Shown here: in pieces, positions 1 to 64,000 of the stretch
Numbering within the stretch: the stretch's first letter is position 1
Layout of the letters: each line of letters begins with the position of its first letter
IMG/VR virus record: IMGVR_UViG_3300045988_154156
DNA length: 64,000 bases
Strand: one strand, 5' to 3'
Origin: a virus
Made by a program: the position numbers and the translations under genes
The notes under the pieces: generated by a model
Seen by the model: only the letters and a program-made list of their open reading frames with translations
What the model was told of the DNA's origin: nothing
Database searches by the model: none

Positions 1-108
1 TCTGGTTCAATGCGTAAATTGGTATCTGATGGATTTGTAGAAAAAGTGAGTCAAAATCCAATTGTTTATACTTTAACAGAAAAAGGTAAAAATATTGAAA
101 TTGTGTAA
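1..108 (+). CDS. 3' end of a CDS truncated by the window edge (…KLVSDGFVEKVSQNPIVYTLTEKGKNIEIV*); looks like a winged-helix C-terminus
   Basis: Open frame from base 1 to TAA at 106-108; a strong RBS for the next gene follows. Confidence 0.35.
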   Translation, partial: SGSMRKLVSDGFVEKVSQNPIVYTLTEKGKNIEIV

Positions 109-130
109 TTATTAAGGAGAAAAATAATTT

Positions 131-1063
131 ATGAAGAAAACTATGGAAAATGTAACTCATATTGAAGGTATTTTGTATGAACATAATTTGGAATCAAAGG
201 TTTCTGGACCTAATTCTAAGACTCCTGGCACTCCTTTTATTTCTGGTACTATTAGCATCGCTACTGATGATGCTTTAACTAATATCGTTCAAGTTCATTT
301 TACTTATGTAACTCCTACAACTTCTAAGGGAAGTGCAAACGCCACTTATACTCTTCTTCAGAATATTATTGATGGCTTAGTAGGTACTTATATGAAAGAT
401 GGTGCTGATAAGGCTGCTAAACTTCGTGTTGATTCTGCTATTGGTTTGAATGAATTCTATTCTGATCGTAACGGTAAGTCAGAACTTGTTAGCACTAAGC
501 GCAATGAAGGTGGATTTGTTCATCTGACTAATACTTTAGCAGAAGATGAAAAAGTAAGAAATACTTTTAAGTGTGATATGGTTATTACTGGTGTAACTCA
601 TATTGATGGTGATGAAGAAAAGAAACTTCCTGAGAAGGTAATTGTTAAGGGAGCAATTTTTGATTTCCGTAAAGCTTTATTGCCAGTTGAATTCTCTGCT
701 ACCAATCCAGGAGCTATGGCTTATTATGAAGGACTTGGTGCTTCTAACTCAGAACCAGTATTTACTAAGGTTTGGGGTCGTCAGGTATCTGAAACTATTG
801 TGCGTGAGATTCGTGAAGAATCTGCTTTTGGTGAAGATAATGTTCGTGAAGTACAGACTACTCGTAAGGACTTTGTAATTACTGGTGGCGCTAAGGATCC
901 ATATCCTTGGGATGACGAAGAATTCTTGACCGCAAAGGAATTAACTGATGCTATGACTCAGCGTCAGACTTATCTTGCTACTATTAAGCAAAGACAAGAT
1001 GAATACAAGGCGGCTAAAAATGCAAGCATCGCTGCTCCTGCTCCCGGTGGATTTAATTTTTAA
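131..1063 (+). CDS. Hypothetical protein, 310 aa with no in-frame TAG; possible ssDNA-binding or annealing partner of the adjacent Sak4-like ATPase (uncertain)
   Basis: Intact ORF with RBS AAGGAGA 8 nt upstream, TAA stop, and position next to the Sak4-like gene. Confidence 0.7.
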   Translation: MKKTMENVTHIEGILYEHNLESKVSGPNSKTPGTPFISGTISIATDDALTNIVQVHFTYVTPTTSKGSANATYTLLQNIIDGLVGTYMKDGADKAAKLRVDSAIGLNEFYSDRNGKSELVSTKRNEGGFVHLTNTLAEDEKVRNTFKCDMVITGVTHIDGDEEKKLPEKVIVKGAIFDFRKALLPVEFSATNPGAMAYYEGLGASNSEPVFTKVWGRQVSETIVREIREESAFGEDNVREVQTTRKDFVITGGAKDPYPWDDEEFLTAKELTDAMTQRQTYLATIKQRQDEYKAAKNASIAAPAPGGFNF

Positions 1064-1078
1064 TAAATAGCCAATAGA

Positions 1079-1104
1079 TGATGGTCTCTAGAGAGGCCAT
1101 CATG
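1079..1104 (+). other. 11-bp stem-loop (ATGATGGTCTC-TAGA-GAGGCCATCAT) downstream of the first gene, with no T-tract
   Basis: Inverted repeat read directly from the sequence. No U-run follows, so it is not a classical intrinsic terminator. Confidence 0.3.
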
Positions 1105-1219
1105 CTAAACTAAATATATTATATGATGATGATGTTTTGTTAAATAAAGAAGAAATAGATAAATTACTAAATGAATATTGTAAATTATTTGAATTGGAGA
1201 AAAAGGAGAAAATTAAATA

Positions 1220-2209
1220 ATGGCTATTAATCTGTTAGGCCTTACCCCTCATAAGGTTAGTCGTGATCTTTCTGGATATATTACTTATATCTATGGTGCT
1301 GAAAAATCTGGTAAAACTACTTTTGCCTCTCATATGCCTTCAGCATTGATTCTTGCTTTTGAACGAGGATATAATGCTTTACCTGGTGTATTAGCACAGG
1401 ATATTACTTCTTGGGGCGATATGAAGCAAATTCTTCGAGAATTAAAAAAGCCAGAAGTAAAAGAAAGATTTAAGTCTATCGCAGTTGATACAGTTGATAT
1501 TGCTGGATAGTTCTGCGAAAAATATGTTTGCGCACAAAATAGTGTAGATACTCTTTCTGGTATTCCTTATGGACAAGGTTGGACCCTTGTAAAGAAAGAG
1601 TTTGAGGAAATGTTTAGAACTATTGCTCAGCTTGGTTATGCTGTCGTTTTTATTTCTCATAGTAAAGATAAGACTTTTAAGACTAAGACTGGCGTAGAGT
1701 ATAATCAAATTATTCCTACTTGCCCTACTTCTTACAATGATATTGCTAAGAATATGGCTGATATTTATGCTTATGCTGAGAAATATACTGAAAATGGTGA
1801 AGCTAAAGTTCGTTTAATCCTACGTTCTGTTGATAACAGTGCTGAAACTGGTTGCCGTTTTAAGTATATTGTTCCTTCTATTGAATTTTCTTATGAAAAT
1901 TTGGTTAAGGCATTGAATGATGCTATTGATAAGGAAGCTCAGATGTATGATAATAAATTCGTTACTGATCAGCGTGAAGCAACTTCTATTGCTAAGAATT
2001 ATGATTATGATGCTTTAATGGCTGAATTCCAGCAATTAGTTGGTGATTTAATGGCAAAGAATTCTGAGTATTATGCTCCTCGTATTACAAGAGTTATTGA
2101 AAAGTATCTTGGTAAGGGTAAGAAAATTTCAGAAGCTACAATGGATCAGGCAGAGTTCATTAGTTTAATTATTAATGAGATTAAGGAAGAATTAGTTCCT
2201 CAGTCTTAA
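1220..2209 (+). CDS. Sak4-like RecA-family recombination ATPase (AAA_24), with one in-frame TAG at 1508-1510
   Basis: Walker A GAEKSGKTTFA and Walker B-like IAVDTVD. ORF fragments 1220-1510 and 1610-2209 share a frame and are joined by a single TAG. RBS GGAGAAAAAGGAG. Confidence 0.8.
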
Positions 2210-2218
2210 TAAGATAGA

Positions 2219-2258
2219 CCCAAGGCGAGATAAAAATCGCCTTGGGTTGATTTTTTTA
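2219..2258 (+). terminator. Rho-independent terminator (CCCAAGGCGA-loop-TCGCCTTGGG followed by TTGATTTTTTT)
   Basis: 10-bp GC-rich stem followed by a T-run, immediately after the Sak4-like gene stop. Confidence 0.75.
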
Positions 2259-2275
2259 TTATTTTATGTTATAAT
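2247..2275 (+). promoter_or_regulatory. Sigma-A-type promoter TTGATT-N17-TGtTATAAT
   Basis: -35 at 2247-2252, 17-nt spacer, extended -10 TGTTATAAT at 2267-2275, about 35 nt upstream of the gene starting at 2311. Same architecture as the promoters at 11545 and 19976. Confidence 0.65.
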
Positions 2276-2310
2276 ATATAAAAGAAGAATTTTATGAAAG
2301 GATATTTTAA

Positions 2311-3261
2311 ATGAATATTAGTTTAACCACTAATTGTAATAATCATTGCCCTTATTGTTTTTAGCAAAATATTCATAATTTAAATATGGAAATATCCATC
2401 GAAAATTATGAAAAAATTTTAAAATGGGGACAGGATTATGATAAAGAATATATCCAATTATTGGGTGGAGAACCTACTTTATATTTAAAATTGCCTGATA
2501 TATTTGAAATAACAAATAATTATAAAAAGAAAATAAGTATAATTACTAATTTATTAGGATATAAAGATAATATTGAATTAATAACTCATTGTAATAATAT
2601 AGGTAGTATATTAATTAATACTACTTATGATGATAATAAAAAAGAATTATTTTTATCTAATATGGAACTTATAAAAAATACTTCCTTTTATAAAAGTTTT
2701 AGTATTACTTTAATGCCTAATAAAATTAATAATATAAAATATATTAACCGAATACGAGAATTATCTTTATTATTTCCAATGATTACGGAATTAAGAATTG
2801 GTTTAATGACTCCTTGCCCTGACTAGGATGATTTTTTTATTTATAATTATTCAGAGGATATAATTTTTTTAATAAAAGAATTACAGGGATCTAATTTAAA
2901 TTATTTAACTTTTGATTGTAGTATTAATTTATGTGAATTAGATTTTTCATTATTTAAATTATTAGCTGAAAATTAGATAAATAATTTATTTATTAATTTA
3001 ATAAATGTCACTTGTCCTGGGCCATGTATAGATATTATGCCTAATTTAGATATAAAATATTGTTATTCTATGTCTAAATTTTTTCCAACTAAAAATATTA
3101 CAGATTTTAATAATTATACTGAAGCTTATAATTATTATAATTCTTTAAATAAAAAATATTAGATTAAAAATAATAAATGCTTAAATTGCATTAATTTCCC
3201 AATATTATGTTAGCCTTGTCCTAGTATAGATTAGGCATTATTAAAAATAGAAAAGAGATGA
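2311..3261 (+). CDS. Radical SAM enzyme with C-terminal Cys-rich SPASM/twitch-like domain (about 316 aa, about 6 in-frame TAG)
   Basis: N-terminal CNNHCPYC (CxxxCxxC) motif, then LLGGEPTL. C-terminal Cys clusters (CSINLCE…CPGPC…CLNCINFPILCQPC). Single frame with all interruptions TAG and a TGA terminator. Confidence 0.75.
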
Positions 3262-3265
3262 ATAT

Positions 3266-3793
3266 ATGGCTCATAAAGTAAAATGTATCTATTGTTAGCA
3301 AGTATTTGATAGAGATAAATATCCATATATTCAAGTATCTTCTAGACGATATGCGCATCCTGCTTGCGCACAAGCAGAGAATAAAAAAAAGCAAGAAGAA
3401 GAAAATGATAAAGAAAAATTTGAAAAATATGTAATGAATTTACTTGATGAAACTTATATTAATGCTCGTGTACGCAAATAGATGAATACATATATAGAAG
3501 ATTATAATTATACTTATTCAGGAATGTTAAAAGCTTTAGTTTATTTTTATGAAGTAAAAGGTAATAGTAAGGCAAAAGCTAATGGTGGTATAGGAATTAT
3601 TCCATATATTTATAAAGATGCTTATAATTATTATTATAATTTATGGATGGCGCAACAGTCGAATCAAGGTAAAGTTATACAAGATTATGTACCAAAAGAA
3701 AAAGTGGTAATAATTCCATTACCAAAACGAATACCTATGAAACGAAGACTATTTACATTCTTGGATGATAAGGAGAATTAGAGTGAGTAGTAA
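3266..3793 (+). CDS. Small zinc-ribbon-like protein with a Tyr-rich C-terminal half (MAHKVKCIYCQQ…HPACAQ… IPYIYKDAYNYYYNLW)
   Basis: ATG at 3266; C-x2-C…H-x2-C motif; two internal TAGs in frame; runs into the dnaB start. Confidence 0.5.
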
Positions 3794-5312
3794 ATATGTT
3801 GATTCGACTGCTATTATGTAGGTAATTGGTTGTGTTTTTAATACTCCTCAATTATTAGATTTAACTGATAAATATACTATAACTGATGAAGATTTTGCTG
3901 ATCAATTTCATCGTATAGTTTTTGGAGCTATTTATAAGATTCATGAATTAGGAGCTGAAAAAATTACATTAGAAAATATTTCTGATTTTTTAGCAGACCG
4001 TCCTAAATATGAAGGAATTTATAAAGCTAACAAAGGTGAAGAATGGTTATTAAAAGTAGCTGAAAATGCTAAAATTTTATCTTTTGATTATTATTATGGT
4101 CGTTTAAAAAAGATGTCATTACTTCGTGCTTATGATAATTATGGTATTGATGTATCTTTTATATATGACCCTGATAATATCTTAGATGTTGAAAAAAAGC
4201 AATTACAAGAAGAAAATTTAGATAACTCTACATTGGAGCATATTGCGCAATTAGTAGATGATAGAATAGATGAAATTAAATATGAATATGTAAATAATGT
4301 AGAAGGTGTCGCTGTACAAGCAGGTACTGGAATATTTGATTTAATTGAATCTCTTAAAGAGCATCCAGAAGTAGGAAGCCCTCTATATGGTCCATTAATT
4401 AATACAGTTACTCGTGGCGCCAGATTAAGAAAGTTTTATTTGCGATCTGCTGCTACTGGCGTTGGTAAAACTCGTTCTATGATTGCCGATGCTTGTAATA
4501 TTGCTTGCAATAAAATATATAATGAAAATTTCGGTTGGATTAAAAATGGCGTTAGTGAACCAGTTCTTTATATCGCAACAGAACAAGATTTAAGTGAAAT
4601 CCAAACAATGATGTTAGCTTTTCTTTCTAACGTGAATGAAGAGCATATTATAAATGGCTCATATGAAGGCGATGAAGAAGAAAGAATAATTCAAGCTGGC
4701 CAAATTATTGAAGATAGTCCTATTTACTTACGAGAATTACCTGATTTTTCATTACAAGATGTAGAAAATGAAATTAAAAAAGCAATTAGAGATTATGGAG
4801 TAAAGTATATTTTTCACGATTATATTCATACAAGTATGAAAATTTTAGAAGAAATTACTAAACGAAGTGGTGGAGTTAAATTGCGTGAAGATAATATTCT
4901 TTTTATGTTATCAACTCGATTGAAAGATATTTGTAATCAATATGGAGTATTTATTATGTCTGCTACATAGCTGAATGGTGATTATGTAGATTCTAAAACT
5001 CCTGACCAAAATTTACTTCGTGGCGCAAAATCTATTGCAGATAAAATTGACTATGGTTCAATTTTATTAAATGTTCAAGATGATGATTTAATTGCTCTAA
5101 AAGATATATTAAGTGCTAATTTATTTGATACTCCAACTATTAAAATGTCTGTTTATAAAAATAGACGAGGTAGATATAAAGGAATAATTTTATGGTGTAA
5201 AGCAGATTTAGGTGTATGTAGAATTACTCCTATGTTCTGTACTACTTATAATTATGAATTAGTACCTATTGATGATATGAGAATTATGATTGAAGAAGAA
5301 TCCGCTTTTTAA
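3783..5312 (+). CDS. dnaB: DnaB-family replicative DNA helicase (509 codons, 2 in-frame TAG)
   Basis: GTG start 7 nt after AAGGAG. N-terminal DnaB-like domain (…VIGCVFNTPQLLD…), Walker A AATGVGKT, and IFHDYIHT…MSAT motifs. Frame continuous through ORF 4113-4970. Confidence 0.85.
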
Positions 5313-5329
5313 TGAAAGGAAAATATATT

Positions 5330-5512
5330 ATGGATAAGAAAGAAATTATTGGTGGAACTATTGAATATAAGATGCCTAAAGAAATGGCTAATATGTATTT
5401 AAAGACTGCTAAAGGAGAGTTTGCTAAAAAGCATCCTCAAGAATACCTTATTAAGGTAGTTAATGAAGAATTCGGCGTTAAAGGTACTTGTATTAATGTA
5501 ATTACATTCTAA
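5330..5512 (+). CDS. Small hypothetical protein (about 60 aa)
   Basis: ATG with AAAGGA RBS. The stop overlaps the primase start (TAATG). Confidence 0.4.
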   Translation: MDKKEIIGGTIEYKMPKEMANMYLKTAKGEFAKKHPQEYLIKVVNEEFGVKGTCINVITF

Positions 5513-6615
5513 TGATAGTATTTGATAAATTAGAAATAAGACAAGCATTAACTCTTGATAATATTTTTGATTTATTAATTGAATGGGGTGGAGATCCTGA
5601 ATATACTGATTTTGGGATAGTCTCCACCACCATTTGTCATAATCATCCAGGTGAAGGTAGCCGTAAATTATATTATTATGATAATACAGGACTATTTAAG
5701 TGTTACACTGGATGCGATTCTACTTTTGATATATTTGAATTGTGTTCTAAGATTATGAATATTCAATTTGCTGAAACATTTGATTTAAATGATGCTGTTT
5801 TATGGATAGCTCGCAGATTTGGGTTATCAGGTATGATTAAAGATGATAATGAAGGCAAAACTTTAGATGATTGGAAAGTTCTTTCTAATTATGCTAAAAT
5901 TCAAGAAATTGAATTAAAAGATAGTAGAACAACATTAAAAACTTATGATGATTCAATATTATCAAGATTAAATTATAAAGTAAAACTTACTCCTTGGTTA
6001 AATGAAGGAATTTCGCAAGAAGTCCTTACCAAGGCACATATAGGTTATTATCCAGGAGGAGATTAGATTACCATTCCTCATTATGATGTAAATGGTAATT
6101 TTATAGGATTGCGCGGACGTACTATGTGTAAATCTGAAGCGGAAGTATATGGCAAATATCGTCCTATTAAAATTAATAATCAATTATATAATCATCCTCT
6201 TGGACTAAACTTATATGGTTTAAATTGGAATAAACAAGCTATTAAAAAAATGAAGAAGGTAATTATTTTTGAATCTGAAAAATCAGTTTTGAAATATGCT
6301 ACTTATTTTGGATGGAATAATAATATTTCAGTAGCTTGTTGTGGTAGTAATATTTCTTCACATCAAATTCAATTACTATTAGATTGCGGTGTAGAAGAAA
6401 TTATTATTGCTTTTGATAGATAGTTTCAGGCAATTGGTGATGATGAATTTAAACATCTTAAAATTAATTTATTAAAAACTAGAACTAAATATAAAAATTT
6501 TGTTACTATATCTTTTATATTTGATAAAAATATGATAACTCAATATAAAAATAGTCCAATAGATGAAGGAAAAGAAAAATTTCTTCAACTATTTAAAGAA
6601 AGGATTTTAATTTAA
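5512..6615 (+). CDS. dnaG: DnaG-like DNA primase (zinc-binding plus TOPRIM), 2 in-frame TAG
   Basis: CHNHPGEG…CYTGC zinc-ribbon-like motif. TOPRIM-like IIFESEKSV and IIIAFDR. Located right after dnaB. Fragments 5512-6066 and 6109-6423 are in one frame, joined by TAG. Confidence 0.7.
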
Positions 6616-6616
6616 C

Positions 6617-8356
6617 GTGGAATATCATTTAAAGGCTCCAATGATTCCAGGTTATAGTCCTATAGAACAAATTCTTAATAATAGAGGTATTAAAAATATC
6701 TATCATTATTTACATACTACAGATGATGATATTCTTGATCCTTCTACTATTATGAATATAAAAAATGGGGCCATAATGCTGGTTTCACATATAAATAATA
6801 ATGATAAAATTTTAATATAGATAGACAGCGATTGTGATGGTTATACATCCGCCGCTGCTTTAATTAATTATTTACATAAAATCTGTCCTGCTTTTGTAGA
6901 AAATAATATTTCATATCGAGTACATGAAGGCAAATAGCATGGGATATTATTAGATAGTATTGGCAATGATATTAAATTGGTTATTGCTCCAGATTCTTCG
7001 TCAAATGATTATGAAGAACATAAATAGCTTAAAGAACATGGAATTGATGTATTAGTAATAGATCATCATGAAGCAGATAAAGTTTCTCAGTATGCTTGTA
7101 TAATTAATAATTAGTTATGTAACTATCCAACTAAATCATTATCTGGTGTCGGCATGGTTTATAAATTTTGTAGTTATTTAGATAAATTAATGAATGTAAC
7201 ATATGCTGATGACTTATTAGATTTAGTTGCTCTTGGCTTAATTGCTGATATGATGGATTTACGAGATTATGAAACTAAACGGCTTATTGATAAAGGTTTA
7301 AATCATATTATTAATCCATTTATTAGAACGATGATTAATAGAGATGCTTTTCATTTTTCGAATGGTATTACCCCAATTGATGTAGCATTTTATATTGCTC
7401 CTTTAGTAAATGCTGTTACTCGAGTAGGCACATAGGAAGAAAAATTAGTATTATTTGAATCTATGTTAGATTTTAAAGGATATGAATTAATTCCTTCAAC
7501 TAAGCGTGGTTGTTCTGGTAATGCCGAGCCTAGAGTAGAGTAGGCTTGTAGAAATTGTACTAATATTAAAAATAGATAGACTAGAACTAGAGATGCTGCT
7601 TTAGAGACTATTGAGAATTTAATTACTGCTAATAATTTATTAGAAAATAAATTATTAGTTATTTAGTTAGATAATATTTCTGCAGATCGCAATTTAACAG
7701 GATTAATTGCTAATTAGTTAATGAGTAAATATTAGCGTCCAGTTTTAATTTTAAATAAAGTATTTCATAATGATGGAACAATTACTTGGGAAGGGTCTGG
7801 ACGTGGTTATGATAAATCTAGTTTGAAAGACTTTAGATAGTTCTGTCAAGATACTGGATTGGTTATGTATGCGGAAGGCCATCCTAATGCTTTTGGATGC
7901 GGTATTACTGATGATAAAATTTAGTTATTTATTACAATTACAAATGAAGTACTAAAAAATGTTTAGTTTATTCCATCTTATACAGTTGATTTTATTTATC
8001 ATAATGTTGATGTAAAGCCTGAAGACATTACAGATATTGCTACATTAAAAAATCTTTGGGGACAAGGAATAGAAGAAGCGTTAATTGCTTTGGAAGATGT
8101 TCCTGTGACTGCTGAAAATTTAAATTTAATGGCAAAAGATAAAAATCCTACATTAAAAATTACTTTACCAAATAAAATTAGTATTATTAAATTTAAATCT
8201 TCAGAAGAAGAATTTGAAAAATTATATACTGAACATGGTAAAGTATCTATTAATATTATTGGGCGTTGTTCTGTTAATGAATGGAACGGAATTATAACTC
8301 CTTAGATTTTAGTAGAGGATTATGAAATTGTCAGTAGGAGTGAATATTATTTTTAA
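6617..8356 (+). CDS. RecJ-like DHH-family ssDNA exonuclease / phosphoesterase (about 579 codons, about 14 in-frame TAG)
   Basis: DHH motifs DSDCDGYTSAAAL and GIDVLVIDHHE, plus a GGH-like region (EGHPNAFGCGI). GTG start after GAAAGGA. Every interrupting stop is TAG. Confidence 0.7.
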
Positions 8357-8735
8357 AATAAAAAATATTGAAAGCGCAACTTTTTATGATAAAGATGGAA
8401 ATGAAGTTTTATATTGTAACGGAATAAATAATAGAATCAATCTTTCAGTAGATTCTAATGATTTAAAAGTGTATGGTGGAAAAGGTAATCCTAATATTGG
8501 CTAGATACATTATGAAAAAATTTTAAACCTTTCATTACAAATGGATGAAATTAATATTTCATAGAGTCTGCTCCGCCCGGAGAGGATAGACACAACCGAA
8601 AACCTAAATCAAAATGACGATTAGAAAATTTTCGATCAAAATGAATGGAATAAATTTTTATCTATGTTAGACTCGCCTCCACTAGAAGAAGAATTAACTT
8701 TAATTGGAAATGAATTTTTAAAGGATAAAGAATAA
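8322..8735 (+). CDS. Hypothetical protein (about 137 aa, 3 in-frame TAG); contains the GC-rich patch at 8565-8600
   Basis: Continuous frame MKLSV…GNPNIG(TAG)IHYEKILNLSLQMDEINIS(TAG)SLLRPERIDTTEN…DD(TAG)KIFDQNEW…KDKE* ending at TAA. Confidence 0.5.
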
Positions 8736-8738
8736 AAT

Positions 8739-9020
8739 ATGAAAGAATTAAAAAAAGTAGTAATGAAAGCACAACAATTTGATAATATATCAGAAAATTT
8801 ACAAAATATAGAAAAACATACAAAAGGTTTTATGTATGATAGCCTTTGTTATAGATATCAACTTGCTAGGTATAAAGCCTGCGAAGCAGATGCTATGGAT
8901 TTAATTATAACAAAAGGTTTATCTAAAAGAGAAGCTGAAGCTAAAGCTAGAAATTTATATGAAAGAGATTGTCTACGATTTTATCAAATTCTTGATGAAG
9001 CAATTGGAGAACATGATTAA
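8739..9020 (+). CDS. Small hypothetical protein (93 aa); paralogue of the next gene with an identical C-terminal tail …ILDEAIGEHD
   Basis: ORF with RBS. C-terminal 10 aa nearly identical to gene 9020-9346. Stop/start overlap TAATG. Confidence 0.55.
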   Translation: MKELKKVVMKAQQFDNISENLQNIEKHTKGFMYDSLCYRYQLARYKACEADAMDLIITKGLSKREAEAKARNLYERDCLRFYQILDEAIGEHD

Positions 9021-9346
9021 TGAAAAAGAAATATTATCGTAAGCGAGATAATAATTTTTATTTAGATAAAACTAAAGAAGAAATTTTATCAGAAATTGAT
9101 TATGATAATCCAAAAACTTTTTTACCGTATCTTGAAATACTAGATTATCCATATCTTGAATATGAATGGAATCATTGTCTTCAACTTGGAAGAGGGCGCA
9201 ATTTAAATAATATTTTTGGTAGGTATATTGCACTAATGCGTCTAAAAGGATATAAAAGTTTTTCATATCAAGATAGCGATTATTTAAATAATGCGAGAAA
9301 GAAAAATGATGAAATTTTAGATGAAGTGATTGGAGAGCATGATTAA
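9020..9346 (+). CDS. Small hypothetical protein (108 aa), paralogue with tail …ILDEVIGEHD
   Basis: ORF in the same arrangement as the previous gene (ATGATTAATG junctions at both ends). Confidence 0.55.
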   Translation: MKKKYYRKRDNNFYLDKTKEEILSEIDYDNPKTFLPYLEILDYPYLEYEWNHCLQLGRGRNLNNIFGRYIALMRLKGYKSFSYQDSDYLNNARKKNDEILDEVIGEHD

Positions 9347-9564
9347 TGTGGATTTATTGGAAAGAGCAATGTAATTATTGCTCTAATTATAAAGGTTGTA
9401 CTTATTATGATAAAGTCCAAGAATTAATTTCTCAACTAGATAGTATAGATAGATACGCAGTAGGTGTTTATGGGACATTAAAATGGACTTGTGATTATTT
9501 TAAAATTGATAAGGATAAATATTATAAATTAAATCCTGGAGAGAACTGTAATGATTCTAACTGA
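9346..9564 (+). CDS. Small Cys-rich hypothetical protein (72 aa)
   Basis: ORF overlapping both neighbours; CNYCSNYKGC motif. Confidence 0.45.
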   Translation: MWIYWKEQCNYCSNYKGCTYYDKVQELISQLDSIDRYAVGVYGTLKWTCDYFKIDKDKYYKLNPGENCNDSN

Positions 9565-10744
9565 AAAACAAGAATAGGGATTAAAAATTGCCGTTGAAAG
9601 GTATAAAAACCATGAGCGTTGGACTTGTATAGCAGGTTATGCCGGAAGTGGCAAAAGCACTTTAATTAAATTTATTATTTCAGCTTTAGATGTTGATCCA
9701 GAAACAGAAGTATGTTATGTTGCTTTTACTGGAAAAGCAGCTACTGTTCTTCAATAGAAGGGGTGCCCTAATGCTACTACAGCTCATAAATTATTATATA
9801 AAGCTCGTATGCTGCCAAATGGAAAATATAAATTTACTCCAAAATCTAATGAAGAATTATCTCAATATAAAGTAATTGTAGTTGATGAAGTTTCTATGCT
9901 TCCTTCAGCTATGTGGCATCTTTTATTGAGTCATGGTATTTATATTATAGCAGCTGGAGACCCTGGTTAGCTACCTCCAATAGAAGAAGCAGACAATAAC
10001 CATGTTTTAGATAAACCTCATATTTTCTTAGATGAAATTATGCGGCAAGCGCAAGATAGCGAAATTATTCGATTGTCAATGTGGATTAGAGATGGAAAGC
10101 CTATTTACTCTTATAAACCTGATGGAAATTAGGTTATGATTATTAATTTGTCTTAGCTTCGAGAAGGAATGTATGAATGGGCAGACCAAATCATTTGTGC
10201 GACTAATGATAGAAGAACTTTATTAAATCAAACTGTCAGAAAATTAAAAGGCTTTACATCTGATGAGCCAGAAATTGGTGATAAAATTATTAGTTTACAT
10301 AATAATTGGGATTTTTCTTCTGCTTCTGGAACTTGGGCTTTAACAAATGGTATGATTGGTACTTTAACTAATTATTATAATACGGTGGAAAGAGTACCTT
10401 TATATATTTATGATAAACCAATTATTTATATGAATGCTACTTTTGATCTAGAAGATGGAGATTATTTTCAAGATGTTCCCATTGATTATGAACAATTAAA
10501 AAGTGGCTAGGCTACTTTAACTGGACCACAATGCTATAAAATGAGAAAAAATTAGATGTGTCCAGACCCTCCTTTTGATTTTGCTTATGCTTATGCTATT
10601 AGTTGTTGGAAGGCACAAGGAAGTGAATATGATAAAGTGTTAGGATTTGAAGAAGGGCATCCACATGATAAATTAACACATACATAGTATTTGTATACTA
10701 TGGTGACTAGAGCGAAAGAAAAAATTGTTATTGTGAGGAAATGA
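9551..10744 (+). CDS. RecD/Dda-like superfamily-1 DNA helicase (397 codons, about 7 in-frame TAG)
   Basis: Walker A GYAGSGKST, motif II VVDEVSML, motif III AGDPG(TAG)LPPI which is GDxxQLPP with TAG at the invariant Gln, and C-terminal KAQGSEYDKV. TGA stop. Confidence 0.8.
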
Positions 10745-10820
10745 TATGTCAAATATCTTAATTATTAATTTTGATTTAGTATTAGAATAGTATATTCCAA
10801 TTTTAAAAAATATTAATACA

Positions 10821-11282
10821 ATGGACTTTAAAGATTATTCTATTATTTCCAATAATTTTATCTTAGATTCTAATTTATATAAAATTATTACAAATTTTTT
10901 TAATAAAGCTATAAAAAAAAATAATAGTGATACTATTTCTTTTTATAGAACTTTGAATTCTTTAATACCAATCTTATCTGATCAAAAGGATTTAATAATA
11001 ACAGATATTAGCTATAATGATATTAATATTTTATATCAAAATAATATTAATATTTAGCGAGGAATTTGGTTGAATGGTAGTTTTTCTCCTGCTATTTCTT
11101 CTAAAGTAAATAATATAAATAATTTATTATTACCTAGTTATACGATTTCTCCAGTAATATATGATAATATTTTTGTTATAGGAAGTTTAGATATAATACC
11201 AAAAAATTTATATAATTATTTTTATTTATGGATTGACTTAGCCGCAAATCAAAATAATACATACTATAAACTATTGGAGTAA
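10821..11282 (+). CDS. Hypothetical protein (153 aa, 1 in-frame TAG)
   Basis: ORFs 10821-11057 and 11070-11282 are in the same frame, joined by TAG. Confidence 0.45.
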
Positions 11283-11287
11283 TTAAT

Positions 11288-11548
11288 ATGATAGATAATT
11301 CAATGCTTGATTCATCTTTAGTTGCTATGTTAAATAGTAATATGTTTTTAAAAGATGAAAATTTGATGAATACATTAAGAGGTAGTGTCGCAGAAACTAT
11401 TAAAAAGGTAAATAATGAATTATAGGATTTAGACGGCAAAATTGTTACTAATTCAATTAATCATCAAATGCTTGACAATAAACTTAAAAATTTTGTACGC
11501 GATATAAAATAGGTTTGTGATCGCTATTTAGATAATTGCTATTATTGA
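11288..11548 (+). CDS. Hypothetical protein (about 86 aa, 2 TAG)
   Basis: ATG 6 nt after GGAG; frame continues through TAG at 11423 and 11510 to TGA. Confidence 0.4.
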
Positions 11549-11573
11549 TTTTTTCACAAAATTATGTTATAAT
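11545..11573 (+). promoter_or_regulatory. Sigma-A-type promoter TTGATT-N17-TGtTATAAT upstream of dnaE
   Basis: -35 at 11545-11550; 17-nt spacer ending in TGT; TATAAT at 11568-11573; 30 nt before the dnaE ATG. Confidence 0.65.
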
Positions 11574-11603
11574 ATTTATAGAAATGTAAGAAAGGATAAT
11601 TAA

Positions 11604-14600
11604 ATGAGAAGTTATTTTGGTATTCATAATCACACTCATTATTCTAATATTAGACTATTAGACTCAATTAATCGTCCTCAAGCATTAATTGATAAAGCTA
11701 TTGAATTAGGTTTATCTGGAATAGCAATTACTGACCATGAATGTTTATCTGCGCATATGGAAGTTAATCAATATGCGAAGAAATTATAGGAAACAAATCC
11801 TAATTTTACTATCGCACTTGGTAATGAAATTTATTTAACTGAAACTCGTCAAACTGGACAAAAATATTATCACTTTTTATTATTAGCTAAAGATGCTATT
11901 GGTCATAAAGCATTAAGAGAATTAAGTTCTATTGCTTGGATTAATAGTTATATTGATAGACGTATGGAACGTGTTCCTACTTTAAAAAGCGAATTAAAAG
12001 ATGTAATGTCTAAATATAAAGGTCATGTTATTGCTACTACAGCTTGTATTGGTGGAGAACTTGGTAGTTGTTTACTTCCAATGTATGAAGCTAATTTAGT
12101 TAATGACCAAAATACAGTAACTAATTATTCAATTCAAATAATGGATTTCATTAATTATTGTATTGAAGTATTTGGTGAAGATGATTTTTATCTTGAGTGT
12201 GCGCCTTCTAATAAAGAAGACCAGATGATTGTTAATAGACAAATTTATAAAATATCTCAATCTACTGGATTGAAAATGGTAATTGGTACTGACTCTCATT
12301 ATTTAACAAAAGAAGATAGAGCAATTCATAAAGCGTATTTAAATTCTAAAGAAGGCGAACGAGAAGTTGATACTTTCTATGAATTTGCGCATTTAATGAC
12401 AAGCGATGAAATCTTTGAATTAATGGAAAGTGATGCTGACACTTGGGATAGTAATAAATCAGGAAAAGAAATTTTAGATTGGATTTTAGATAATACTCAA
12501 AAAATTCAAAGTAAAATTTCTTTTTATTCTTTAGAAAGAAAGCAGATTATTCCAAAAGTAGAAGTAACTGATTATCCTCAATCATTAGCTGGTTGGTTTG
12601 AGCGCACAGAAAAATATCCTATTTTATGTAGCTTATTAATGAGTGATAACCCACAAGAAAGATATTGGGTTAATGAATGTTATATGTCTTTATTAGAAAA
12701 GATATATGATAAAAGTATTTCAGATGATAAGTTAGATATTTATTTAAATCGTCTTGAAATTGAAGCTGATATTATTAAAGATATTGGTGAAAAATTGGAT
12801 GATTGTTTGTTTGCTTATTTTAATACTTTTAAACACTATATTGATTTGTTTTGGAAATGCGGTTCTATTGTAGGTCCTGGTCGTGGTTCAGCAACAGGAT
12901 TTTTATCCAATTATTTATTAGGTATTACACAGCTTGATCCTATCCGCTGGGGTTTACCTTATTGGCGTTTTTTAAATAAAGAACGTGCTGAATTACCTGA
13001 TATTGATATTGATCTTGCGCCAAGTAAACGTCCTGCTATTTTTAAAGCAATTCGTGATGAACGTGGTGATTTAGGCTTAGTCCAAGTTGCTACATTTGGT
13101 ACTGAAGGAACTAAATCTGCGGTATTAACAGCTTGCCGTGGATATAGATCAGAAGATTTTCCAGAAGGTATTGATAATGATCAAGCACAATATATGTCTT
13201 CTCTAATTCCTCAAGAAAGAGGATTCTTATGGCCAATTCATGATGTTGTTTATGGCAATGAAGAAAAAGACCGCAAGCCAATTCAAGCTTTTATTAGAGA
13301 AGTAAATCAATATGATGGCCTGTTAGATATTATTATTTATATTGAAGGTATTATTAATAAACGTTCTTCTCATGCTTCTGGTGTTATTTTATATGGTGAT
13401 GATCCATTTGAAACAGCATCTTTTATGCGTACTCCCAGTGGTGATATTATCACTTGTTATGATTTGCATAAAGCAGAGGCAGCAGGCGATACTAAATATG
13501 ATTTCCTTGTAACTGAAGCATCTGATAAAATAATTACTTGTTATCAATTACTATTAAAGGATAATCAAATCCCTGATTTACCTTTAAGAGAATTTTATAA
13601 TAAATATATTCATCCAGAAGTAATAGACACAACAGATCAACGTATTTGGGATCACTTGGCGGCTGGCGATGTACTTGATGTATTCCAGTTCTCTACTGGA
13701 GTTGGATTAGCAATTGCTAAGAGATTAAAACCGCAAAATCCTATGGAAATGACGGCAGCAAATGCTATGATGCGTTTAATGTCTGAAAAAGGTAAAGAAT
13801 CTCAGCAAGATAGATATTATCGAATTCAACATCAAGGTATTCAAGTATTCGACGCTGAAATGAAGCAAAATCATTTGCCACAAGATTTAATTGATAAATT
13901 TCATAAGCATTGTGATAAATATTATGGTTGTTGCCCTATTCAGGAACAAATGATGGAAATTCTTATGGATATTGCGGGATTTACTTTAGGTGAAGCAAAT
14001 AGCGCTCGTAAAGTTGTTGCTAAAAAACAAATGTCAAAGATTCCACAATTAAAAGAGCAAGTATTTAGTAAATTTGATGATCCTAAAGTTGCTGAATACT
14101 TCTGGGAAATTGCGGTTGCTCCACAATTAGGTTATGCTTTTAGTTTAAATCATTCTTTACCTTATTCTTTTGTAGCAATTCAAATGATTTATTTAGTAAT
14201 AAATTATAATCCTATTTATTGGGATACCGCTTGTTTAATTGTTAATAGTGGTTCATTGGAAGATAATACGGAAGAAGAGCTAGTCGATATTTATGCTCCT
14301 GAAGGTGACGATTTAGCAAATGGTGTAACATTTGAAGATTTACCAGATAAGAGCGCAAAAATTAGAAGAACTGCTTCAACTGATTATGGAAAAATTGCTA
14401 AAGCTATTAGTGATATTCAAAAAGCAGGTATTGAAGTCGGTTTGCCAGATATTAATAAATCTAAGTTTGGTTTTGCTCCTGATATTGAAAATAATAAAAT
14501 TCTTTTTGGATTAAAAGGAATGTTGAATGTTGGTGATGATTTAGTTAATACCATTATTACTAACCGTCCATATATTTCTCCAAAAGATTTTTTATATAGA

Positions 14601-15599
14601 ATTAAGCCTAGTAAACAAGCTATGATATCTCTTATTAAAGGCGGTGCTTTTGATAATATGATGGATAGAAAATTATTAATGGGCTGGTATATTTGGGAAA
14701 CTTGTGATAAAAAGAGTCGTATTACTTTACAGAATATGAGTAGCTTAATTAAATATAAATTATTACCAGAAGATACTGATAAGCAAATTATGGCTCGTCG
14801 TGTTTTTGAATTTAATAGATATTTAAAAGCAGTTTGTAAAGATACAGCAAGTTTTTATAAATTAGACACAAGAGCAATTAATTTCTTAGTTGAAATTGGT
14901 GAAGATAATTTAATTGAAGAGGGCACGAAGCTGGATCAAAAGATATGGGATAAAAAAGTCTATCAACCTTGGATGGATGTATTTCGCGATTGGATTAGCG
15001 AAAATAAAACAGAAATTCTTGAAAATTTAAACGCAGTTATTTTTAAAGAAGATTGGAATAAATATACTGGTAAAAATAATTTATCAGCCTGGGAAATGGA
15101 AGTACTTTGCTTCTATTATCACAGTCACGAATTGAAAGACATTAATAATAAAAAATATGGATTTGCAGATTTCTTTGCTCTTCCGCAAGAACCAGAAGTA
15201 GATAGAAGCTTCTCCAAAGGTGGTAAGACAATTCATATCTATAAATTAAATACAATCTGCGGTACGTGTATTGCTAAAAATAAAACTAAAAGTACTGTTA
15301 CTATTCTTACTACTACTGGTCCTGTTGAAGTAAAATTCAGAAAAGAATATTTCAGTTTATTTGATAAACAAATTTCAGAAAAAGGACCGGATGGAGTAAA
15401 ACATATCGTCGAAAAGTCTTGGTTTAACCGAGGGAGTATGATTGTAGTTATGGGCGTGCGCCAAGGAGATAATTTTATAGCTAAAAAATATGCTTCTTCT
15501 CCTGGTCACCAGTTATATAAAATTGATGAAATTTTTGATGATGGAACTATTACATTACGTAATACTCGTTATCAGGGAGGAATAGAAGAAGATGTATAA
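11604..15599 (+). CDS. dnaE: DNA polymerase III alpha subunit-like replicative polymerase (PHP plus polymerase core), 1,331 aa with a single in-frame TAG at codon 62
   Basis: PHP domain HNHTHYSNIRLLDS…AITDHE. The 1,211-aa uninterrupted ORF 11964-15599 is in frame with the 11604 ATG and joined by TAG 11787-11789. RBS AAGAAAGGA. Confidence 0.9.
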
Positions 15600-16164
15600 A
15601 ATTGTAGCCATTATGGGCAAAGCAGGAAGCGGGAAGGATAGTCTTATGAAGGCTATCCTTCACCATGATACCGAAAAAAAATTAAATGAAATAATTAGTT
15701 ATACTACTCGTCCAATTAGAGAAGGAGAGCAAGAAGGAATTAATTATCATTATGTTTCTAATGAAGAATTTTCTCAATTAGTATTAGAAAATAAAATGTT
15801 AGAAGCGACAGTATTTAACTCTTGGGGATATGGTACTGCCATTAATTCATTAAATGAAAACAAAATTAATATTGGAGTATTTAACCCTGCGGGAGTTGAA
15901 AGCTTAATGAAAGATTCTCGTATTGATTTAAAAGTATTCTATATTGAAGCTTCAGACAAAGAAAGATTAATTCGTCAGCTAAGTCGAGAAAGCGATCCTA
16001 ATATTGAAGAAATATTTAGACGTTTTAAAGCAGATGAAATTGATTTTTCTGATTTATCAGATTTTAATTATACTACTATTAATAATGAAATTAAAAAAGA
16101 TTTTTATCCTGCTGTATATGCTATGGGAAGGCAAATCCGCGATTGGGCAGACGGATTTAATTAA
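15592..16164 (+). CDS. Deoxynucleoside monophosphate kinase-like P-loop kinase (190 aa, no TAG)
   Basis: GKAGSGKDS P-loop; overlaps the dnaE stop (ATGTATAAA). Confidence 0.65.
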   Translation: MYKIVAIMGKAGSGKDSLMKAILHHDTEKKLNEIISYTTRPIREGEQEGINYHYVSNEEFSQLVLENKMLEATVFNSWGYGTAINSLNENKINIGVFNPAGVESLMKDSRIDLKVFYIEASDKERLIRQLSRESDPNIEEIFRRFKADEIDFSDLSDFNYTTINNEIKKDFYPAVYAMGRQIRDWADGFN

Positions 16165-16232
16165 TCTATAAGAAAAACCATATTTAGTAGACAGCTTAAA
16201 ATTTTAATACTAAATATAGTGGAGGAATATAA

Positions 16233-18476
16233 ATGATTTATATTATAAAGCGCAATGGCACAATTGTTTTATTTGATAAAAATAAAATTATTAATGCTAT
16301 TAATAAAGCATTTATTGAAGTTGATGGATAGCTTTATGAAAATGATACCGCTCAAGATATCGCTAATGATATTGAACGTCAAGTAAATTATTTCCCTGAT
16401 GGTAGTGTAGGGGTAGAAGATATCCAAGATTGGATTGAAGATTATTTGATGCGCTCTGAGCGTCGTGATGTAGCTCGTGCATATATTAGATATAGATATA
16501 AAAAAGAAGTTGCTCGTGAAAAGAAAGATGATTTTATTCAAGCCATTAGGAAAAAGCTTGATGGTAAAGATATTAAAAATCAAAATGCTAACGTTGATGA
16601 AGCATCATTTGGCGGACGTATTGGCGAAGCCAGCAGTGTAGTAACTAAACAATTAGCTTTAGATTATATCTTATCACCAATGGCAAGAGATAATCATTTA
16701 AATAATATGATTTATACTCATGATCTTGATGCTTATTATGTTGGTTCTCATAATTGTTTAAGTATTCCTTTTGATGATTTACTTGCTAATGGATTTAATA
16801 CTCGCTAGACAGATGTACGTCCAGCAGGTTCAGTAAATACAGCTTTTCAATTAGTGGCTGTTATTTTCCAAATTCAAAGTCTTTCTCAATTCGGCGGCGT
16901 TAGTGCCACTCATCTTGATTGGACTATGGTTCCTTATGTAAGAAAAAGTTTTTATAAACATTGGAAAGACGGAATGCGTTATATTGAAAAAGTTGATTCA
17001 TGTGGGAAAGCATCTAATCCAGAAAATTTATCTATTGCTGATAATGGATATTTAGAATTTGAAAAAGCATATAAATATGCTATGGATATGACTATTAAAG
17101 AAGTCCATCAAGCAGTAGAAGGTATGTATCATAATCTTAATACTTTACAATCTCGTTCAGGAAATTAGTTGCCATTTACCTCTATTAATTATGGTACTTG
17201 TACTCTTCCAGAAGGAAGAATGATTACTAAAGCACTTTTGGATGTATCTATTGAAGGTATTGGCAAATTACATAAAACTTCTATTTTCCCTTGCGGAATT
17301 TTTCAATGTATGAAGGGAGTTAACCGTGAACCAGGTGACCCAAATTACGATTTGTTTAAACTCGCATTATAGTCCACCGCCCAAAGATTATATCCCAACT
17401 ACGCGAATGTTGATTGGTCAGGGAATGCTGGATATGATATCAATGACCCACGCACCTATTTTTCTACAATGGGATGTAGAACAGCCAATGGATACGATAT
17501 TAACGGTTTCGGTCAGCTAAAAGATGGTCGTGGTAATATTTGCCCAGTAACTATTATTATGCCCACTTTAGCTATGGAAGCTAAAGAAATGGCAGATCAT
17601 CAATATTTTGAAGATGGTTTAGATGCTCAAAAAGAACAATATCGTTGCAGATGTTTTATGAATTTATTAGATCAAAAAATTAATGAAGCAAGAATTCAAT
17701 TGATGGAACGTTTTGACTGGATTTGCTCACAAGACCCAAAATCTGCAAAATTTATGTATGAAAATAATTTAATGGCAGGTTATATTCCAGAAGAAGGAAT
17801 TAGAAGTGCCCTTAAGCATGGTACATTAGCTATAGGATAGATTGGTTTAGCTGAAACTCTTCAAATTCTTATTGGATGCGATCATACTGATCCAAGAGGA
17901 ATGAAAATGGCAAAAAAGATTGAAGAATTATTTAAACAACGTTGTGCTGAATTTAAAGAAGAATATAAACTTAATTTTGGAGTATATTATACGCCAGCTG
18001 AAAATTTATGTTATACAGCAATGCAAAAATTCAAAGAAAAATACGGCATCATACCTAATGTTTCTGATAAAGAATTTTTCACTAATAGTATCCATGTTCC
18101 CGTATGGAAGAAAATTTCTCCCTTTGACAAAATTGATATTGAAAGTCAGTTAACAGGTTATTCTTCTGCTGGATGTATTACCTATGTAGAATTAGATTCT
18201 ACTGTAAAGCATAATATTGATGCTCTTGAACAAATTGTTAATTATGCTATGGATAAAGATATCCCTTATTTTGCAGTAAATGTGCCTAATGATACTTGCC
18301 TTAACTGCGGATATTGTGATGAATTTAATGATAAATGTCCTGAATGCGGTAGTACCAATATTCAATAGCTACGTCGTGTGACTGGTTATTTAACTGGAAA
18401 CTACAAAACTGCTTTTAACTATGGTAAACAAAAAGAAGTAGAAGCACGAGTAAAACATACGGGGTAGATGGAATGA
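16233..18476 (+). CDS. nrdD: Anaerobic ribonucleoside-triphosphate reductase NrdD (about 747 codons, about 7 in-frame TAG)
   Basis: ATP-cone at the N-terminus. C-terminal Zn-ribbon CLNCGYC…CPECG followed by the glycine-radical motif RRVTGYL. Five ORF fragments in one frame, all joined by TAG. RBS GGAGGA. Confidence 0.9.
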
Positions 18477-18820
18477 CACATTCAATTTATGATTTAGCAA
18501 ACTATTTTAATTAGCAACAAGGAAGAAAATATCCTTGTTCTAATTAGATAGTGATATGTGCTTATATAACTGATAATTCGCAAGAAGTTTACAATTATTT
18601 AGATAAAAATAATATTATACCAATCAGAATATCAAAAACTCGTATAGAATGGCAAGAAAATAATGAGCGATGGATATGGTTACCTATAACTTAGAATACC
18701 AGAGGTTATAGATTTTATAAAATAAAAATATCTAAAAATTATAATAATGAGGAAATATTAAAAACAATAATTATTCCTTATTGCAGCTTATATTGTTGTT
18801 CTTGGGAGGTTATGGAATGA
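18473..18820 (+). CDS. Hypothetical protein (about 115 aa, 3 TAG)
   Basis: ATG overlaps the nrdD TGA. Continuous frame to TGA at 18818. Confidence 0.4.
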
Positions 18821-19494
18821 ATTATTCTAAAAGACCTTTAAAAAAGCATTAGAAAATAAAAGATAAATTAGAAAAAGCTACTGAAGTATTAAATAAAAAA
18901 ATTGACTCGGAATTAGAGGCAATTATAAAAAAAATATTTTCTTGGATAGCTGATGATGAAAAGATTAATACAAAAGAACATCGAGATGATTTAATAAATT
19001 TATTTTATAAAGCTTTAGAAAATCTTTATTCTGAAATTAATATATAGTTAGGAAAGATTTATAAAACCGTAGCTCCTTTTAATTTAAAGGATATAACAGA
19101 TTTAACTTTTCAAGAAGATGGAAAAACATTAGATGAGCGAATTACTAAATATTTAGATGATTTAGAAGAAAAAAGATTATCTGGTGATTTTCCAGATAAT
19201 TTAAAAAGCTTTGGTGCTAATATGTATTCTCGTCTGTTAAATAATGAAGGTAGATATTTATTTACTCATTTAATGAAAATGAAAATAAAACCTGTAGCTT
19301 CAATACTTGTAATTGAAACAGGAACTTGCGATGATTTATGCGGTGAATGGAATGGAGAATACCCTGCAGAAGAAGATGTTCCTCTTCCTCCCTACCATAC
19401 TAATTGTTAGTGTTCTGCTTATTATATTGAAACTGATGATGAAGATGATGTTAATGACTTAGATTTAGAAGTGGAGGAAGCAAAAAATATATGA
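18817..19494 (+). CDS. Protein with a Phage-Mu-F-like C-terminal motif (…PLPPYHTNC(TAG)CSAYYIE…), 225 aa
   Basis: RBS GGGAGG. C-terminal PPxHxNCxC signature typical of MuF/SPP1 gp7-like domains. Unusual position between nrdD and nrdG. Confidence 0.45.
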
Positions 19495-19979
19495 AATATG
19501 CAGGAATTATAAAAAATGATATTGCCGCAGCACCTGGAGTATGTGTTTCATTCTTTGTTCAAGGTTGTCCTAATCATTGTAAAGGATGCCATAATCCTGA
19601 AACATGGGATTTTGATGGTGGTAAAGAATTTACGAGTGATATATTTACTGAAATTACTCAAGCATTATAGGCAAATGGTATTCATCGAAATTTTTGTATA
19701 ATGGGTGGCGAACCATTATGTGAACAAAATCAATTGCTTACTTTACTTTTGGTCCGTACTATAAAAGAAAAACTTCCTAATACAAAAATTTATGTATGGA
19801 CTGGATATTATTATGATGATTTAATTAAACAAAAAGATAATGGAAAACTTCAAGAAATTCTTAGCAGTATTGATGTCTTGATTGATGGTCCATATATCCA
19901 AGAGCAAAGAGATGTATCATTGCCTATGCGTGGAAGTAAAAATTAGCATATTATTAATTTAAATTCAAATAAAAATTGA
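19491..19979 (+). CDS. nrdG: Anaerobic RNR activating enzyme NrdG (radical SAM activase)
   Basis: CPNHCKGC cluster near the N-terminus and IMGGEPL. Overlaps the upstream stop (ATATGA). 1 TAG. True end is either TAG 19944 or TGA 19977. Confidence 0.85.
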
Positions 19980-20004
19980 CGACTTTAAAATTTTTTGTTA
20001 TAAT
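19976..20004 (+). promoter_or_regulatory. Sigma-A-type promoter TTGACG-N17-TGtTATAAT
   Basis: -35 at 19976-19981; 17-nt spacer; TATAAT at 19999-20004; 30 nt upstream of ATG 20035. Confidence 0.65.
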
Positions 20005-20034
20005 ATATCTATAAAAAGAAATCGGAGGATTCAA

Positions 20035-20574
20035 ATGGAAAATTTTAAAGTTAGTTTTGAAGTGAAGAATATTCACGAATTAGAAAATTCTCCTTAGAAT
20101 TTCTATGCTGGATAGGTTTGCTATGATTAGGATAATCAAAAATTAATGGTATATAAAGATTCTAAGTGGATTCCATTAAATAATAATGCTAAATTAAATG
20201 CAGAAGGTTCAGGCATTGAGATTAATTTATATGATTTAAATAAAAATATTATGTCTCAATTAAAGCCTTTATCAGATGAAAAACTCAAAGAATTAAAGAA
20301 ATTAATTTTAACCTTTGATGATACAATAGATAATACTTACTATATGTTATTATGCCGAGAACGAAATTATTATACAATGTTCGTTAAAAGTGGTTGTATT
20401 GGTATTAATGCTATTAATGAAAGTGTTATTGATTGCTTACATGATTTAGGTGAAATAGTAAGTGGCGAATTAACTGAAGACAAAATAGCGATTGAATTCT
20501 GGATTAAAGCAGATGATACTGCTTATTGCGTTTATTTCTTTGGTTATGATGCTGGCGTAGTGGAGTGTGTATAA
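20035..20574 (+). CDS. Hypothetical protein (about 179 aa, 3 TAG near the N-terminus)
   Basis: RBS GGAGGA; ORF 20146-20574 extends in frame to ATG 20035 through TAGs. Confidence 0.55.
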
Positions 20575-20843
20575 TGGATACAAAAATTGTTGCTATCATT
20601 GATTTATTTGATAGTGAATAGAAAGTATATAAAATCTCTCCAAGCGAACAATCTCTTTTAGGAAAATATTCTTTAAATGATATTAACTCATTCGCTATGG
20701 AGATTTTACACAATTGTTATAATTATAAAATTAATGATATTCATTTCTTTGGATAGACAAATTATATTGAAGAAATTGTAGAATCAATTAATAATGTAAA
20801 TAGAAATAATTATTCTTTAAATTTAAATATAGAGGTTAATTAA
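20574..20843 (+). CDS. Hypothetical protein (about 89 aa)
   Basis: ATG overlaps the previous stop; 2 TAG; TAA stop. Confidence 0.4.
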
Positions 20844-21089
20844 ATGAAATATTTAATCAGTACAACAGATGTTTATAGAGTTCCAACAGTAGCAGAAGTA
20901 GAATAGTTACATGAAGAATTAATTAATGATACTCATTTTACTTTAAATGCTTTTAGTTATAAGACTAAACAAATTAAGCAGAAGGGCGAAATCATTGATG
21001 AATATCAACTAGTTACTGCTAAGAAATTATTTAATGATGAAAAAGAACCCGGTACAAATATTGATATTAAGTATGAGGTAGAATTTTAA
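20844..21089 (+). CDS. Hypothetical protein (about 81 aa)
   Basis: ATG directly after the previous TAA; 1 TAG; TAA stop overlaps the dut start. Confidence 0.4.
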
Positions 21090-21619
21090 TGAATAGATTT
21101 GAAAGAGTTTCAAGATTTCCCGACGCAGTTCTCCCTATTCGTAAGACAGCAAATTCTGCGGGTTATGATTTAACAGTCGCAGAAGATATTGTAATTCCTC
21201 CTTTATCTAAGCACATTTAGGCATTAGATGTTGATTAGGAATATGGTATTACAACGATGGATTTGACTGAAATGGCTGCTTTAACTAAATCTAAGAAAGC
21301 TAAACCTACTCTTGTTTCTACTGGAGTTAAATGTCAATTAAATCCTGATTGCTATTTGGAATTATCTGTGCGCAGTTCTACTCCTTTAAAATATTGGCTA
21401 ATTTTAGCTAATAGTGTGGGTATTATTGATTCTGACTATTATAATAATCCTGATAATGAAGGAGAGATTTTTTTACAATTAATTAATCTCTCTCCATATA
21501 ATATCCAATTGCATAAAGGTGATGTAATTGGACAAGGCATTATTAAAAAGTATGAGATTACTGATGATGATAATGCTACTGGGAATAGACTTGGAGGCTT
21601 TGGTTCTACGTCTAAATAA
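21089..21619 (+). CDS. dut: dUTP pyrophosphatase (dUTPase)
   Basis: Motifs AGYDL, GIIDSDY and C-terminal RLGGFGSTSK. 2 in-frame TAG near the N-terminus. Confidence 0.85.
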
Positions 21620-21653
21620 TAAAATTTGTCTCCTTGTCAGAAAGGAGGTAAAT

Positions 21654-22166
21654 ATGAATATTTTATTTTTAGATTTATCTACTAAATCTACTGGATATTG
21701 TATTTCTGATGATGCTGGTAAAATGATTACTTATGGTTTAATTACAGCATCATCAGAAAATAATATTTCAAGAATTGTTAAAATACAAACTGAAATTACA
21801 AAATTAATCCAATAGTATAAGATAGAAAAAATTATAGCAGAAGATGTTCATCCCGAAGAATATGGTTACTCAGATACTGCAAGATTATTAATGTGGCTTT
21901 AGGGCGCAGTTATGTTAGGTGCGCATTCAGTTAATTCTAAAGTAAATTCTAAAACTTTAGAATTAATGTAGGCTAACGAATGGCGCCGTCAACTAGGAAT
22001 TAAAGTAGGCCGTGGTATTAAACGATCAGCTTTAAAACCTTTAGATATTTAGTATGTAAAAGAACATTATGGTATTGAAGCAAATGATGATGTTTGTGAT
22101 GCTATATGTTTATTTACTGCTTATTTCCTCGCGCAGTAGCAGCAAAATGATTATAATTGGGAGTAA
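21654..22166 (+). CDS. RuvC-like Holliday junction resolvase (phage type)
   Basis: N-terminal ILFLDLSTKSTGYCI (catalytic Asp), then IAEDVHPE and DDVCDAICLF acidic residues. RBS AGGAGGT. About 5 TAG. Confidence 0.65.
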
Positions 22167-22243
22167 ATGATTGGACTTAAATAAGTAATCTTCCTATCTA
22201 AATGCTAAAGTATAATAGAAGCTAAAGAAAGGAGGTTACATAT

Positions 22244-22687
22244 ATGGCCACTTTTATTGCTGAACATTTTATTGAAATTATTTTTGGACTTATTTCTGCT
22301 GGACTATTAGCATTTTGTAAATCAATTCATGGTAAAATGAAAAAGTATCAAGCAATGGTTGAAGAGCAGAAAAATGATGACCTAGATGAAAAAATTGAAT
22401 CCCATATTGAGCCTATTAAAGAAGAAATAGAAGATTTGCGAAAATATATTAGAGAAGCAAAGACTATTGAAGAAAGTCATATGGAATTAATTATTGCATC
22501 TTACCGTTTTAGACTAACTCAATTGTGTCGTGCTTATTTAAAAAAGGGATATATGACTTCTAATGAGTATGAACAATTAACAGAGTTTTATAAAGTTTAT
22601 CATGGGTTAGGCGGCAATGGGCAAGCCAAAACTTATTATGATAAAACAATAAAATTACCAATTCAGCATGAAGAGCTTCCAAAATAA
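22244..22687 (+). CDS. Hypothetical protein with an N-terminal transmembrane helix (147 aa, no TAG)
   Basis: Intact ORF; RBS AAAGGAGG; hydrophobic FIEIIFGLISAGLLAF segment. Confidence 0.6.
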   Translation: MATFIAEHFIEIIFGLISAGLLAFCKSIHGKMKKYQAMVEEQKNDDLDEKIESHIEPIKEEIEDLRKYIREAKTIEESHMELIIASYRFRLTQLCRAYLKKGYMTSNEYEQLTEFYKVYHGLGGNGQAKTYYDKTIKLPIQHEELPK

Positions 22688-22691
22688 AAAT

Positions 22692-22731
22692 AAGGGATAG
22701 AACAATTAAGTTCTATCCCTTATTTTTTTAT
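22692..22731. terminator. Bidirectional intrinsic terminator at the convergent strand switch (AAGGGATAGAAC-loop-GTTCTATCCCTT, T-runs on both sides)
   Basis: 12-bp stem with a T-run downstream on both strands. Lies between the last + gene (22687) and the end of the - gene (22720). Confidence 0.75.
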
Positions 22732-23031
22732 CTATTTAAATATTTCATCAGTCTATTGGATTATATCAAATCCATAATCACTAATAATATTAGCAACTAA
22801 TTCCTACTAATCTAAATTTAATTTAATATTATAGCTAAACATAAAAGCATGAGTTATTTCATGACATAAAACATGATATAATTTATCTTCTTCTAATCTT
22901 CTATTTATATATATTGTGCTAGTCTTATCATCACAAGATCCTAATGCTTTTACCCCATTATGTTTAGATAATTTAGAAAAATTGGAGGGTACTAAAAGCA
23001 CCCTCCAATTTCTTCCATTTATATTAAACAT
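22720..23031 (-). CDS. ImmA/IrrE-like HExxH metallopeptidase-domain protein (about 103 aa)
   Basis: HEITHAFMF (HExxH) motif; 5 TAG clustered at the C-terminus; TAA stop inside the terminator stem. Confidence 0.5.
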
Positions 23032-23506
23032 TCATCTAACCAATTTTAGTTGCTAAAGCCGAAATTTTTCTTTCAAGGTAAGACCTTTCATCATTTGAAG
23101 CATTTTCAATCATTTCAACTATATCAGAGCTTAAATCTGAAATATAATTATCTAACTCCTTAAGCTGAATAGCCTTATCTTTATGATTTTGTTGAGCTTC
23201 TAAATACGCTTTACGGGCAGAGGGACTACGACCTATTTTGTCATCATCCCAAGCTGTTTCCATATGTGTATCAGTCATATATTTACTTGTTTTATTTTTA
23301 GGATATTTTTCAGTATAATATAAGATTTCTTCTTCAGAAGCTTTTTCCATTGCTTCAGTAATTGAACAATAATACTTTGCTTCTTCTAAATCTTTTATCA
23401 TATCAATGACTTCACCTAATTCATGAGCATCAACACAGGCTAAATTAGACATTTGGCATTCGACTTGCGCCATTAATTGTTCTCTTACACTTTCATAATC
23501 GCACAT
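23024..23506 (-). CDS. Hypothetical acidic protein (about 160 aa, no internal TAG)
   Basis: ORF with RBS AAGGGGGTAAA. Confidence 0.55.
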
Positions 23507-23520
23507 TCTAATTTACCCCC

Positions 23521-23946
23521 TTAAGCTACTCGTTCAATAATTAAATTAGCATTTTGTAAAGAGATAGCCTAAGTACCAGTGTTTTCAACACTAACCTAAG
23601 TGCAGCAACCTCCAATTACATCTAAGAATAAAGAACAAGAAATATTATTAAATTGTTCTACTGCGGTAGGAGTAGAAATCATAGTTGTTGTTTCTACCGG
23701 TTCCCCATTTATGGCAACTGCTAAAGAAATTGCTCCAGGAGTTCCACCAGTAGGAACTGCTATATTACCACCAAATAATATACGGAATCGAGCTTTTCGC
23801 TGATTCGCAGAAGTGATACCACGTAATGTTACTAAGCCACTTCCTTCACGATGTATCATAGAACAATTGCCAGCAACAGCGGTATTAGTAAATACTACAT
23901 TACTATTGGCATTAACCGTTTGTAAAGCATTTGCTGTTATTTCCAT
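23521..23946 (-). CDS. BclA-C / C1q-TNF-like jelly-roll domain protein (about 141 aa)
   Basis: Gly/Thr-rich beta-strand pattern (…GSGLVTLRG…RFRILFGGNIAVPTGGTPGAISLAVAINGEPV…) resembling exosporium BclA C-terminal domains. 2 TAG. Confidence 0.4.
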
Positions 23947-23967
23947 TTAGAAAACCTCTTTTCTTTA

Positions 23968-24825
23968 TTAAGCAGTATACTAACATCCACATCCAGTATA
24001 ATTAGTTCCCACATAAGGATTTTGGACAACATAGGCTGGAATAGGAGCTTTATTACTTAATTGTTCTACTAAATAAGCATTCTATAAATTTTGAGAAATT
24101 TGGCCCTTAAGAGTAGCATTTTCAGCAGTAAGAGTTTCAATCTTATCTTTGACAAGGAAATCAAGGATAGAGCGCATACTAGCATTAGTATTATCAATAA
24201 TATCTCTTACTCCTTCATTAACTGCTTGACGGTTTTGGCAAGCTTGACTTGCTAAATTATAATTTAAATCAGCAAAGCTTGATGTAATAAGATTTCTATT
24301 CTCGCAGCAGCACTGAGCATTCGTTGCTGCCATATTATTTAATTGCTGAATGATATTATTAGTATTCTACATACCAGCGACAGTATCAGCATTAATAGCC
24401 TAAGTAATGCCGAAGGTATTTTGCATATTGTTAATGCCCATATTACAAATATCTTGTGATAAAGAACGAGCATTGCTATTAATAGTCTCAGTAACATTAC
24501 CAAAACCAGAAAGTAAATTATTATTTACATTAGCGAAACCATTACATAAGCCAGTCTGTAAAGAATTAATTCCAGATTTAAGATCGCTTATATCAAATCC
24601 ATAAGTTAATTCTTCTCTCGTAGTAGTGCCTTGATAACCAGTATTACCATTATTACCCCAGCCGTTATTACCCCAGCCATTAAAGCAGAATAAGAATAGG
24701 ATAATAATCCACCAAGCGCCGTCGCCCCACATACCATTATCGCCATTGCGATAACCGTTACCAGAAGCAGCAGCAATATCAGATAAAGAATATTGCTGAG
24801 TTGGAAAACCACCATAATTAAACAT
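23968..24825 (-). CDS. Membrane protein with a Gly/Asn/Trp-rich region and Cys cluster (QCCCENRNL…GCGC), about 285 aa
   Basis: ORFs 24400-24843 and 24082-24333 are in the same frame joined by TAG. TM helix WWIIILFLFCF. RBS AAAGGGG before MFNYGG. Confidence 0.5.
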
Positions 24826-24860
24826 ACAAATAACCCCTTTCAAAAGTTATAATATTTTAT

Positions 24861-25106
24861 TTAAATCCCTAATTGAGATTTAAATTTCGCAAATTCAGTA
24901 TCAAAATTCATTCCTTTTGATTCAAAAAAATTCCTCGCAAACTTTTCAATGTCCGCGGTTTGGCCCCCGCGTGCCATTTTTATCAGATTATCTCCCATAG
25001 GCGTTCCGCCCATATTTTTTTCCAGAAGAGACATCATCAAAGTTTGAGGATTCTAGCCGTTTTTAATCATACCTATTATCTACAATGGATTTATTCCCTA
25101 CATCAT
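24861..25106 (-). CDS. Small hypothetical protein (81 aa, 3 TAG)
   Basis: RBS AAGGAGGT then ATGATG. MMQGINPLQIIGMIKNGQNPQ…KSQLGI*. Confidence 0.45.
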
Positions 25107-25117
25107 TTCTTACCTCC

Positions 25118-25573
25118 TTAAAAGTTAAACTGCGGTTTGCTATCAGTTATTTGCTCTGTCGAAGATTGAGTATTCTATTGTTGTTGTGGATTAATATTAG
25201 CCTAGGCCTATTGTGTTAATTGAGAAAAGGCTTCTTTAATCTATGATAAAGCATTATTAAATTCATTCCGTGTTATAAAATCTACATTATTACCTTGTGA
25301 ATTGCTTGGAAGTTCTTTTAGCTCATACATATTGATTGAAGCAGTTCCATCCATATTAATCTATTTTGTATATATTCTTCTATTGGCATAGTCAGGAAAA
25401 TAGAATACTGAACCATCAAAATCTACACTCATCGCCCGTACTTCATCTAATGAAGAGACTGGTCTAACTCTTGGAGTAGTATTTTGATTTGATGCCGGCA
25501 TAATAGGTTGAGTGTTATAAATTGGCCGATTTATAGCACTAAACTATTGTGGATAACCATAATTATTATTCAT
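25118..25573 (-). CDS. Hypothetical protein (151 aa, about 6 TAG), first gene of a leftward operon
   Basis: RBS GGAGGTAAAAATT then ATG; continuous frame to TAA. Confidence 0.45.
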
Positions 25574-25726
25574 AATTTTTACCTCCGGAGTTTTAAAGTA
25601 GAAGAATTTTATCTTTTTCTTCCATAGATATATAAAATTTAGATTATAAATATCATTAGGAAATACTCACACTTTTTTAAATGGAAATCTCTTCCGCACC
25701 AAAATAAATAAAAATATCGTCATGAA

Positions 25727-25755
25727 TAGACTTTTATAAAAATTTTTGGTATAAT
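25727..25755 (+). promoter_or_regulatory. Candidate promoter (TAGACT-N17-TGgTATAAT) in the divergent intergenic region upstream of the response-regulator gene
   Basis: Extended -10 TGGTATAAT at 25747-25755; weak -35. Confidence 0.4.
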
Positions 25756-25795
25756 TATAAATAGAGAAAGATAAAAATATTAATGAAAGGAGGAG

Positions 25796-26500
25796 ATTAT
25801 CATAGTTTCAATATGTATTTGTGATAGAGATGATTCACATGGATAGTCAATGATTACTATTATTAAAGATTATTTGTTTAAACATAATGTAATGGGAAGT
25901 ATAAATTATTTTAATAATGCTAAAGATTTATTAAGACAACCAATCTATGACGTCTATTTCTTAGATATTTTAATTAGAGATATGAATGGCATTGAGCTTG
26001 GAAAAATATTAAAACAAAAAAATGAAAAATGCGAAATAATTTATATAACTGATTAGCGTAATTATGGACCACAAACCTATGAAGTAAAGGCATTTAATTA
26101 TTTATTAAAACCTATAAATATAGAAGAAATAAATGATACTTTAGATAGATTATTTGAAAAAATTAAAAGTGAATATAGATATTTAAGAACTAAAGATGGG
26201 GAAGAAAGAATTCCACTTAAAGAATTATTATATGCTGATATTATAGGAAGAAATTTAACTTGTCATTTCTATGATGGTGAATTAATTCAAAGTACAACTT
26301 TAAAAAAATCTTTTGAAAAAATGATAGGTCCTTTAAAAGATAATCCAGATTTTGTCTTTGTTGCACCGAGTTTATTAATTAATTTAAATTATATTAGTTC
26401 AATGAACTTAAACTATTTAACTTTTACTACTGGTGAAGTATTATATTTCCCAAAGAGCGCGTATAAATTAATTTGTGAAAGATGGAAGCAATATAGTTAA
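25796..26500 (+). CDS. AgrA/ComE-like response regulator with C-terminal LytTR DNA-binding domain; the conserved N-terminus is encoded upstream of the first ATG (25850)
   Basis: Receiver-like MITIIKDYL…YFLDILIRDMNGIELGKIL aligns with AgrA. LytTR signature IPLKELLYADIIGRNLTCHF…FVFVAPSLLINLNYI. Upstream in-frame ICICDRDDSHG(TAG)SM matches the AgrA N-terminus IFICEDDPKQRENM, directly after RBS AAAGGAGGAG, with no AUG. Confidence 0.65.
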
Positions 26501-26502
26501 AT

Positions 26503-26541
26503 AGAAATAAGGGGAACACTCGATAATTGAGTGTTCCCCAT
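26503..26541. terminator. Bidirectional intrinsic terminator (GGGGAACACTC-loop-GAGTGTTCCCC followed by ATTTTTTT)
   Basis: 11-bp stem with a T-run on the + strand and an A/T-rich tract on the - strand, between the convergent RR gene and the holin gene. Confidence 0.7.
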
Positions 26542-26545
26542 TTTT

Positions 26546-26935
26546 TTATGATTTATTAATATTAACACTTGCTTCTATCTTTTCAGAAATATATTTATCT
26601 AAATCACCATAAATATTAGCAAGATAATCTTTTGCTTCTTGGCTAAGAATTGTTAATACTGCTTGCGTAGTTTGTTCAAATGCTTGCTTTTGAGCTTCTG
26701 CATCAAATTTGCCTTGTTTCTTTAGACTTTCTACATAAGTCTAATTCGTAGCAATAACACAACTATTAATTGTGTCAGTTAGCATTTGAATATATTTATT
26801 TGCTAATGCATTATCATTATTCTTTTGAATTTGATTACTTTTTACATTAATCCATTTAATAATAAAAGTAGTCAATACTCCTAATAATGGAATAATACAT
26901 ACTTGAAAAATTTGAGTTAGTAATTCACTAGTCAT
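26546..26935 (-). CDS. Holin, LL-H family-like (about 129 aa)
   Basis: N-terminal TM (IIPLLGVLTTFII) then …ANKYIQMLTDTINSCVIATN(TAG)TYVESLKKQGKFDAEAQKQAF…AKDYLANIYGDLDKYISEKIEA, matching the LL-H holin signature. RBS GGAGGAAATA. Confidence 0.6.
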
Positions 26936-26948
26936 TATTATTTCCTCC

Positions 26949-28010
26949 TTAAGGTGTTCCATAAATAGTACAAGTCATATCATATCTAGCGCTTGGACTA
27001 TTATTTAATAAAATTAATTCACAAAATTTTTGTGATGAAGTACTTGATTCATAACATCTACCAACAGCATAAATTCTCATTGTTCCTCCTGTTTGAGAAT
27101 AATTTAATAATTCTAAGGTAGATATACCATATAGGGTAGTTCTAGAACTATTTTCACAAACACAATATCCTTCAAAACCTTTTGATTTAATCTGTGCTAA
27201 AGTTACTCCGGAGGGATCCCCTCCTTTAAAAGATAACATATGATATGTTCCAGAGTTATAATCTGTATTAACTTTAATTGCAATAGAATAAATAGTAGAA
27301 GGTAATGCTCCTCCAAATGAAAAATTCAAATATCCTCCGTTACCATTACCTTCATTATAAAAGCTTGATACAGTTCCAGTATATAATTTAGCACTAGATA
27401 AAGTTCCAGTTACTCCAAAAATATTTACTCCTGATTTAATATTACTAGCAATTAAATTGCTGCTTCCAGATACAGTAATATTTCCAGTAGCATAAGAACC
27501 AGAAGCAATAGCAGTCTAAGAACTTGTGCTTGGAGTAATAGTTCTACCATTAACAGAAGGTATTGTTCCTGTTACTTTTACTCCAGAAGCAGAAGTAAAT
27601 GTTTTGCCAGTAAGTACATCGGCGGCAGTTGCATTACCAAAATCTGACTTTGGAAAAACACATCTTGTATGCGCTCCTGCTCTATATAATTTTGGATTAT
27701 TAAAAGGATATTTAACATAATAATATGTTGAATCCTAAGTTCTTAAATAATCAGATAATGAACCAGATTTTTGTTCATATCCTGTTACAATTGGTATTGT
27801 ACCTGTTATTTTTTCACCATTCACATAGGCTGTTTTACCTTGTCCAATATCTTCTGCAATGGCAGTTGCATCTGAAGTATCTATGCCTGTTTCAATATTT
27901 TGTATCAAATTAGGCATATCTTGAGCATTAATTTTATTAGACGTATTAGTTTTTTCTCTAATAGCATCTCCAATTCCTGTTAACAATTCAGGGACTGTAC
28001 TATAACTCAT
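26949..28010 (-). CDS. Tail fibre-like protein with TGTIP repeats (about 353 aa)
   Basis: ORFs 27735-28019 and 26949-27329 share a frame; repeats GEKITGTIPIV and VKVTGTIPSV; RBS GGAGGT. Confidence 0.5.
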
Positions 28011-29743
28011 TATTTCCATTTACCTCCTATCGCTGTAAATAATTCTATTTCTTTCCATTCATTATTTACTCCATAATATAATTTACATTCTTTCCACTCT
28101 TTATCTTTTCCAAAATAAATTTTTTTCTTAAAAACAGGATATAAATAAAGGTTACTCGGTTCGGTTCTAGTATATGTTGTATTAACTTTATAAGTTACTG
28201 TACTACTTCCTTTAGCTGTTGAATATCCTAAAAATTCACAACCTTCTAAATACTATTCATTTGGATAAATAGTAAAAGTTGCTGAAGAATAACAAGCATT
28301 ATTAGTATTAGATGACCATTTAGCATATAGCTAAGTAGCACCATTAGACATAATAAAATTAGTATCTGAAGTTGAATAACTACCTCCTGGAGTAAAATTT
28401 ACTCCACTTCCTGTATTTGTAGTATTCCAACTGGATAAAGTATAAGTAGTTTTAGGTTTATACTAAACATAATTAGTATGCAAAGGAGTAGTATTATCTG
28501 ACTTATATCTAATTATGGAATAGGTTGTTGTTTCCGATCCCCATACTGGTGATTTTGTAATAGAAGAAGATGATGGCATAGTAATAGTCTAAGCAATATT
28601 GTTATAATATGTTAAAGCATTAGCTGTACCACTACCTCCATTAAGATTAAATGATAAAGAAAAATACCAAATTCCATATAAACTTAAAGAATCCTAATCA
28701 GTAGATATCGTAGCTCCTTTAGCATATTTAGGAGTTGTTGCGTTTTTATTAGTACTCCATCCTTTGAATATAAAATTAGTAGGATTGGACCAAGTAGGTG
28801 GAGTCATTGTATTTGCTCCTGTATTTGTATAAGTCCCTAAAAGAGTGCCAGTATTATTATAAAATGACATAGTCCCTTTATAAGGGGTAAATGTTAATGT
28901 ATAAGGAATATAAGTAGATCCACTACCACTAAAAGCTAAATTAAGTGCTACATAATAAGTTCGACTACCTAAGAATTTTTCACTATATTTTACTTCACAG
29001 TCATATGATACGCTAGGATCCTTATCATCATTTTTCTCAGTATCATTATTATCATATACAAAAGATGCATCACGTGATTGCCCTGGAGCTCCTTGACTTG
29101 GTTCAGTTTTAGTAATATAGCCATAGGGATCTGGACTTTTACTTCCAATAGTAGTTGTAAAAGTAAGAGTTCCTCCACAAGGAACTGTTACATTAAAATA
29201 AGATGCTCTATAATAATATACTTGTATAGACCCACTATAACTTGAAGTATTTTCCGTATTTGTTATTCTTCGATCCGCAGAATAATGATAAGGAGCAATC
29301 CAAGAAGTATAAGTATCATTATAATCTCCATAAGGTGTATCATAATAATCTCTATAAGGTGTATCATCATAATCTCTATAAGGTGTATCATCATAATCTC
29401 TATAAGGTGTATCATTATAATCATTATATGAAGCAGGTGGATACTAAATATGGTCCTAATCAATGTCACCACCTATACCGTCCTATACAGAAGCTCCATA
29501 GGTAGTAGTGGTTGAAAGATTACGTCCTGAGAATGTAATAGTAACAGAACCAGAATTAGAATAAAATATTAATCCATTACGCCCACTAGTTAGAGAACCG
29601 CTAGACGCAGTAAAATTCGTAGTAGCACCTTGGTTAATTTTTGGATAAATATATATTTGACCACTAGAACAATTTCGCCATGATGCAAGAATTGTAATTG
29701 AACTTCCACTAGCTGACTATAAAGATACAGAAATTGAAGCCAT
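28010..29743 (-). CDS. Tail/structural protein (about 577 aa) carrying a 24-bp tandem repeat encoding (D-T-P-Y-R-D-Y-D)x3.5
   Basis: Strong RBS AAGGAAGGAGGA; continuous frame; tandem repeat at about 29330-29425; about 12 TAG. Confidence 0.55.
29330..29425 (-). repeat. Tandem 24-bp coding repeat (ATAAGGTGTATCATCATAATCTCT)x3.5 on +, encoding PYRDYDDT units
   Basis: Direct visual repeat; produces the spurious overlapping ORFs 29242-29505 (+) and 29263-29472 (-). Confidence 0.8.
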
Positions 29744-29746
29744 ATA

Positions 29747-30709
29747 TTATCCTCCTTCCTTATTTATAGAACTAAAAGCTAAACACCCGCCCTAACAAGA
29801 TAAATTATTAAATTTTTTACAATTTTTACATTTATCATTTTGTCCGTTAGCTTCTCTTTTAGGATAGATTGTTTTAAATAAAAAATAATTTGAAACTTCA
29901 TTAATATTATCAAACTAATGCAAATCTATTAAACCATAAGCGCCAAAACAACAAGTTGCTTTAAAATCCGGAGTAATATCTATAACTGGTTTACATAAAG
30001 TTTTCCAATGAATTACATTTTTTTTTAAAAAAGCTAAATCATCTTCTTTAAAATAACAAGCAGGTATCATATTACAATCAATGCGCAATTCAATATTATT
30101 TTTATAGGCTAACTAATTTAATTCTAATAATTGTGGGATACCATTATTGTAATATTCATCTTTATCTACTTGACTATATTGGCAAGTAGGAGCAGCATAA
30201 CTAATTCTTAAATTATTTTTTTTATATTTTTTACATAATTCAATTATATAATTAAAATCCTATAAATCTGGGTATATATTAATACCAAAATTAATTTGAT
30301 TTAATAGCTAATTTTTTTCAAAATTATTTAAAGTTTCTATAATACTATTATAATTACTTTCTGACATAGTATTTGGAGCATTCAAATTTATTAAACTAGA
30401 TAAAGCAGAATGATTTTTAAAACTATTTAAATATTTGTCTAAATAAATCCCATTAGAAAAAATAGTAACATTTTTTAAATCATATAATTTATCAAAACAA
30501 ATATCTATATATTCTGCTAGGCAGGGATGTAAAGTAGGTTCTCCTCCTATAATACCAATTCTATTACAAGGAGTCTAATCTAAAAAATCTAATATAGTTA
30601 ATAACTATTCCTTTGTTATAAGCTATTTTTCTTCCTCTGTAATAAATTTATTAGCAAAACAATATGGACACTATAAATTACAATAATTTAAAAATGCAAT
30701 ATTAGGCAT
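29747..30709 (-). CDS. Radical SAM / SPASM-domain protein (about 320 aa)
   Basis: N-terminal CNL(TAG)CPYC (CxxxCxxC) and GIIGGEPTL. C-terminal Cys clusters TCCFGAYG…CKNCKKFNNLSC(TAG)GGCLAF. Overlaps the upstream gene by 8 nt. Confidence 0.7.
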
Positions 30710-31976
30710 TATTTATTTTATCTCCTTCTAATTTTTTTATTTCTTTTAAATTAAAAAAATTATTTTCTATTAAAATTTGCTTTAAAATAGGATTTATATT
30801 ATCATATTTTAAATTAATATTTTTAATTAGATCGTATAAAATATCATATAATTTTTTATTAAAAATGCAATAATCTTCATTGAAAGATAATTTTCCTGTA
30901 GAAAAATATTCTTTTATACATCCACCATAACAAATATCATAATAATCACATTTTCCTTTACAATGTGTTAAAATTATATCATCAATTTTATTAATATAAT
31001 CCTAATAAGTTGGTAAAGATATTAATTCTTCAAAAGAATTAATATCTCTAATATTACAAAAAATATTTTCTTTATTAACATATCCACAATGAGTAATATC
31101 ACCATTAGGTAAAATTACTATCCATTTACCAACACAATAAGTTGTATAGCATTTCCCTCTACGGCCTAATAGACATTTAATACGATTTGTAATTCCTTGA
31201 TCTTCAATAGGATTGTCTGTATCATATATCCAATACCTAAAATATTCTGTAATTAATTCTAAATCTTCTTCATTATCAATATCTATTAGCATATTATTTG
31301 AATTACTATCTAATAATTTTATATCTTTAATAAAATTCCCCTAAAAGCCATGAACATTTAATGTTTTTAAATATTCATAATTTTCAATTAAATCTTTTAA
31401 ATGGGGTTTATCATACACACATATAAAACCTTTATGAGTATTTTTTAAAATAGGTTCCATGGCTAAAGTAGATTGTAGTCCTCTAGTCTCAGTATTATAT
31501 ATACCATTATATGAAAGTCCATATTTTATATGATATTTTTCAAGTAATGGTAATTTATCTTCTAATAAAATTCCATTACTTTGTAAAGAAATAGGAAAAT
31601 TTAAATTATATTTTTGTTTTTGCTCAGATAAATATATTAATAAATCTTCTGGCAATAATAAAGGTTCTCCACCATGCCAAGTAATTTCTCGAATATGAGA
31701 ACCAAATTTAGTAAGAATCTAATCTAATAGTTCTTTAGTTATAATCTAATCTTTATATTCATATCTAATAAACTAATTTTCACAATAAGGACAATTAGCA
31801 TTGCATTCATAAGAAGCATGTAATAAAATTAATACATTATCTATAGTATGAAATGACATATCATCTACTAACTATAAATCATCTAATTTAGATAATAATT
31901 CATTTTTATATTTAACTTTATAGGGCTAAATATGATTATACTTTAACCATAATTTTTTTTCTTCTTCGTATGTCAT
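30702..31976 (-). CDS. Radical SAM / SPASM-domain protein (about 424 aa)
   Basis: CNANCPYC motif and WHGGEPLL. C-terminal CKGKCDYYDICYGGC SPASM-like cluster. ORFs 31341-31655 and 31002-31292 in the same frame, joined by TAG. Confidence 0.7.
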
Positions 31977-31981
31977 AATTT

Positions 31982-32203
31982 TTATCCCTCATATCGAATC
32001 AAAATTTTTCCATTCACAACAGAAGGCATAGATTCAGAAGTTGGAGAAAAAATAAACATATCATTAGTTATAACTTCATTAGCTGATGTACCATTTGTGA
32101 CAGATTTTATTTTAGGGTTAGAGCTATTAATAGCACTTTTAAATAAATCAACACTATTATCATCATCAACATAAATTGCTCTTAATAATTTAGGCTCACT
32201 CAT
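31982..32203 (-). CDS. Small protein (73 aa) immediately upstream of the rSAM pair; candidate precursor or accessory protein
   Basis: Intact ORF; RBS GGAGGT; no TAG. Confidence 0.5.
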   Translation of the reverse strand: MSEPKLLRAIYVDDDNSVDLFKSAINSSNPKIKSVTNGTSANEVITNDMFIFSPTSESMPSVVNGKILIRYEG

Positions 32204-32216
32204 TTAATTTACCTCC

Positions 32217-32759
32217 TTAATAACTGTTATTCACTAAACCATTAACATAAGTATAAACTGCTCTTGCCGTTGGAACTTGACTATCTCCAGAACTTGAATT
32301 TATTACTGTGACTACTGGAAATGTAGTTCCTCCCGAGGATGATGAATCTCCATTATTATTACTAAGAGATAAATAAGGAAAACAAATAAAATTAAAAATA
32401 TCTCCAATTCTAGTCTTATAATTACTTCCCACTAAATTAATTTCAGTTTTATTTGTATTTAAAGTATAATTTTCCATTTTATTTAATAATAAACCATTCT
32501 AAAATACTAATAATTGTTTTTCATCAATTATTTCTATTGTATTAGGAATGGGAATAGTCTAAGTTATCTCTGATATAATTACTGTTTCATTTATTAAACT
32601 TTTATAAAATAATCCTTGAGAAATAGCTGTTTGTAGATCATAAGTAGAGCCGTTTATATCAATATAAACGGCTCTACCAAGAGTCTACGGGAAAATAGGA
32701 TTTTTATCATTATCATGCTATTCTGTGGTCTATAACAATTTAATATATTCTTCATTCAT
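32217..32759 (-). CDS. Hypothetical Ser/Gly-rich protein (about 180 aa)
   Basis: ATG overlaps the TGA of the upstream giant gene; 6 TAG; ends …AVYTYVNGLVNNSY*. Confidence 0.45.
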
Positions 32760-35700
32760 TTTGTGTTAGCCACCTTCCATTATAATTAACTTGAAAATCT
32801 TTAATTAATTTCCATTCATTATTTATTTTAACATAAGTATCTTTAATACGATACCATTCACCATTATCTTTTATATATTCATCAGTTGGGCCATCTAAAA
32901 CAGTAATAATTATAACTCCATCTCCATAATTACCAATTCGTGTATTTAACTAATCTGGCTATAGAATTTTTTCCTAACCAGTTTTAGAAATAGTATCTGA
33001 TAAATAATAATTTGGTGTTAATAAGCATCCAGAAGGATAATTAACCGCAGTAGAAGAAGTATAAACATAATTTGAACCGCCTCCACCGCCGCTACCCAAT
33101 TGGCTTGTATCAGTAGTGTAAGTTCCAGCACCGCCATACCAGCCACCACCACCAGCGCCAGAAACAACACCAATTCCAATAGCTCCACTTTTTATAGTTA
33201 TACCATTTCCACCAAATCCAAAGCCACCATAACAGTCTAATTGAGTAGAATAACTATTTGACTAAGTATCTTTTATCCAATTATTATTTACACCAGTTTG
33301 ATTTCCACCATAACCACCACTAGTAGTACCACTATTATATAAAGTAGCATTTAAACCTCCACCAGCACCGCCTTGGTATCCTTTATATCCACCTTCTGAA
33401 CCGCCACCGCCAGCGACTATTACTCTAGCATAAAGAGAATTAGAACCAATTCTTATATCAGTTCCTCCACCACCAGCAGGATAATTTTGACGTTTTCCAC
33501 CGCCATTGAATCCTCCAGCAATACCAGATCCTCCTACTCCAAACCATATAGGAGTAGTTTTAGTTAAAGTTAATACGCCAGATGTATAACCACCTCTATT
33601 ATTTCCAGTACTATTATCGCTATAATAATTTCCAGAAGCAATTCCACCTTGAGCACCCCAGCATTCTAGTTTATAACGTCCAGGAGGAAATGAAAATGGT
33701 CCTATTACTGCGCCATTTGGCGTTTCAAAATTGCCCATAAAAGTACTAGTCTAAGGAATAATAATCTATTTTCCCTTTTTAATAACACAATTATAAGGAG
33801 ATGAAATTACTTTAACTACGATACTTTTTGAGATATGCGCATAATTGCTATCATTATTATTATTTACAGTAATCGTAGCACGACCAATTTTATTAGCTTG
33901 TACAGTAATCCCTCGACCTTGATTATCACCAGCAATTAAATCTCCTATTGATACTATTGTATTATCATCTGATGCAAATGATAAGTTACTATAATTACCA
34001 TTATACAATACTGCTAAATTAACAGAATTTTCAACAACAATATAATGAGGATCCTAAATCTATAAATATGAAGTAGCAGGATTTATCTGCCACTCTATAG
34101 TTTTATTGCTAGTTGTTCCATCTGACCATTTAGTATTTGTAGTATCTATTAAAGAAAGAACCGTTGTATAATTTCCTGCATTAGAAGCTGAAGTTGTTCC
34201 ACCATTTATTGAATAAAGAATATCATAATCAGAATTATCATATAATATATCGCTAGCAAAATACCATGTATTTCCATTATATTGAATAGTTGTCTAAGGT
34301 TCAGGGATTAACACTGGAGTATATGATAAATTCTCATAAGTCATTGTAAAATATGGAATTCGTTTTGTTAAGCCAGAAATCTAAGTCTAATCTGGACTAT
34401 AACAATACATATATATTAAATCTCCAGCTTTTAAAGCAACCTCAAAAGATACAGTTCTTTGTTCCTAAGTAATATAATAATACTAAAAATTATTTCCATT
34501 TATCTATATACTAAATTGACTCATCCAATAAGAACCTATATCATCAAGATTTACTTCTGCCCCAAAAGTAAATTTAATTTTTACATTTTTCTTTACTCTG
34601 CCTCGATAATAAGCATAAAAACCAGTAAGAGGAGTTTTATTAGTTTCATATCTAGATGTATTAGAATTATAATAAAAACAATTATCATAATCACTAATAT
34701 TTTCAACACCTTCATCAACATTTAACTAAGTAATACGCACATAACCAGTACCATTATGTCCCGTTTCAGATGAACCTGTTGGAGAAGTAAATGAAACATT
34801 TCCTCCGATAGTCTAAGCATTTTCAAGATAATATTTACTATCTAATAAACATCCAGATGGATAACTAGTAGCAGTTGATGAAGTATATACATAACCGCTA
34901 CCTCCTCCGCCGCCTTGATTATCAGCTCCAGTTCCAGAAGAAGGTGGAGAAGTTAAATTGGAAACAGTTAAACCACCATACCAGCCGCCGCCACCGCCAC
35001 CACCATCATAAGCATGACGTCCTTGACCAAAACCTCCTCCTGAAGTTTGACTTCCTCCAGCAGCACCACCAGTACCACCTGATAGTCCTCCGCCATAACC
35101 GACTGAATCACCACTATCTTCTCCGCCACCTCCGCCGCCACCGGCCACAATCACACGAGCATAAAGAGAAGTAGAATTGATACGAATATCAGAAGCACCA
35201 CCACCGCCACATCCTGGTTCTGAGCTACCAGATCCCCAAGCTGATCCACCACCATTATATCCTCCTGAAGACAAAGATCCATATCCAACAGCTCCAATTC
35301 CACCACTATAGCAATGTAATGTAGTAGGTCTTAATAAAGTAAGATTACCATAAGAATACCCTCCTAGTCCTCCAAGACCTGCGGCTGAATTACCATCTTG
35401 TTGTCCTCCTCCTCGAGCACCCCAACATTCTAATTTATATTTACCAGGATTAAATTTTTTGCTATAAGATCCTGAACCGGAAATATTTAAATCATTAGAA
35501 ACATATCCAATTGATAAAACAGTAATGCGTACATAGCCATTACCACTATGACCAGTTTCAGAAGCACCAGTAGGTGAAGTGAATGATGTATTACCAGCAA
35601 TAGTATTTCCACTTGTTAAATCGTATTCATTTTGGTATACGTTAAAGCTATAATATCCGCTGCCGCCTGCATTTTGTTCTCGATAAGTACTATCATTATC

Positions 35701-36786
35701 ATTATAGCCAGTCTAGGCACCACCGCCATACCAGCCACCGCCGCCTCCTCCAGCTCCGTATCTATAATTAGTGCCCTAAGTAGTACTTGCTCCTTGACCA
35801 AATGCTCCTCCACTACCTGCTTCATATCGAGTAGAACGATATGTACTATTATTACAATAGCCAGTCGCTCCTCCACCATATTTTAAATCATCATGTAATC
35901 CTGCGGCTCCACCACCACCGCCAGCAACAACTACTCGCTAATTATAAGAATCTGTTCCAATACGAATATCAGAAGCGCCACCACCACCGCCGCCAGAAGT
36001 ATAAATATCCTACCACCAACGACGTCCGCCAGATCCGCCACCATTAAATCCACCAGCATTAGTTCCTCTATCAGTACTGTGAGATGATTGTCCTTGGCCG
36101 CCAGCATAACAATATAAAGTAGTATGAGCCTACTTTAAAATAGCTATCTAATAACTGTATCCGCCTTTGCCACCATCATAAGTTGGAAAAACACTAAAAT
36201 TAGCCTAATCATATGACGGAGAACCTCTAGTAATTGTAACTGCAACACTTTCGCCAGAAACAGAAGCACTGCTATCTTTAGTATAGGTCATCATTACTTC
36301 ATCATCTACATTTAAATACTTAGAATAAGTACCATTATTAGTACCGCTTACAGCACTTACGACTGTAGTTCCACCCACTGTTAAAGTAAATTTATCAAAA
36401 TTCTATTCTGTTGTATATGAATATACAAACTAATAATAACCCGCTGTTACACAAGTTAAAATTGTCTGAGCAGTACTACTATCCACAGCTAGATTATTAG
36501 CAGACCAAGTTCCATTAGTATCTGGAACAAAATGATAACTTGAAATAGCTCTAGAAAAATAAGTAGAAAAATTATTAGAAGTAATATTTGTATTATAATT
36601 TATACTACTTGGATTATTGGTACTAGTATAACCAGTTCCTCCTTGAGCACCCCAGCATTCAAATTTATACTATCCAGCAGGTAATTGAACAATTTTTTTG
36701 TTTCCGCTATAAGGACAATTTAATATGTCTCCTGCTCTTAAAAGATAATACTTTGGAATCGAAGAAGTTAAATCATATGTTGCCAT
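32752..36786 (-). CDS. Giant glycine-rich tail fibre/adhesin (about 1,344 aa) built from 4-5 repeats of a poly-Gly module (…KxECWGAQGG…ASDIRI…YARVIVAGGGGG…GGGWYGG…SGYVYTSS…YPSGCLL…ETGHNGNGYVRITV)
   Basis: All long minus-strand ORF fragments (33262-33738, 33766-34008, 34813-35274) are in one frame with ATG 36786 and TGA 32752-32754. Repeated motif blocks were read directly. GC-rich GGN codon runs generate spurious ORFs in other frames. Confidence 0.55.
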
Positions 36787-36789
36787 AAA

Positions 36790-37398
36790 TCAATTCTCCC
36801 TTACTATCCAAATATCTCCATTTTTGCCTTCATTATTAGTAGGAGCTGAAGTAGATACTAATATTGGGCGATAATATCTATTAGTAGAACTTATTGGAGT
36901 AGTACCAGCCGTATATTCAATTGGATTATTAACCATTTTAACTACACCAGTTATTTCATTGTTACCGTTTTTAGTAATATAATTATTTAATTGTGTTGGT
37001 AAATCATTAATTAATAAATATCTACTTAAAATAGTATTTAATTCTGCTTTACTCACATACTCACCATCATTTAAAATTTCACTAAACTACTCTATTGGAT
37101 TAGTCTATAATACTCCTTTTTCAGGCTAGATTTCATAAATACCAGCGTTATCTGTCTCTTTTAATAAAAAATCTGCCTTATTAGCATTCAACTATATGCG
37201 GTATTCTTTAATATTTTCTTTAGTTAAAGTCGCTCCATCTTTAAGTGGACTATCAATAAAAAAATTACCCGTATCAGGTGAAAAATAAGCCCATCCAGGG
37301 TTGAAAGGGACTGCTAATTCTTCCTGCTAAGTACTTTCATTAATTTTATATTTAAATAGATCCTCTTCATTTCCAGAATTTATTTTAAATAATGCCAT
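36790..37398 (-). CDS. Hypothetical structural protein (about 202 aa)
   Basis: RBS AAAGGAGA; ORF 36790-37056 in frame with ATG 37398; 4 TAG. Confidence 0.5.
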
Positions 37399-37430
37399 AA
37401 AGAATCTCCTTTCAATTTTATTTATATAAC

Positions 37431-37509
37431 AAAAAAAATGGGAGAGGATATACCTCTCCCATTTTATTTATATAACAAAAAAATGGGAGAGGATATACCT
37501 ACCTCTCCC
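37431..37509 (-). terminator. Tandemly duplicated intrinsic terminator (two copies of GGGAGAGG-ATATACC(TA)-CCTCTCCC followed by ATTTTTTT, each preceded by the same GTTATATAAATAAAAT spacer)
   Basis: Two about 40-bp direct repeats, each containing an 8-bp GC stem with a T-run on the - strand, downstream of gene 37609-38229. Confidence 0.7.
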
Positions 37510-37608
37510 ATATAATATATGAAAATTATTAAAATATTAAATTGAGAAAAGTATCTTACCTTTCATAATAACTGAAAAAATAAAATACTTTCTTAATTTA
37601 TTTTGTCC

Positions 37609-38229
37609 TTATAATACCAACCAATAAACATCTAATCCACCATCATTACCAACATATCCTTCTAGGCGAGATAGACGTTCCCAAATCTACTAAACAACCT
37701 AATCATCATCAACTACATAATAATCTTCTTCTTGTGAAATATTATCATAATTTAAACGATTATAAACCTTAATTACATCAGGCTAAGTATTTAAATTAAA
37801 CATAAGATTATTTGTGTTTTTTTCAATATGATAAAAAGTAATCATATATTTCAATAATCCGGTCTTTTTAGTAGCACTATAATTTAAAACCCAAGGAAAA
37901 ATAATTTTATCTTTCTTTGTAACTAAATCATAATAAGGAACTGGATAAATACGCTTTTCATTATCAGCATTAATATAACTTACAATACACATCATATTAC
38001 TTAAATCAACTAAGCCATGATACCTATTTACTTCAAAATAAAGTGTCTCAGCAGCATGATCGCCTTCAATAGTAACATAATTATTAGTATTCTCAATTTT
38101 TTTAGTCTAAAGATTAATTTTTATTAATGCTTCATCTTCTGGGCTTGGTAAAGATGGATATTTAATTGGAAAATTTTCATCTTCTAATTGGTATAATAAC
38201 TGTTGATAATCGGCAGGATTAGTTATCAT
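37609..38229 (-). CDS. Hypothetical protein (about 206 aa)
   Basis: ATG at 38229 (AGGTGAGATTGT upstream); contains ORF 37783-37995; about 5 TAG; TAA stop. Confidence 0.45.
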
Positions 38230-38242
38230 ACAATCTCACCTC

Positions 38243-39964
38243 TTATCCAAGACTAACTTTATTAGTACTCTTAGATTTTATTGCGCCCTTCTTAATAGTT
38301 ACTGTATAAGCAATAGCATTATTAGTATTAGCGATAGGAACTATAATAGTATTATTAGTAATTGCTTGAGATATACTATAAACGTTCTTACTGGTATCAT
38401 CATAGAAATCAACAATAAATTCACCAATAGAACCCAACTCATTAGTAGTATTTCCAACAGTAATAACATAATTAGTACCATCAATAGCACAAGAAGCGTT
38501 AATATTTATATTAGATATATCTAAGCAATGAGTAAATGGATAAATAGAGTTAAATTCTTTACTATCTCTATTCTTTACAGCAACAACCTTTGGTTTATAA
38601 ACTCCTTCATCAGAAGTTAATACCAATGTATTTGTATTATTCTCAATTAATGTACTATCTTTATACCAACTATAAGTAAATTCAATACCAGCATCTATAT
38701 TAGGTTTCAACTAAATAGTCTTTTCACCGTAATAATAAGCACCACTTTCATCATTAGAATCTGGGGCTGGACTATAATTAAATGATAAATCACTTGGTAA
38801 GCCAGTAACAATAACAGATAACTCATTATTATTTATAATTTGACTCTTATCATTTGCGGTTTTACCATAGGCAGAAACTGTATAAGTACCTTTTTCAGTA
38901 ATTTCGCAATAAGCAACTTTCAAATACAGATTATCTTTTTTCTCTTCAAAGCTGGCCGCATCTAAAATACCACTTACGTTATTATAATCAGTACCATTAG
39001 CTTCATAATAACTTAATTTACCATTATAAGTTGTATCAGTAAAAATACTATTTTCACCAGTGAGTTTCATATAATTATACTTTTGTGCCTCACTAATTGG
39101 ATATGCAGTTCCATTATCAGTGCGAACCCAATCATATATAATATTGGTACTTTCAATATTATTCTATGTATCATTATATGCTAAAGCATAAATTTTATCA
39201 CCAGTGATATATGCTTCTTTTTCATTCTTAATACCAGATAAGAAAGCAATAGTATCTGCTACGCCGCTACCAATACTCTTAGTAGAATCAATTAAAGATT
39301 TTAAATAATTATTCATATAATCAACTGGCTCTGCAGTTAATATATTTTCATCAATATCTAAACCTTTACTAATTGTCATTTGAGCTGGTAAAGTATTTAA
39401 CATATATTCATACTCTCTATCATTCTTCTTTTTAAAGAATACAATAGAAAAATATACTGTACCAGGTTGTGCGGTTATTGAATTATCAATAGGCCACTCA
39501 AAAATAATTTTTCCACTTTCACTAGTGATATCTCTAAAACGAGATTCAGAGAAACCTTTTATACTATCATCAACATACCATTGAACGAAAATACGGATTC
39601 CATTTTCAGCTAAATCCTATATATCAAAATATCTATCTATTCTAAACCAAATAGTTTCAGCCATATGATCTTTAGCGACATTTAAAAATACTGTCTTACC
39701 AAAATCATTACCCAACTTAATACGTCTTGTATTCGCATCTATATCTATAATTTGCTCATCTACTGGAACACGAATTACAAATGGATTAGTTGCGGCCATC
39801 TTTACAATACCAGTTATATTTTCAAAATAATCAGATATACTATTAACTTCTACAAGTTTACCTTTGTCATTAGTAACATTATTATCTTTAGCCAATTTAT
39901 TGATAGTATTAAAAAAAGTATCCCAATTACCATGCTCTTTATTCGTATCAATTCTAGTAATCAA
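38243..39964 (-). CDS. Virion structural protein with Ig-like C-terminal domains (about 573 aa)
   Basis: Four ORF fragments (39617-39964, 39164-39403, 38711-39070, 38243-38710) are all in the same frame, joined by TAG. TTG start after AAAGGAAGAG. Confidence 0.55.
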
Positions 39965-39983
39965 AACTTATCTCTTCCTTTCT

Positions 39984-40031
39984 AAAAAAATTAGGGTAGA
40001 TAGATTTTACCTTCTATCTACCCTAATTTTT
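39984..40031 (-). terminator. Intrinsic terminator (TTAGGGTAGATAG-loop-CTATCTACCCTAA) with T-runs on both strands
   Basis: 13-bp stem flanked by AAAAAAA on the 5' side and TTTTT on the 3' side; downstream of small gene 40062-40262. Confidence 0.7.
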
Positions 40032-40061
40032 AATTAAATTAAATAATCAACATTTGGCCGA

Positions 40062-40262
40062 TTATTCTTCATACCATTCTTCTAATTCATCTTCTGGAAC
40101 AAGAGGAGATACAGTATAATATTCTTTACCATCTTTAGTAACTCGTTTACCATAATCAGCATATAATCTATACATTTTCATAGCAGTAACCCCAGGTAAA
40201 TGAACACCAGTCTCAATCGTTCCATTAGTACCTACATATCTATAAATTGTATCTTTTTCCAT
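40062..40262 (-). CDS. Small protein (66 aa, no TAG)
   Basis: RBS TAAGGAGAA; intact ORF; followed by a strong terminator. Confidence 0.55.
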   Translation of the reverse strand: MEKDTIYRYVGTNGTIETGVHLPGVTAMKMYRLYADYGKRVTKDGKEYYTVSPLVPEDELEEWYEE

Positions 40263-40273
40263 AAAAATTCTCC

Positions 40274-43200
40274 TTATCTTACAATTGGATCAAAAGTATA
40301 TTGACAACCACTATTCTAAATATTAGAAATTACTTCATTCATTGCTGCCATAACAGAACTTTCAAATTGAGCACGATAATAATATCTAATAGTACCAGTA
40401 TACTTATTGCCCTTAGTTGGACCAAATGCAGTAGATTGAGTTAAAGAATTTGGCATACAAGCAAACTAACTTAATGGATATTTATTAGTACCTAACTGAA
40501 TTAATAAAGCACCAGTTATTGGATATACATTATCAACTTTGCTGCCAATAATATGCATACGACCAAAAGAATTACTATTTAAATTAAGTACTCCGTCTTT
40601 ACATCCTTCTAAAACGAAAGATTTAGTTTTTCCACCAATTTGTGTTTCCTAAAAAGCATAACTACCAATATATAAACCTTTTAAGGAAGAGGAATAAGGA
40701 ATACGTTCAACCTAATTTAAATTAGTTTTATAGAATGTATAATCACCTATTTTTTCTAAACAATCACTAAATTCAAAATACTATAAATTAGTTGCACCAA
40801 AAAATGTTCTACTATCTATTGAAGAAATTTTATTACTCAATTTTGGACTAAAATAAATACCAGTAACATTAGTATTCATAATAAAAGCTGTTGCACTTTG
40901 ACTGCCACTAGTATTTTCAATACGAGTAATAGATTGTCCATTATAAGTTGATGGTAATGTAATTTTTCCTCCTAAATACTTACACATATCAAAGAAATGT
41001 ATATAGTAAGTATTATTAGAAGTATCTTTTCTTATTTCATAATATTGATGATTATCATCATTTTCTAAGATATTATCATAAACATTAACTAATTCTCCAA
41101 TAGCATAGAAGGTACGATCAGCATATGCTAACTGTTTATTTAAATCAATTCTTACGCCATCTGGACTATCAGCAGCCCAGCCTGTTTGTTTCCAAGTTGT
41201 TTCAAAAGAAATCAATCCTTGCGCTGGACGTGTTTCATCCGTATTAAAATCATCTACGCTGTTCTTATAGTAATAGAAATTATTAGGAACGGTGATTCTA
41301 GTACCGTATAAATAAGTTCCAGTTACCTTAGAAATACCATCACCATTCACAAAAGTAATTTCATATGATTTACGCTCAAATCCTGCTGTAAATACATAAT
41401 CTAATTTATTTGGATTTAATGTTAAAGTATTCCAATTATTTGAAGTAATCTAATCCTTCTTATTTTCGTCTTTATCAACTGTAATTATGAAATTATTATT
41501 TTCATCTTTCCAGCCTTTAAAATCATCAATAGGACGCTTTTCCTACAAAGTACCAAATGAAATATAATTATTCTTTGTTTTATCTGTAGGATCATCAAAG
41601 AAGGTTTGAGAAGAAGAACCATCAGAATTCTTAATTAACTTCTAAGTTTTTAAGATTTCTTGAGCAATAACATTTCCATCTTCATCTGTTTCTTCAACAA
41701 TAAATTTTACAGAGTATTCCTTATTAACATTTTTTACAAAAATTGTTAAATTAGGATAAATGGATTGAAGTTCATTTTGAATAATATGCTCATCAATAGC
41801 TTCATTATTTTCAATATATACAATACCTGTAATATTAGGATTTTTCTAGTTTATACCTTTAAAAGTATTATCTTTATTGTAAATCTAAGATTCATCATAA
41901 ATTTTCTTTAGTAAGTCAGTGTAATTTACTATTTTACTATGGATTTCTTCGTAGCCATTTACCGTTTCATCAAGGTAGTAAATTAATCCATTCTTAATAT
42001 CTAACGTAGTAATTTTACTAACTTCATTATATGGGATTACATCTAATTGAAAATGTCCGTTATCTTTAAAGTATTGAACATTATCAGGATCTAATTCAAT
42101 TTTATCATCATTCAATAATCTATATGGACTCCATTGGACATCAACAAAATTAATTTCACAATCTTTTAAATTACTCTTTTTACATCCAAGATAATAGCGT
42201 CTTAATAATTCATAACTATAATATCCAAGATTGCCGCCTTCAATATCCATAGTTTTGATTTTAGTTTCAATTTGGTCATCATCTTTATCTGTCAGATTCT
42301 AAATATATAATCCTTTATTTTCATCTGCTACAACTAATCGTCCTGTCGTCGGATTAAGTGTAGGATTAACATAAGTAGTAATTAATTTATTCAATAAATT
42401 TGCTTCAATTAAAGTTAAATAATTAGTTTCACTAGTTAAATAAAGCGTATCTAATGCTACGCCTTTTGCAAATTCTACTCTTGGAATATTAGATCCAGTA
42501 TTTCTAAAGTTTTCTAGCTTTTCACTCTTAGTTAAATTTAATGCTGGCTAATCTTTCTTAAAAGTAATATTACATAGATTCATTTCTTTTAATAAAGGCA
42601 TACCAGTTTTAGGATAAGACCAATCATTAACATCTTTATTAAAATAAGCATATGGCTAACCATCTTCGATAGCAAGACCATCATAACCCAATAATAAATC
42701 TGTCATTTTATCTGCTTTACCTTCCATAGCAAATTCTTGGAAATATAATTTACTTAAATCTCCTAAAGATTTCATCTAATCAGTACCATAAATATAATAT
42801 AACTATTCACGATAATTACCACTAGACATAATACCTTTCTTTAAATCAGGAGCTGTAAATTTAACTGGACTTAATCCATTATATTTCTAAGAAGCAAAAT
42901 TTGCTCCATCAGTACCAACAGTAACATATGAATTACGTGCTGGCGACATTTCAATCCAATATTCGCCGTCAAAAATATGATTCTTTTCACCATATTCAAT
43001 ATTATCTTTCCAATATTGAGCATTAGTAACTAAATTAGTCATACCTTGAGTATTAGTACCTTCAATCCATTTATCAGAAGTATTCTTTGGGTTATTCGCA
43101 GAAATACGACTTCTAATAAAATTACCACCACTACCACTAGCATAACCATCAACAGTTAACCAAGAATCAATATAGTTAAGACGATTAGATAAAAATTGCG

Positions 43201-46200
43201 CGCGATATAAGTTACGGTCACCCTATAAAGCATAAAAATATTGGTCAGTTTCTACCGCATATTTGCCTTCATTAGTTAAACGACCAAATATAGTATTTTC
43301 AGCGGCTGAATTAGTAGGAATAATATATTTATATTCTTCATCTAAATTTAATGCCAATAATGGGCGGTCACCCTTCACAGCATAACTATCAGGGAACACT
43401 GAAGGATCAGTTTTATACCATTTATCAACAATCGCACTTTTATCACTATTGGTATCAGAGTCTTTAGCAAAAATCTAAGTGACTTTAGATGGAGTATAAG
43501 ATCCATTACTAAATCCCATTAATTGCTTATATTTATCTACAATTTTGCTCTTAAAAAATTGATAAAAATTATTCCACAATACACTATCATTAGTAGAAAA
43601 ACTTCCATCAATAGTGGCATCAACGTAATATTCAAATGATGGAATACCAGTATTATTAATACCTAATTGAGTATCAATATCATAGAAAATTGGATACCAA
43701 ATATAATGTTGAATTCCAGTCGCTTTTTCGATATTATTCTTTTGTGGACCCCACGAAGCAAACATCGCATTTTTACCACGAGAGTCATAACATTCAAAAA
43801 TTTCAGTCATTAAGAAATAAGTTGCTAAATATTCAATATTAAAATAATTACTTAACTCATTCTTAAATTTTGCTTGACGATATTCTTTACAATCTTTAGT
43901 ATATGTTACTCCACCATAAGTAACAGGAGCCGGTAATAACCATCTATCATCAATATTAGCTTCATTCTGAATTAACTAATAATAAGATTCATTGGCATTA
44001 AATCTATCATTACTAATAGTATAAATATTATTTTTTTCATCTTGTAAAATATAGTATATACCAGTCTTATAAACTTTATTTTCATTATTAGTTAAAGTAA
44101 TTAAATTATAATCTATTCCATTTAATTTATAATACTTTATTTCAGAATTAAATTCATCATTAGAAATTCCATATATATCATTACCCGCATCATTAGTTCC
44201 GGTAACTACATAATATTTTCCTCTTTCGTATAAAGCTTCTGCTAATCCATCTACTAAATTATATTGACCAATAGAAGGAATTTCATATAAAATTCCATCA
44301 AAATCAATACTACAATCTAAACAAGTACTCCAAACCCAACTAACAGCATCCTCCCAGTTAGACATTAATGCTAGTAATAATTCACGAGAGGTATTAGCAT
44401 TAGTACTATCAAATTTAACAGATTCCTAACCTGGATTTGTAATAATTATTTCAGTAGATTTTTGACCTGTAGTTTCATCAGTAATTTTATTAACTTGGAT
44501 TCTGTCTGGAGCTGTATTAGCTATACCATTAACCCAGTCAGGTAAATCATCAGCGTAACTACCTGAAGCAGTATCTTTACATTCGAATAAAGCTTTTGAA
44601 ATTAAATCATCATTAGCATTATATCTAACTTCAAAAGAATCGGCTACCATTGGAGCACCATGAGTAGTTACCCCATTATTATTATCCATAATTGGAGGTC
44701 TAAATGATAACTTATAACGATTCCAAGGATCGCGGAAAGAACAATAAGTTCTTGAGTTATTCTAGAACTCCCAACATTCAGCAATATCTCTTACTTTTGG
44801 TTTTCCTTCAATCTAATTCTATAAAACTTTTTTATTGGGCTTAAATCCAAAACATTCATCAGAGCCTTTGTCCAATAACATATTATATTTACCAATATAT
44901 ATAATATCACTTTCATTATTATATTGATTATTATTATCTGAAGGCCAATGGAAAGCTAAAACAGGGAATCCTTTCATGGAAGTTCTATAGTCATCAGTAT
45001 TTCCATATAAATCATAGTTATCAAAAGAATCTTTATAATCACAAATCGGATGCTATGAATAAGTTTCATTAACCAAATTAGCAAAACCTCGGTTATAATC
45101 ACCAGAAGATTCCATAAAATCTATTTTTAATGTAAATTTAGTTGTACCAACTGTCTCATTATCCATATAGAAAAATTCAATAAAGCATTTGCTATTTTTA
45201 TTTAAAGTATTATTAGTTTTATCTTCTTCATATAATTTTTCAAATGGACCTTTATTCATAAACATTACATTTTTACATTTAGCTTTATAATTACGACGAG
45301 GATAATTTCTAGAAGAAGTTCCCTAAACCTAAAAAGTACATCCATCAATAGTAGTAGTAAAACTAGGACAATGATGCATATAATAATTTTGGACAGGAGT
45401 GTAAATAACTTCTTTAGTTACACTATCCAAAATCGGAGGCCATTTTACAGGATCTAAATTTACTATATTATCTAGTTCACCACGAGCATAGGCAGCATCC
45501 AAAGGTACATTTATAAATTCTAAAGTACCCGCTTGCGCGCCTTTATCTTTAGAATAAGGCAATCTATTCTAAGTATTTTCATTATTATTAGCAGTAGTTC
45601 GCAAAATAATATATGGCATCAAAGGCTCATCTTGATGAGCGCTATTATAAGCTTTCATTCGCTGATAAGAAAAAACTTCATCTTGAATATCAGCTCGAGA
45701 TTCATATAAATCTTTCTAATCCCAATACTTAATATTTTTTTTATCAAAAGCATAATTCTATACAACTTCATGAATAGATAAATCTGTGTCATATACTCTA
45801 ATACTATACAAATCAATATCACAAGTATTAGACATAAATTTAATTACATCAGAATTAATACTCCACATTGAAGAACTACTACGACGAGCAACGCTAGTTA
45901 AAACACCATTCATAAAAATTTCTAATAACTTAGAGTTGCCACCAACCATGCCCTCTTTTGCCTTTGTATAAACAAAAGTTAAATTTAACATCTTATCTTC
46001 AACAAAATCAACAGATACAGTTTCTTCTTTACCATTTGCAGTAAATGTAGCGTCCTATGGACTAAAATAAATACCCAATGGATCTTCTTCTGAGCCATAA
46101 GCGCAAATTAAATTATTTTTTAAATCAAAAATCTACTCTAATCTATCATAAGTTAATTCATCATAAGTTGGAGCTTCTGGATGTTTAGGTAAATATTCCT

Positions 46201-48049
46201 AAGTTAAGAAAGTATCATAATTTAAATATGTACTCTGATTTCGGAATTCTTTCCAAGCATCATCATCAGTCCAATCCTATTTAGAAGAATCTGCTTCATC
46301 ACTGGCTTTATAACGAGTATATTTAGTAATAACCTTAGTATAATTCTAAGGATTTCTAATTTTAAATTGAATTTCAATAGTATGCGTAGAGGTAGCACTA
46401 CCATTATCAAACTCCAATGAACCAATAGGAATAGAAATTTCAGCACCATTACTAATTCTTAAACAAGTTACATTATTTTCATCAAATAGCCAACCATTAT
46501 TATACCAGTTAAAATTCTTAAACGTTGCACGCTTACCATTAATTTCAAGAGTTTCTCTGCTTAATTTACTTTCTGAATTTGAACGTCCAGTAGCAACAAA
46601 ATTAACTTTTAAATCACTTTCACGCGCTAACTTCATATCACGTAATGGATCAACTGAAATATCAAAAGTAAAATTACGAGAATAATCATACGGTTCTGTA
46701 CCAACTTTAATAGTATAATAAGCGCTATCATTTACAGCAAGATTAGTAATTTCCCAATATTCCCATTCAGCATTATTAGAAGTAATTTGTCTTGTACCAA
46801 TTAATACACCATTTTTATATAAATAGACTGTGGCAATTTGATTATTTGGATCTAATACTTTAAAAGGAATTCTAATTGTTTCATAAGTATAGTATTCTGT
46901 TTTAAAATTACCAGTCCAAATTAAAGGAATTAAGCTCGTTCTATCTCTAATAGCAATTTCTTTAGTAATAAATGGCGTTCCATTACCTTTTATTCCATTC
47001 TAAGATAAATATAATTTTGCTTTAATAGTATGTTCTCCATGAGTAAAAACATCTTTTAAAGTAGTCGCTTTAGTTGAATTTAAAATAACTGTATCAGCAG
47101 TAATAGTAAAATCATCATTAGCTTGATTAATGTTATCTCCTTTATATTCTCTATTCAAAACTAGATAATCATCAAAATATACTTCTATGGTACGTTCTAC
47201 TCCACTTGACATTAACCATGCTGTTCTCACTGAACCATCATCAAAAGGATAAATATTAGAAAAATTATCTTCCTTCCAAGATAAATCCAAAGCATGTTTT
47301 GTAATAAATACAGTACGCTTAGTTGGCGCTAAAAATTTATTATTTTCAGGGTCTGGATTGTTAGTAATATCAAAAGTAATTTGATGAGTAGTTGAATCTC
47401 TTAATACTTCTGTTAAATCAAATGTTTGAGCAACATTATGATTGAATACAACTCTATCACTTTGCCAAATTACTTCATATCCTTCACCAGATTTATTTTG
47501 CTAACTAACTGTTATTTGACCTTCTACAGACTCTGCTTGCGGCACGTTATCTATAGTACGGCACTTAACTAAAACAGTCACACTAGCCTATTCATTATTT
47601 AAAATATCTTGTGTACAATTTAAAGTTAAAGAAGTAGAACCTAGTACTTTTTTTTCAGAGCTTTCGTCACTTCCTCCACCCATTGTTAATTTTTCACATT
47701 TTGCACATTCTTCTCGATCTTCATTTAATCCAGTTCCTATAATGCGATAAAAGCATCCATCTGAATTTAAAATTAAATCATTTATATGATAATTTGTTGT
47801 CGATAACTTACCAATCTCAATTAAATAATCAATAGGATTCTCATCTATATCATATTCAATTTCTGCGTTATCATCAGTACCATATATTACCTATACGCCA
47901 CTAGAACCAATGGGTAATTTATTCTCGTCGGCAGTATCTAAATAAATGCGGCCAGTATCAGTGGCAACATAAAAATATCCTTCAGTCTAAGGAAAATTTT
48001 TAATCTTTTCTTCTAGGCCTTGTACTGGACGGAAATGAATTTTAGACAT
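40274..48049 (-). CDS. Giant virion protein (about 2,591 aa), putative tail/baseplate adhesin with C-terminal BspA-type leucine-rich-repeat-like region
   Basis: Eleven minus-strand ORF fragments (47000-47290 through 40781-41350) share one frame with ATG 48049 (RBS AAGGAGTAAAAT) and TAA 40274-40276. C-terminal repeats such as …ISSIDSRTFFGATNL(TAG)YFEFSDCLEKIGDYTFYKTNLN… resemble LRR_5. About 60 in-frame TAG. Confidence 0.55.
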
Positions 48050-48071
48050 ATTTTACTCCTTTCTATCCTAT

Positions 48072-48111
48072 AAAAAAATTATGGGGAAAGAAGAACACCT
48101 TCTTTCCCCAT
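48072..48111 (-). terminator. Strong intrinsic terminator (ATGGGGAAAGAAG-loop-TTCTTTCCCCAT followed by T7 on the - strand)
   Basis: 12-13 bp GC-containing stem; A-run on + means a T-run on -; located after gene 48170-49858. Confidence 0.8.
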
Positions 48112-48169
48112 AAAAACATTCTTCTATATAAGAAGAAAAAATTATAAGCAAAATTAATTTATATTGGCC

Positions 48170-49858
48170 TTAAAAGCTACCCCATTGTAATTCAACATTA
48201 ATTTTAGCAGCTTCTGTACTACTACCATTAACACACTCAACAGCTAATGTGTTACTATTAATTGTAATAGGAGCTAATTCTGTATCTACTTGATCTACTT
48301 TAACTACTGGAGTTAAAATATTACCATTACCAGCATGAGGAGCAGCTTCAATTATAGCATGAGTATCTTTTAATGTATAAGTTTTAGGAGTAACTTGTAA
48401 AATATGACCATTACTATCAATTTCAGTAGGATCTTGAATAGTAATTTCTAAACTACCATTTGAACCATATTCAAGAGTTTTAGAAATAGCAGTAGCATTT
48501 GATTTCTTTGTTGCTACATGTTTTAAGGTAACTACTTTTGTTTTATTAGTAGTAGCTGCTTCAACTCGCAAACTATCATCGGTAGCAATTTCGAAAGTAA
48601 GAAGTTCATCACTTAATCCTCTAAAAATTGAGAAATTAGGATTAGATTTATTAGCTCCTAATGTATCACCAATTTCAACTAAAGGTTCATCCGCCGAAGG
48701 CACATAGACCCAAGTTAATTGATCGCTAGGAATTAAACCATTTGCCCCTTCTTCACCAGAAGCAATAAATAAATCTCCTTGACGTACCTTATAACCATTA
48801 TATAAACTCTCATTGGCATCATTATAAATAAATACATCACCATTATGCAAATTAGAAGTAGTATAATTTGTATTTTCAAACGTAAATACTCCATCAGCAA
48901 TTCTAGTAATGGCTCCACGATAAACCATTGCATTTAATGTACGATTAAGATTATTAATTTCCTCTTTTGTATATACATCTAAAGTAGCCGCTCCATCTGT
49001 AAAATGGACAGAAACTGGATTATCAACACCATAAGTAATAAGAGGATTAATGGTCTAAGAAATTTGTTGGCCTTCAACGGCACTACCAGTAACAGTAAAT
49101 TGAAAACCTTCTCCTGCATTATCAACAGTAAAATCTTCAACTTTATTCTTTAAAGTTAATTTATACTAATTAGATTCTGCATTAACAGTTTCAAAATTTA
49201 AATTATCATCTGGAATAATAGCAACAGTAGTGCCGCTATCATTTTCAACACCAATATTTTTTAAAGTAATATTTAATTTTTGATGAGTTGTATCTTCAGC
49301 AGAAACATTTTCAATAGAACTCTATAATTTATAATCAATACCATCTAATTTAAAAGTTACGATATTATTAATAGTATCTACATCAAGAGTAATATGTTCT
49401 CCACCGACAAGAGTATGAACTTGAGTAATTGAATTTCCAGCAGTATCAGTAATAGTCTAAGTAATTGTCGCTTTATCTGCTTCCGGATAACCTACTTCAA
49501 TTGAACTAGTTTCACTACTTAGCGTAGTGTCAACATTAGTCTAAACCCAATTTTTACCATTACTAATACAAAGAATATTATCCTTACTAACATAGTAAAA
49601 ATTACCTGCATTTAATGCATTAGGAGTTGGTAAGTTTGCGGTAGTTTCAACATTCGTAATACCCTAATTAACAGGGGCAATATTAGTCGAATTAACACCA
49701 TAATATAATCTACCTGGTTTGCCTAACGAATCAGCAGTTGCTCCAGCAGTATCATCAATTACTAAATAAAAAGCACCAGGCTAATATTGACCAGCTGCAC
49801 ATAAAGCTTCAAATTGGGCTTGAGTGCCTTTTAAAAATTTTACAGCTTCACTCATTTA
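48170..49858 (-). CDS. Tail fibre protein (about 562 aa) with N-terminal motif FLKGTQAQFEAL…YLVIDD shared with the next gene
   Basis: RBS AAAGGAGAG; ORF 48170-48928 in frame with ATG 49858; about 9 TAG. Confidence 0.55.
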
Positions 49859-49863
49859 TTATT

Positions 49864-50547
49864 TCACTCTCCTTTAATATCTTTCCAAGTTAAAGTATTT
49901 TCAAGAGCACTTACACGATTAGTTAAATCAGTAGAAGTCTCTAAGAATGTATTAACTTGACTTATAGTTTCCTCAGATAATGTACCAACAACTTTTTTCC
50001 AAATACCATCAGCTGCTAAAAATCTATCAGCAGGACCCTTAGTTGGCACAGGAACTAAACCGCTAGTACCATCTTCAGTTTCAGTAGCTCCTGTCATTAT
50101 TGTGCCAACAGGAATTGACATCCATGCACCGTTGTCAGTTAGAACTTTTCCTTCAATGCCATTTGGATTAACTGGGATAAGTCCATTTTCAGTACCATTA
50201 AAAACAGGAACATATCTAACAACATTTTCTTTTGTTAAAATTCTATCAACCAATGAACTAATTAAAGTTTCATTATTAGTTAATTGAGTATTAACCCAAC
50301 GAGTACCATTATAAATTAATACATCATCAGTATTTAAATTATTGATAACTATATCAGCTAATTCTGATAGTTTACCAGCAGTATTTAAACCACTACTAAT
50401 TAAACGAGTACCTAAATATAATTTACCTGAATTATCTTCAGCGCTAGTAATAAAATATAAAGTATCTTCATCCTTAATCTTTAAAGAATCATAAGCGACT
50501 TGAGAACCTCTTTGGAATTTAACATATTTTTGGGTAATATCTGGCAA
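49864..50547 (-). CDS. Tail fibre protein paralogue (about 227 aa) with N-terminal KFQRGSQVAYDSL…TLYFIT motif
   Basis: Intact ORF 49864-50556. Likely TTG start 8 nt after GGAG. TGA stop immediately before the next gene's RBS. Confidence 0.55.
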   Translation of the reverse strand: MPDITQKYVKFQRGSQVAYDSLKIKDEDTLYFITSAEDNSGKLYLGTRLISSGLNTAGKLSELADIVINNLNTDDVLIYNGTRWVNTQLTNNETLISSLVDRILTKENVVRYVPVFNGTENGLIPVNPNGIEGKVLTDNGAWMSIPVGTIMTGATETEDGTSGLVPVPTKGPADRFLAADGIWKKVVGTLSEETISQVNTFLETSTDLTNRVSALENTLTWKDIKGE

Positions 50548-50611
50548 TTTAATCACTCCTTTTTCTGTTTCTTCCTTTTATTTATAAAAGTTATCTCAAT
50601 AAATTTATAAA

Positions 50612-50640
50612 AGCTTGGCCTATTAGACCAAGCCTTTATT
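50612..50640 (-). terminator. Weak stem-loop/terminator (AGCTTGG…CCAAGCT) after the 50642 gene
   Basis: 7-bp stem with a G-U wobble; T-rich tail on the - strand. Confidence 0.35.
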
Positions 50641-50641
50641 A

Positions 50642-52753
50642 TTAACTAGTTGTTGTAGAATTATCTTCTAATATTTTAATTCTTTCTGCTAATGTATCAA
50701 TATATGCACATAATTGTTGAATAGTTTTACTGTCGTTATTTACAGTAAATTTATCAGTTGTCTAAATATATGTATTTGGAATTGAATCTAATTTCGCATT
50801 CCATGCAGTTCTCTCTTCTGGAGTAATATGGATATTACTATTAGTATGAGTGTCTAAAGCGCTCTATAAAGCACGACTATTAATATTAGTAGTTAAATTA
50901 GTTTCTAAAGTAGATAATTTATTAGTAACTTCTGTATCCCAATCACTAATTTTAGCATGGGTTAATGATGGGATATCATCTGCTTTTAATGATGTTCTTG
51001 TTACTTTAATTTTACCTTTTTCTTCTGACACAGCAGTAACAAATTCTTTACTTATCGCCTAATCTTCAACTTTTAATGTATCAATCTTATTATTTACATA
51101 ATTTTCTGCCGCGCTTAAATTCGAAGCTAATTTAGTTGAAATTGCGTTAATACTATCTTTTAAGGTAGAAGTACTATTAAGCCCCAAATCAGCATTTGTA
51201 TAATCTTCAACACCGATTTGTAAATTACCTAAATAATCTTTTATTTCAACAAATTTTCCGTTTTCTGGAGTAAAAGTTAAGCTTGTAATTACATTACCAG
51301 TATCATCTGATTGATAAGAGCCTTTTGGGATAGTAATATTTCTAGTCTCGCTCTAAGATATTACATGTCCACAATCATCTACAGTAAAGCTTGGAATTTC
51401 TATTGTTTCACCAAATTTAGGAGTCTAATTTGCATTTGGTGCTATTGTTTTATTATCTAACTTAATGGAAGTATGGAATAATTTAAACTATGTTAATTTA
51501 TTATCAGCATTAGGAATAGCTTTATAATTAATCCAACTATCTCCAAGAATTTCTGCCGATTTAATAATTTTATCTCCAGTATCAGCATCTTCTTCTGGAG
51601 AAGCATATAATAATTTACTAGCTTCTAAATTAACATTATTAAACTTTTTATTTAATCTATTTAAAGCGCCAGAAACATTATTAGGATTATAATTTAATTC
51701 TCTTTCTTCACCATAAAGTAAGTCATAAACGCGACAAGCAGCATTTCCAAGACCAGGTAATTTAATTACAAGATTTTTAATATCATTAGTTTTATATTCA
51801 CCTGTTATACCGTCCTATTCAACATCATAATAATAAGGATAATTAGTAGTACCTAAAGTATAAGTAATACTATTTTCTTCATTACTAAGATGATGAATTT
51901 TTTCATCAAATCCAGCAGCATTAAAATCAATATTCTAAGGATCTAAATTTAATAAAAAATTAGTAGGCACTTGAATACGATAATTAATATTTGTACTATT
52001 AATTTCATCAATAGAAACATACGGAGGCCAATAAGGAGTTCCATCAGGATTAGTATAAACAGAATAATATTTTCTATCAGCTACAAAAGGTCCAGTGTCT
52101 TGTACATAAGATGTTCCATTAAAATAATAATACTTATTAGGCTAATAAGTATCTTCGTTTAAATCTATTAGAGTGTAAATATCTTGTGGTGCTTGAGGTA
52201 AAATTTCAAATACTGGAACTATAGTATTTAATTCAGCAATCTATACATATTTTTCTTCATTATTAATAAATTGTTTAATCCAAACTGTTGAATCATATCC
52301 ACGTCCATATTTTTGGTAATCAATATCATAATTTAATTTATAGGCTTCGTCATCTGGGGTATTTTCTATTACACTATATCCAGATAATTTTTTCCATATT
52401 TGATTACGTGAACTATTTTCTAATACGCCTTGATAATAATCATATCGAGAACCAGAACTAAAATTTACTCTTGCTTTTACTATTTTACGTTCAACCCAAG
52501 GAACAATATATATACTGTCTCTTTTAGTAGGATCACTATAAAAAGTATTAATACGAGTAGTTAAAGAACCATCAGTATAAACTTCTTGAATATCATTTAA
52601 AACAGTAGCACCATATTCAACTAACACATAACGTCCTAAAAATACACCATCACCAAGGGCACAATCAGCATCCATATCACGTCTATTTGCATAAATTTTA
52701 TCAAAGGAGAATGTAGTCTTTGATGTATTTGTTATATTACCATAAAAACCCAT
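50642..52753 (-). CDS. Tail fibre/structural protein (about 703 aa)
   Basis: RBS GAGGAGGGA before ATG 52753; ORF 52241-52783 in frame; continuous to TAA 50642-50644; C-terminal coiled/beta-rich region; about 10 TAG. Confidence 0.5.
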
Positions 52754-52754
52754 A

Positions 52755-53102
52755 TTATCCCTCCTCGTATAAAATATCCACAATTAAATAAGCATTGGTA
52801 TTTTGATTAATTAAATTCATGGAAGCTTTATCAAATTTAATAGAAGTTATATAAGAAATTCCTTCTAAATCTAATTCATAAATACCAGTACTTCCAACCA
52901 TAACACTATTATCACTTTCATTTAAATAAAACTTAACTCCAGGTACTGTCTAAATACCTAACTAAGTAATTAATACATTATTACCATTAATTTTAAATGC
53001 GGAACCATTAATTAATTTAGTCATACCTAAAGAAGTTCCACCGGGATAATTTTTTACATTATTTTCATTGTAATAACGAATCTATTTAATTCGCTTTGCC
53101 AT
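52755..53102 (-). CDS. Small structural protein (about 115 aa)
   Basis: RBS GGAGGAAC; 3 TAG; TAA overlaps the next RBS. Confidence 0.45.
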
Positions 53103-53115
53103 TTAGTGTTCCTCC

Positions 53116-55431
53116 TTAATATACTTTTGATATAGCTTTGGTGGCACTAATAGACATTGTTCCATTATAACTTAACGGAATAGTTAATTTATTAACTAAA
53201 TATTCTCCTTCTACGCCACTTTTTTTATCTTCAATATAAATTCTAGTATTTGGTTCTAAATAATAAACTGGTAAAGTAGTTATTGTACTACTTTCAGTAC
53301 AATAAGCAGTTGTCTATAATAAATCTTCCATTTCATCAATGGCACTTTTACCCATAGAACTAATACTAAAATAATTATCATAATTTTTAGGGACATTTAC
53401 CCAAACATATCCAGTTTCTTGAGGATAATTATTTTCAACAATTCGATCATAGTCTCCTTGATTTAAAAATAACACTTCAGGTACATCTCTATAACTTATA
53501 ACTTTTATATTAGTATCATTAACTGCTTTTGTTCTATCACCAATTAACTTTATTGAATACTTGCTAATATCACTATTTTCTTCTCCAATAAAATCAAACC
53601 AAAAATCTAAATTTTCTGGATATTGCTTAACATTATCATAGAATGTACGATGTTCAAAATCATAAATCTAACGCCAAAATGAAAAAATATCAGCATAATA
53701 TGTTTCATATCCAGTTACTCCAGAAGGATAGAGAGTAGGGTTGGCGGCTGCTACTTTATGGAGAAAATCATCACCATAATTATATTGATAATAATCAACA
53801 GCCATACGATATATAATTTCGCGCCAATCACAATAAATTATACCTGCCGGATCTCCATCTTCAGGGTAAGCTTTAAATGTTTGCTATTTTAGCTATAAAT
53901 TCATTGTTTGAAATATTTCATTATTATAAGTTAAAGTTTTATATCTATTAATATCATCTTGAGTAACTATAATAGTTGTATATTGAACAGGCTTTGTGTC
54001 AATAGCATAACGCATATGGATTGGAAGTTCTTCTCCACTTGCGGATTTGCGCTATCCCCAAATTGAAAAATCATTTCTTAATATATTAATCTAAGGATTA
54101 TTAGCGAACTAAGTTACTATCTAACTATCCTTAAATGAATAAGTATAAGAAGAAGAATAAACTGCCGGTTTAATATAACTTTCTCCTTCTGATTTTTTAA
54201 CTATATTATTCCATGATTTAAAATCGTAAAATTTTTTGCGCTAAAAAATAAACCTACCATCAATATCATAAAAATATTCAAAACAACTTAACATATTCTT
54301 AATTTTGTCTAAGACTGATGTTAAAGTATCACCAACATTAGTTATTAAATCTCCAGCATATACTAAATCACAAATTCGATAACCGACTGGTTCTCCATAC
54401 GATTTTTTAGCAATAGTATAAACTGTAGGATTAGGCGTATCTAAAGATAAAATAATTCTAGTTGGCTAATTTTCTTCTCCTAATAACTTATAAGAATCTA
54501 GCTAATCAAATATAATCTATTCAAGAGGAATTGGTCCATGACTTATTTCTTCATATAAATTAGGAAGATTATCTCCAATTACTACATTCACTACACGACC
54601 TGTCTCAGCATCTCTAAAGAAATACATATCAGCATCACATTTATTTTGTAATAATTCATAACCATATTCATCTAAATCATTAATAACAATATTAGATTCT
54701 AATTCTTTACCATAAACCATCAAGGCTTTTTTAATAATAGTCTTAATAGGTACTTTAACTAAATCTAAAATACGTTCACGATAATAATAAGTTCTATTTT
54801 CTGTTTTAATTTCATTTTCGTCTAAAACATAATATATTTTCTCATTGCCATTAGTAGCAATATAATAATTATTATACTTTTTTGCTTCTTCTTCACTATT
54901 CACTCTAAAACAGTAATGTCCAGCATCATAGTTAAAATCATTATCTTGAACAATATAATTATATTTAATAACTTCTTCCTAACCAAAGTCAATAGAAGCA
55001 GGTAAACTTCCTCCAAGGTCACCGTTTAATAAACACATTTTATCTTTACCTTGAATAGAAATTGTATAATTACTAGCGCTTTGAGAAGTATTAAAAGAAG
55101 TTATTAAATAAATACCTTCATTAAACCAAATAATATCAGGGTAATTTGAATCAATAGTATTTTTTAAACCAACAGCAAGATTAAATTTAGATTTTAGTCC
55201 CCACATATATTGCTTATATAACTAATCATTTGTTACCATAGTCAAAGAACAAGATCTGCGGACAGCAGATGACCCATCAATATTAATAGATCCAGTCGTT
55301 ATCTTGCCTTCAATCGTTTCTATTGGTAATTCATCAAAAGTCATTAACTCAATACGTGCATAAACTTCACGTTCATGGAGACTATCTAATTTTCTTAAAA
55401 ATTCTTTATCAAGATTCTATTGATGTCTCAT
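53116..55431 (-). CDS. Virion structural protein (about 771 aa)
   Basis: ORFs 54979-55206 and 54517-54903 and the terminal segment are all in the same frame; ATG 55431; TAA 53116-53118; about 17 TAG. Confidence 0.5.
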
Positions 55432-58288
55432 AATTATTTATAGCCTCTTTCAAATATTTAATAAATAAATTATATTTATTATTTACATCAGCTTGCTTAG
55501 TTTTTATCATATCATTATAAGTTCTTAACTACGATTCATACAGAGAAGCGTTGATTGAATTTGGAGTAAATGGTAACATATAGACTCCATCATCTGAATT
55601 ATCATCTTCTCCGCGCTTTAGTCCCTGATATACCTATAAATCATTATAAGCTTTTTGCCATTCAGTTTTTAACTAATAAATAGTCTTTTCAACATAAGTG
55701 TTTCCAGTAAAAACTTTATATTTAGTACTATTATCGTTTTCAAAAGAAAATACTTTCTCTTGACGTTGAATAGATAATTCACATAAAATCCCAGGATCAA
55801 TTTCTACTGAAGTAATATCACTTAAATCAGTAACGAAATATTCATTTTTATGAGTAATATCAATTAATTCTTTATCATCATTATTAAAACGAATTTTATA
55901 ATCCCATTCATCTTCTGTAACTAATCGGCCATTATAAGTGATTGGCTTCTAAGTATTACCATCATAAAAATAAGGCACAGAATCAGTAGGAGGATTATTC
56001 ATTTCTGTTGATAAATTATAAACCTTATAAATTAAAGATCTATCAAAAGAAGTTAATAAATCATTTGATTTTTGTTCACGAGCGCCACCAGGAGATAAAT
56101 AGAATTTCTTTCCATCTAAAGTATAAATAGTCTATAATTCTCGTTTAGTAAAACGCATAAAATAAATCTTTAATACAGTATATTTTAAGTCATCCTAATA
56201 CTAATCTAAAATATTGCCGCCATCCACACTATAGCATTGCTCTAATGGTAAATCAGCGATTTTAACATCTTCTATAATATCAAATTTGCTTTCTTGAGTT
56301 CCCATAAATGAATACTCGATAGTTCCTTGCTAAATACCCTAATCAGAAATGTTTACAATTTCTAATGTATATACTGGCATTGAATGGTCAATTAAATAAG
56401 CACCAGTAACACCAATAACTACTTCTTCATTATTAATTTTAAATTTGTCTCCTGCGCTAAATCCTTGTAAGCGCAATGTTATCGCAGGCCCATTAAAGAT
56501 TAAATTTTCTGTATATAATCTTTTATGAGTGGGATTTAATGAATCATTTTCTACTTTACAAAATTGATAAGTAGCTAGTAATGATTCAATATTAACCTCT
56601 AATTCTCTTTTAGTTTGATTTAACTTATTAATAGATTCAGTATTTGTTTCCGTTGTTAATCTATCAATACAATCATTATAACTTTTAAGGCAACTATTTA
56701 ATTTATAAATCCCATAAAGAGATAAACTATTCCATTTAAGAATTTCACTATTAGGTTCATCAGCATCAACAAATCCATAAGAATTAAGATTATCAAAAGT
56801 AACCTTATCAATCTCATAAGCTGTTCCTTTAAATGAATGTAACATACGTCCTAATGTATCTTGCGGAGTTAATGTAACATTTAAAAGTCTAACAATAAAA
56901 TTGCCTTCTGCCGGAGATTTAAACAATTTAGGCTTTCCGTTAGTTAAAAATTCTAAAACTTTAGTTTTAAATTGACGCTCTATATTATAATTATAATCTG
57001 TTAAATCAGTGCTAGTAAAATCCTTTATTTCATCATTTCCTAATTTATTTATAAATAAATGACTTTCATCTTGTAAATAAGAAATTAGCCCACCAATAGG
57101 AAATTCATGATAATAAGTATTTCCATTACGGAAAATATAAGGATATTGACTTCCTATAGTATCCATTTTAGTTTCTAAAGTATTAATTTTAAAACTTTCT
57201 ACTTTAGGATTAAATCTAATTTTTAACAATCTACCATTTTCATATAAAAAGCTATCTTCAAATATACTATAAATTATATTAGATAAAATTTTATTTGAAC
57301 GCAAAGAAGTTGCATCACTATACTATTGAATAGCATACTGATAAGAAAATCCATGCTCAACAGTAAAGTCTTTATATAATACACGACTAGGCGCTTCACC
57401 AGTTAATTTAAATTTAAGAATAGGATTCCAAGAACTATAGTTATCTTCACTACTAGCTCTTAAAAGAATAAAAGCTCCAGTAGCAGGAATCTCTGATTTA
57501 GTAGCAGCATCTTTAATACCTTTTAAATTAATTTGCGCAAATCCATTATTTTCATCCATGACTGCTTGTAAAGTAGCACGAATTTCAGGGTCAATCGTTT
57601 CTCTATTAATAATACGATATTCAGGACTAGTCGCCTCATAATTATTAATTGTAGTAACTTTATACTAAATATAATAATTTTTACCTTTAATTAATTCTTT
57701 ATTTAACTCAAAACTATCATATGACTCATATAACTGTTCATCATTGATAGTGTTATGTAGCTATTCTCCAGAAGTAGCAAATACATTATGGTATTCATCA
57801 TATACAATAAATTGATAAGAATAAACTCTTTCAGTTACATCACCATTATATTGACTATAATGACCAATAAAATTAGTTTTATTAATACCAATACCACCTG
57901 ACTCCAATCCTTCAATTTCTACTTTTGGATCTGTAGTATATTTAACAATACCAACTGTAGAATAATATCCTATAACTTTATTATTATCAATATAAGCTAA
58001 TTGAACCTTATAAGACTACCCTAAATTTAATTGAAAAGCATTGCCATTAATTTGTTTAAACTTTAATTGGAAAGTAATTGAACCACTATTAATAGCATCT
58101 TGTGCTTGAGATGAAACAATCTAACCTTGCGCAATTACTACATTACTTTGTATAGTTTTAAATATATAAGCGAATCCACTAACTTCTGCCGCACTTACAG
58201 TTTGATTCATCTGGAACGGAATAGTTAATTCCGTTCCAGTAAATGCAGGTAGCGTTCCACTTATATAAGGCGGATATAATTTATTCAT
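55409..58288 (-). CDS. Virion structural protein (about 959 aa)
   Basis: RBS AAGAGGAGGA before ATG 58288; ORFs 57323-57559 and 56339-57304 in the same frame; TGA 55409-55411; about 16 TAG. Confidence 0.5.
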
Positions 58289-58291
58289 AAA

Positions 58292-58453
58292 TTATTCCTC
58301 CTCTTGTTTTTGTTGTGTATTATTCTAACGATAAATGAATTCTTTTAAACTTTTAATACATTCTCCCATTAAAATAGTATCTTCACCTTTCGTAGAAATA
58401 CAAATTAATGTGTTATATAAAGCATTTAAATAATTTAAATCCTCTTTATTCAT
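58292..58453 (-). CDS. Small protein (53 aa)
   Basis: ATG overlaps the upstream TAA (TAATGA); 1 TAG. Confidence 0.35.
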
Positions 58454-61400
58454 TAGTTTTTTTCCTCCTTTAACTCTTTCACTTGAAGCTTTAATTCTTC
58501 AATCTCTTTCATTAAATCTTGTGTGACTGCAATATTTAATGTAAATAAACTATTATAATTTAATGATAATAATTGTTTTTCATCTTTTTTTATTAAACTA
58601 TTATCATTTAAATTATTTTCCTGTAAAATATTTTCAATATCCTAAGCAATAAAACCTAAATAAGTTCTATCAGATAATTTATATTTATAACTAACAGGTT
58701 TTAATTCACTAAATAATTTTTTATAATCATTAATATGATTATAACTAATATTAGTTTTTAATCGTTTATCAGATTTTACACTAATTTCTTCGCTAGAGAA
58801 ACACCCTGAACCTGTTACATAAATCTAATTACCATAATAATACATAGAAGCACCACTATTAGAAGCAGCAACATATCCTCCATTAGCAGCATACATCTAA
58901 ATACCTCTTGTACTTCCTGCTCCACTACTACCTACATAAGAATACTCAATTCCACCATAGCCACTACGAGAAGAATCTAATTTTGAAGCTAAACCATTAA
59001 TTGCACTCTATGCCTAAGAAGCAGCACTCTATGCCTATTGAGCTGCGCTAGCAGCAGCATTAGCAGCCTCTTTAGCATCTTCAGCTGTCGTCTATAAATA
59101 TGTTAAAATTGAATTTAATGAAGTAGTATCATTATTATCAAACCAACTTAAACGCCCATTTTTATATTTAATATAAATATCTCCATTGAATGTTCCTGTA
59201 TTAGCCCACACATACCCATTATTTAAATCAATCTTCATACCAATTTTACCATTATCAGCATAATTTTTTGATTGTAAATAATAACTATTATTACCAACAT
59301 TCATTAAAGTATCATATCCAACTGGATCTCGAATAGTCAAATAATTTGTGCTATTAGCACCGCTATTAATTGTAAAAACTGAACTGCCTTTTATTTTACA
59401 ATCTAATAAATTACTCTCTAAATTAAGTAACATACCATTACCATTAGTAATATCATAAGTAGCAGATTTTAAAAGACATTGATTACCATCTAATATAATA
59501 CGACCTTTACCATCTTTACCAAAAAATGCCGTACCATCTTCTCTTAAAGCGAATGACTATTCTCCTTGATGGAATCCATATATGCCACACTAACCACTAA
59601 TACTATTATCTGATATTGATTCACCATTAGGGCTCCAATCGCCCATCAATACACCAGAAAAAGTATTATCATCATTTTTCTTACCGGCAGCAATCTAACT
59701 AGCTAAAATGCTTCCGCTTGCTTCATTTAATACTAAAGACTTACCATCCCATTTATTTATCATAGATGAAGGATACTTATTCTATAATATTAAAATAGGC
59801 TAAGTCCATAAAATATTTCCCTAAGCATTTTTACACTGTACCGCATACTAGGGAGCACCATTTACATATATTGCTAAAGGATATAAATATGATTTATTAT
59901 TAATTACTTTAATAATTCCATAAAAATCAGATTCAGCAGTAGAAGTTCTTCTATAATAAGTTCTAGAGCCAGAACTGCTATATACTTTTTCATAATAATT
60001 AATTGTTCTATAAGTAGTAGAAATTAAATTATTATTACTATCCTTTATATAATAACTTTCTCCATCAATCGGATTTCCTACAATATCAGTCCCTAAAGTT
60101 TTTTTATAATAATTTAATTTATTAAATATAGAATATACATAATTATTATTATTTCCACTCCTAATATAACAATTACTGTAATCAATAATATCACCATTAG
60201 GAATTACTTTATAACTATCTTTACTTGCATCTAATGAATATAGTGATGGTCCAGTATATATAAATTTATACATAATATTATTTTGTTTAAAATAATAAGT
60301 AGATAACCGTACTAAATCATTAAAAGTACAAGTAGTAGTCGCACCATCAGAACTTTCATCTATTTCAGAAACATAGTATTCTTTAAAATCATAAGAAATT
60401 ATTGTATTATTTTTAAAAATATAATAGGTGGTATTATATTTCCATGAATTTTTATTAACAGACTAATATTTTGTAAAATATAATTCTTCAAAATCAAAAG
60501 GATAAATTGCACTATACTAAAACTAAGAATCACTAGCTAAAAATCTATATTCTTTTCCAGATTCTAAATCACTTATAGAAGTAATTTTTTCTCCATTAGT
60601 ATCATAAAGATTATTTATTAATTTATTATAACTAATAATAGAAGTCTAATTATAAGGTCCGCTACTATTAGTACGCTTAGTATTTTTTATAGTATATCTT
60701 TTATCAGGAATTTTCTAAATATCAATAATAGATAAATCACTTATTTTAGAATTTTTATCATAACTAATATCTTTATAAATTCCCTAAAGAGTGCTATAAT
60801 CTTCATTGGAAACATCATAATAAGCATAATATGGAAATTTATCAATTAAATTATTAATAGAAACAATTACTTTATTAGTTGCTAAATTATAAAATGTTTG
60901 AGCATCATAATAAGCAGAAATATAATTGCCTGTAGCTTCATCCTTCTAAAAATATAATGTTCCATCTATTAAATTATTAGGAGGAACTAAAGTATATTTT
61001 ATATCCTAACTACTTTGATAAAAAACAGTACTATCTATTGGCAAATAAAAATTCAACTAATCAATATCATTTGAACTAGCACTTACGTATAAATATTTAC
61101 CATTATCATCGCGTATATATCCGCTCGATACTTTTTTATATAAATCCTAATATTTAAAAAGATAAGAAATTGAACCATTTGAATTATAATAAGTTTCATT
61201 ATTAATTAAATCCCAATAGCTATCAACTAAAGTATATTTATTTTTGCTAGGATTTAATCTATAATAAGTCTAAGAAATTCCACTATATACAACTTCTGTT
61301 ACTCTATCTTCAAGATAATATTTTTTTCCTATGGTTGGATTAGAAACTAATCTAAAAGTCATATTAGAAGATAAAGTAGTTGGAATATAAATATCTTCTC

Positions 61401-63699
61401 CATTACTATTTTGTTCTTTATAATAATAAGTTTTATATTTTAATTCTTCAGATGTTGGATTACATACCGTATATTGATAACCATTAGAAGCTGGATAAAT
61501 ATCCCAATAAACATCTTGAATCTAAGTTAATTGTTTATCATTACCATATAATTGATAAGGTTCTTTAGAAAAAACAGCTTCACCATCACTTAAATAAATT
61601 ACCTAAGTGGGTCCATTAATATAGCTTCCTTGTCCAGAAGTAATCGGAATAGGATAATAAGCAGTTAATAAATAATTACCCCAATTCTATAATGTTACTG
61701 ATAAAATATACATTTTATTCATTAATGAATTTTTATTTAATACTGCGAATGTGATTTCATTAGATTTACCAGCTATAGTCTTTAAATTTACATTAGGATC
61801 ATCTACATTTAAAGACCATATACAATTATAACCACTTAAATCTATTTCTTTACCAGTATTATCATATAAAGAAGCTCTAAATTTATAATCTTTAACTTCT
61901 CCAGAAGTAATAGCAACAATTGGGTTACCAACTTGATCATCAACTAAATCAATAACTAAAGTACAATCAGTACCATTCGTGCCAGCTTGCCCAAATGTAA
62001 ATTCTTTTTTAGCTGTATATTCAACATTATCGCGTTTAATTTTCGCAATAACTATATTATTTGATTTATTCGCACTATAAAAATTATTTACTTTATATTT
62101 AACTATAAAATCTTTATCATTAGGATTATTAGATTTTATCTAATAATAATTATTATCATAATCTGTTAAAGTCTATCCTTCTAAAGCAAAAGACATCATA
62201 CTATTTTTTGGCAACAACCATAATACTTCTTGCGCTTCAGTTAATTGACTTTCATTTTCACTATTATTTTCCGTCCCATAAGTTTTAGAATTAAAATATA
62301 ACTACATAGAACGAACAATTTTATTATCGACAGTATTTAATAAATAATTTGCCTAATCATAAATTAAATAATTACCATTAGTACCATCAATGCAATGAAT
62401 AGATAAAGCATTTAAAACATCAACTGTTGCATCATTAGGTACTAGCATATCATTATTAAAAGTAATTATATTGCTGTAATAATATTTATTATTATATCTA
62501 ATAATAACTTTATATCGCTCATCCTGCTTTTCCGTCCGAGGAGTAAATTCATAATTAAACTAATTAGTATTATCTACGAATGTCCAATAAACACCACAGC
62601 GTTCATCCGCAGATGGCGCTCCAAAATCATATCTATACCATAGAATTTCTGCGCCCGCAGGCAATCTACTAATTTGAGATTTATTATTATCATCATCAAA
62701 ATGAATCCATTTTAAATGAATAGATTTTTTACTAACCTAACCATTAATAACTTTATAATTTAATCCATCATTGGTATAAAGTCTTAAAAATTCTCCATTT
62801 ATTTCATCTAAACCAATACCAAGACTAAAATAAATATTTTTTACAAATATATTATTTGGCAAAACAGAGGTAATACCAGTAGTTCCCTCCGTTAATTGAG
62901 TAGGTATTTTCTTATTATTTTTATCATAAAAATTATCATCTTGATATAAAAACACCTAAACTTTGTCTATGCGTGCAAGAGCGCTAATATCAATAACTAT
63001 TTCCTAAGAATAATATCCTTCAAAATTATATGGATTACCATACATATCTGAAGTATCTAATCTTACTTTATAAGTGCTAGTGGTAGAATTAAATTTTTCC
63101 GCAGTAGTTTCTTTTACTCCAGTAATAGCAATTTCTAAACCATAGTTACCTTGAACAGTACCTAACTCTTGAAGCCATGCTCTAAAATCTGCGCGCAATC
63201 CTAACCGTGTAAAACCTTGACAACTAGATGAAATTTTTATTCCATTATTATTCGAATCCTCTTCGTCTATTGGAGTAATTTCAATAAATCTTTCATCGCC
63301 ATTAGCAAGAATACTCCATAAAGGTTTATTATTCTAACCAGCAATAAACATATTACCAGTTAAATCAACAAAAGTATTAAAAGGATTTACATAATTATAT
63401 GGCTTATCCTAATCTTTATCTTCTTTTTTACCAACTATAAATTTAGTATTATTAAAATCACCTTTAGGGATTTGAACATATACTCTGTTATTTTTATTAT
63501 AAGTAGTAATTTGGGAGAAAGCATCAAATTCAGAATATGATTCATTCTTTACTCTATATTGCCCTTTTAATTTATTACTATCATCAATAATCGTACATTC
63601 AATAGTATTATCATAAGTAATCTTATCAACTGCCGATTTGGCAATAATAGATATAGCTTCGCATATATTTTCCTGAATATTTGTAGCATTATCAGCCAA
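58453..63699 (-). CDS. Giant tail spike/fibre (about 1,748 aa) with C-terminal intramolecular chaperone auto-processing (peptidase S74-like) domain
   Basis: RBS AAGGAGGG plus TTG start. Five long ORF fragments are all in one frame to TAA 58453-58455. C-terminus …VKSDKRLKTNISYNHINDYKKLFSELKPVSYKYKL…LGFIA(TAG)DIENIL… matches S74 motifs SDKRLKxNI and GFIAQE. About 50 TAG. Confidence 0.6.
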
Positions 63700-63780
63700 A
63701 ATAATCCCTCCTTTTACTCATTATTCTATAAATTAGTGAAAAATTGTCCTACTTTATTAAATATATCTACCCAAAAAGAA

Positions 63781-63815
63781 AAAGGTGAGATCCATTAAGA
63801 ATCTCACCTTCATTT
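63781..63815 (-). terminator. Intrinsic terminator (AAGGTGAGAT-loop-ATCTCACCTT) with a T-rich tail on the - strand
   Basis: 10-bp stem; follows the partial gene that ends at 63817. Confidence 0.65.
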
Positions 63816-63816
63816 T

Positions 63817-64000
63817 ATTTACGATTAGCATATTGCGAAGCTACATTAATTAATGTGTTAAATGCTTCTTGAATTTCATTCCTATCAGTTACGTTCGGGA
63901 AGCTAGCATCAATATGAACCTATTGTTCTAATATATCATTACCAGTTCCAAAAGTGCTATAAATTGGATTAATTGGCATTGTAGTATATCTACTGCGCAA
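63817..64000 (-). CDS. 3' end of a CDS entering from beyond the window (…IQEAFNTLINVASQYANRK*)
   Basis: Open frame from the window edge to TAA 63817-63819; 2 TAG. Confidence 0.35.

What the first reader, a model, noticed from the sequence alone, without database searches (positions are those of the whole stretch)
28010..32203. Tandem radical-SAM/SPASM maturase-like genes embedded in the tail-fibre operon next to a tail protein with DTPYRDYD tandem repeats
**Arrangement.** Two SPASM-type radical SAM genes (30702-31976 and 29747-30709, overlapping by 8 nt) lie co-directionally between giant tail-fibre genes. A 73-aa ORF (31982-32203) lies just upstream of them. Just downstream lies a 577-aa tail protein (28010-29743) containing a perfect 24-bp x3.5 tandem repeat that encodes (D-T-P-Y-R-D-Y-D)n.

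**Why it matters.** SPASM rSAM enzymes are classically RiPP or protein crosslinking maturases (thioether, cyclophane and similar), and they act on short repeated motifs. Their placement inside a virion-protein operon suggests post-translational crosslinking or modification of a structural protein or a small precursor. This would be a virion-protein maturation system not described for phage tail fibres.
Basis: partly seen in the sequence, partly recalled or inferred. Interest (0 to 1): 0.85.

Follow-up and report, generated by a model that had tools for sequence, protein, structure and literature searches.

The report
Phage radical-SAM pair for tyrosine-repeat fibre
A gut phage carries two iron-sulfur radical enzymes next to a tail-type protein with a tyrosine-rich repeat; enzymes and repeat are gained and lost together across many phages, which suggests that phages of anaerobes chemically modify their own virion proteins in a way not described before.

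Summary
Genes 30702-31976 (A, 424 aa) and 29747-30709 (B, 320 aa) are radical SAM enzymes. Each has CX3CX2C plus eight further invariant cysteines in a SPASM layout. Both model confidently, and both match the Tyr-cyclophane synthase ChlB and anSME best. Neither is QueE.

The downstream 577-aa protein carries a (D-T-P-Y-R-D-Y-D)n tract.

- About 14 of 22 independent B lineages have a hyper-tyrosine tract gene within 2.5 kb on the same strand. Background is 0.012 per kb (P~2e-12).
- The tracts sit on at least 7 unrelated carrier proteins.
- Two syntenic relatives (holin 99% identical) have a fibre ortholog without the tract. They lack A and B at exactly that slot but keep the 73-aa ORF. That ORF is therefore not the precursor.

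Where A is present, tracts read (Y-x-[N/D])n, the triceptide-type Ω1-X2-X3 format. Where only B is present, they read Y-x-Y.

Most likely A and B install radical crosslinks, probably Tyr-to-Cβ, in a full-length virion protein. The chemistry is inferred, not shown. No curated family or paper found describes this system.

The parts
30702..31976 (-). rSAM-A: 424-aa radical SAM/SPASM enzyme (7 in-frame TAG = Gln), in the anSME / 3-CyFE / daropeptide-maturase structural class
   Evidence: PF04055 1.3e-13 and TIGR04085 SPASM 30.1 bits against a cutoff of 27. Invariant C58/C62/C65 plus C276, C281-X10-G-X4-C297, C339-X2-3-C343-X5-C349-X3-C353 and C370 in 23-31 homologs. PDB profile hit to anSME 4K36, E=4e-43, full length. 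AF2 model pLDDT 87; Foldseek top hits anSME 4K37 and ChlB 9GM3, TM 0.72-0.74.
29747..30709 (-). rSAM-B: 320-aa radical SAM enzyme with a non-canonical SPASM-like C-terminal domain (9 in-frame TAG). This is the enzyme most tightly linked to Tyr tracts across phages.
   Evidence: PF04055 2.9e-13. Invariant C10/C14/C17 plus C212, C218, C239, C254 and C294-X2-C297-X7-C305-X3-C309 in 30 homologs. The only full-length PDB sequence match is anSME, 1e-7. AF2 pLDDT 90; Foldseek top hit ChlB 9GMC, TMq 0.66-0.68, then CteB, anSME and SuiB. 617 cluster representatives at E<=1e-30. B-only phages still have an adjacent Tyr tract.
28010..29743 (-). 577-aa fibre/adhesin-like protein, the inferred substrate: N-terminal domain (residues 1-~92), Tyr-repeat tract, then a C-terminal region with degenerate Listeria-Bacteroides-type repeats (F-x-GW...LYAKW)
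   Evidence: Translation. It is the top Tyr-tract outlier in the window, with 12 Tyr in 40 aa. Distant homologs carry PF09479. Orthologs in L322/L323 align at residues 1-92 and 172-577 but lack the tract.
29309..29428 (-). Tyr-repeat tract (residues ~106-145: YNDYNDTP YRDYDDTP YRDYDDTP YRDYYDTP YGDYNDTY), encoded by the 24-bp tandem repeat. This is the inferred modification site, with a Y-x-D(-Y) motif.
   Evidence: TRF period 24, 4.6 copies, 95% matches at 29313-29422; perfect over 71 nt. Strain variants keep P-Y-x-D-Y while the unit changes: SDTPYRDY, NDTPYGDY, VPYGDY, NPYNDY.

Best explanation
The two genes encode a pair of radical SAM/SPASM enzymes that post-translationally modify the tyrosine-repeat tract of the protein encoded immediately downstream. 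That protein is a late, fibre/adhesin-type virion protein. The modification happens in the anaerobic host cytoplasm before assembly.

The most likely chemistry is hydrogen abstraction by the 5'-deoxyadenosyl radical followed by carbon-carbon (or carbon-oxygen) crosslinking of the Tyr ring. For enzyme A this would be a triceptide-type three-residue cyclophane, from Tyr (Ω1) to Cβ of the Asp/Asn two residues on (X3), at each Y-x-[D/N] unit. B acts on the Tyr residues themselves and is the universal component.

Unlike a RiPP, the product is not excised. The modified tract stays in a full-length structural protein, plausibly as a rigid, protease-resistant segment.

Shown: enzyme class, cofactor-binding cysteines, predicted fold, and the tract-enzyme co-occurrence and co-loss.
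Inferred: that the tract is the substrate (about 0.8), the crosslink chemistry (about 0.4), the division of labour between A and B, and the benefit to the virion.
For: 1. Enzyme class. Both enzymes have CX3CX2C plus 8 invariant auxiliary Cys. A passes the SPASM model. Both confident AF2 models match the Tyr-cyclophane synthase ChlB, anSME and CteB best. ChlB's native motif is Y-D-R (PMC11499958).

2. Co-occurrence. In every complete locus of the A+B clade, at 35-41% A identity and with otherwise unconserved neighbours, a hyper-Tyr tract gene abuts the rSAM genes. In independent viral contigs retrieved through B alone, a Tyr-tract ORF again sits 0-155 bp upstream of B, or 0.5-1.1 kb downstream. 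In total about 14 of 22 dereplicated lineages have one within 2.5 kb, against a background of 0.0123 per kb in 2.85 Mb of control loci (binomial P=2e-12).

3. Unrelated carriers. After masking the tract, the carrier proteins fall into at least 7 non-homologous classes. The association is therefore not inherited with one gene.

4. Natural knock-out. L322 and L323 are syntenic with the window (holin 99% identical, the 356-aa protein 44-79%, the 73-aa ORF 71-74%, the 180-aa protein 66-68%). Their fibre ortholog has another module in place of residues ~93-171, and there is no A, B or C HMM hit. The 73-aa ORF abuts the fibre gene directly.

5. Motif constraint. Close strains remodel the repeat unit from 8 aa to 6 aa but keep P-Y-x-D-Y.

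6. Tract grammar tracks enzyme content. With A present, Tyr spacing of 3 accounts for 95 of 185 intervals and Y+2 is N or D in 112 of 196 cases. With B only, spacing of 2 dominates, Y+2 is Y, and there is no N/D preference.

7. Anaerobic setting. The phage encodes NrdD and NrdG.

8. Operon structure. The genes are translationally coupled, with an 8-nt overlap and 3-5 nt gaps.
Against: - There is no biochemical or proteomic evidence, and no mass shift has been observed.
- Neither enzyme reaches the curated cutoff of any characterised maturase family. A scores 73.8 bits against anSME (cutoff 349) and 43-46 bits against the cyclophane synthases (cutoffs 310-445).
- About 8 of 22 B lineages show no tract at the threshold used, including the bacterial Dehalobacter loci L176-178. 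In L095 the tract gene lies about 7.8 kb from B.
- Virion localisation of the 577-aa protein is inferred from operon position and domain type only. PHROGs gives no hit.
- Tyr-rich low-complexity tracts could have a purely structural role.
- Known triceptide substrates are short leader-core peptides that are cleaved, not 577-aa proteins.
Confidence: 0.65

Rival explanations
1. Same substrate, different chemistry. A and/or B modify the Tyr tract by something other than Tyr-to-Cβ cyclophanes. Candidates are Tyr-Tyr (Ω1-X2-Ω3, daropeptide-like ether or C-C) links, L-to-D epimerisation, β-hydroxylation or oxidation of Asp/Asn/Ser, or inter-chain crosslinks between fibre subunits.
For: - B-only phages have Y-x-Y-rich tracts without N/D at +2, so B at least cannot depend on a Y-x-[N/D] motif.
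- Fold similarity is spread over anSME (an oxidase), CteB (thioether), TigE and SuiB, with weaker matches to the epimerase EpeE.
- A scores as well on DynA/DarE-type models as on cyclophane synthases.
Against: - Thioether chemistry is excluded for most tracts, because they have no Cys.
- The period-3 Y-x-[N/D] register where A is present is exactly the triceptide format (PMC12912966, PMC11499958).
- The best structural neighbour of both enzymes is a Tyr cyclophane synthase.
Confidence: 0.22
2. The tract is a RiPP-like core that is excised. The carrier protein would serve as a precursor, and the modified Tyr-rich peptide is released as a small product such as a toxin, signal or redox cofactor, rather than staying in the virion.
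For: - Carriers in C-containing lineages begin with a conserved leader-like motif (LS-x-WL-x-E-x-ID) just upstream of the tract.
- Bacterial relatives encode small (115-150 aa) TAT-signal proteins with a Tyr/Ser-rich tail next to B-like and A-like rSAMs.
- PqqE and MftC make Tyr-derived cofactors from peptides (established knowledge).
Against: - No protease, transporter or other tailoring gene is conserved in the phage modules.
- The tract is internal and is followed by 100-430 residues of Ig-like, FN3-like or Listeria-Bacteroides-type domains typical of virion surface proteins.
- The gene sits in the late structural operon, right before the holin.
- The window's carrier lacks the leader motif.
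Confidence: 0.08
3. The enzymes act on a non-protein substrate such as a nucleotide, DNA base, glycan or cofactor, and their adjacency to Tyr-tract genes is incidental or regulatory.
For: - Phages are known to use rSAM enzymes for 7-deazaguanine and thymidine hypermodification.
- L005 has NeuB, a CMP-transferase, MetK and another rSAM-SPASM a few kb downstream.
- B's N-terminus resembles MoaA and viperin.
Against: - QueE, MoaA and viperin hits are N-terminal only and 5-10 times below cutoff.
- Full-length sequence and fold matches are all to peptide/protein-modifying SPASM enzymes.
- The sugar genes of L005 are not conserved in other loci.
- Incidental adjacency cannot explain co-loss in syntenic genomes or recurrence on at least 7 unrelated carriers.
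Confidence: 0.04
4. A is an anaerobic sulfatase-maturating enzyme (formylglycine generation) serving a phage or host sulfatase. The DTPYR unit would mimic the C/S-x-P-x-R sulfatase motif.
For: - anSME is the best sequence match in NCBIfam and in the PDB.
- D-T-P-Y-R superficially matches x-T-P-x-R.
Against: - A scores 73.8 bits against an equivalog cutoff of 349.
- No sulfatase was found among the window genes examined.
- The target position is Asp, not Cys/Ser, and the Pro-x-Arg part is lost in close relatives (VPYGDY, NPYNDY) and absent from all other tracts.
Confidence: 0.01

Closest known systems
[quoted passage not shown]
   Same: - rSAM/SPASM enzymes without a separate RRE domain.
- They act on repeated Ω1-X2-X3 motifs, where Ω is aromatic and includes Tyr (ChlB: Y-D-R; MicB: Y-S-K).
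- ChlB is the best (for B) or co-best (for A) structural neighbour.
- Tracts next to A are in-register (Y-x-[N/D])n arrays.
   Different: - Sequence scores are far below every curated cutoff.
- The substrate is an internal tract of a 250-675-aa structural protein, not a short leader-core peptide.
- No protease or exporter is present.
- Two or three rSAMs are involved per module.
- The system is encoded by phages.
- No crosslink has been demonstrated.
Anaerobic sulfatase-maturating enzyme (anSME, PDB 4K36-4K39)
   Same: - It is the closest solved relative of A by sequence (E=4e-43, full length) and co-best by fold.
- It has three [4Fe-4S] clusters with the same Cys layout.
- It modifies a full-length folded-protein substrate rather than a RiPP.
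- It is the anaerobic substitute for an O2-dependent enzyme.
   Different: - The equivalog cutoff is not met (73.8 against 349 bits).
- There is no sulfatase and no C/S-x-P-x-R motif.
- The conserved substrate features here are Tyr and Asp/Asn.
His-Xaa-Ser system (HxsA repeat peptide + paired rSAMs HxsB/HxsC)
   Same: - The architecture matches: a period-3 repeat substrate (aromatic-x-small)n encoded beside two different rSAM enzymes, one larger SPASM type and one smaller.
   Different: - There are only weak N-terminal HMM hits (21-26 bits against cutoffs of 268-370).
- The aromatic residue is Tyr rather than His.
- There is no HxsD.
- The carrier is a phage structural protein.
Daropeptide maturases (DarE, DynA, DarW)
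   Same: - They belong to the same SPASM clade as the 3-CyFEs (PMC12912966).
- DynA is the top NCBIfam hit for the Tier-2 and bacterial A-like enzymes (138-146 bits).
- They link aromatic residues in Ω1-X2-Ω3 motifs, which resemble the Y-x-Y patterns of the B-only tracts.
   Different: - All scores are below cutoff (450-650 bits).
- Their substrates are Trp-based heptapeptide antibiotics released from precursors, not Tyr tracts in virion proteins.
QhpD / quinohemoprotein amine dehydrogenase maturation
   Same: - It is a precedent for an rSAM/SPASM enzyme installing multiple intraprotein crosslinks in a protein subunit that stays part of the final assembly.
   Different: - It forms Cys-to-Asp/Glu thioethers.
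- The only similarity is a distant SPASM-domain match, seen for the bacterial A-like enzyme (TIGR03906, 57 bits against a cutoff of 453).
- It belongs to bacterial periplasmic enzyme biogenesis.

Membership tests
Radical SAM superfamily (PF04055) | CX3CX2C motif binding the SAM-cleaving [4Fe-4S] cluster; Pfam score above the gathering cutoff | tested here: met
   A: C58-X3-C62-X2-C65, 51.9 bits against 29.5. B: C10-X3-C14-X2-C17, 50.7 bits against 29.5. The motif is invariant in 31 and 30 homologs respectively.
SPASM-domain rSAM enzymes (TIGR04085 / PF13186) | C-terminal 7-Cys motif CX9-15GX4C ... CX2CX5CX3C ... C binding two auxiliary [4Fe-4S] clusters; HMM above cutoff | tested here: met
   For A: TIGR04085 scores 30.1 bits against 27, while PF13186 scores only 15.2 against 21.5. 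The Cys pattern C281-X10-G-X4-C297, C339-X2-3-C343-X5-C349-X3-C353, C370 plus C276 is invariant.
SPASM-domain rSAM enzymes (TIGR04085 / PF13186) | Same feature, tested for enzyme B | tested here: inconclusive
   There is no SPASM HMM hit. However, 8 invariant extra Cys are present, with C239-X14-C254 and a CX2CX7CX3C variant. The fold matches the SPASM enzymes ChlB, CteB and anSME over about 350 columns. Cluster binding was not tested.
Anaerobic sulfatase-maturating enzyme (TIGR03942) | Equivalog-level sequence score | tested here: not met
   A scores 73.8 bits against a cutoff of 349.45. B has no hit among the 25 best listed families.
Anaerobic sulfatase-maturating enzyme (TIGR03942) | Sulfatase substrate with a C/S-x-P/A-x-R motif | tested here: not met
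   No sulfatase was found among the annotated window genes. The tract has Asp at the target position, and the P-x-R part is lost in close relatives.
Triceptide maturases / 3-CyFEs (TIGR04496 XyeB, TIGR04261 GrrM/OscB, TIGR04269 FxsB, NF041707 YhhB, NF041718 AmcB) | Family-level sequence score | tested here: not met
   A scores 33-46 bits against cutoffs of 310-450. B has no listed hit to these families. By structure, A and B match ChlB with TM 0.66-0.74.
Triceptide maturases / 3-CyFEs | Adjacent substrate with Ω1-X2-X3 motifs (aromatic at position 1) | tested here: met
   The window tract has four Y-[R/G]-D units plus flanking Y-N-D. Across the A-containing clade, Tyr spacing of 3 accounts for 95 of 185 intervals and Y+2 is N or D in 112 of 196 cases.
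Triceptide maturases / 3-CyFEs | Aromatic-to-Cβ crosslink (-2 Da per motif) | not testable with these tools
   This needs MS/MS and NMR of the co-expressed substrate.
Triceptide maturases / 3-CyFEs | Short leader-core precursor that is proteolytically released | tested here: not met
   The substrate candidates are 226-675-aa multidomain proteins with an internal or C-terminal tract. No protease or exporter is conserved in the modules.
QueE, 7-carboxy-7-deazaguanine synthase (TIGR03963 / TIGR03365) | Equivalog-level score, full-length match | tested here: not met
   A scores 22.9 bits and B 32.9 bits against a cutoff of 260, and the A match covers only the N-terminal cluster region. QueE ranks 38th or lower in B's fold search.
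His-Xaa-Ser system (HxsB TIGR03978, HxsC TIGR03977) | Equivalog scores and a His-Xaa-Ser repeat peptide | tested here: not met
   Scores are 21-26 bits against cutoffs of 268-370. The repeats are Tyr-based. Only the architecture is analogous.

The most novel reading that the evidence does not exclude
Phages of anaerobic bacteria carry a portable toolkit of one to four radical SAM/SPASM enzymes whose substrate is a hyper-tyrosine tract grafted onto otherwise unrelated tail, fibre or decoration proteins. The enzymes would install RiPP-type covalent crosslinks (Tyr-to-Cβ cyclophanes and/or Tyr-Tyr links) in the finished virion protein. That would be the first enzyme-installed radical crosslinks in a virus particle, an O2-independent counterpart of oxidative dityrosine hardening, and a case of RiPP chemistry operating on full-length structural proteins. 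The same enzyme pair with small TAT-signal Tyr/Ser-rich proteins in bacteria would mark the ancestral, equally uncharacterised system.
Probability: 0.45. Interest if true: 0.9.

Novelty: new variant of a known kind. Interest (0 to 1): 0.85.

Why it matters
If the inference holds, it matters in four ways.

1. It extends radical SAM peptide-crosslinking chemistry, so far known from small secreted natural products, to full-length virion proteins. It would also add a new kind of post-translational maturation to phage assembly.
2. It would explain a family of hundreds of unannotated phage rSAM genes (617 50%-identity clusters for B alone), together with the odd hyper-tyrosine tracts in gut-phage tail proteins.
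3. It suggests how phages of strict anaerobes harden or rigidify receptor-binding structures without oxygen.
4. It provides enzymes that tolerate large protein substrates and simple, portable Y-x-D/N tags, which is attractive for protein stapling.

The hypothesis is directly testable with three genes and mass spectrometry.

Tried and rejected
- **GenBank phage searches.** tblastn with A and megablast with 24 kb of the window found nothing.
- **Single-sequence pattern scan of IMG/VR.** This found nothing. Only profile-derived patterns worked.
- **QueE / 7-deazaguanine.** Rejected on scores.
- **anSME for a sulfatase.** Rejected: below cutoff, no sulfatase, motif not conserved.
- **The 73-aa ORF as precursor.** Rejected. 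It has only 2 Tyr, its homologs were found only in the window's close and syntenic relatives (L001-L003, L322, L323), and it is still present where A and B are absent.
- **A shared leader motif in the window's 577-aa protein.** A six-frame motif search of the window found none. The motif tracks family C, which the window lacks.
- **Sugar or nonulosonic-acid pathway link**, suggested by L005's NeuB/CMP-transferase/MetK cluster. Rejected because it is not conserved in other loci.
- **Suppressor tRNA in the window.** None found.
- **A curated name for the bacterial Tyr-rich + B-like + A-like systems.** NCBIfam has none.
- **First TAG-recoding heuristic.** It over-called recoding in high-GC loci. 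I replaced it with HMM-score-based code choice, which revealed that L095/L256 are TGA-recoded.
- **Structure prediction with my own TAG->Q translation.** I used database proteins P0001 (98% identical to A) and P0040 (100% identical to B) as first rows instead.
- **Literature searches** for phage rSAM/SPASM tail or virion maturation found nothing relevant. The library covers open-access papers only.

Full report
**1. The observation**

Under the standard bacterial code the region is a litter of short ORFs. Translating the claimed frames shows that every internal stop is TAG and every gene ends in TAA. Reading TAG as sense nearly doubles the total length of long ORFs in the window and yields a tidy minus-strand late operon from about 22.7 kb to 63.4 kb.

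TAG = Gln is supported directly:
- The TAG at residue 306 of enzyme B lies in a column that is invariant Q in 30 homologs, including standard-code phages.
- The TAG at residue 68 of A aligns with Q in standard-code homologs.
- Database protein P0040 is 100% identical to my TAG->Q translation of B.
- No suppressor tRNA lies in the window.

A and B overlap by 8 nt, and the flanking gaps are 5 and 3 nt.

The 24-bp tandem repeat is real. TRF gives 4.6 copies at 95% identity, 29313-29422. It is perfect over 71 nt, against at most 13 nt in shuffles.

**2. The enzymes**

Both are radical SAM proteins above the Pfam cutoff.

*Enzyme A (424 aa)*
- It passes the SPASM domain model TIGR04085.
- It has CX3CX2C plus eight further cysteines in the canonical SPASM arrangement, invariant across 31 homologs down to 23% identity.
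- Its family profile matches anSME full length (4K36, E=4e-43).
- A confident AF2 model (pLDDT 87) matches anSME and the triceptide cyclophane synthase ChlB equally well (TM 0.72-0.74), ahead of CteB, TigE and SuiB.

*Enzyme B (320 aa)*
- It fails the SPASM HMMs but has eight invariant extra cysteines, with a CX2CX7CX3C variant.
- Its model (pLDDT 90) matches ChlB best, then CteB, anSME and SuiB.

QueE, MoaA and viperin hits are confined to the N-terminal cluster region and lie 5-10 times below cutoff. No curated NCBIfam family claims either enzyme.

**3. Relatives and context**

There is nothing similar in GenBank phages. Metagenomic homologs of A exist on contigs of up to 168 kb.

In seven further lineages, at 35-41% A identity and in both TAG-recoded and standard-code phages, A and B are always adjacent. 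They usually lie near tail-fibre, LRR, Mtd or tape-measure genes, while the other neighbours differ.

Many of these loci add a third family, C. It is a true rSAM in some and has lost the SAM-cluster cysteines in others.

**4. The key finding**

A scan of all neighbours for Tyr/Asp repeats showed that every distant locus has a protein with a hyper-tyrosine tract abutting the rSAM genes. Tracts reach up to 20 Tyr in 40 residues, for example YGNYSNYSDYYNYYNYSN.... Among 248 proteins, the tract outliers are exactly the module-adjacent ones, and the 577-aa protein is the top outlier in the window.

I then collected about 300 further loci using profile-derived patterns for A and B and scored them with HMMs for A, B and C.
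- All complete loci of the A+B clade have the tract gene inside the module.
- A diverged phage clade (L098-101) has a protein with about 20 copies of a 13-aa NTGY-x-x-Y-S-D-H/W unit directly upstream of B.
- An independent standard-code clade has B but no A. It again has a Tyr-tract ORF 0-155 bp upstream of B, or a small Tyr-rich ORF 0.5-1.1 kb downstream.

Overall, about 14 of 22 dereplicated B lineages have a tract ORF on the same strand within 2.5 kb. The background is 0.0123 per kb in 2.85 Mb of control loci (P=2e-12).

After masking the tract, the carriers fall into at least 7 classes with no detectable homology. They include Ig-like, FN3-like, Listeria-Bacteroides-repeat and Cys-rich types. 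The tract, not the carrier, is what travels with the enzymes.

**5. A natural knock-out**

Homologs of the 577-aa protein include strain variants that keep the array (SDTPYRDY, NDTPYGDY) and close relatives that have remodelled it into 6-residue units (VPYGDY, NPYNDY). P-Y-x-D-Y is preserved throughout.

Two more distant orthologs, P0162 and P0163, lack the tract. Their contigs (L323, L322) are syntenic with the window:
- Gly-rich fibre;
- 180-aa protein (66-68% identical);
- 73-aa ORF (71-74%);
- fibre ortholog;
- ~345-aa protein (44-79%);
- holin (99%);
- response regulator (in L322).

They contain no A, B or C HMM hit, and the 73-aa ORF abuts the fibre gene directly. The fibre orthologs align at residues 1-92 and 172-577, and the Tyr-repeat segment is replaced by an unrelated module.

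Enzymes and tract are thus gained or lost together in an otherwise conserved background. The 73-aa ORF is independent of them.

**6. Tract grammar and division of labour (inference)**

Where A is present, Tyr-to-Tyr spacing of 3 dominates (95 of 185) and the residue two positions after Tyr is Asn or Asp in 112 of 196 cases. This is an in-register (Y-x-[N/D])n array, which is the Ω1-X2-X3 format of triceptides. In triceptides, a 3-CyFE links the aromatic ring to Cβ of residue 3 (PMC12912966; PMC11499958). ChlB's native motif is Y-D-R.

In B-only phages the tracts are 130-290 residues long and 33% Tyr. Spacing of 2 (Y-x-Y) dominates and there is no N/D preference.

The N-terminal motif [LI]-S-x-W-L-x-[ED]-x-[IV]-[DN] occurs in 7 of 8 lineages that have C (L007 carries a degenerate form) and in 0 of 6 that lack it.

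I therefore propose three roles:
- B is the universal Tyr-directed enzyme.
- A adds three-residue Tyr-to-Asp/Asn crosslinks.
- C, often catalytically dead, recognises the leader-like motif.

The window has the minimal A+B version with a leaderless carrier.

**7. Biological setting**

The module lies at the distal end of the late operon.
- Upstream are a tail protein (phrog_1887), a 2591-aa protein and a 1344-aa Gly-rich protein (PF12810 hit on its L002/L003 orthologs).
- Downstream are a 356-aa protein and the holin.

The phage encodes anaerobic ribonucleotide reductase NrdD and its activase, so it replicates under anoxic conditions where rSAM chemistry works and O2-dependent Tyr crosslinking cannot.

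No protease, exporter or other tailoring gene is conserved in the modules. This argues that the modified protein is the end product rather than a RiPP precursor.

**8. What is known, and novelty**

The enzymes are new subfamilies within the anSME / 3-CyFE / daropeptide-maturase part of the SPASM world. They fail every curated family cutoff.

The logic, an rSAM acting on a repeated aromatic-x-x motif, is that of triceptides and the His-Xaa-Ser system. Modification of a full-length protein has precedents in anSME and QhpD.

Three things appear to be new:
- the substrate type, hyper-Tyr tracts in multidomain virion-type proteins;
- the phage context;
- the multi-rSAM module.

Six literature searches found no description, and NCBIfam has no model for the related bacterial systems. 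B's family is large, with 617 cluster representatives at E<=1e-30.

**9. Caveats**

- The substrate relationship rests on comparative genomics, and the chemistry on analogy.
- About a third of B lineages show no tract at my threshold. These include the bacterial chromosomal copies L176-178, and in one phage (L095) the tract gene lies about 7.8 kb from B.
- Dereplication into 22 lineages was done by inspection.
- Virion localisation of the 577-aa protein is inferred, not shown.

**10. Verdict**

It is sharpened in four respects:
- The substrate is the Tyr tract, not the 73-aa ORF.
- B is the core enzyme.
- The system is widespread and modular.
- The tract grammar covaries with enzyme content.

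Interest is high.

Noticed in passing
window 2311-3261 (+): A third radical SAM gene (316 aa, 6 TAG codons; PF04055 3e-13), a distant paralog of B (23-26% identity to B of other phages). It sits in the early replication module between an AAA_24 ATPase and the DnaB helicase, primase and RecJ genes. No Tyr-tract gene is obvious beside it; the adjacent 175-aa protein is moderately Tyr-rich (10.9%). Its function is unknown.
   Followed up: partly
window 25850-26500 (+): A phage-encoded response-regulator receiver-domain protein (216 aa; PF00072 7e-12), with a C-terminal part that looks LytTR-like by eye. It is on the opposite strand, right next to the holin, and is conserved in the syntenic relative L322. 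It suggests the phage taps a host two-component or quorum signal near its lysis cassette.
   Followed up: partly
whole window; L095/L256 (IMG/VR UViG_3300033463_000007): The window uses TAG as Gln, most heavily in late genes (for example 39 TAG in the 2591-aa gene) and rarely in several early genes. No suppressor tRNA lies within the 64 kb. A related phage carrying the same rSAM module is TGA-recoded instead, and others use the standard code, so the module crosses three genetic codes.
   Followed up: partly
L029, L033, L047, L212 (Nitrospirae MAG), L203 (Acidobacteriaceae MAG), L035: Bacterial or environmental loci encode a small (115-150 aa) protein with a twin-arginine-signal-like N-terminus and a Tyr/Ser/Gly-rich tail (for example YYSWYSSYGSYYSSFYSSYYSSY). 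It is followed by a B-like and then an A-like rSAM/SPASM enzyme. No NCBIfam model names any of the three. This is possibly the ancestral, uncharacterised secreted-protein version of the system.
   Followed up: partly
L005 15033-18732 / L006: A few kb downstream of the rSAM module, one relative carries a CMP-sugar transferase-like gene, a cupin/mannose-6-P isomerase, NeuB (nonulosonic acid synthase), a further 267-aa rSAM-SPASM and a SAM synthetase (MetK) just before the GH25 lysin. This is a possible nonulosonic-acid pathway plus SAM supply in a phage. It is not conserved in the other loci.
   Followed up: no
window 32752-36786 (-) and 33262-33738: The 1344-aa protein upstream of the module contains three copies of a glycine-rich domain (motif ECWGAQGG...; PF12810 ALK_LTK_GRD hit on its L002/L003 orthologs, which are the same length). 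The domain is rare outside animal receptor kinases and some phage fibres.
   Followed up: no
L004 7222-7854 and L013 6985-7995: A conserved Cys-rich protein (NNGCH-x2-C-x3-C...) lies directly downstream of B in two relatives and is absent from the window. It may be a further accessory component of the larger modules.
   Followed up: no
window 16233-19979 (+): Anaerobic ribonucleotide reductase NrdD (747 aa, 5e-144, with an ATP-cone) and its activase NrdG (162 aa). The window therefore holds four radical SAM enzymes in total, which indicates an obligately or facultatively anaerobic host.
   Followed up: yes

Follow-up and report, generated by a model that had tools for sequence, protein, structure and literature searches.

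The 64,000-nt stretch of viral DNA analysed here (the window) carries, at positions 40274-48049 of its minus strand, a reading frame that runs from an ATG (48049-48047) to a TAA (40274-40276) through 2,591 sense codons. The start codon is preceded, with a 6-nt spacer, by the Shine-Dalgarno sequence AAAGGAG (48056-48062, minus strand), which agrees with the canonical ribosome-binding site of the original prediction and is conserved in the loci L001-L003. A hairpin with a T-run (48079-48113, minus strand; 16-bp stem, 3-nt loop, delta-G -22.4 kcal/mol) separates the giant gene from the 561-aa gene upstream of it, and its stem core is conserved in three orthologous loci. This hairpin lies 30 nt 5′ of the giant's start, the intervening space is too short for a promoter, and the element is a partial terminator or else a 5′-leader stem-loop. 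The gene had been said to start behind the strongest terminator of the window; the hairpin is indeed there and shares first place among minus-strand hairpins, but one on the plus strand, at 2211-2254, is slightly stronger (-23.9 kcal/mol). A 66-aa ORF (40062-40262, minus strand), located 11 nt past the giant's TAA, has its own GGAG ribosome-binding site, is conserved and syntenic across orthologues and possibly encodes a co-expressed assembly factor. The two-gene unit formed by the giant gene and this ORF is closed by a bidirectional hairpin terminator at 39990-40027 (-21.2 kcal/mol on one strand and -22.1 on the other).

A frame count showed 39 in-frame TAG codons in the giant gene and no in-frame TAA or TGA ahead of the terminal TAA. 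The two other minus-strand frames of the same interval contain 180 and 503 stops, indicating that the openness of the giant frame is far above chance. The single frame of about 2,591 codons, with breaks that are all TAG, was therefore borne out, as in-frame TAA or TGA had been named beforehand as what would speak against it. The claim that eleven minus-strand fragments all lie in one frame needed a correction: when the minus-strand ORFs that table 11 yields at 70 aa or more were recounted in the region of the gene, ten were in frame and one, 46222-46449 (75 aa), was out of frame. In 26 orthologues, the corresponding frame is likewise without TAA or TGA over 2,417-2,651 codons and contains 4-40 TAG, and the other frames hold approximately 100-130 and 350-440 TAA/TGA. 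Homologues of the giant are colinear with it end to end, at identities from 99% down to approximately 30%. Read by table 11, the 39 TAG codons could be those of a decayed pseudogene or a non-coding remnant. The chance of this is negligible, given the lack of TAA and TGA in 7.8 kb of DNA with a GC content of 29%, the strong protein-level conservation over approximately 5,000 clusters, the retention of invariant motifs and a TAG-only pattern that is common to every gene in the window. The open frame here, the window-wide TAG pattern and the open frames of the 26 orthologues refute the pseudogene reading.

When TAG was taken as a sense codon, ORF coverage of the whole window (counting ORFs of 100 codons or more on either strand) rose from 34.6 kb to 67.0 kb, whereas TGA recoding added little. 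The table-15 reading thus roughly doubled the coverage and gave the giant as a single ORF, as anticipated. Of the 42 large ORFs in the window, 32 terminate with TAA, 10 with TGA and none with TAG. The original prediction had also raised the possibility of two or three genes in the same frame; on such a reading, adjacent genes would be separated by some of the TAG codons, serving there as stops. The many fragments that table 11 yields and the 77-237-aa pieces into which some public gene calls cut the giant are in keeping with that possibility; other public gene calls already include a product of 2,591 aa with 99% identity to the giant. The internal in-frame starts were checked for a Shine-Dalgarno sequence of at least 5 nt, and none has one, the annotated ATG alone being so equipped. 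Promoter-like sites within the gene are at chance level (69, compared to 62.2 ± 8.8 in shuffled sequences). Moreover, TAG sites are exchanged with CAA/CAG among orthologues rather than kept as boundaries, TAG occurs inside invariant motifs, and TAG terminates no gene in the window. The relative L103, which has just four TAG, still has a single ORF, and a standard-code relative, Hankyphage, has one undivided ORF of 2,245 aa. With no inner start that bears a ribosome-binding site and no TAG conserved as a boundary, a division into two or three genes is highly improbable and effectively refuted. These results demonstrate that 40274-48049 is one real TAG-recoded (code 15) gene.

The amino acid inserted at TAG was examined by codon alignment. 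Among non-identical partners, the codons opposite TAG were most often those for Gln (40%), followed by Lys (14%), with Tyr at 6%. Reciprocally, TAG was the top partner in CAA columns, and control codons were matched to the amino acid they encode. In the QGTSS motif, the invariant Gln (Q909) is encoded by TAG here and by CAG or CAA in 67 other loci; Q907 is also encoded by TAG. Because TAG columns pair mostly with CAA/CAG, and do so reciprocally, the alignments indicate that TAG is glutamine in the giant gene. TAG has been validated as Gln by metaproteomics in code-15 gut phages (Peters et al. 2022, PMC9523058). TAG might instead specify another amino acid (e.g. Lys, Tyr or Glu) or be read ambiguously, as the minority of TAG columns opposite Lys or Tyr codons and the TAT found opposite the TAG of aa 2467 in three orthologues would allow. 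This is very unlikely, as no other partner comes near Gln in frequency, CAA columns show the converse exchange, only CAG/CAA besides TAG are used at the invariant Q909, and the published code-15 proteomics gives Gln (PMC9523058). No tRNA, and thus no suppressor tRNA(CUA), was found in the 64-kb window or in 21 flanking loci of relatives, a search covering approximately a third of the genome, and no release factor was seen in the window. TAG density was 16.9 per 1,000 codons in structural genes and 10.1 in replication genes; as TAG is present in replication genes, at a lower density, a 'late-only' switch is not clear-cut.

The protein begins with a small beta domain (aa 1-121; 47687-48049, minus strand), followed by a Gly-rich hinge at approximately aa 122-130. 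This domain retains 32-41% identity even in distant members and is probably an attachment domain that anchors the protein to the tail tip or baseplate. It shows only weak, short similarity to the neighbour g36790, and Pfam gave no support for a likeness to Mtd-type fibre N-termini. Approximately three Ig/FN3-like beta-sandwich domains follow (aa ~135-470; 46640-47647, minus strand), as indicated by a structure model (pLDDT 79.5) and by Foldseek, which returned tandem Ig/macroglobulin/FN3 arrays (E ~1e-10). The identity profile marks aa 100-200 as a second variable zone. Predicted secondary structure places a LamG/concanavalin-A-like jelly roll at aa ~480-780 (45710-46612, minus strand), with a helical insert at approximately aa 596-622. 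Laminin_G_3 matched 2 of 14 family members (best E 9e-6), and direct Pfam scans up to E 10 gave no match to it in the giant itself; PHROG 14959/24896 cover approximately aa 646-1070. Beyond the core described below, an internal classical LRR domain lies at aa ~1750-1900 (42350-42802, minus strand), and a middle region extends over aa ~1900-2340 (41030-42349, minus strand). Flg_new, the Listeria-Bacteroides repeat, was present in 3 of 19 family members (in P0082 at aa 1637-1692), and a Pfam scan gave no match to it in the giant.

The segment of aa ~890-1650 (43100-45382, minus strand) is predicted to adopt a CotH atypical protein-kinase-like fold, on a structure model of moderate confidence (pLDDT 63.8). 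It is split by a lineage-specific insertion of approximately 260 aa (aa ~1110-1370). Family alignment showed three motifs on the minus strand that are invariant among members down to approximately 18% identity: QGTSS (aa 909-913; 45311-45325), D1422-x3-K1426-N1427 (DSRGKN; 43769-43786), a candidate catalytic loop, and D1457-x-D1459 (YDIDTQLG; 43673-43681), a candidate metal-binding motif. In every comparison, aa 1400-1500 was more conserved than any other 100-aa block. The stretch with DSRGKN and D-x-D is the equivalent of positions 156-221 of the Pfam CotH profile. Four of 19 family members matched Pfam CotH (PF08757) at E <= 0.01, P0084 alone (35.3 bits) being above the 23.8-bit cut-off, and neither the giant nor its core segment gave a match even at E <= 10. 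CotH was never reached when PDB sequences were searched with profiles of the whole family, of the core and of 129 catalytic positions, or with P0084 by phmmer. The Laminin_G_3 and CotH assignments thus hold at the level of family and fold only, by transitivity through family members and the moderate-confidence model.

The C-terminus carries a BspA-type LRR (LRR_5) module (40277-41029, minus strand; Pfam match at aa 2403-2469). The match is marginal in the giant (29.5 bits compared to a cut-off of 27.7) and strong in the family, where 13 of 19 members matched (best E 4e-27) and the family profile found LRR structures in the PDB at E 8e-23 (4fs7) to 2e-11, so that the predicted C-terminal LRR proved real. 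Its comparison with Firmicutes surface proteins stands in that the module is BspA-type, but it is no proof of a Firmicutes host, because the same core occurs in phages of Bacteroidota and Firmicutes. The module is where close relatives diverge most rapidly: over the last approximately 400 aa, identity to the closest orthologue drops from 90-100% to 64, 54, 56 and then 40%. These features suggest that it is a receptor-binding tip. A repeat scan found no TR/VR-like pair of a diversity-generating retroelement (DGR) touching or near the gene.

The host phage is a gut phage with a genome of approximately 195 kb (191-197 kb). As a correction to the jumbo-phage or crAss-like scale that had been suggested, the gene content is not crAss-like and the genome is not Lak-sized. 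Placement of the gene in a virion module was supported: it lies in a conserved, syntenic tail module, which also holds a protein with a match to PHROG 1887 'tail protein' and another, of 1.6-1.75 kaa, that bears a Peptidase_S74 chaperone. Scans of the nearest neighbours (48170-49855, 50642-52783, 38243-39967 and 37609-38235) gave no PHROG or Pfam match, and a nucleotide search of 50,697 phage records gave no match. The core reaches approximately 5,000 representative clusters (50% identity) and was found in phages of Bacteroidota and Firmicutes, crAss-like phages, Hankyphage and phage G. The giant is a member of this very large family of phage proteins, which earlier work has noticed and never studied. 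The size of the protein, described as unusual in the original prediction, is ordinary in this family, as the best 150 clusters are almost all 2,100-2,900 aa. Like the tail-fibre family defined by LamG and CotH, the giant is at least 2,000 aa long, is colinear along its whole length and is encoded in a tail module. A homologue, NatCom_3357, is located downstream of TMP and Dit, and the Hankyphage ORF follows a 'minor tail protein' and has a DGR variable repeat at its C-terminus.

Taken together, these data make it very probable that the locus is one late gene of a code-15 gut phage and encodes a giant multi-domain receptor-binding tail fibre or adhesin. This reading is based on the adhesin-type domains (Ig-like, LamG and LRR), the variable tip on a conserved body, the syntenic tail module with the PHROG 1887 and Peptidase_S74 proteins, and the homology of the core to the Hankyphage fibre ORF together with the position of the NatCom_3357 homologue past TMP and Dit. 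The N-terminal domain would fix the protein to the tail tip or baseplate, and a conserved body composed of the Ig-like array, the LamG-like lectin fold, the CotH-kinase-fold domain and the internal LRR would carry at its C-terminus the fast-evolving BspA-type module, which would bind the host surface. Full-length product would be made only once the 39 TAG are read as Gln, a task that a phage suppressor tRNA would perform if published code-15 phages are a guide, and this need would confine expression to late infection. Virion location, receptor binding, expression timing and an enzymatic role for the CotH-like core are each put forward as probable or possible properties, the receptor-binding role being suggested by synteny, domain types and tip variability.

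It is also conceivable that the protein is primarily an enzymatically active, virion-borne or injected effector, a CotH-type kinase acting on host or phage targets, with the LRR and Ig domains serving in substrate or partner recognition rather than in a receptor-binding fibre. Such a role would fit the supported CotH fold, the invariance of D-x3-K-N, D-x-D and QGTSS to approximately 18% identity, the strongest conservation being at aa 1400-1500, and the spacing of the two candidate motifs in the compact member P0084, 22-24 residues compared to 23 between D228 and D251. D228 and D251 are essential for the kinase activity of Bacillus subtilis CotH (PMC7821199). However, the domains are of the kinds found in surface adhesins, the tip is hypervariable here and DGR-diversified in relatives, a pattern typical of receptor-binding proteins, the position is that of a tail-fibre gene, and the searches with core and catalytic profiles gave no residue-level alignment with CotH. 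We therefore consider the effector role unlikely; it is, moreover, compatible with the tail-fibre reading and not exclusive of it. Within the tail-fibre reading, there is a tentative possibility that the core is an active kinase or related phosphotransferase on the tail fibres of thousands of phage lineages. It might phosphorylate fibre or virion proteins in assembly, as CotH patterns the spore coat, or act at the cell surface during adsorption. If so, these proteins would form a widespread, unrecognised class of enzyme-bearing receptor-binding proteins.

The gene makes a case for calling the genes of code-15 phages with TAG as sense, since table 11 shatters a gene of 7.8 kb. Its family is one of the largest uncharacterised families of phage structural proteins, and it joins a swappable tip, which is an LRR here and a DGR-diversified lectin elsewhere, to a core of kinase fold that is deeply conserved and has invariant motifs. 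The role of a kinase fold in a tail fibre is an experimentally tractable question that is relevant to gut-phage host range.

Several known systems resemble the giant in part. Code-15 gut phages (Borges et al., bioRxiv 10.1101/2021.08.26.457843; PMC9523058) also use TAG as sense and likewise have a higher TAG density in structural than in replication genes, and the genome size here is within the range of their large recoded clades. The Bacillus spore-coat kinase CotH (PDB 5jd9/5jda; PF08757) shows approximately 10% identity, with no sequence match from either the giant or the family profile; here, the fold sits inside a 2,591-aa extracellular-type adhesin and is split by a large insertion. The BspA-type LRR surface proteins (LRR_5; PDB 4fs7, 4gt6 and PcpA 4cp6) were matched by profile to the C-terminal module, but they reside on the bacterial cell surface, whereas in the giant the module forms the tip of a protein from a phage. 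The crAss-like 'internalin-like proteins' cr60_1, cr113_1, cr52_1 and cr109_1, which are annotated as LRR proteins, and Bacillus phage G gp353 have a catalytic-type core stretch in common with the giant (tblastn E 3e-14 to 7e-4), with approximately 46% of a 281-aa core query aligned at approximately 29-31% identity.

A further parallel is the DGR target protein of Hankyphage (Bacteroides phage p00), the core of which is homologous to that of the giant (tblastn E 6e-11, aa 1384-1629). The Hankyphage ORF (locus L004) has QGTSS, as does the giant, and the Hankyphage-like member P0084 has DxxxKN and DxD in common with it. Category f1 DGR targets have been described as very long phage proteins encoded past the tail genes, in which the CotH and Laminin_G_3 motifs are weak (Wu et al. 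2018, PMC5758913), and the Hankyphage DGR target has been treated as a tail fibre (PMC12135933). The Hankyphage and category f1 targets are about 2,000-2,250 aa, the giant being approximately 350 aa longer, and the Hankyphage genome is approximately 43 kb compared to approximately 195 kb here. The giant differs from the Hankyphage protein in being TAG-recoded and in the insertion of approximately 260 aa in its CotH-like domain. Both proteins have a variable C-terminal binding tip, which in Hankyphage is a DGR-diversified C-type lectin fold and in the giant is a BspA-type LRR without a nearby DGR repeat pair.

On the minus strand, the frame running from window position 48049 to 40274 opens with ATG, ends with TAA and comprises 2,591 sense codons, including 39 in-frame TAG codons, with TAA or TGA found only at the terminal TAA. 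The single frame of about 2,591 codons put forward in the original prediction was thus borne out, and its underlying observation and most of its interpretation are correct. The remaining two minus-strand frames over this giant gene contain 180 and 503 stop codons. Since the G+C content of the window is 29%, 7.8 kb without TAA or TGA in frame cannot be due to chance. The minus-strand ORF fragments, all of which had been placed in this frame, mostly lie in it, but a 75-aa ORF read with the standard code (table 11) at 46222-46449 is out of frame. Over both strands of the whole window, ORFs of 100 codons or more add up to 34.6 kb with TAG as stop and to 67.0 kb with TAG as sense; recoding of TGA brought little gain. 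Of the 42 large window ORFs, 32 stop at TAA and 10 at TGA; TAG never serves as their terminator.

Internal promoters and ribosome-binding sites had been proposed as a check on whether the frame is really two or three genes. The results showed that the annotated start is the sole in-frame ATG, GTG or TTG in the region with an upstream Shine-Dalgarno match of at least 5 nt, and that promoter-like sites in the region are not above chance (69 versus 62.2 ± 8.8 in shuffled sequence). A search of 5.8 billion proteins with the giant protein returned a 99% identical 2,591-aa protein, with 28 substitutions and Q at each TAG position, and a colinear family of 2,100-2,960-aa proteins. Furthermore, all 26 orthologues taken from ENA and IMG/VR contigs run for 2,417-2,651 codons before the first TAA or TGA, with 4-40 TAG each; their other two frames hold about 100-130 and 350-440 TAA/TGA. 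The homologue in the standard-code Hankyphage (Bacteroides phage p00) is one 2,245-aa ORF. Taken together, the lone Shine-Dalgarno start, the chance-level promoters, the full-length homologues, the 26 open orthologous frames and the single-ORF relatives rule out two or three genes in one frame, and the frame kept without TAA or TGA in the orthologues, together with the single-ORF relatives, also rules out a pseudogene.

The meaning of TAG was examined in a codon alignment of 13 sequences, counting partners where non-identical to the 39 TAG codons of the window. The most frequent partner was Gln (40%), followed by Lys (14%); reciprocally, TAG was the top partner of window CAA codons (23%), and the control codons AAA, GAA, TAT, TTA, TCA and TGG each aligned with codons for the same or a similar amino acid. 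The clearest single site for TAG as Gln is Q909 of the family-invariant QGTSS: the window and 11 relatives have TAG at this position, and 67 other loci, among them standard-code prophages and Hankyphage, use CAG or CAA. The genetic code in use is code 15, which has been described before from gut phages, where metaproteomics has confirmed it (PMC9523058; bioRxiv 10.1101/2021.08.26.457843). Neither the window nor 21 flanking loci from relatives yielded a tRNA gene, in a search covering about one third of the genome, so the TAG-decoding machinery is one that we infer. TAG density is 10.1 per 1,000 codons in the replication block (1-22700, plus strand) versus 16.9 in the tail block (23000-64000, minus strand), which fits the published early/late recoding gradient; the Pol III alpha gene of the replication block has 1 TAG in 1,332 codons. 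In IMGVR_UViG_3300035499_000343, a phage of 37% GC, the orthologue (10001-17389; about 2,462 codons, 47% identity to the giant) has only 4 TAG. On this codon usage, recoding in that lineage is slight or incipient, and the lineage could help trace the origin of code 15.

Upstream of the giant gene lies a hairpin (48113-48079, minus strand) with a 16-bp stem and a T-run, followed by AAAGGAG, a 6-nt spacer and ATG, confirming the predicted canonical ribosome-binding site. The hairpin, claimed to be the strongest terminator in the window, is joint strongest on its own strand (-22.4 kcal/mol) and is slightly exceeded by one on the plus strand at 2211-2254. Both hairpin and ribosome-binding site are kept in three orthologous loci. 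A conserved 66-aa ORF (40062-40262, minus strand) with its own GGAG begins 11 nt past the giant stop, and its product may be a fibre assembly factor expressed together with the giant. Because a second strong hairpin (40027-39990) follows it, the two genes are bracketed by terminator-like structures.

The giant protein begins with a small beta domain (aa 1-121) and a Gly-rich hinge; this domain keeps 32-41% identity even where the rest of a distant member has fallen to ~25%. About three Ig/FN3-like sandwiches follow (aa ~135-470; model pLDDT 79.5), for which Foldseek returned tandem Ig, macroglobulin and FN3 arrays (E ~1e-10). A jelly roll at aa ~480-780 was assigned from the model and from a family-level Laminin_G_3 match (2 of 14 members, E 9e-6); a further structural match of its model is the S. 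sanguinis PilC minor pilin (7oa8). The CotH-kinase-like core contains a lineage-specific insertion (aa ~1110-1370). Some close orthologues (P0003, P0005, P0009 and P0023) carry an additional insertion of ~85-95 aa in the N-lobe, opposite giant aa ~1008-1019, indicating that the domain can accommodate large insertions in more than one place. The middle stretch (aa ~1900-2340) has no domain assigned, and the C-terminus is, as anticipated, a BspA-type module (LRR_5). Flg_new repeats are present in some members of the family.

Within the core, G910-T911-S912-S913, Y916, N920, K975, D1422-x3-K1426-N1427 and D1457-x-D1459 are invariant in members down to ~18% identity, Q909 is conserved in at least 90% of members, and no 100-aa block is better conserved than aa 1400-1500 in any pairwise comparison. 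The activity of B. subtilis CotH requires D228 and D251 (PMC7821199). Their 23-residue spacing resembles the 22-24 residues between the DxxxKN and DxD motifs of the compact member P0084, a match of spacing and not a residue alignment; sequence and profile searches yielded no residue-level alignment of the family to CotH. Since catalytic-type residues are invariant, we argue that the role of the domain would be chemical rather than purely structural. Genuine phosphotransferase activity, relevant to assembly or adsorption, seems rather unlikely.

The gene order kept among relatives is 959-963 aa, ~770, ~115, ~716-756, upstream gene, giant, 66, ~470-505 and 206 aa, the upstream gene being called as 560 aa in one locus (L001) and 243 aa in two others (L002 and L003). 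A neighbour protein matches PHROG 1887 'tail protein'. A second very large tail protein, encoded at 58453-63717 (minus strand; 1,633-1,754 aa according to the start used, with 38-39 TAG), has a Peptidase_S74 intramolecular chaperone at its C-terminus, as fibres and spikes typically do, and is probably another fibre or spike. The tail module also encodes a 1,345-aa protein (32752-36789, minus strand; 26 TAG) with three ALK/LTK glycine-rich domains (PF12810, E 1e-111), a domain best known in animal receptor kinases. Two adjoining radical-SAM proteins (Fer4_12/SPASM-like; 29747-30712 and 30702-31988, minus strand) in the virion module may be peptide- or protein-modifying enzymes; a third look-alike was judged by eye at 2311-3261 (plus strand). 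A 24-nt tandem repeat of ~4 copies (29313-29432) encodes 'DTPYRDYD' peptide repeats inside gene 28010-29746 (minus strand), whose 578-aa product has no family match. The N-terminus of a 202-aa neighbour (36790-37467, minus strand), PFNPGWAYFSPDTGNFFID, faintly resembles the giant N-terminal motif FPQTEGYFYVATDTGRIYLD (E ~1e-3 in a 15-protein database), and may represent an attachment motif shared by fibre proteins. The replication module (1-22.7 kb, plus strand) encodes DnaB, RecJ, an SF1 helicase, a DnaE-type Pol III alpha and NrdD.

As to the host, SD-like motifs precede 36 of the 42 window genes, and the nearest GTDB match (CAMELE010000001.1, 163,874 bp), with 79% identity over the core, belongs to the bin of an uncultured Mollicutes MAG. 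These weak hints point to a low-GC Firmicutes- or Mollicutes-type host; the phage-sized contig either is a phage placed in the wrong bin or gives a clue to the host.

The closest orthologue is 87% identical overall and 90-100% identical over aa 300-2100; identity drops to 64, 54, 56 and then 40% in the last ~400 aa, and aa 100-200 form another stretch of lowered identity. A fast-changing tip on a conserved body is a signature of receptor-binding proteins. The giant would thus be a late-expressed tail fibre or adhesin, made at full length only with TAG decoded as Gln: the N-terminal domain would anchor it to the tail, the body of Ig, LamG, CotH-fold and LRR would form a shaft, possibly with secondary binding sites, and the BspA-type LRR tip would bind the host surface.

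At E <= 1e-3 the core search reached 5,010 representative clusters, and at E <= 1e-30 it reached 1,891; nearly all of the best 150 clusters are 2.1-2.9 kaa long. The contigs that carry relatives reach 191-197 kb, and 23 of the relatives are in IMG/VR. The core is also present in crAss-like 'internalin-like proteins', Bacillus phage G gp353, a Lacticaseibacillus phage, ~178 kb Bacteroides DAC phages, and 146 loci of Bacteroidota and Firmicutes genomes and MAGs. In Hankyphage, the homologous 2,245-aa ORF, handled as a tail fibre (PMC12135933), follows the 'minor tail protein' and carries the variable repeat of the DGR, the diversifier of its fibre tip, at its C-terminus. A repeat search found no DGR-like repeat pair touching the giant gene, suggesting that its tip varies by ordinary mutation or recombination. 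In phage NatCom_3357, a 1,673-aa homologue lies after TMP, Dit and an 800-aa protein and before holin and endolysin. DGR targets of ~2,000 aa with weak CotH and Laminin_G_3 motifs have been described (Wu et al., 2018, PMC5758913), and phage CotH-family kinase domains have been noted as unstudied (Benler et al., 2021, PMC8008677). Code-15 phages and the giant LamG and CotH fibre family, itself uncharacterised, are both already known in outline, and the main interest lies in the kinase fold, deeply conserved but unexplained, of a very widespread phage fibre family.
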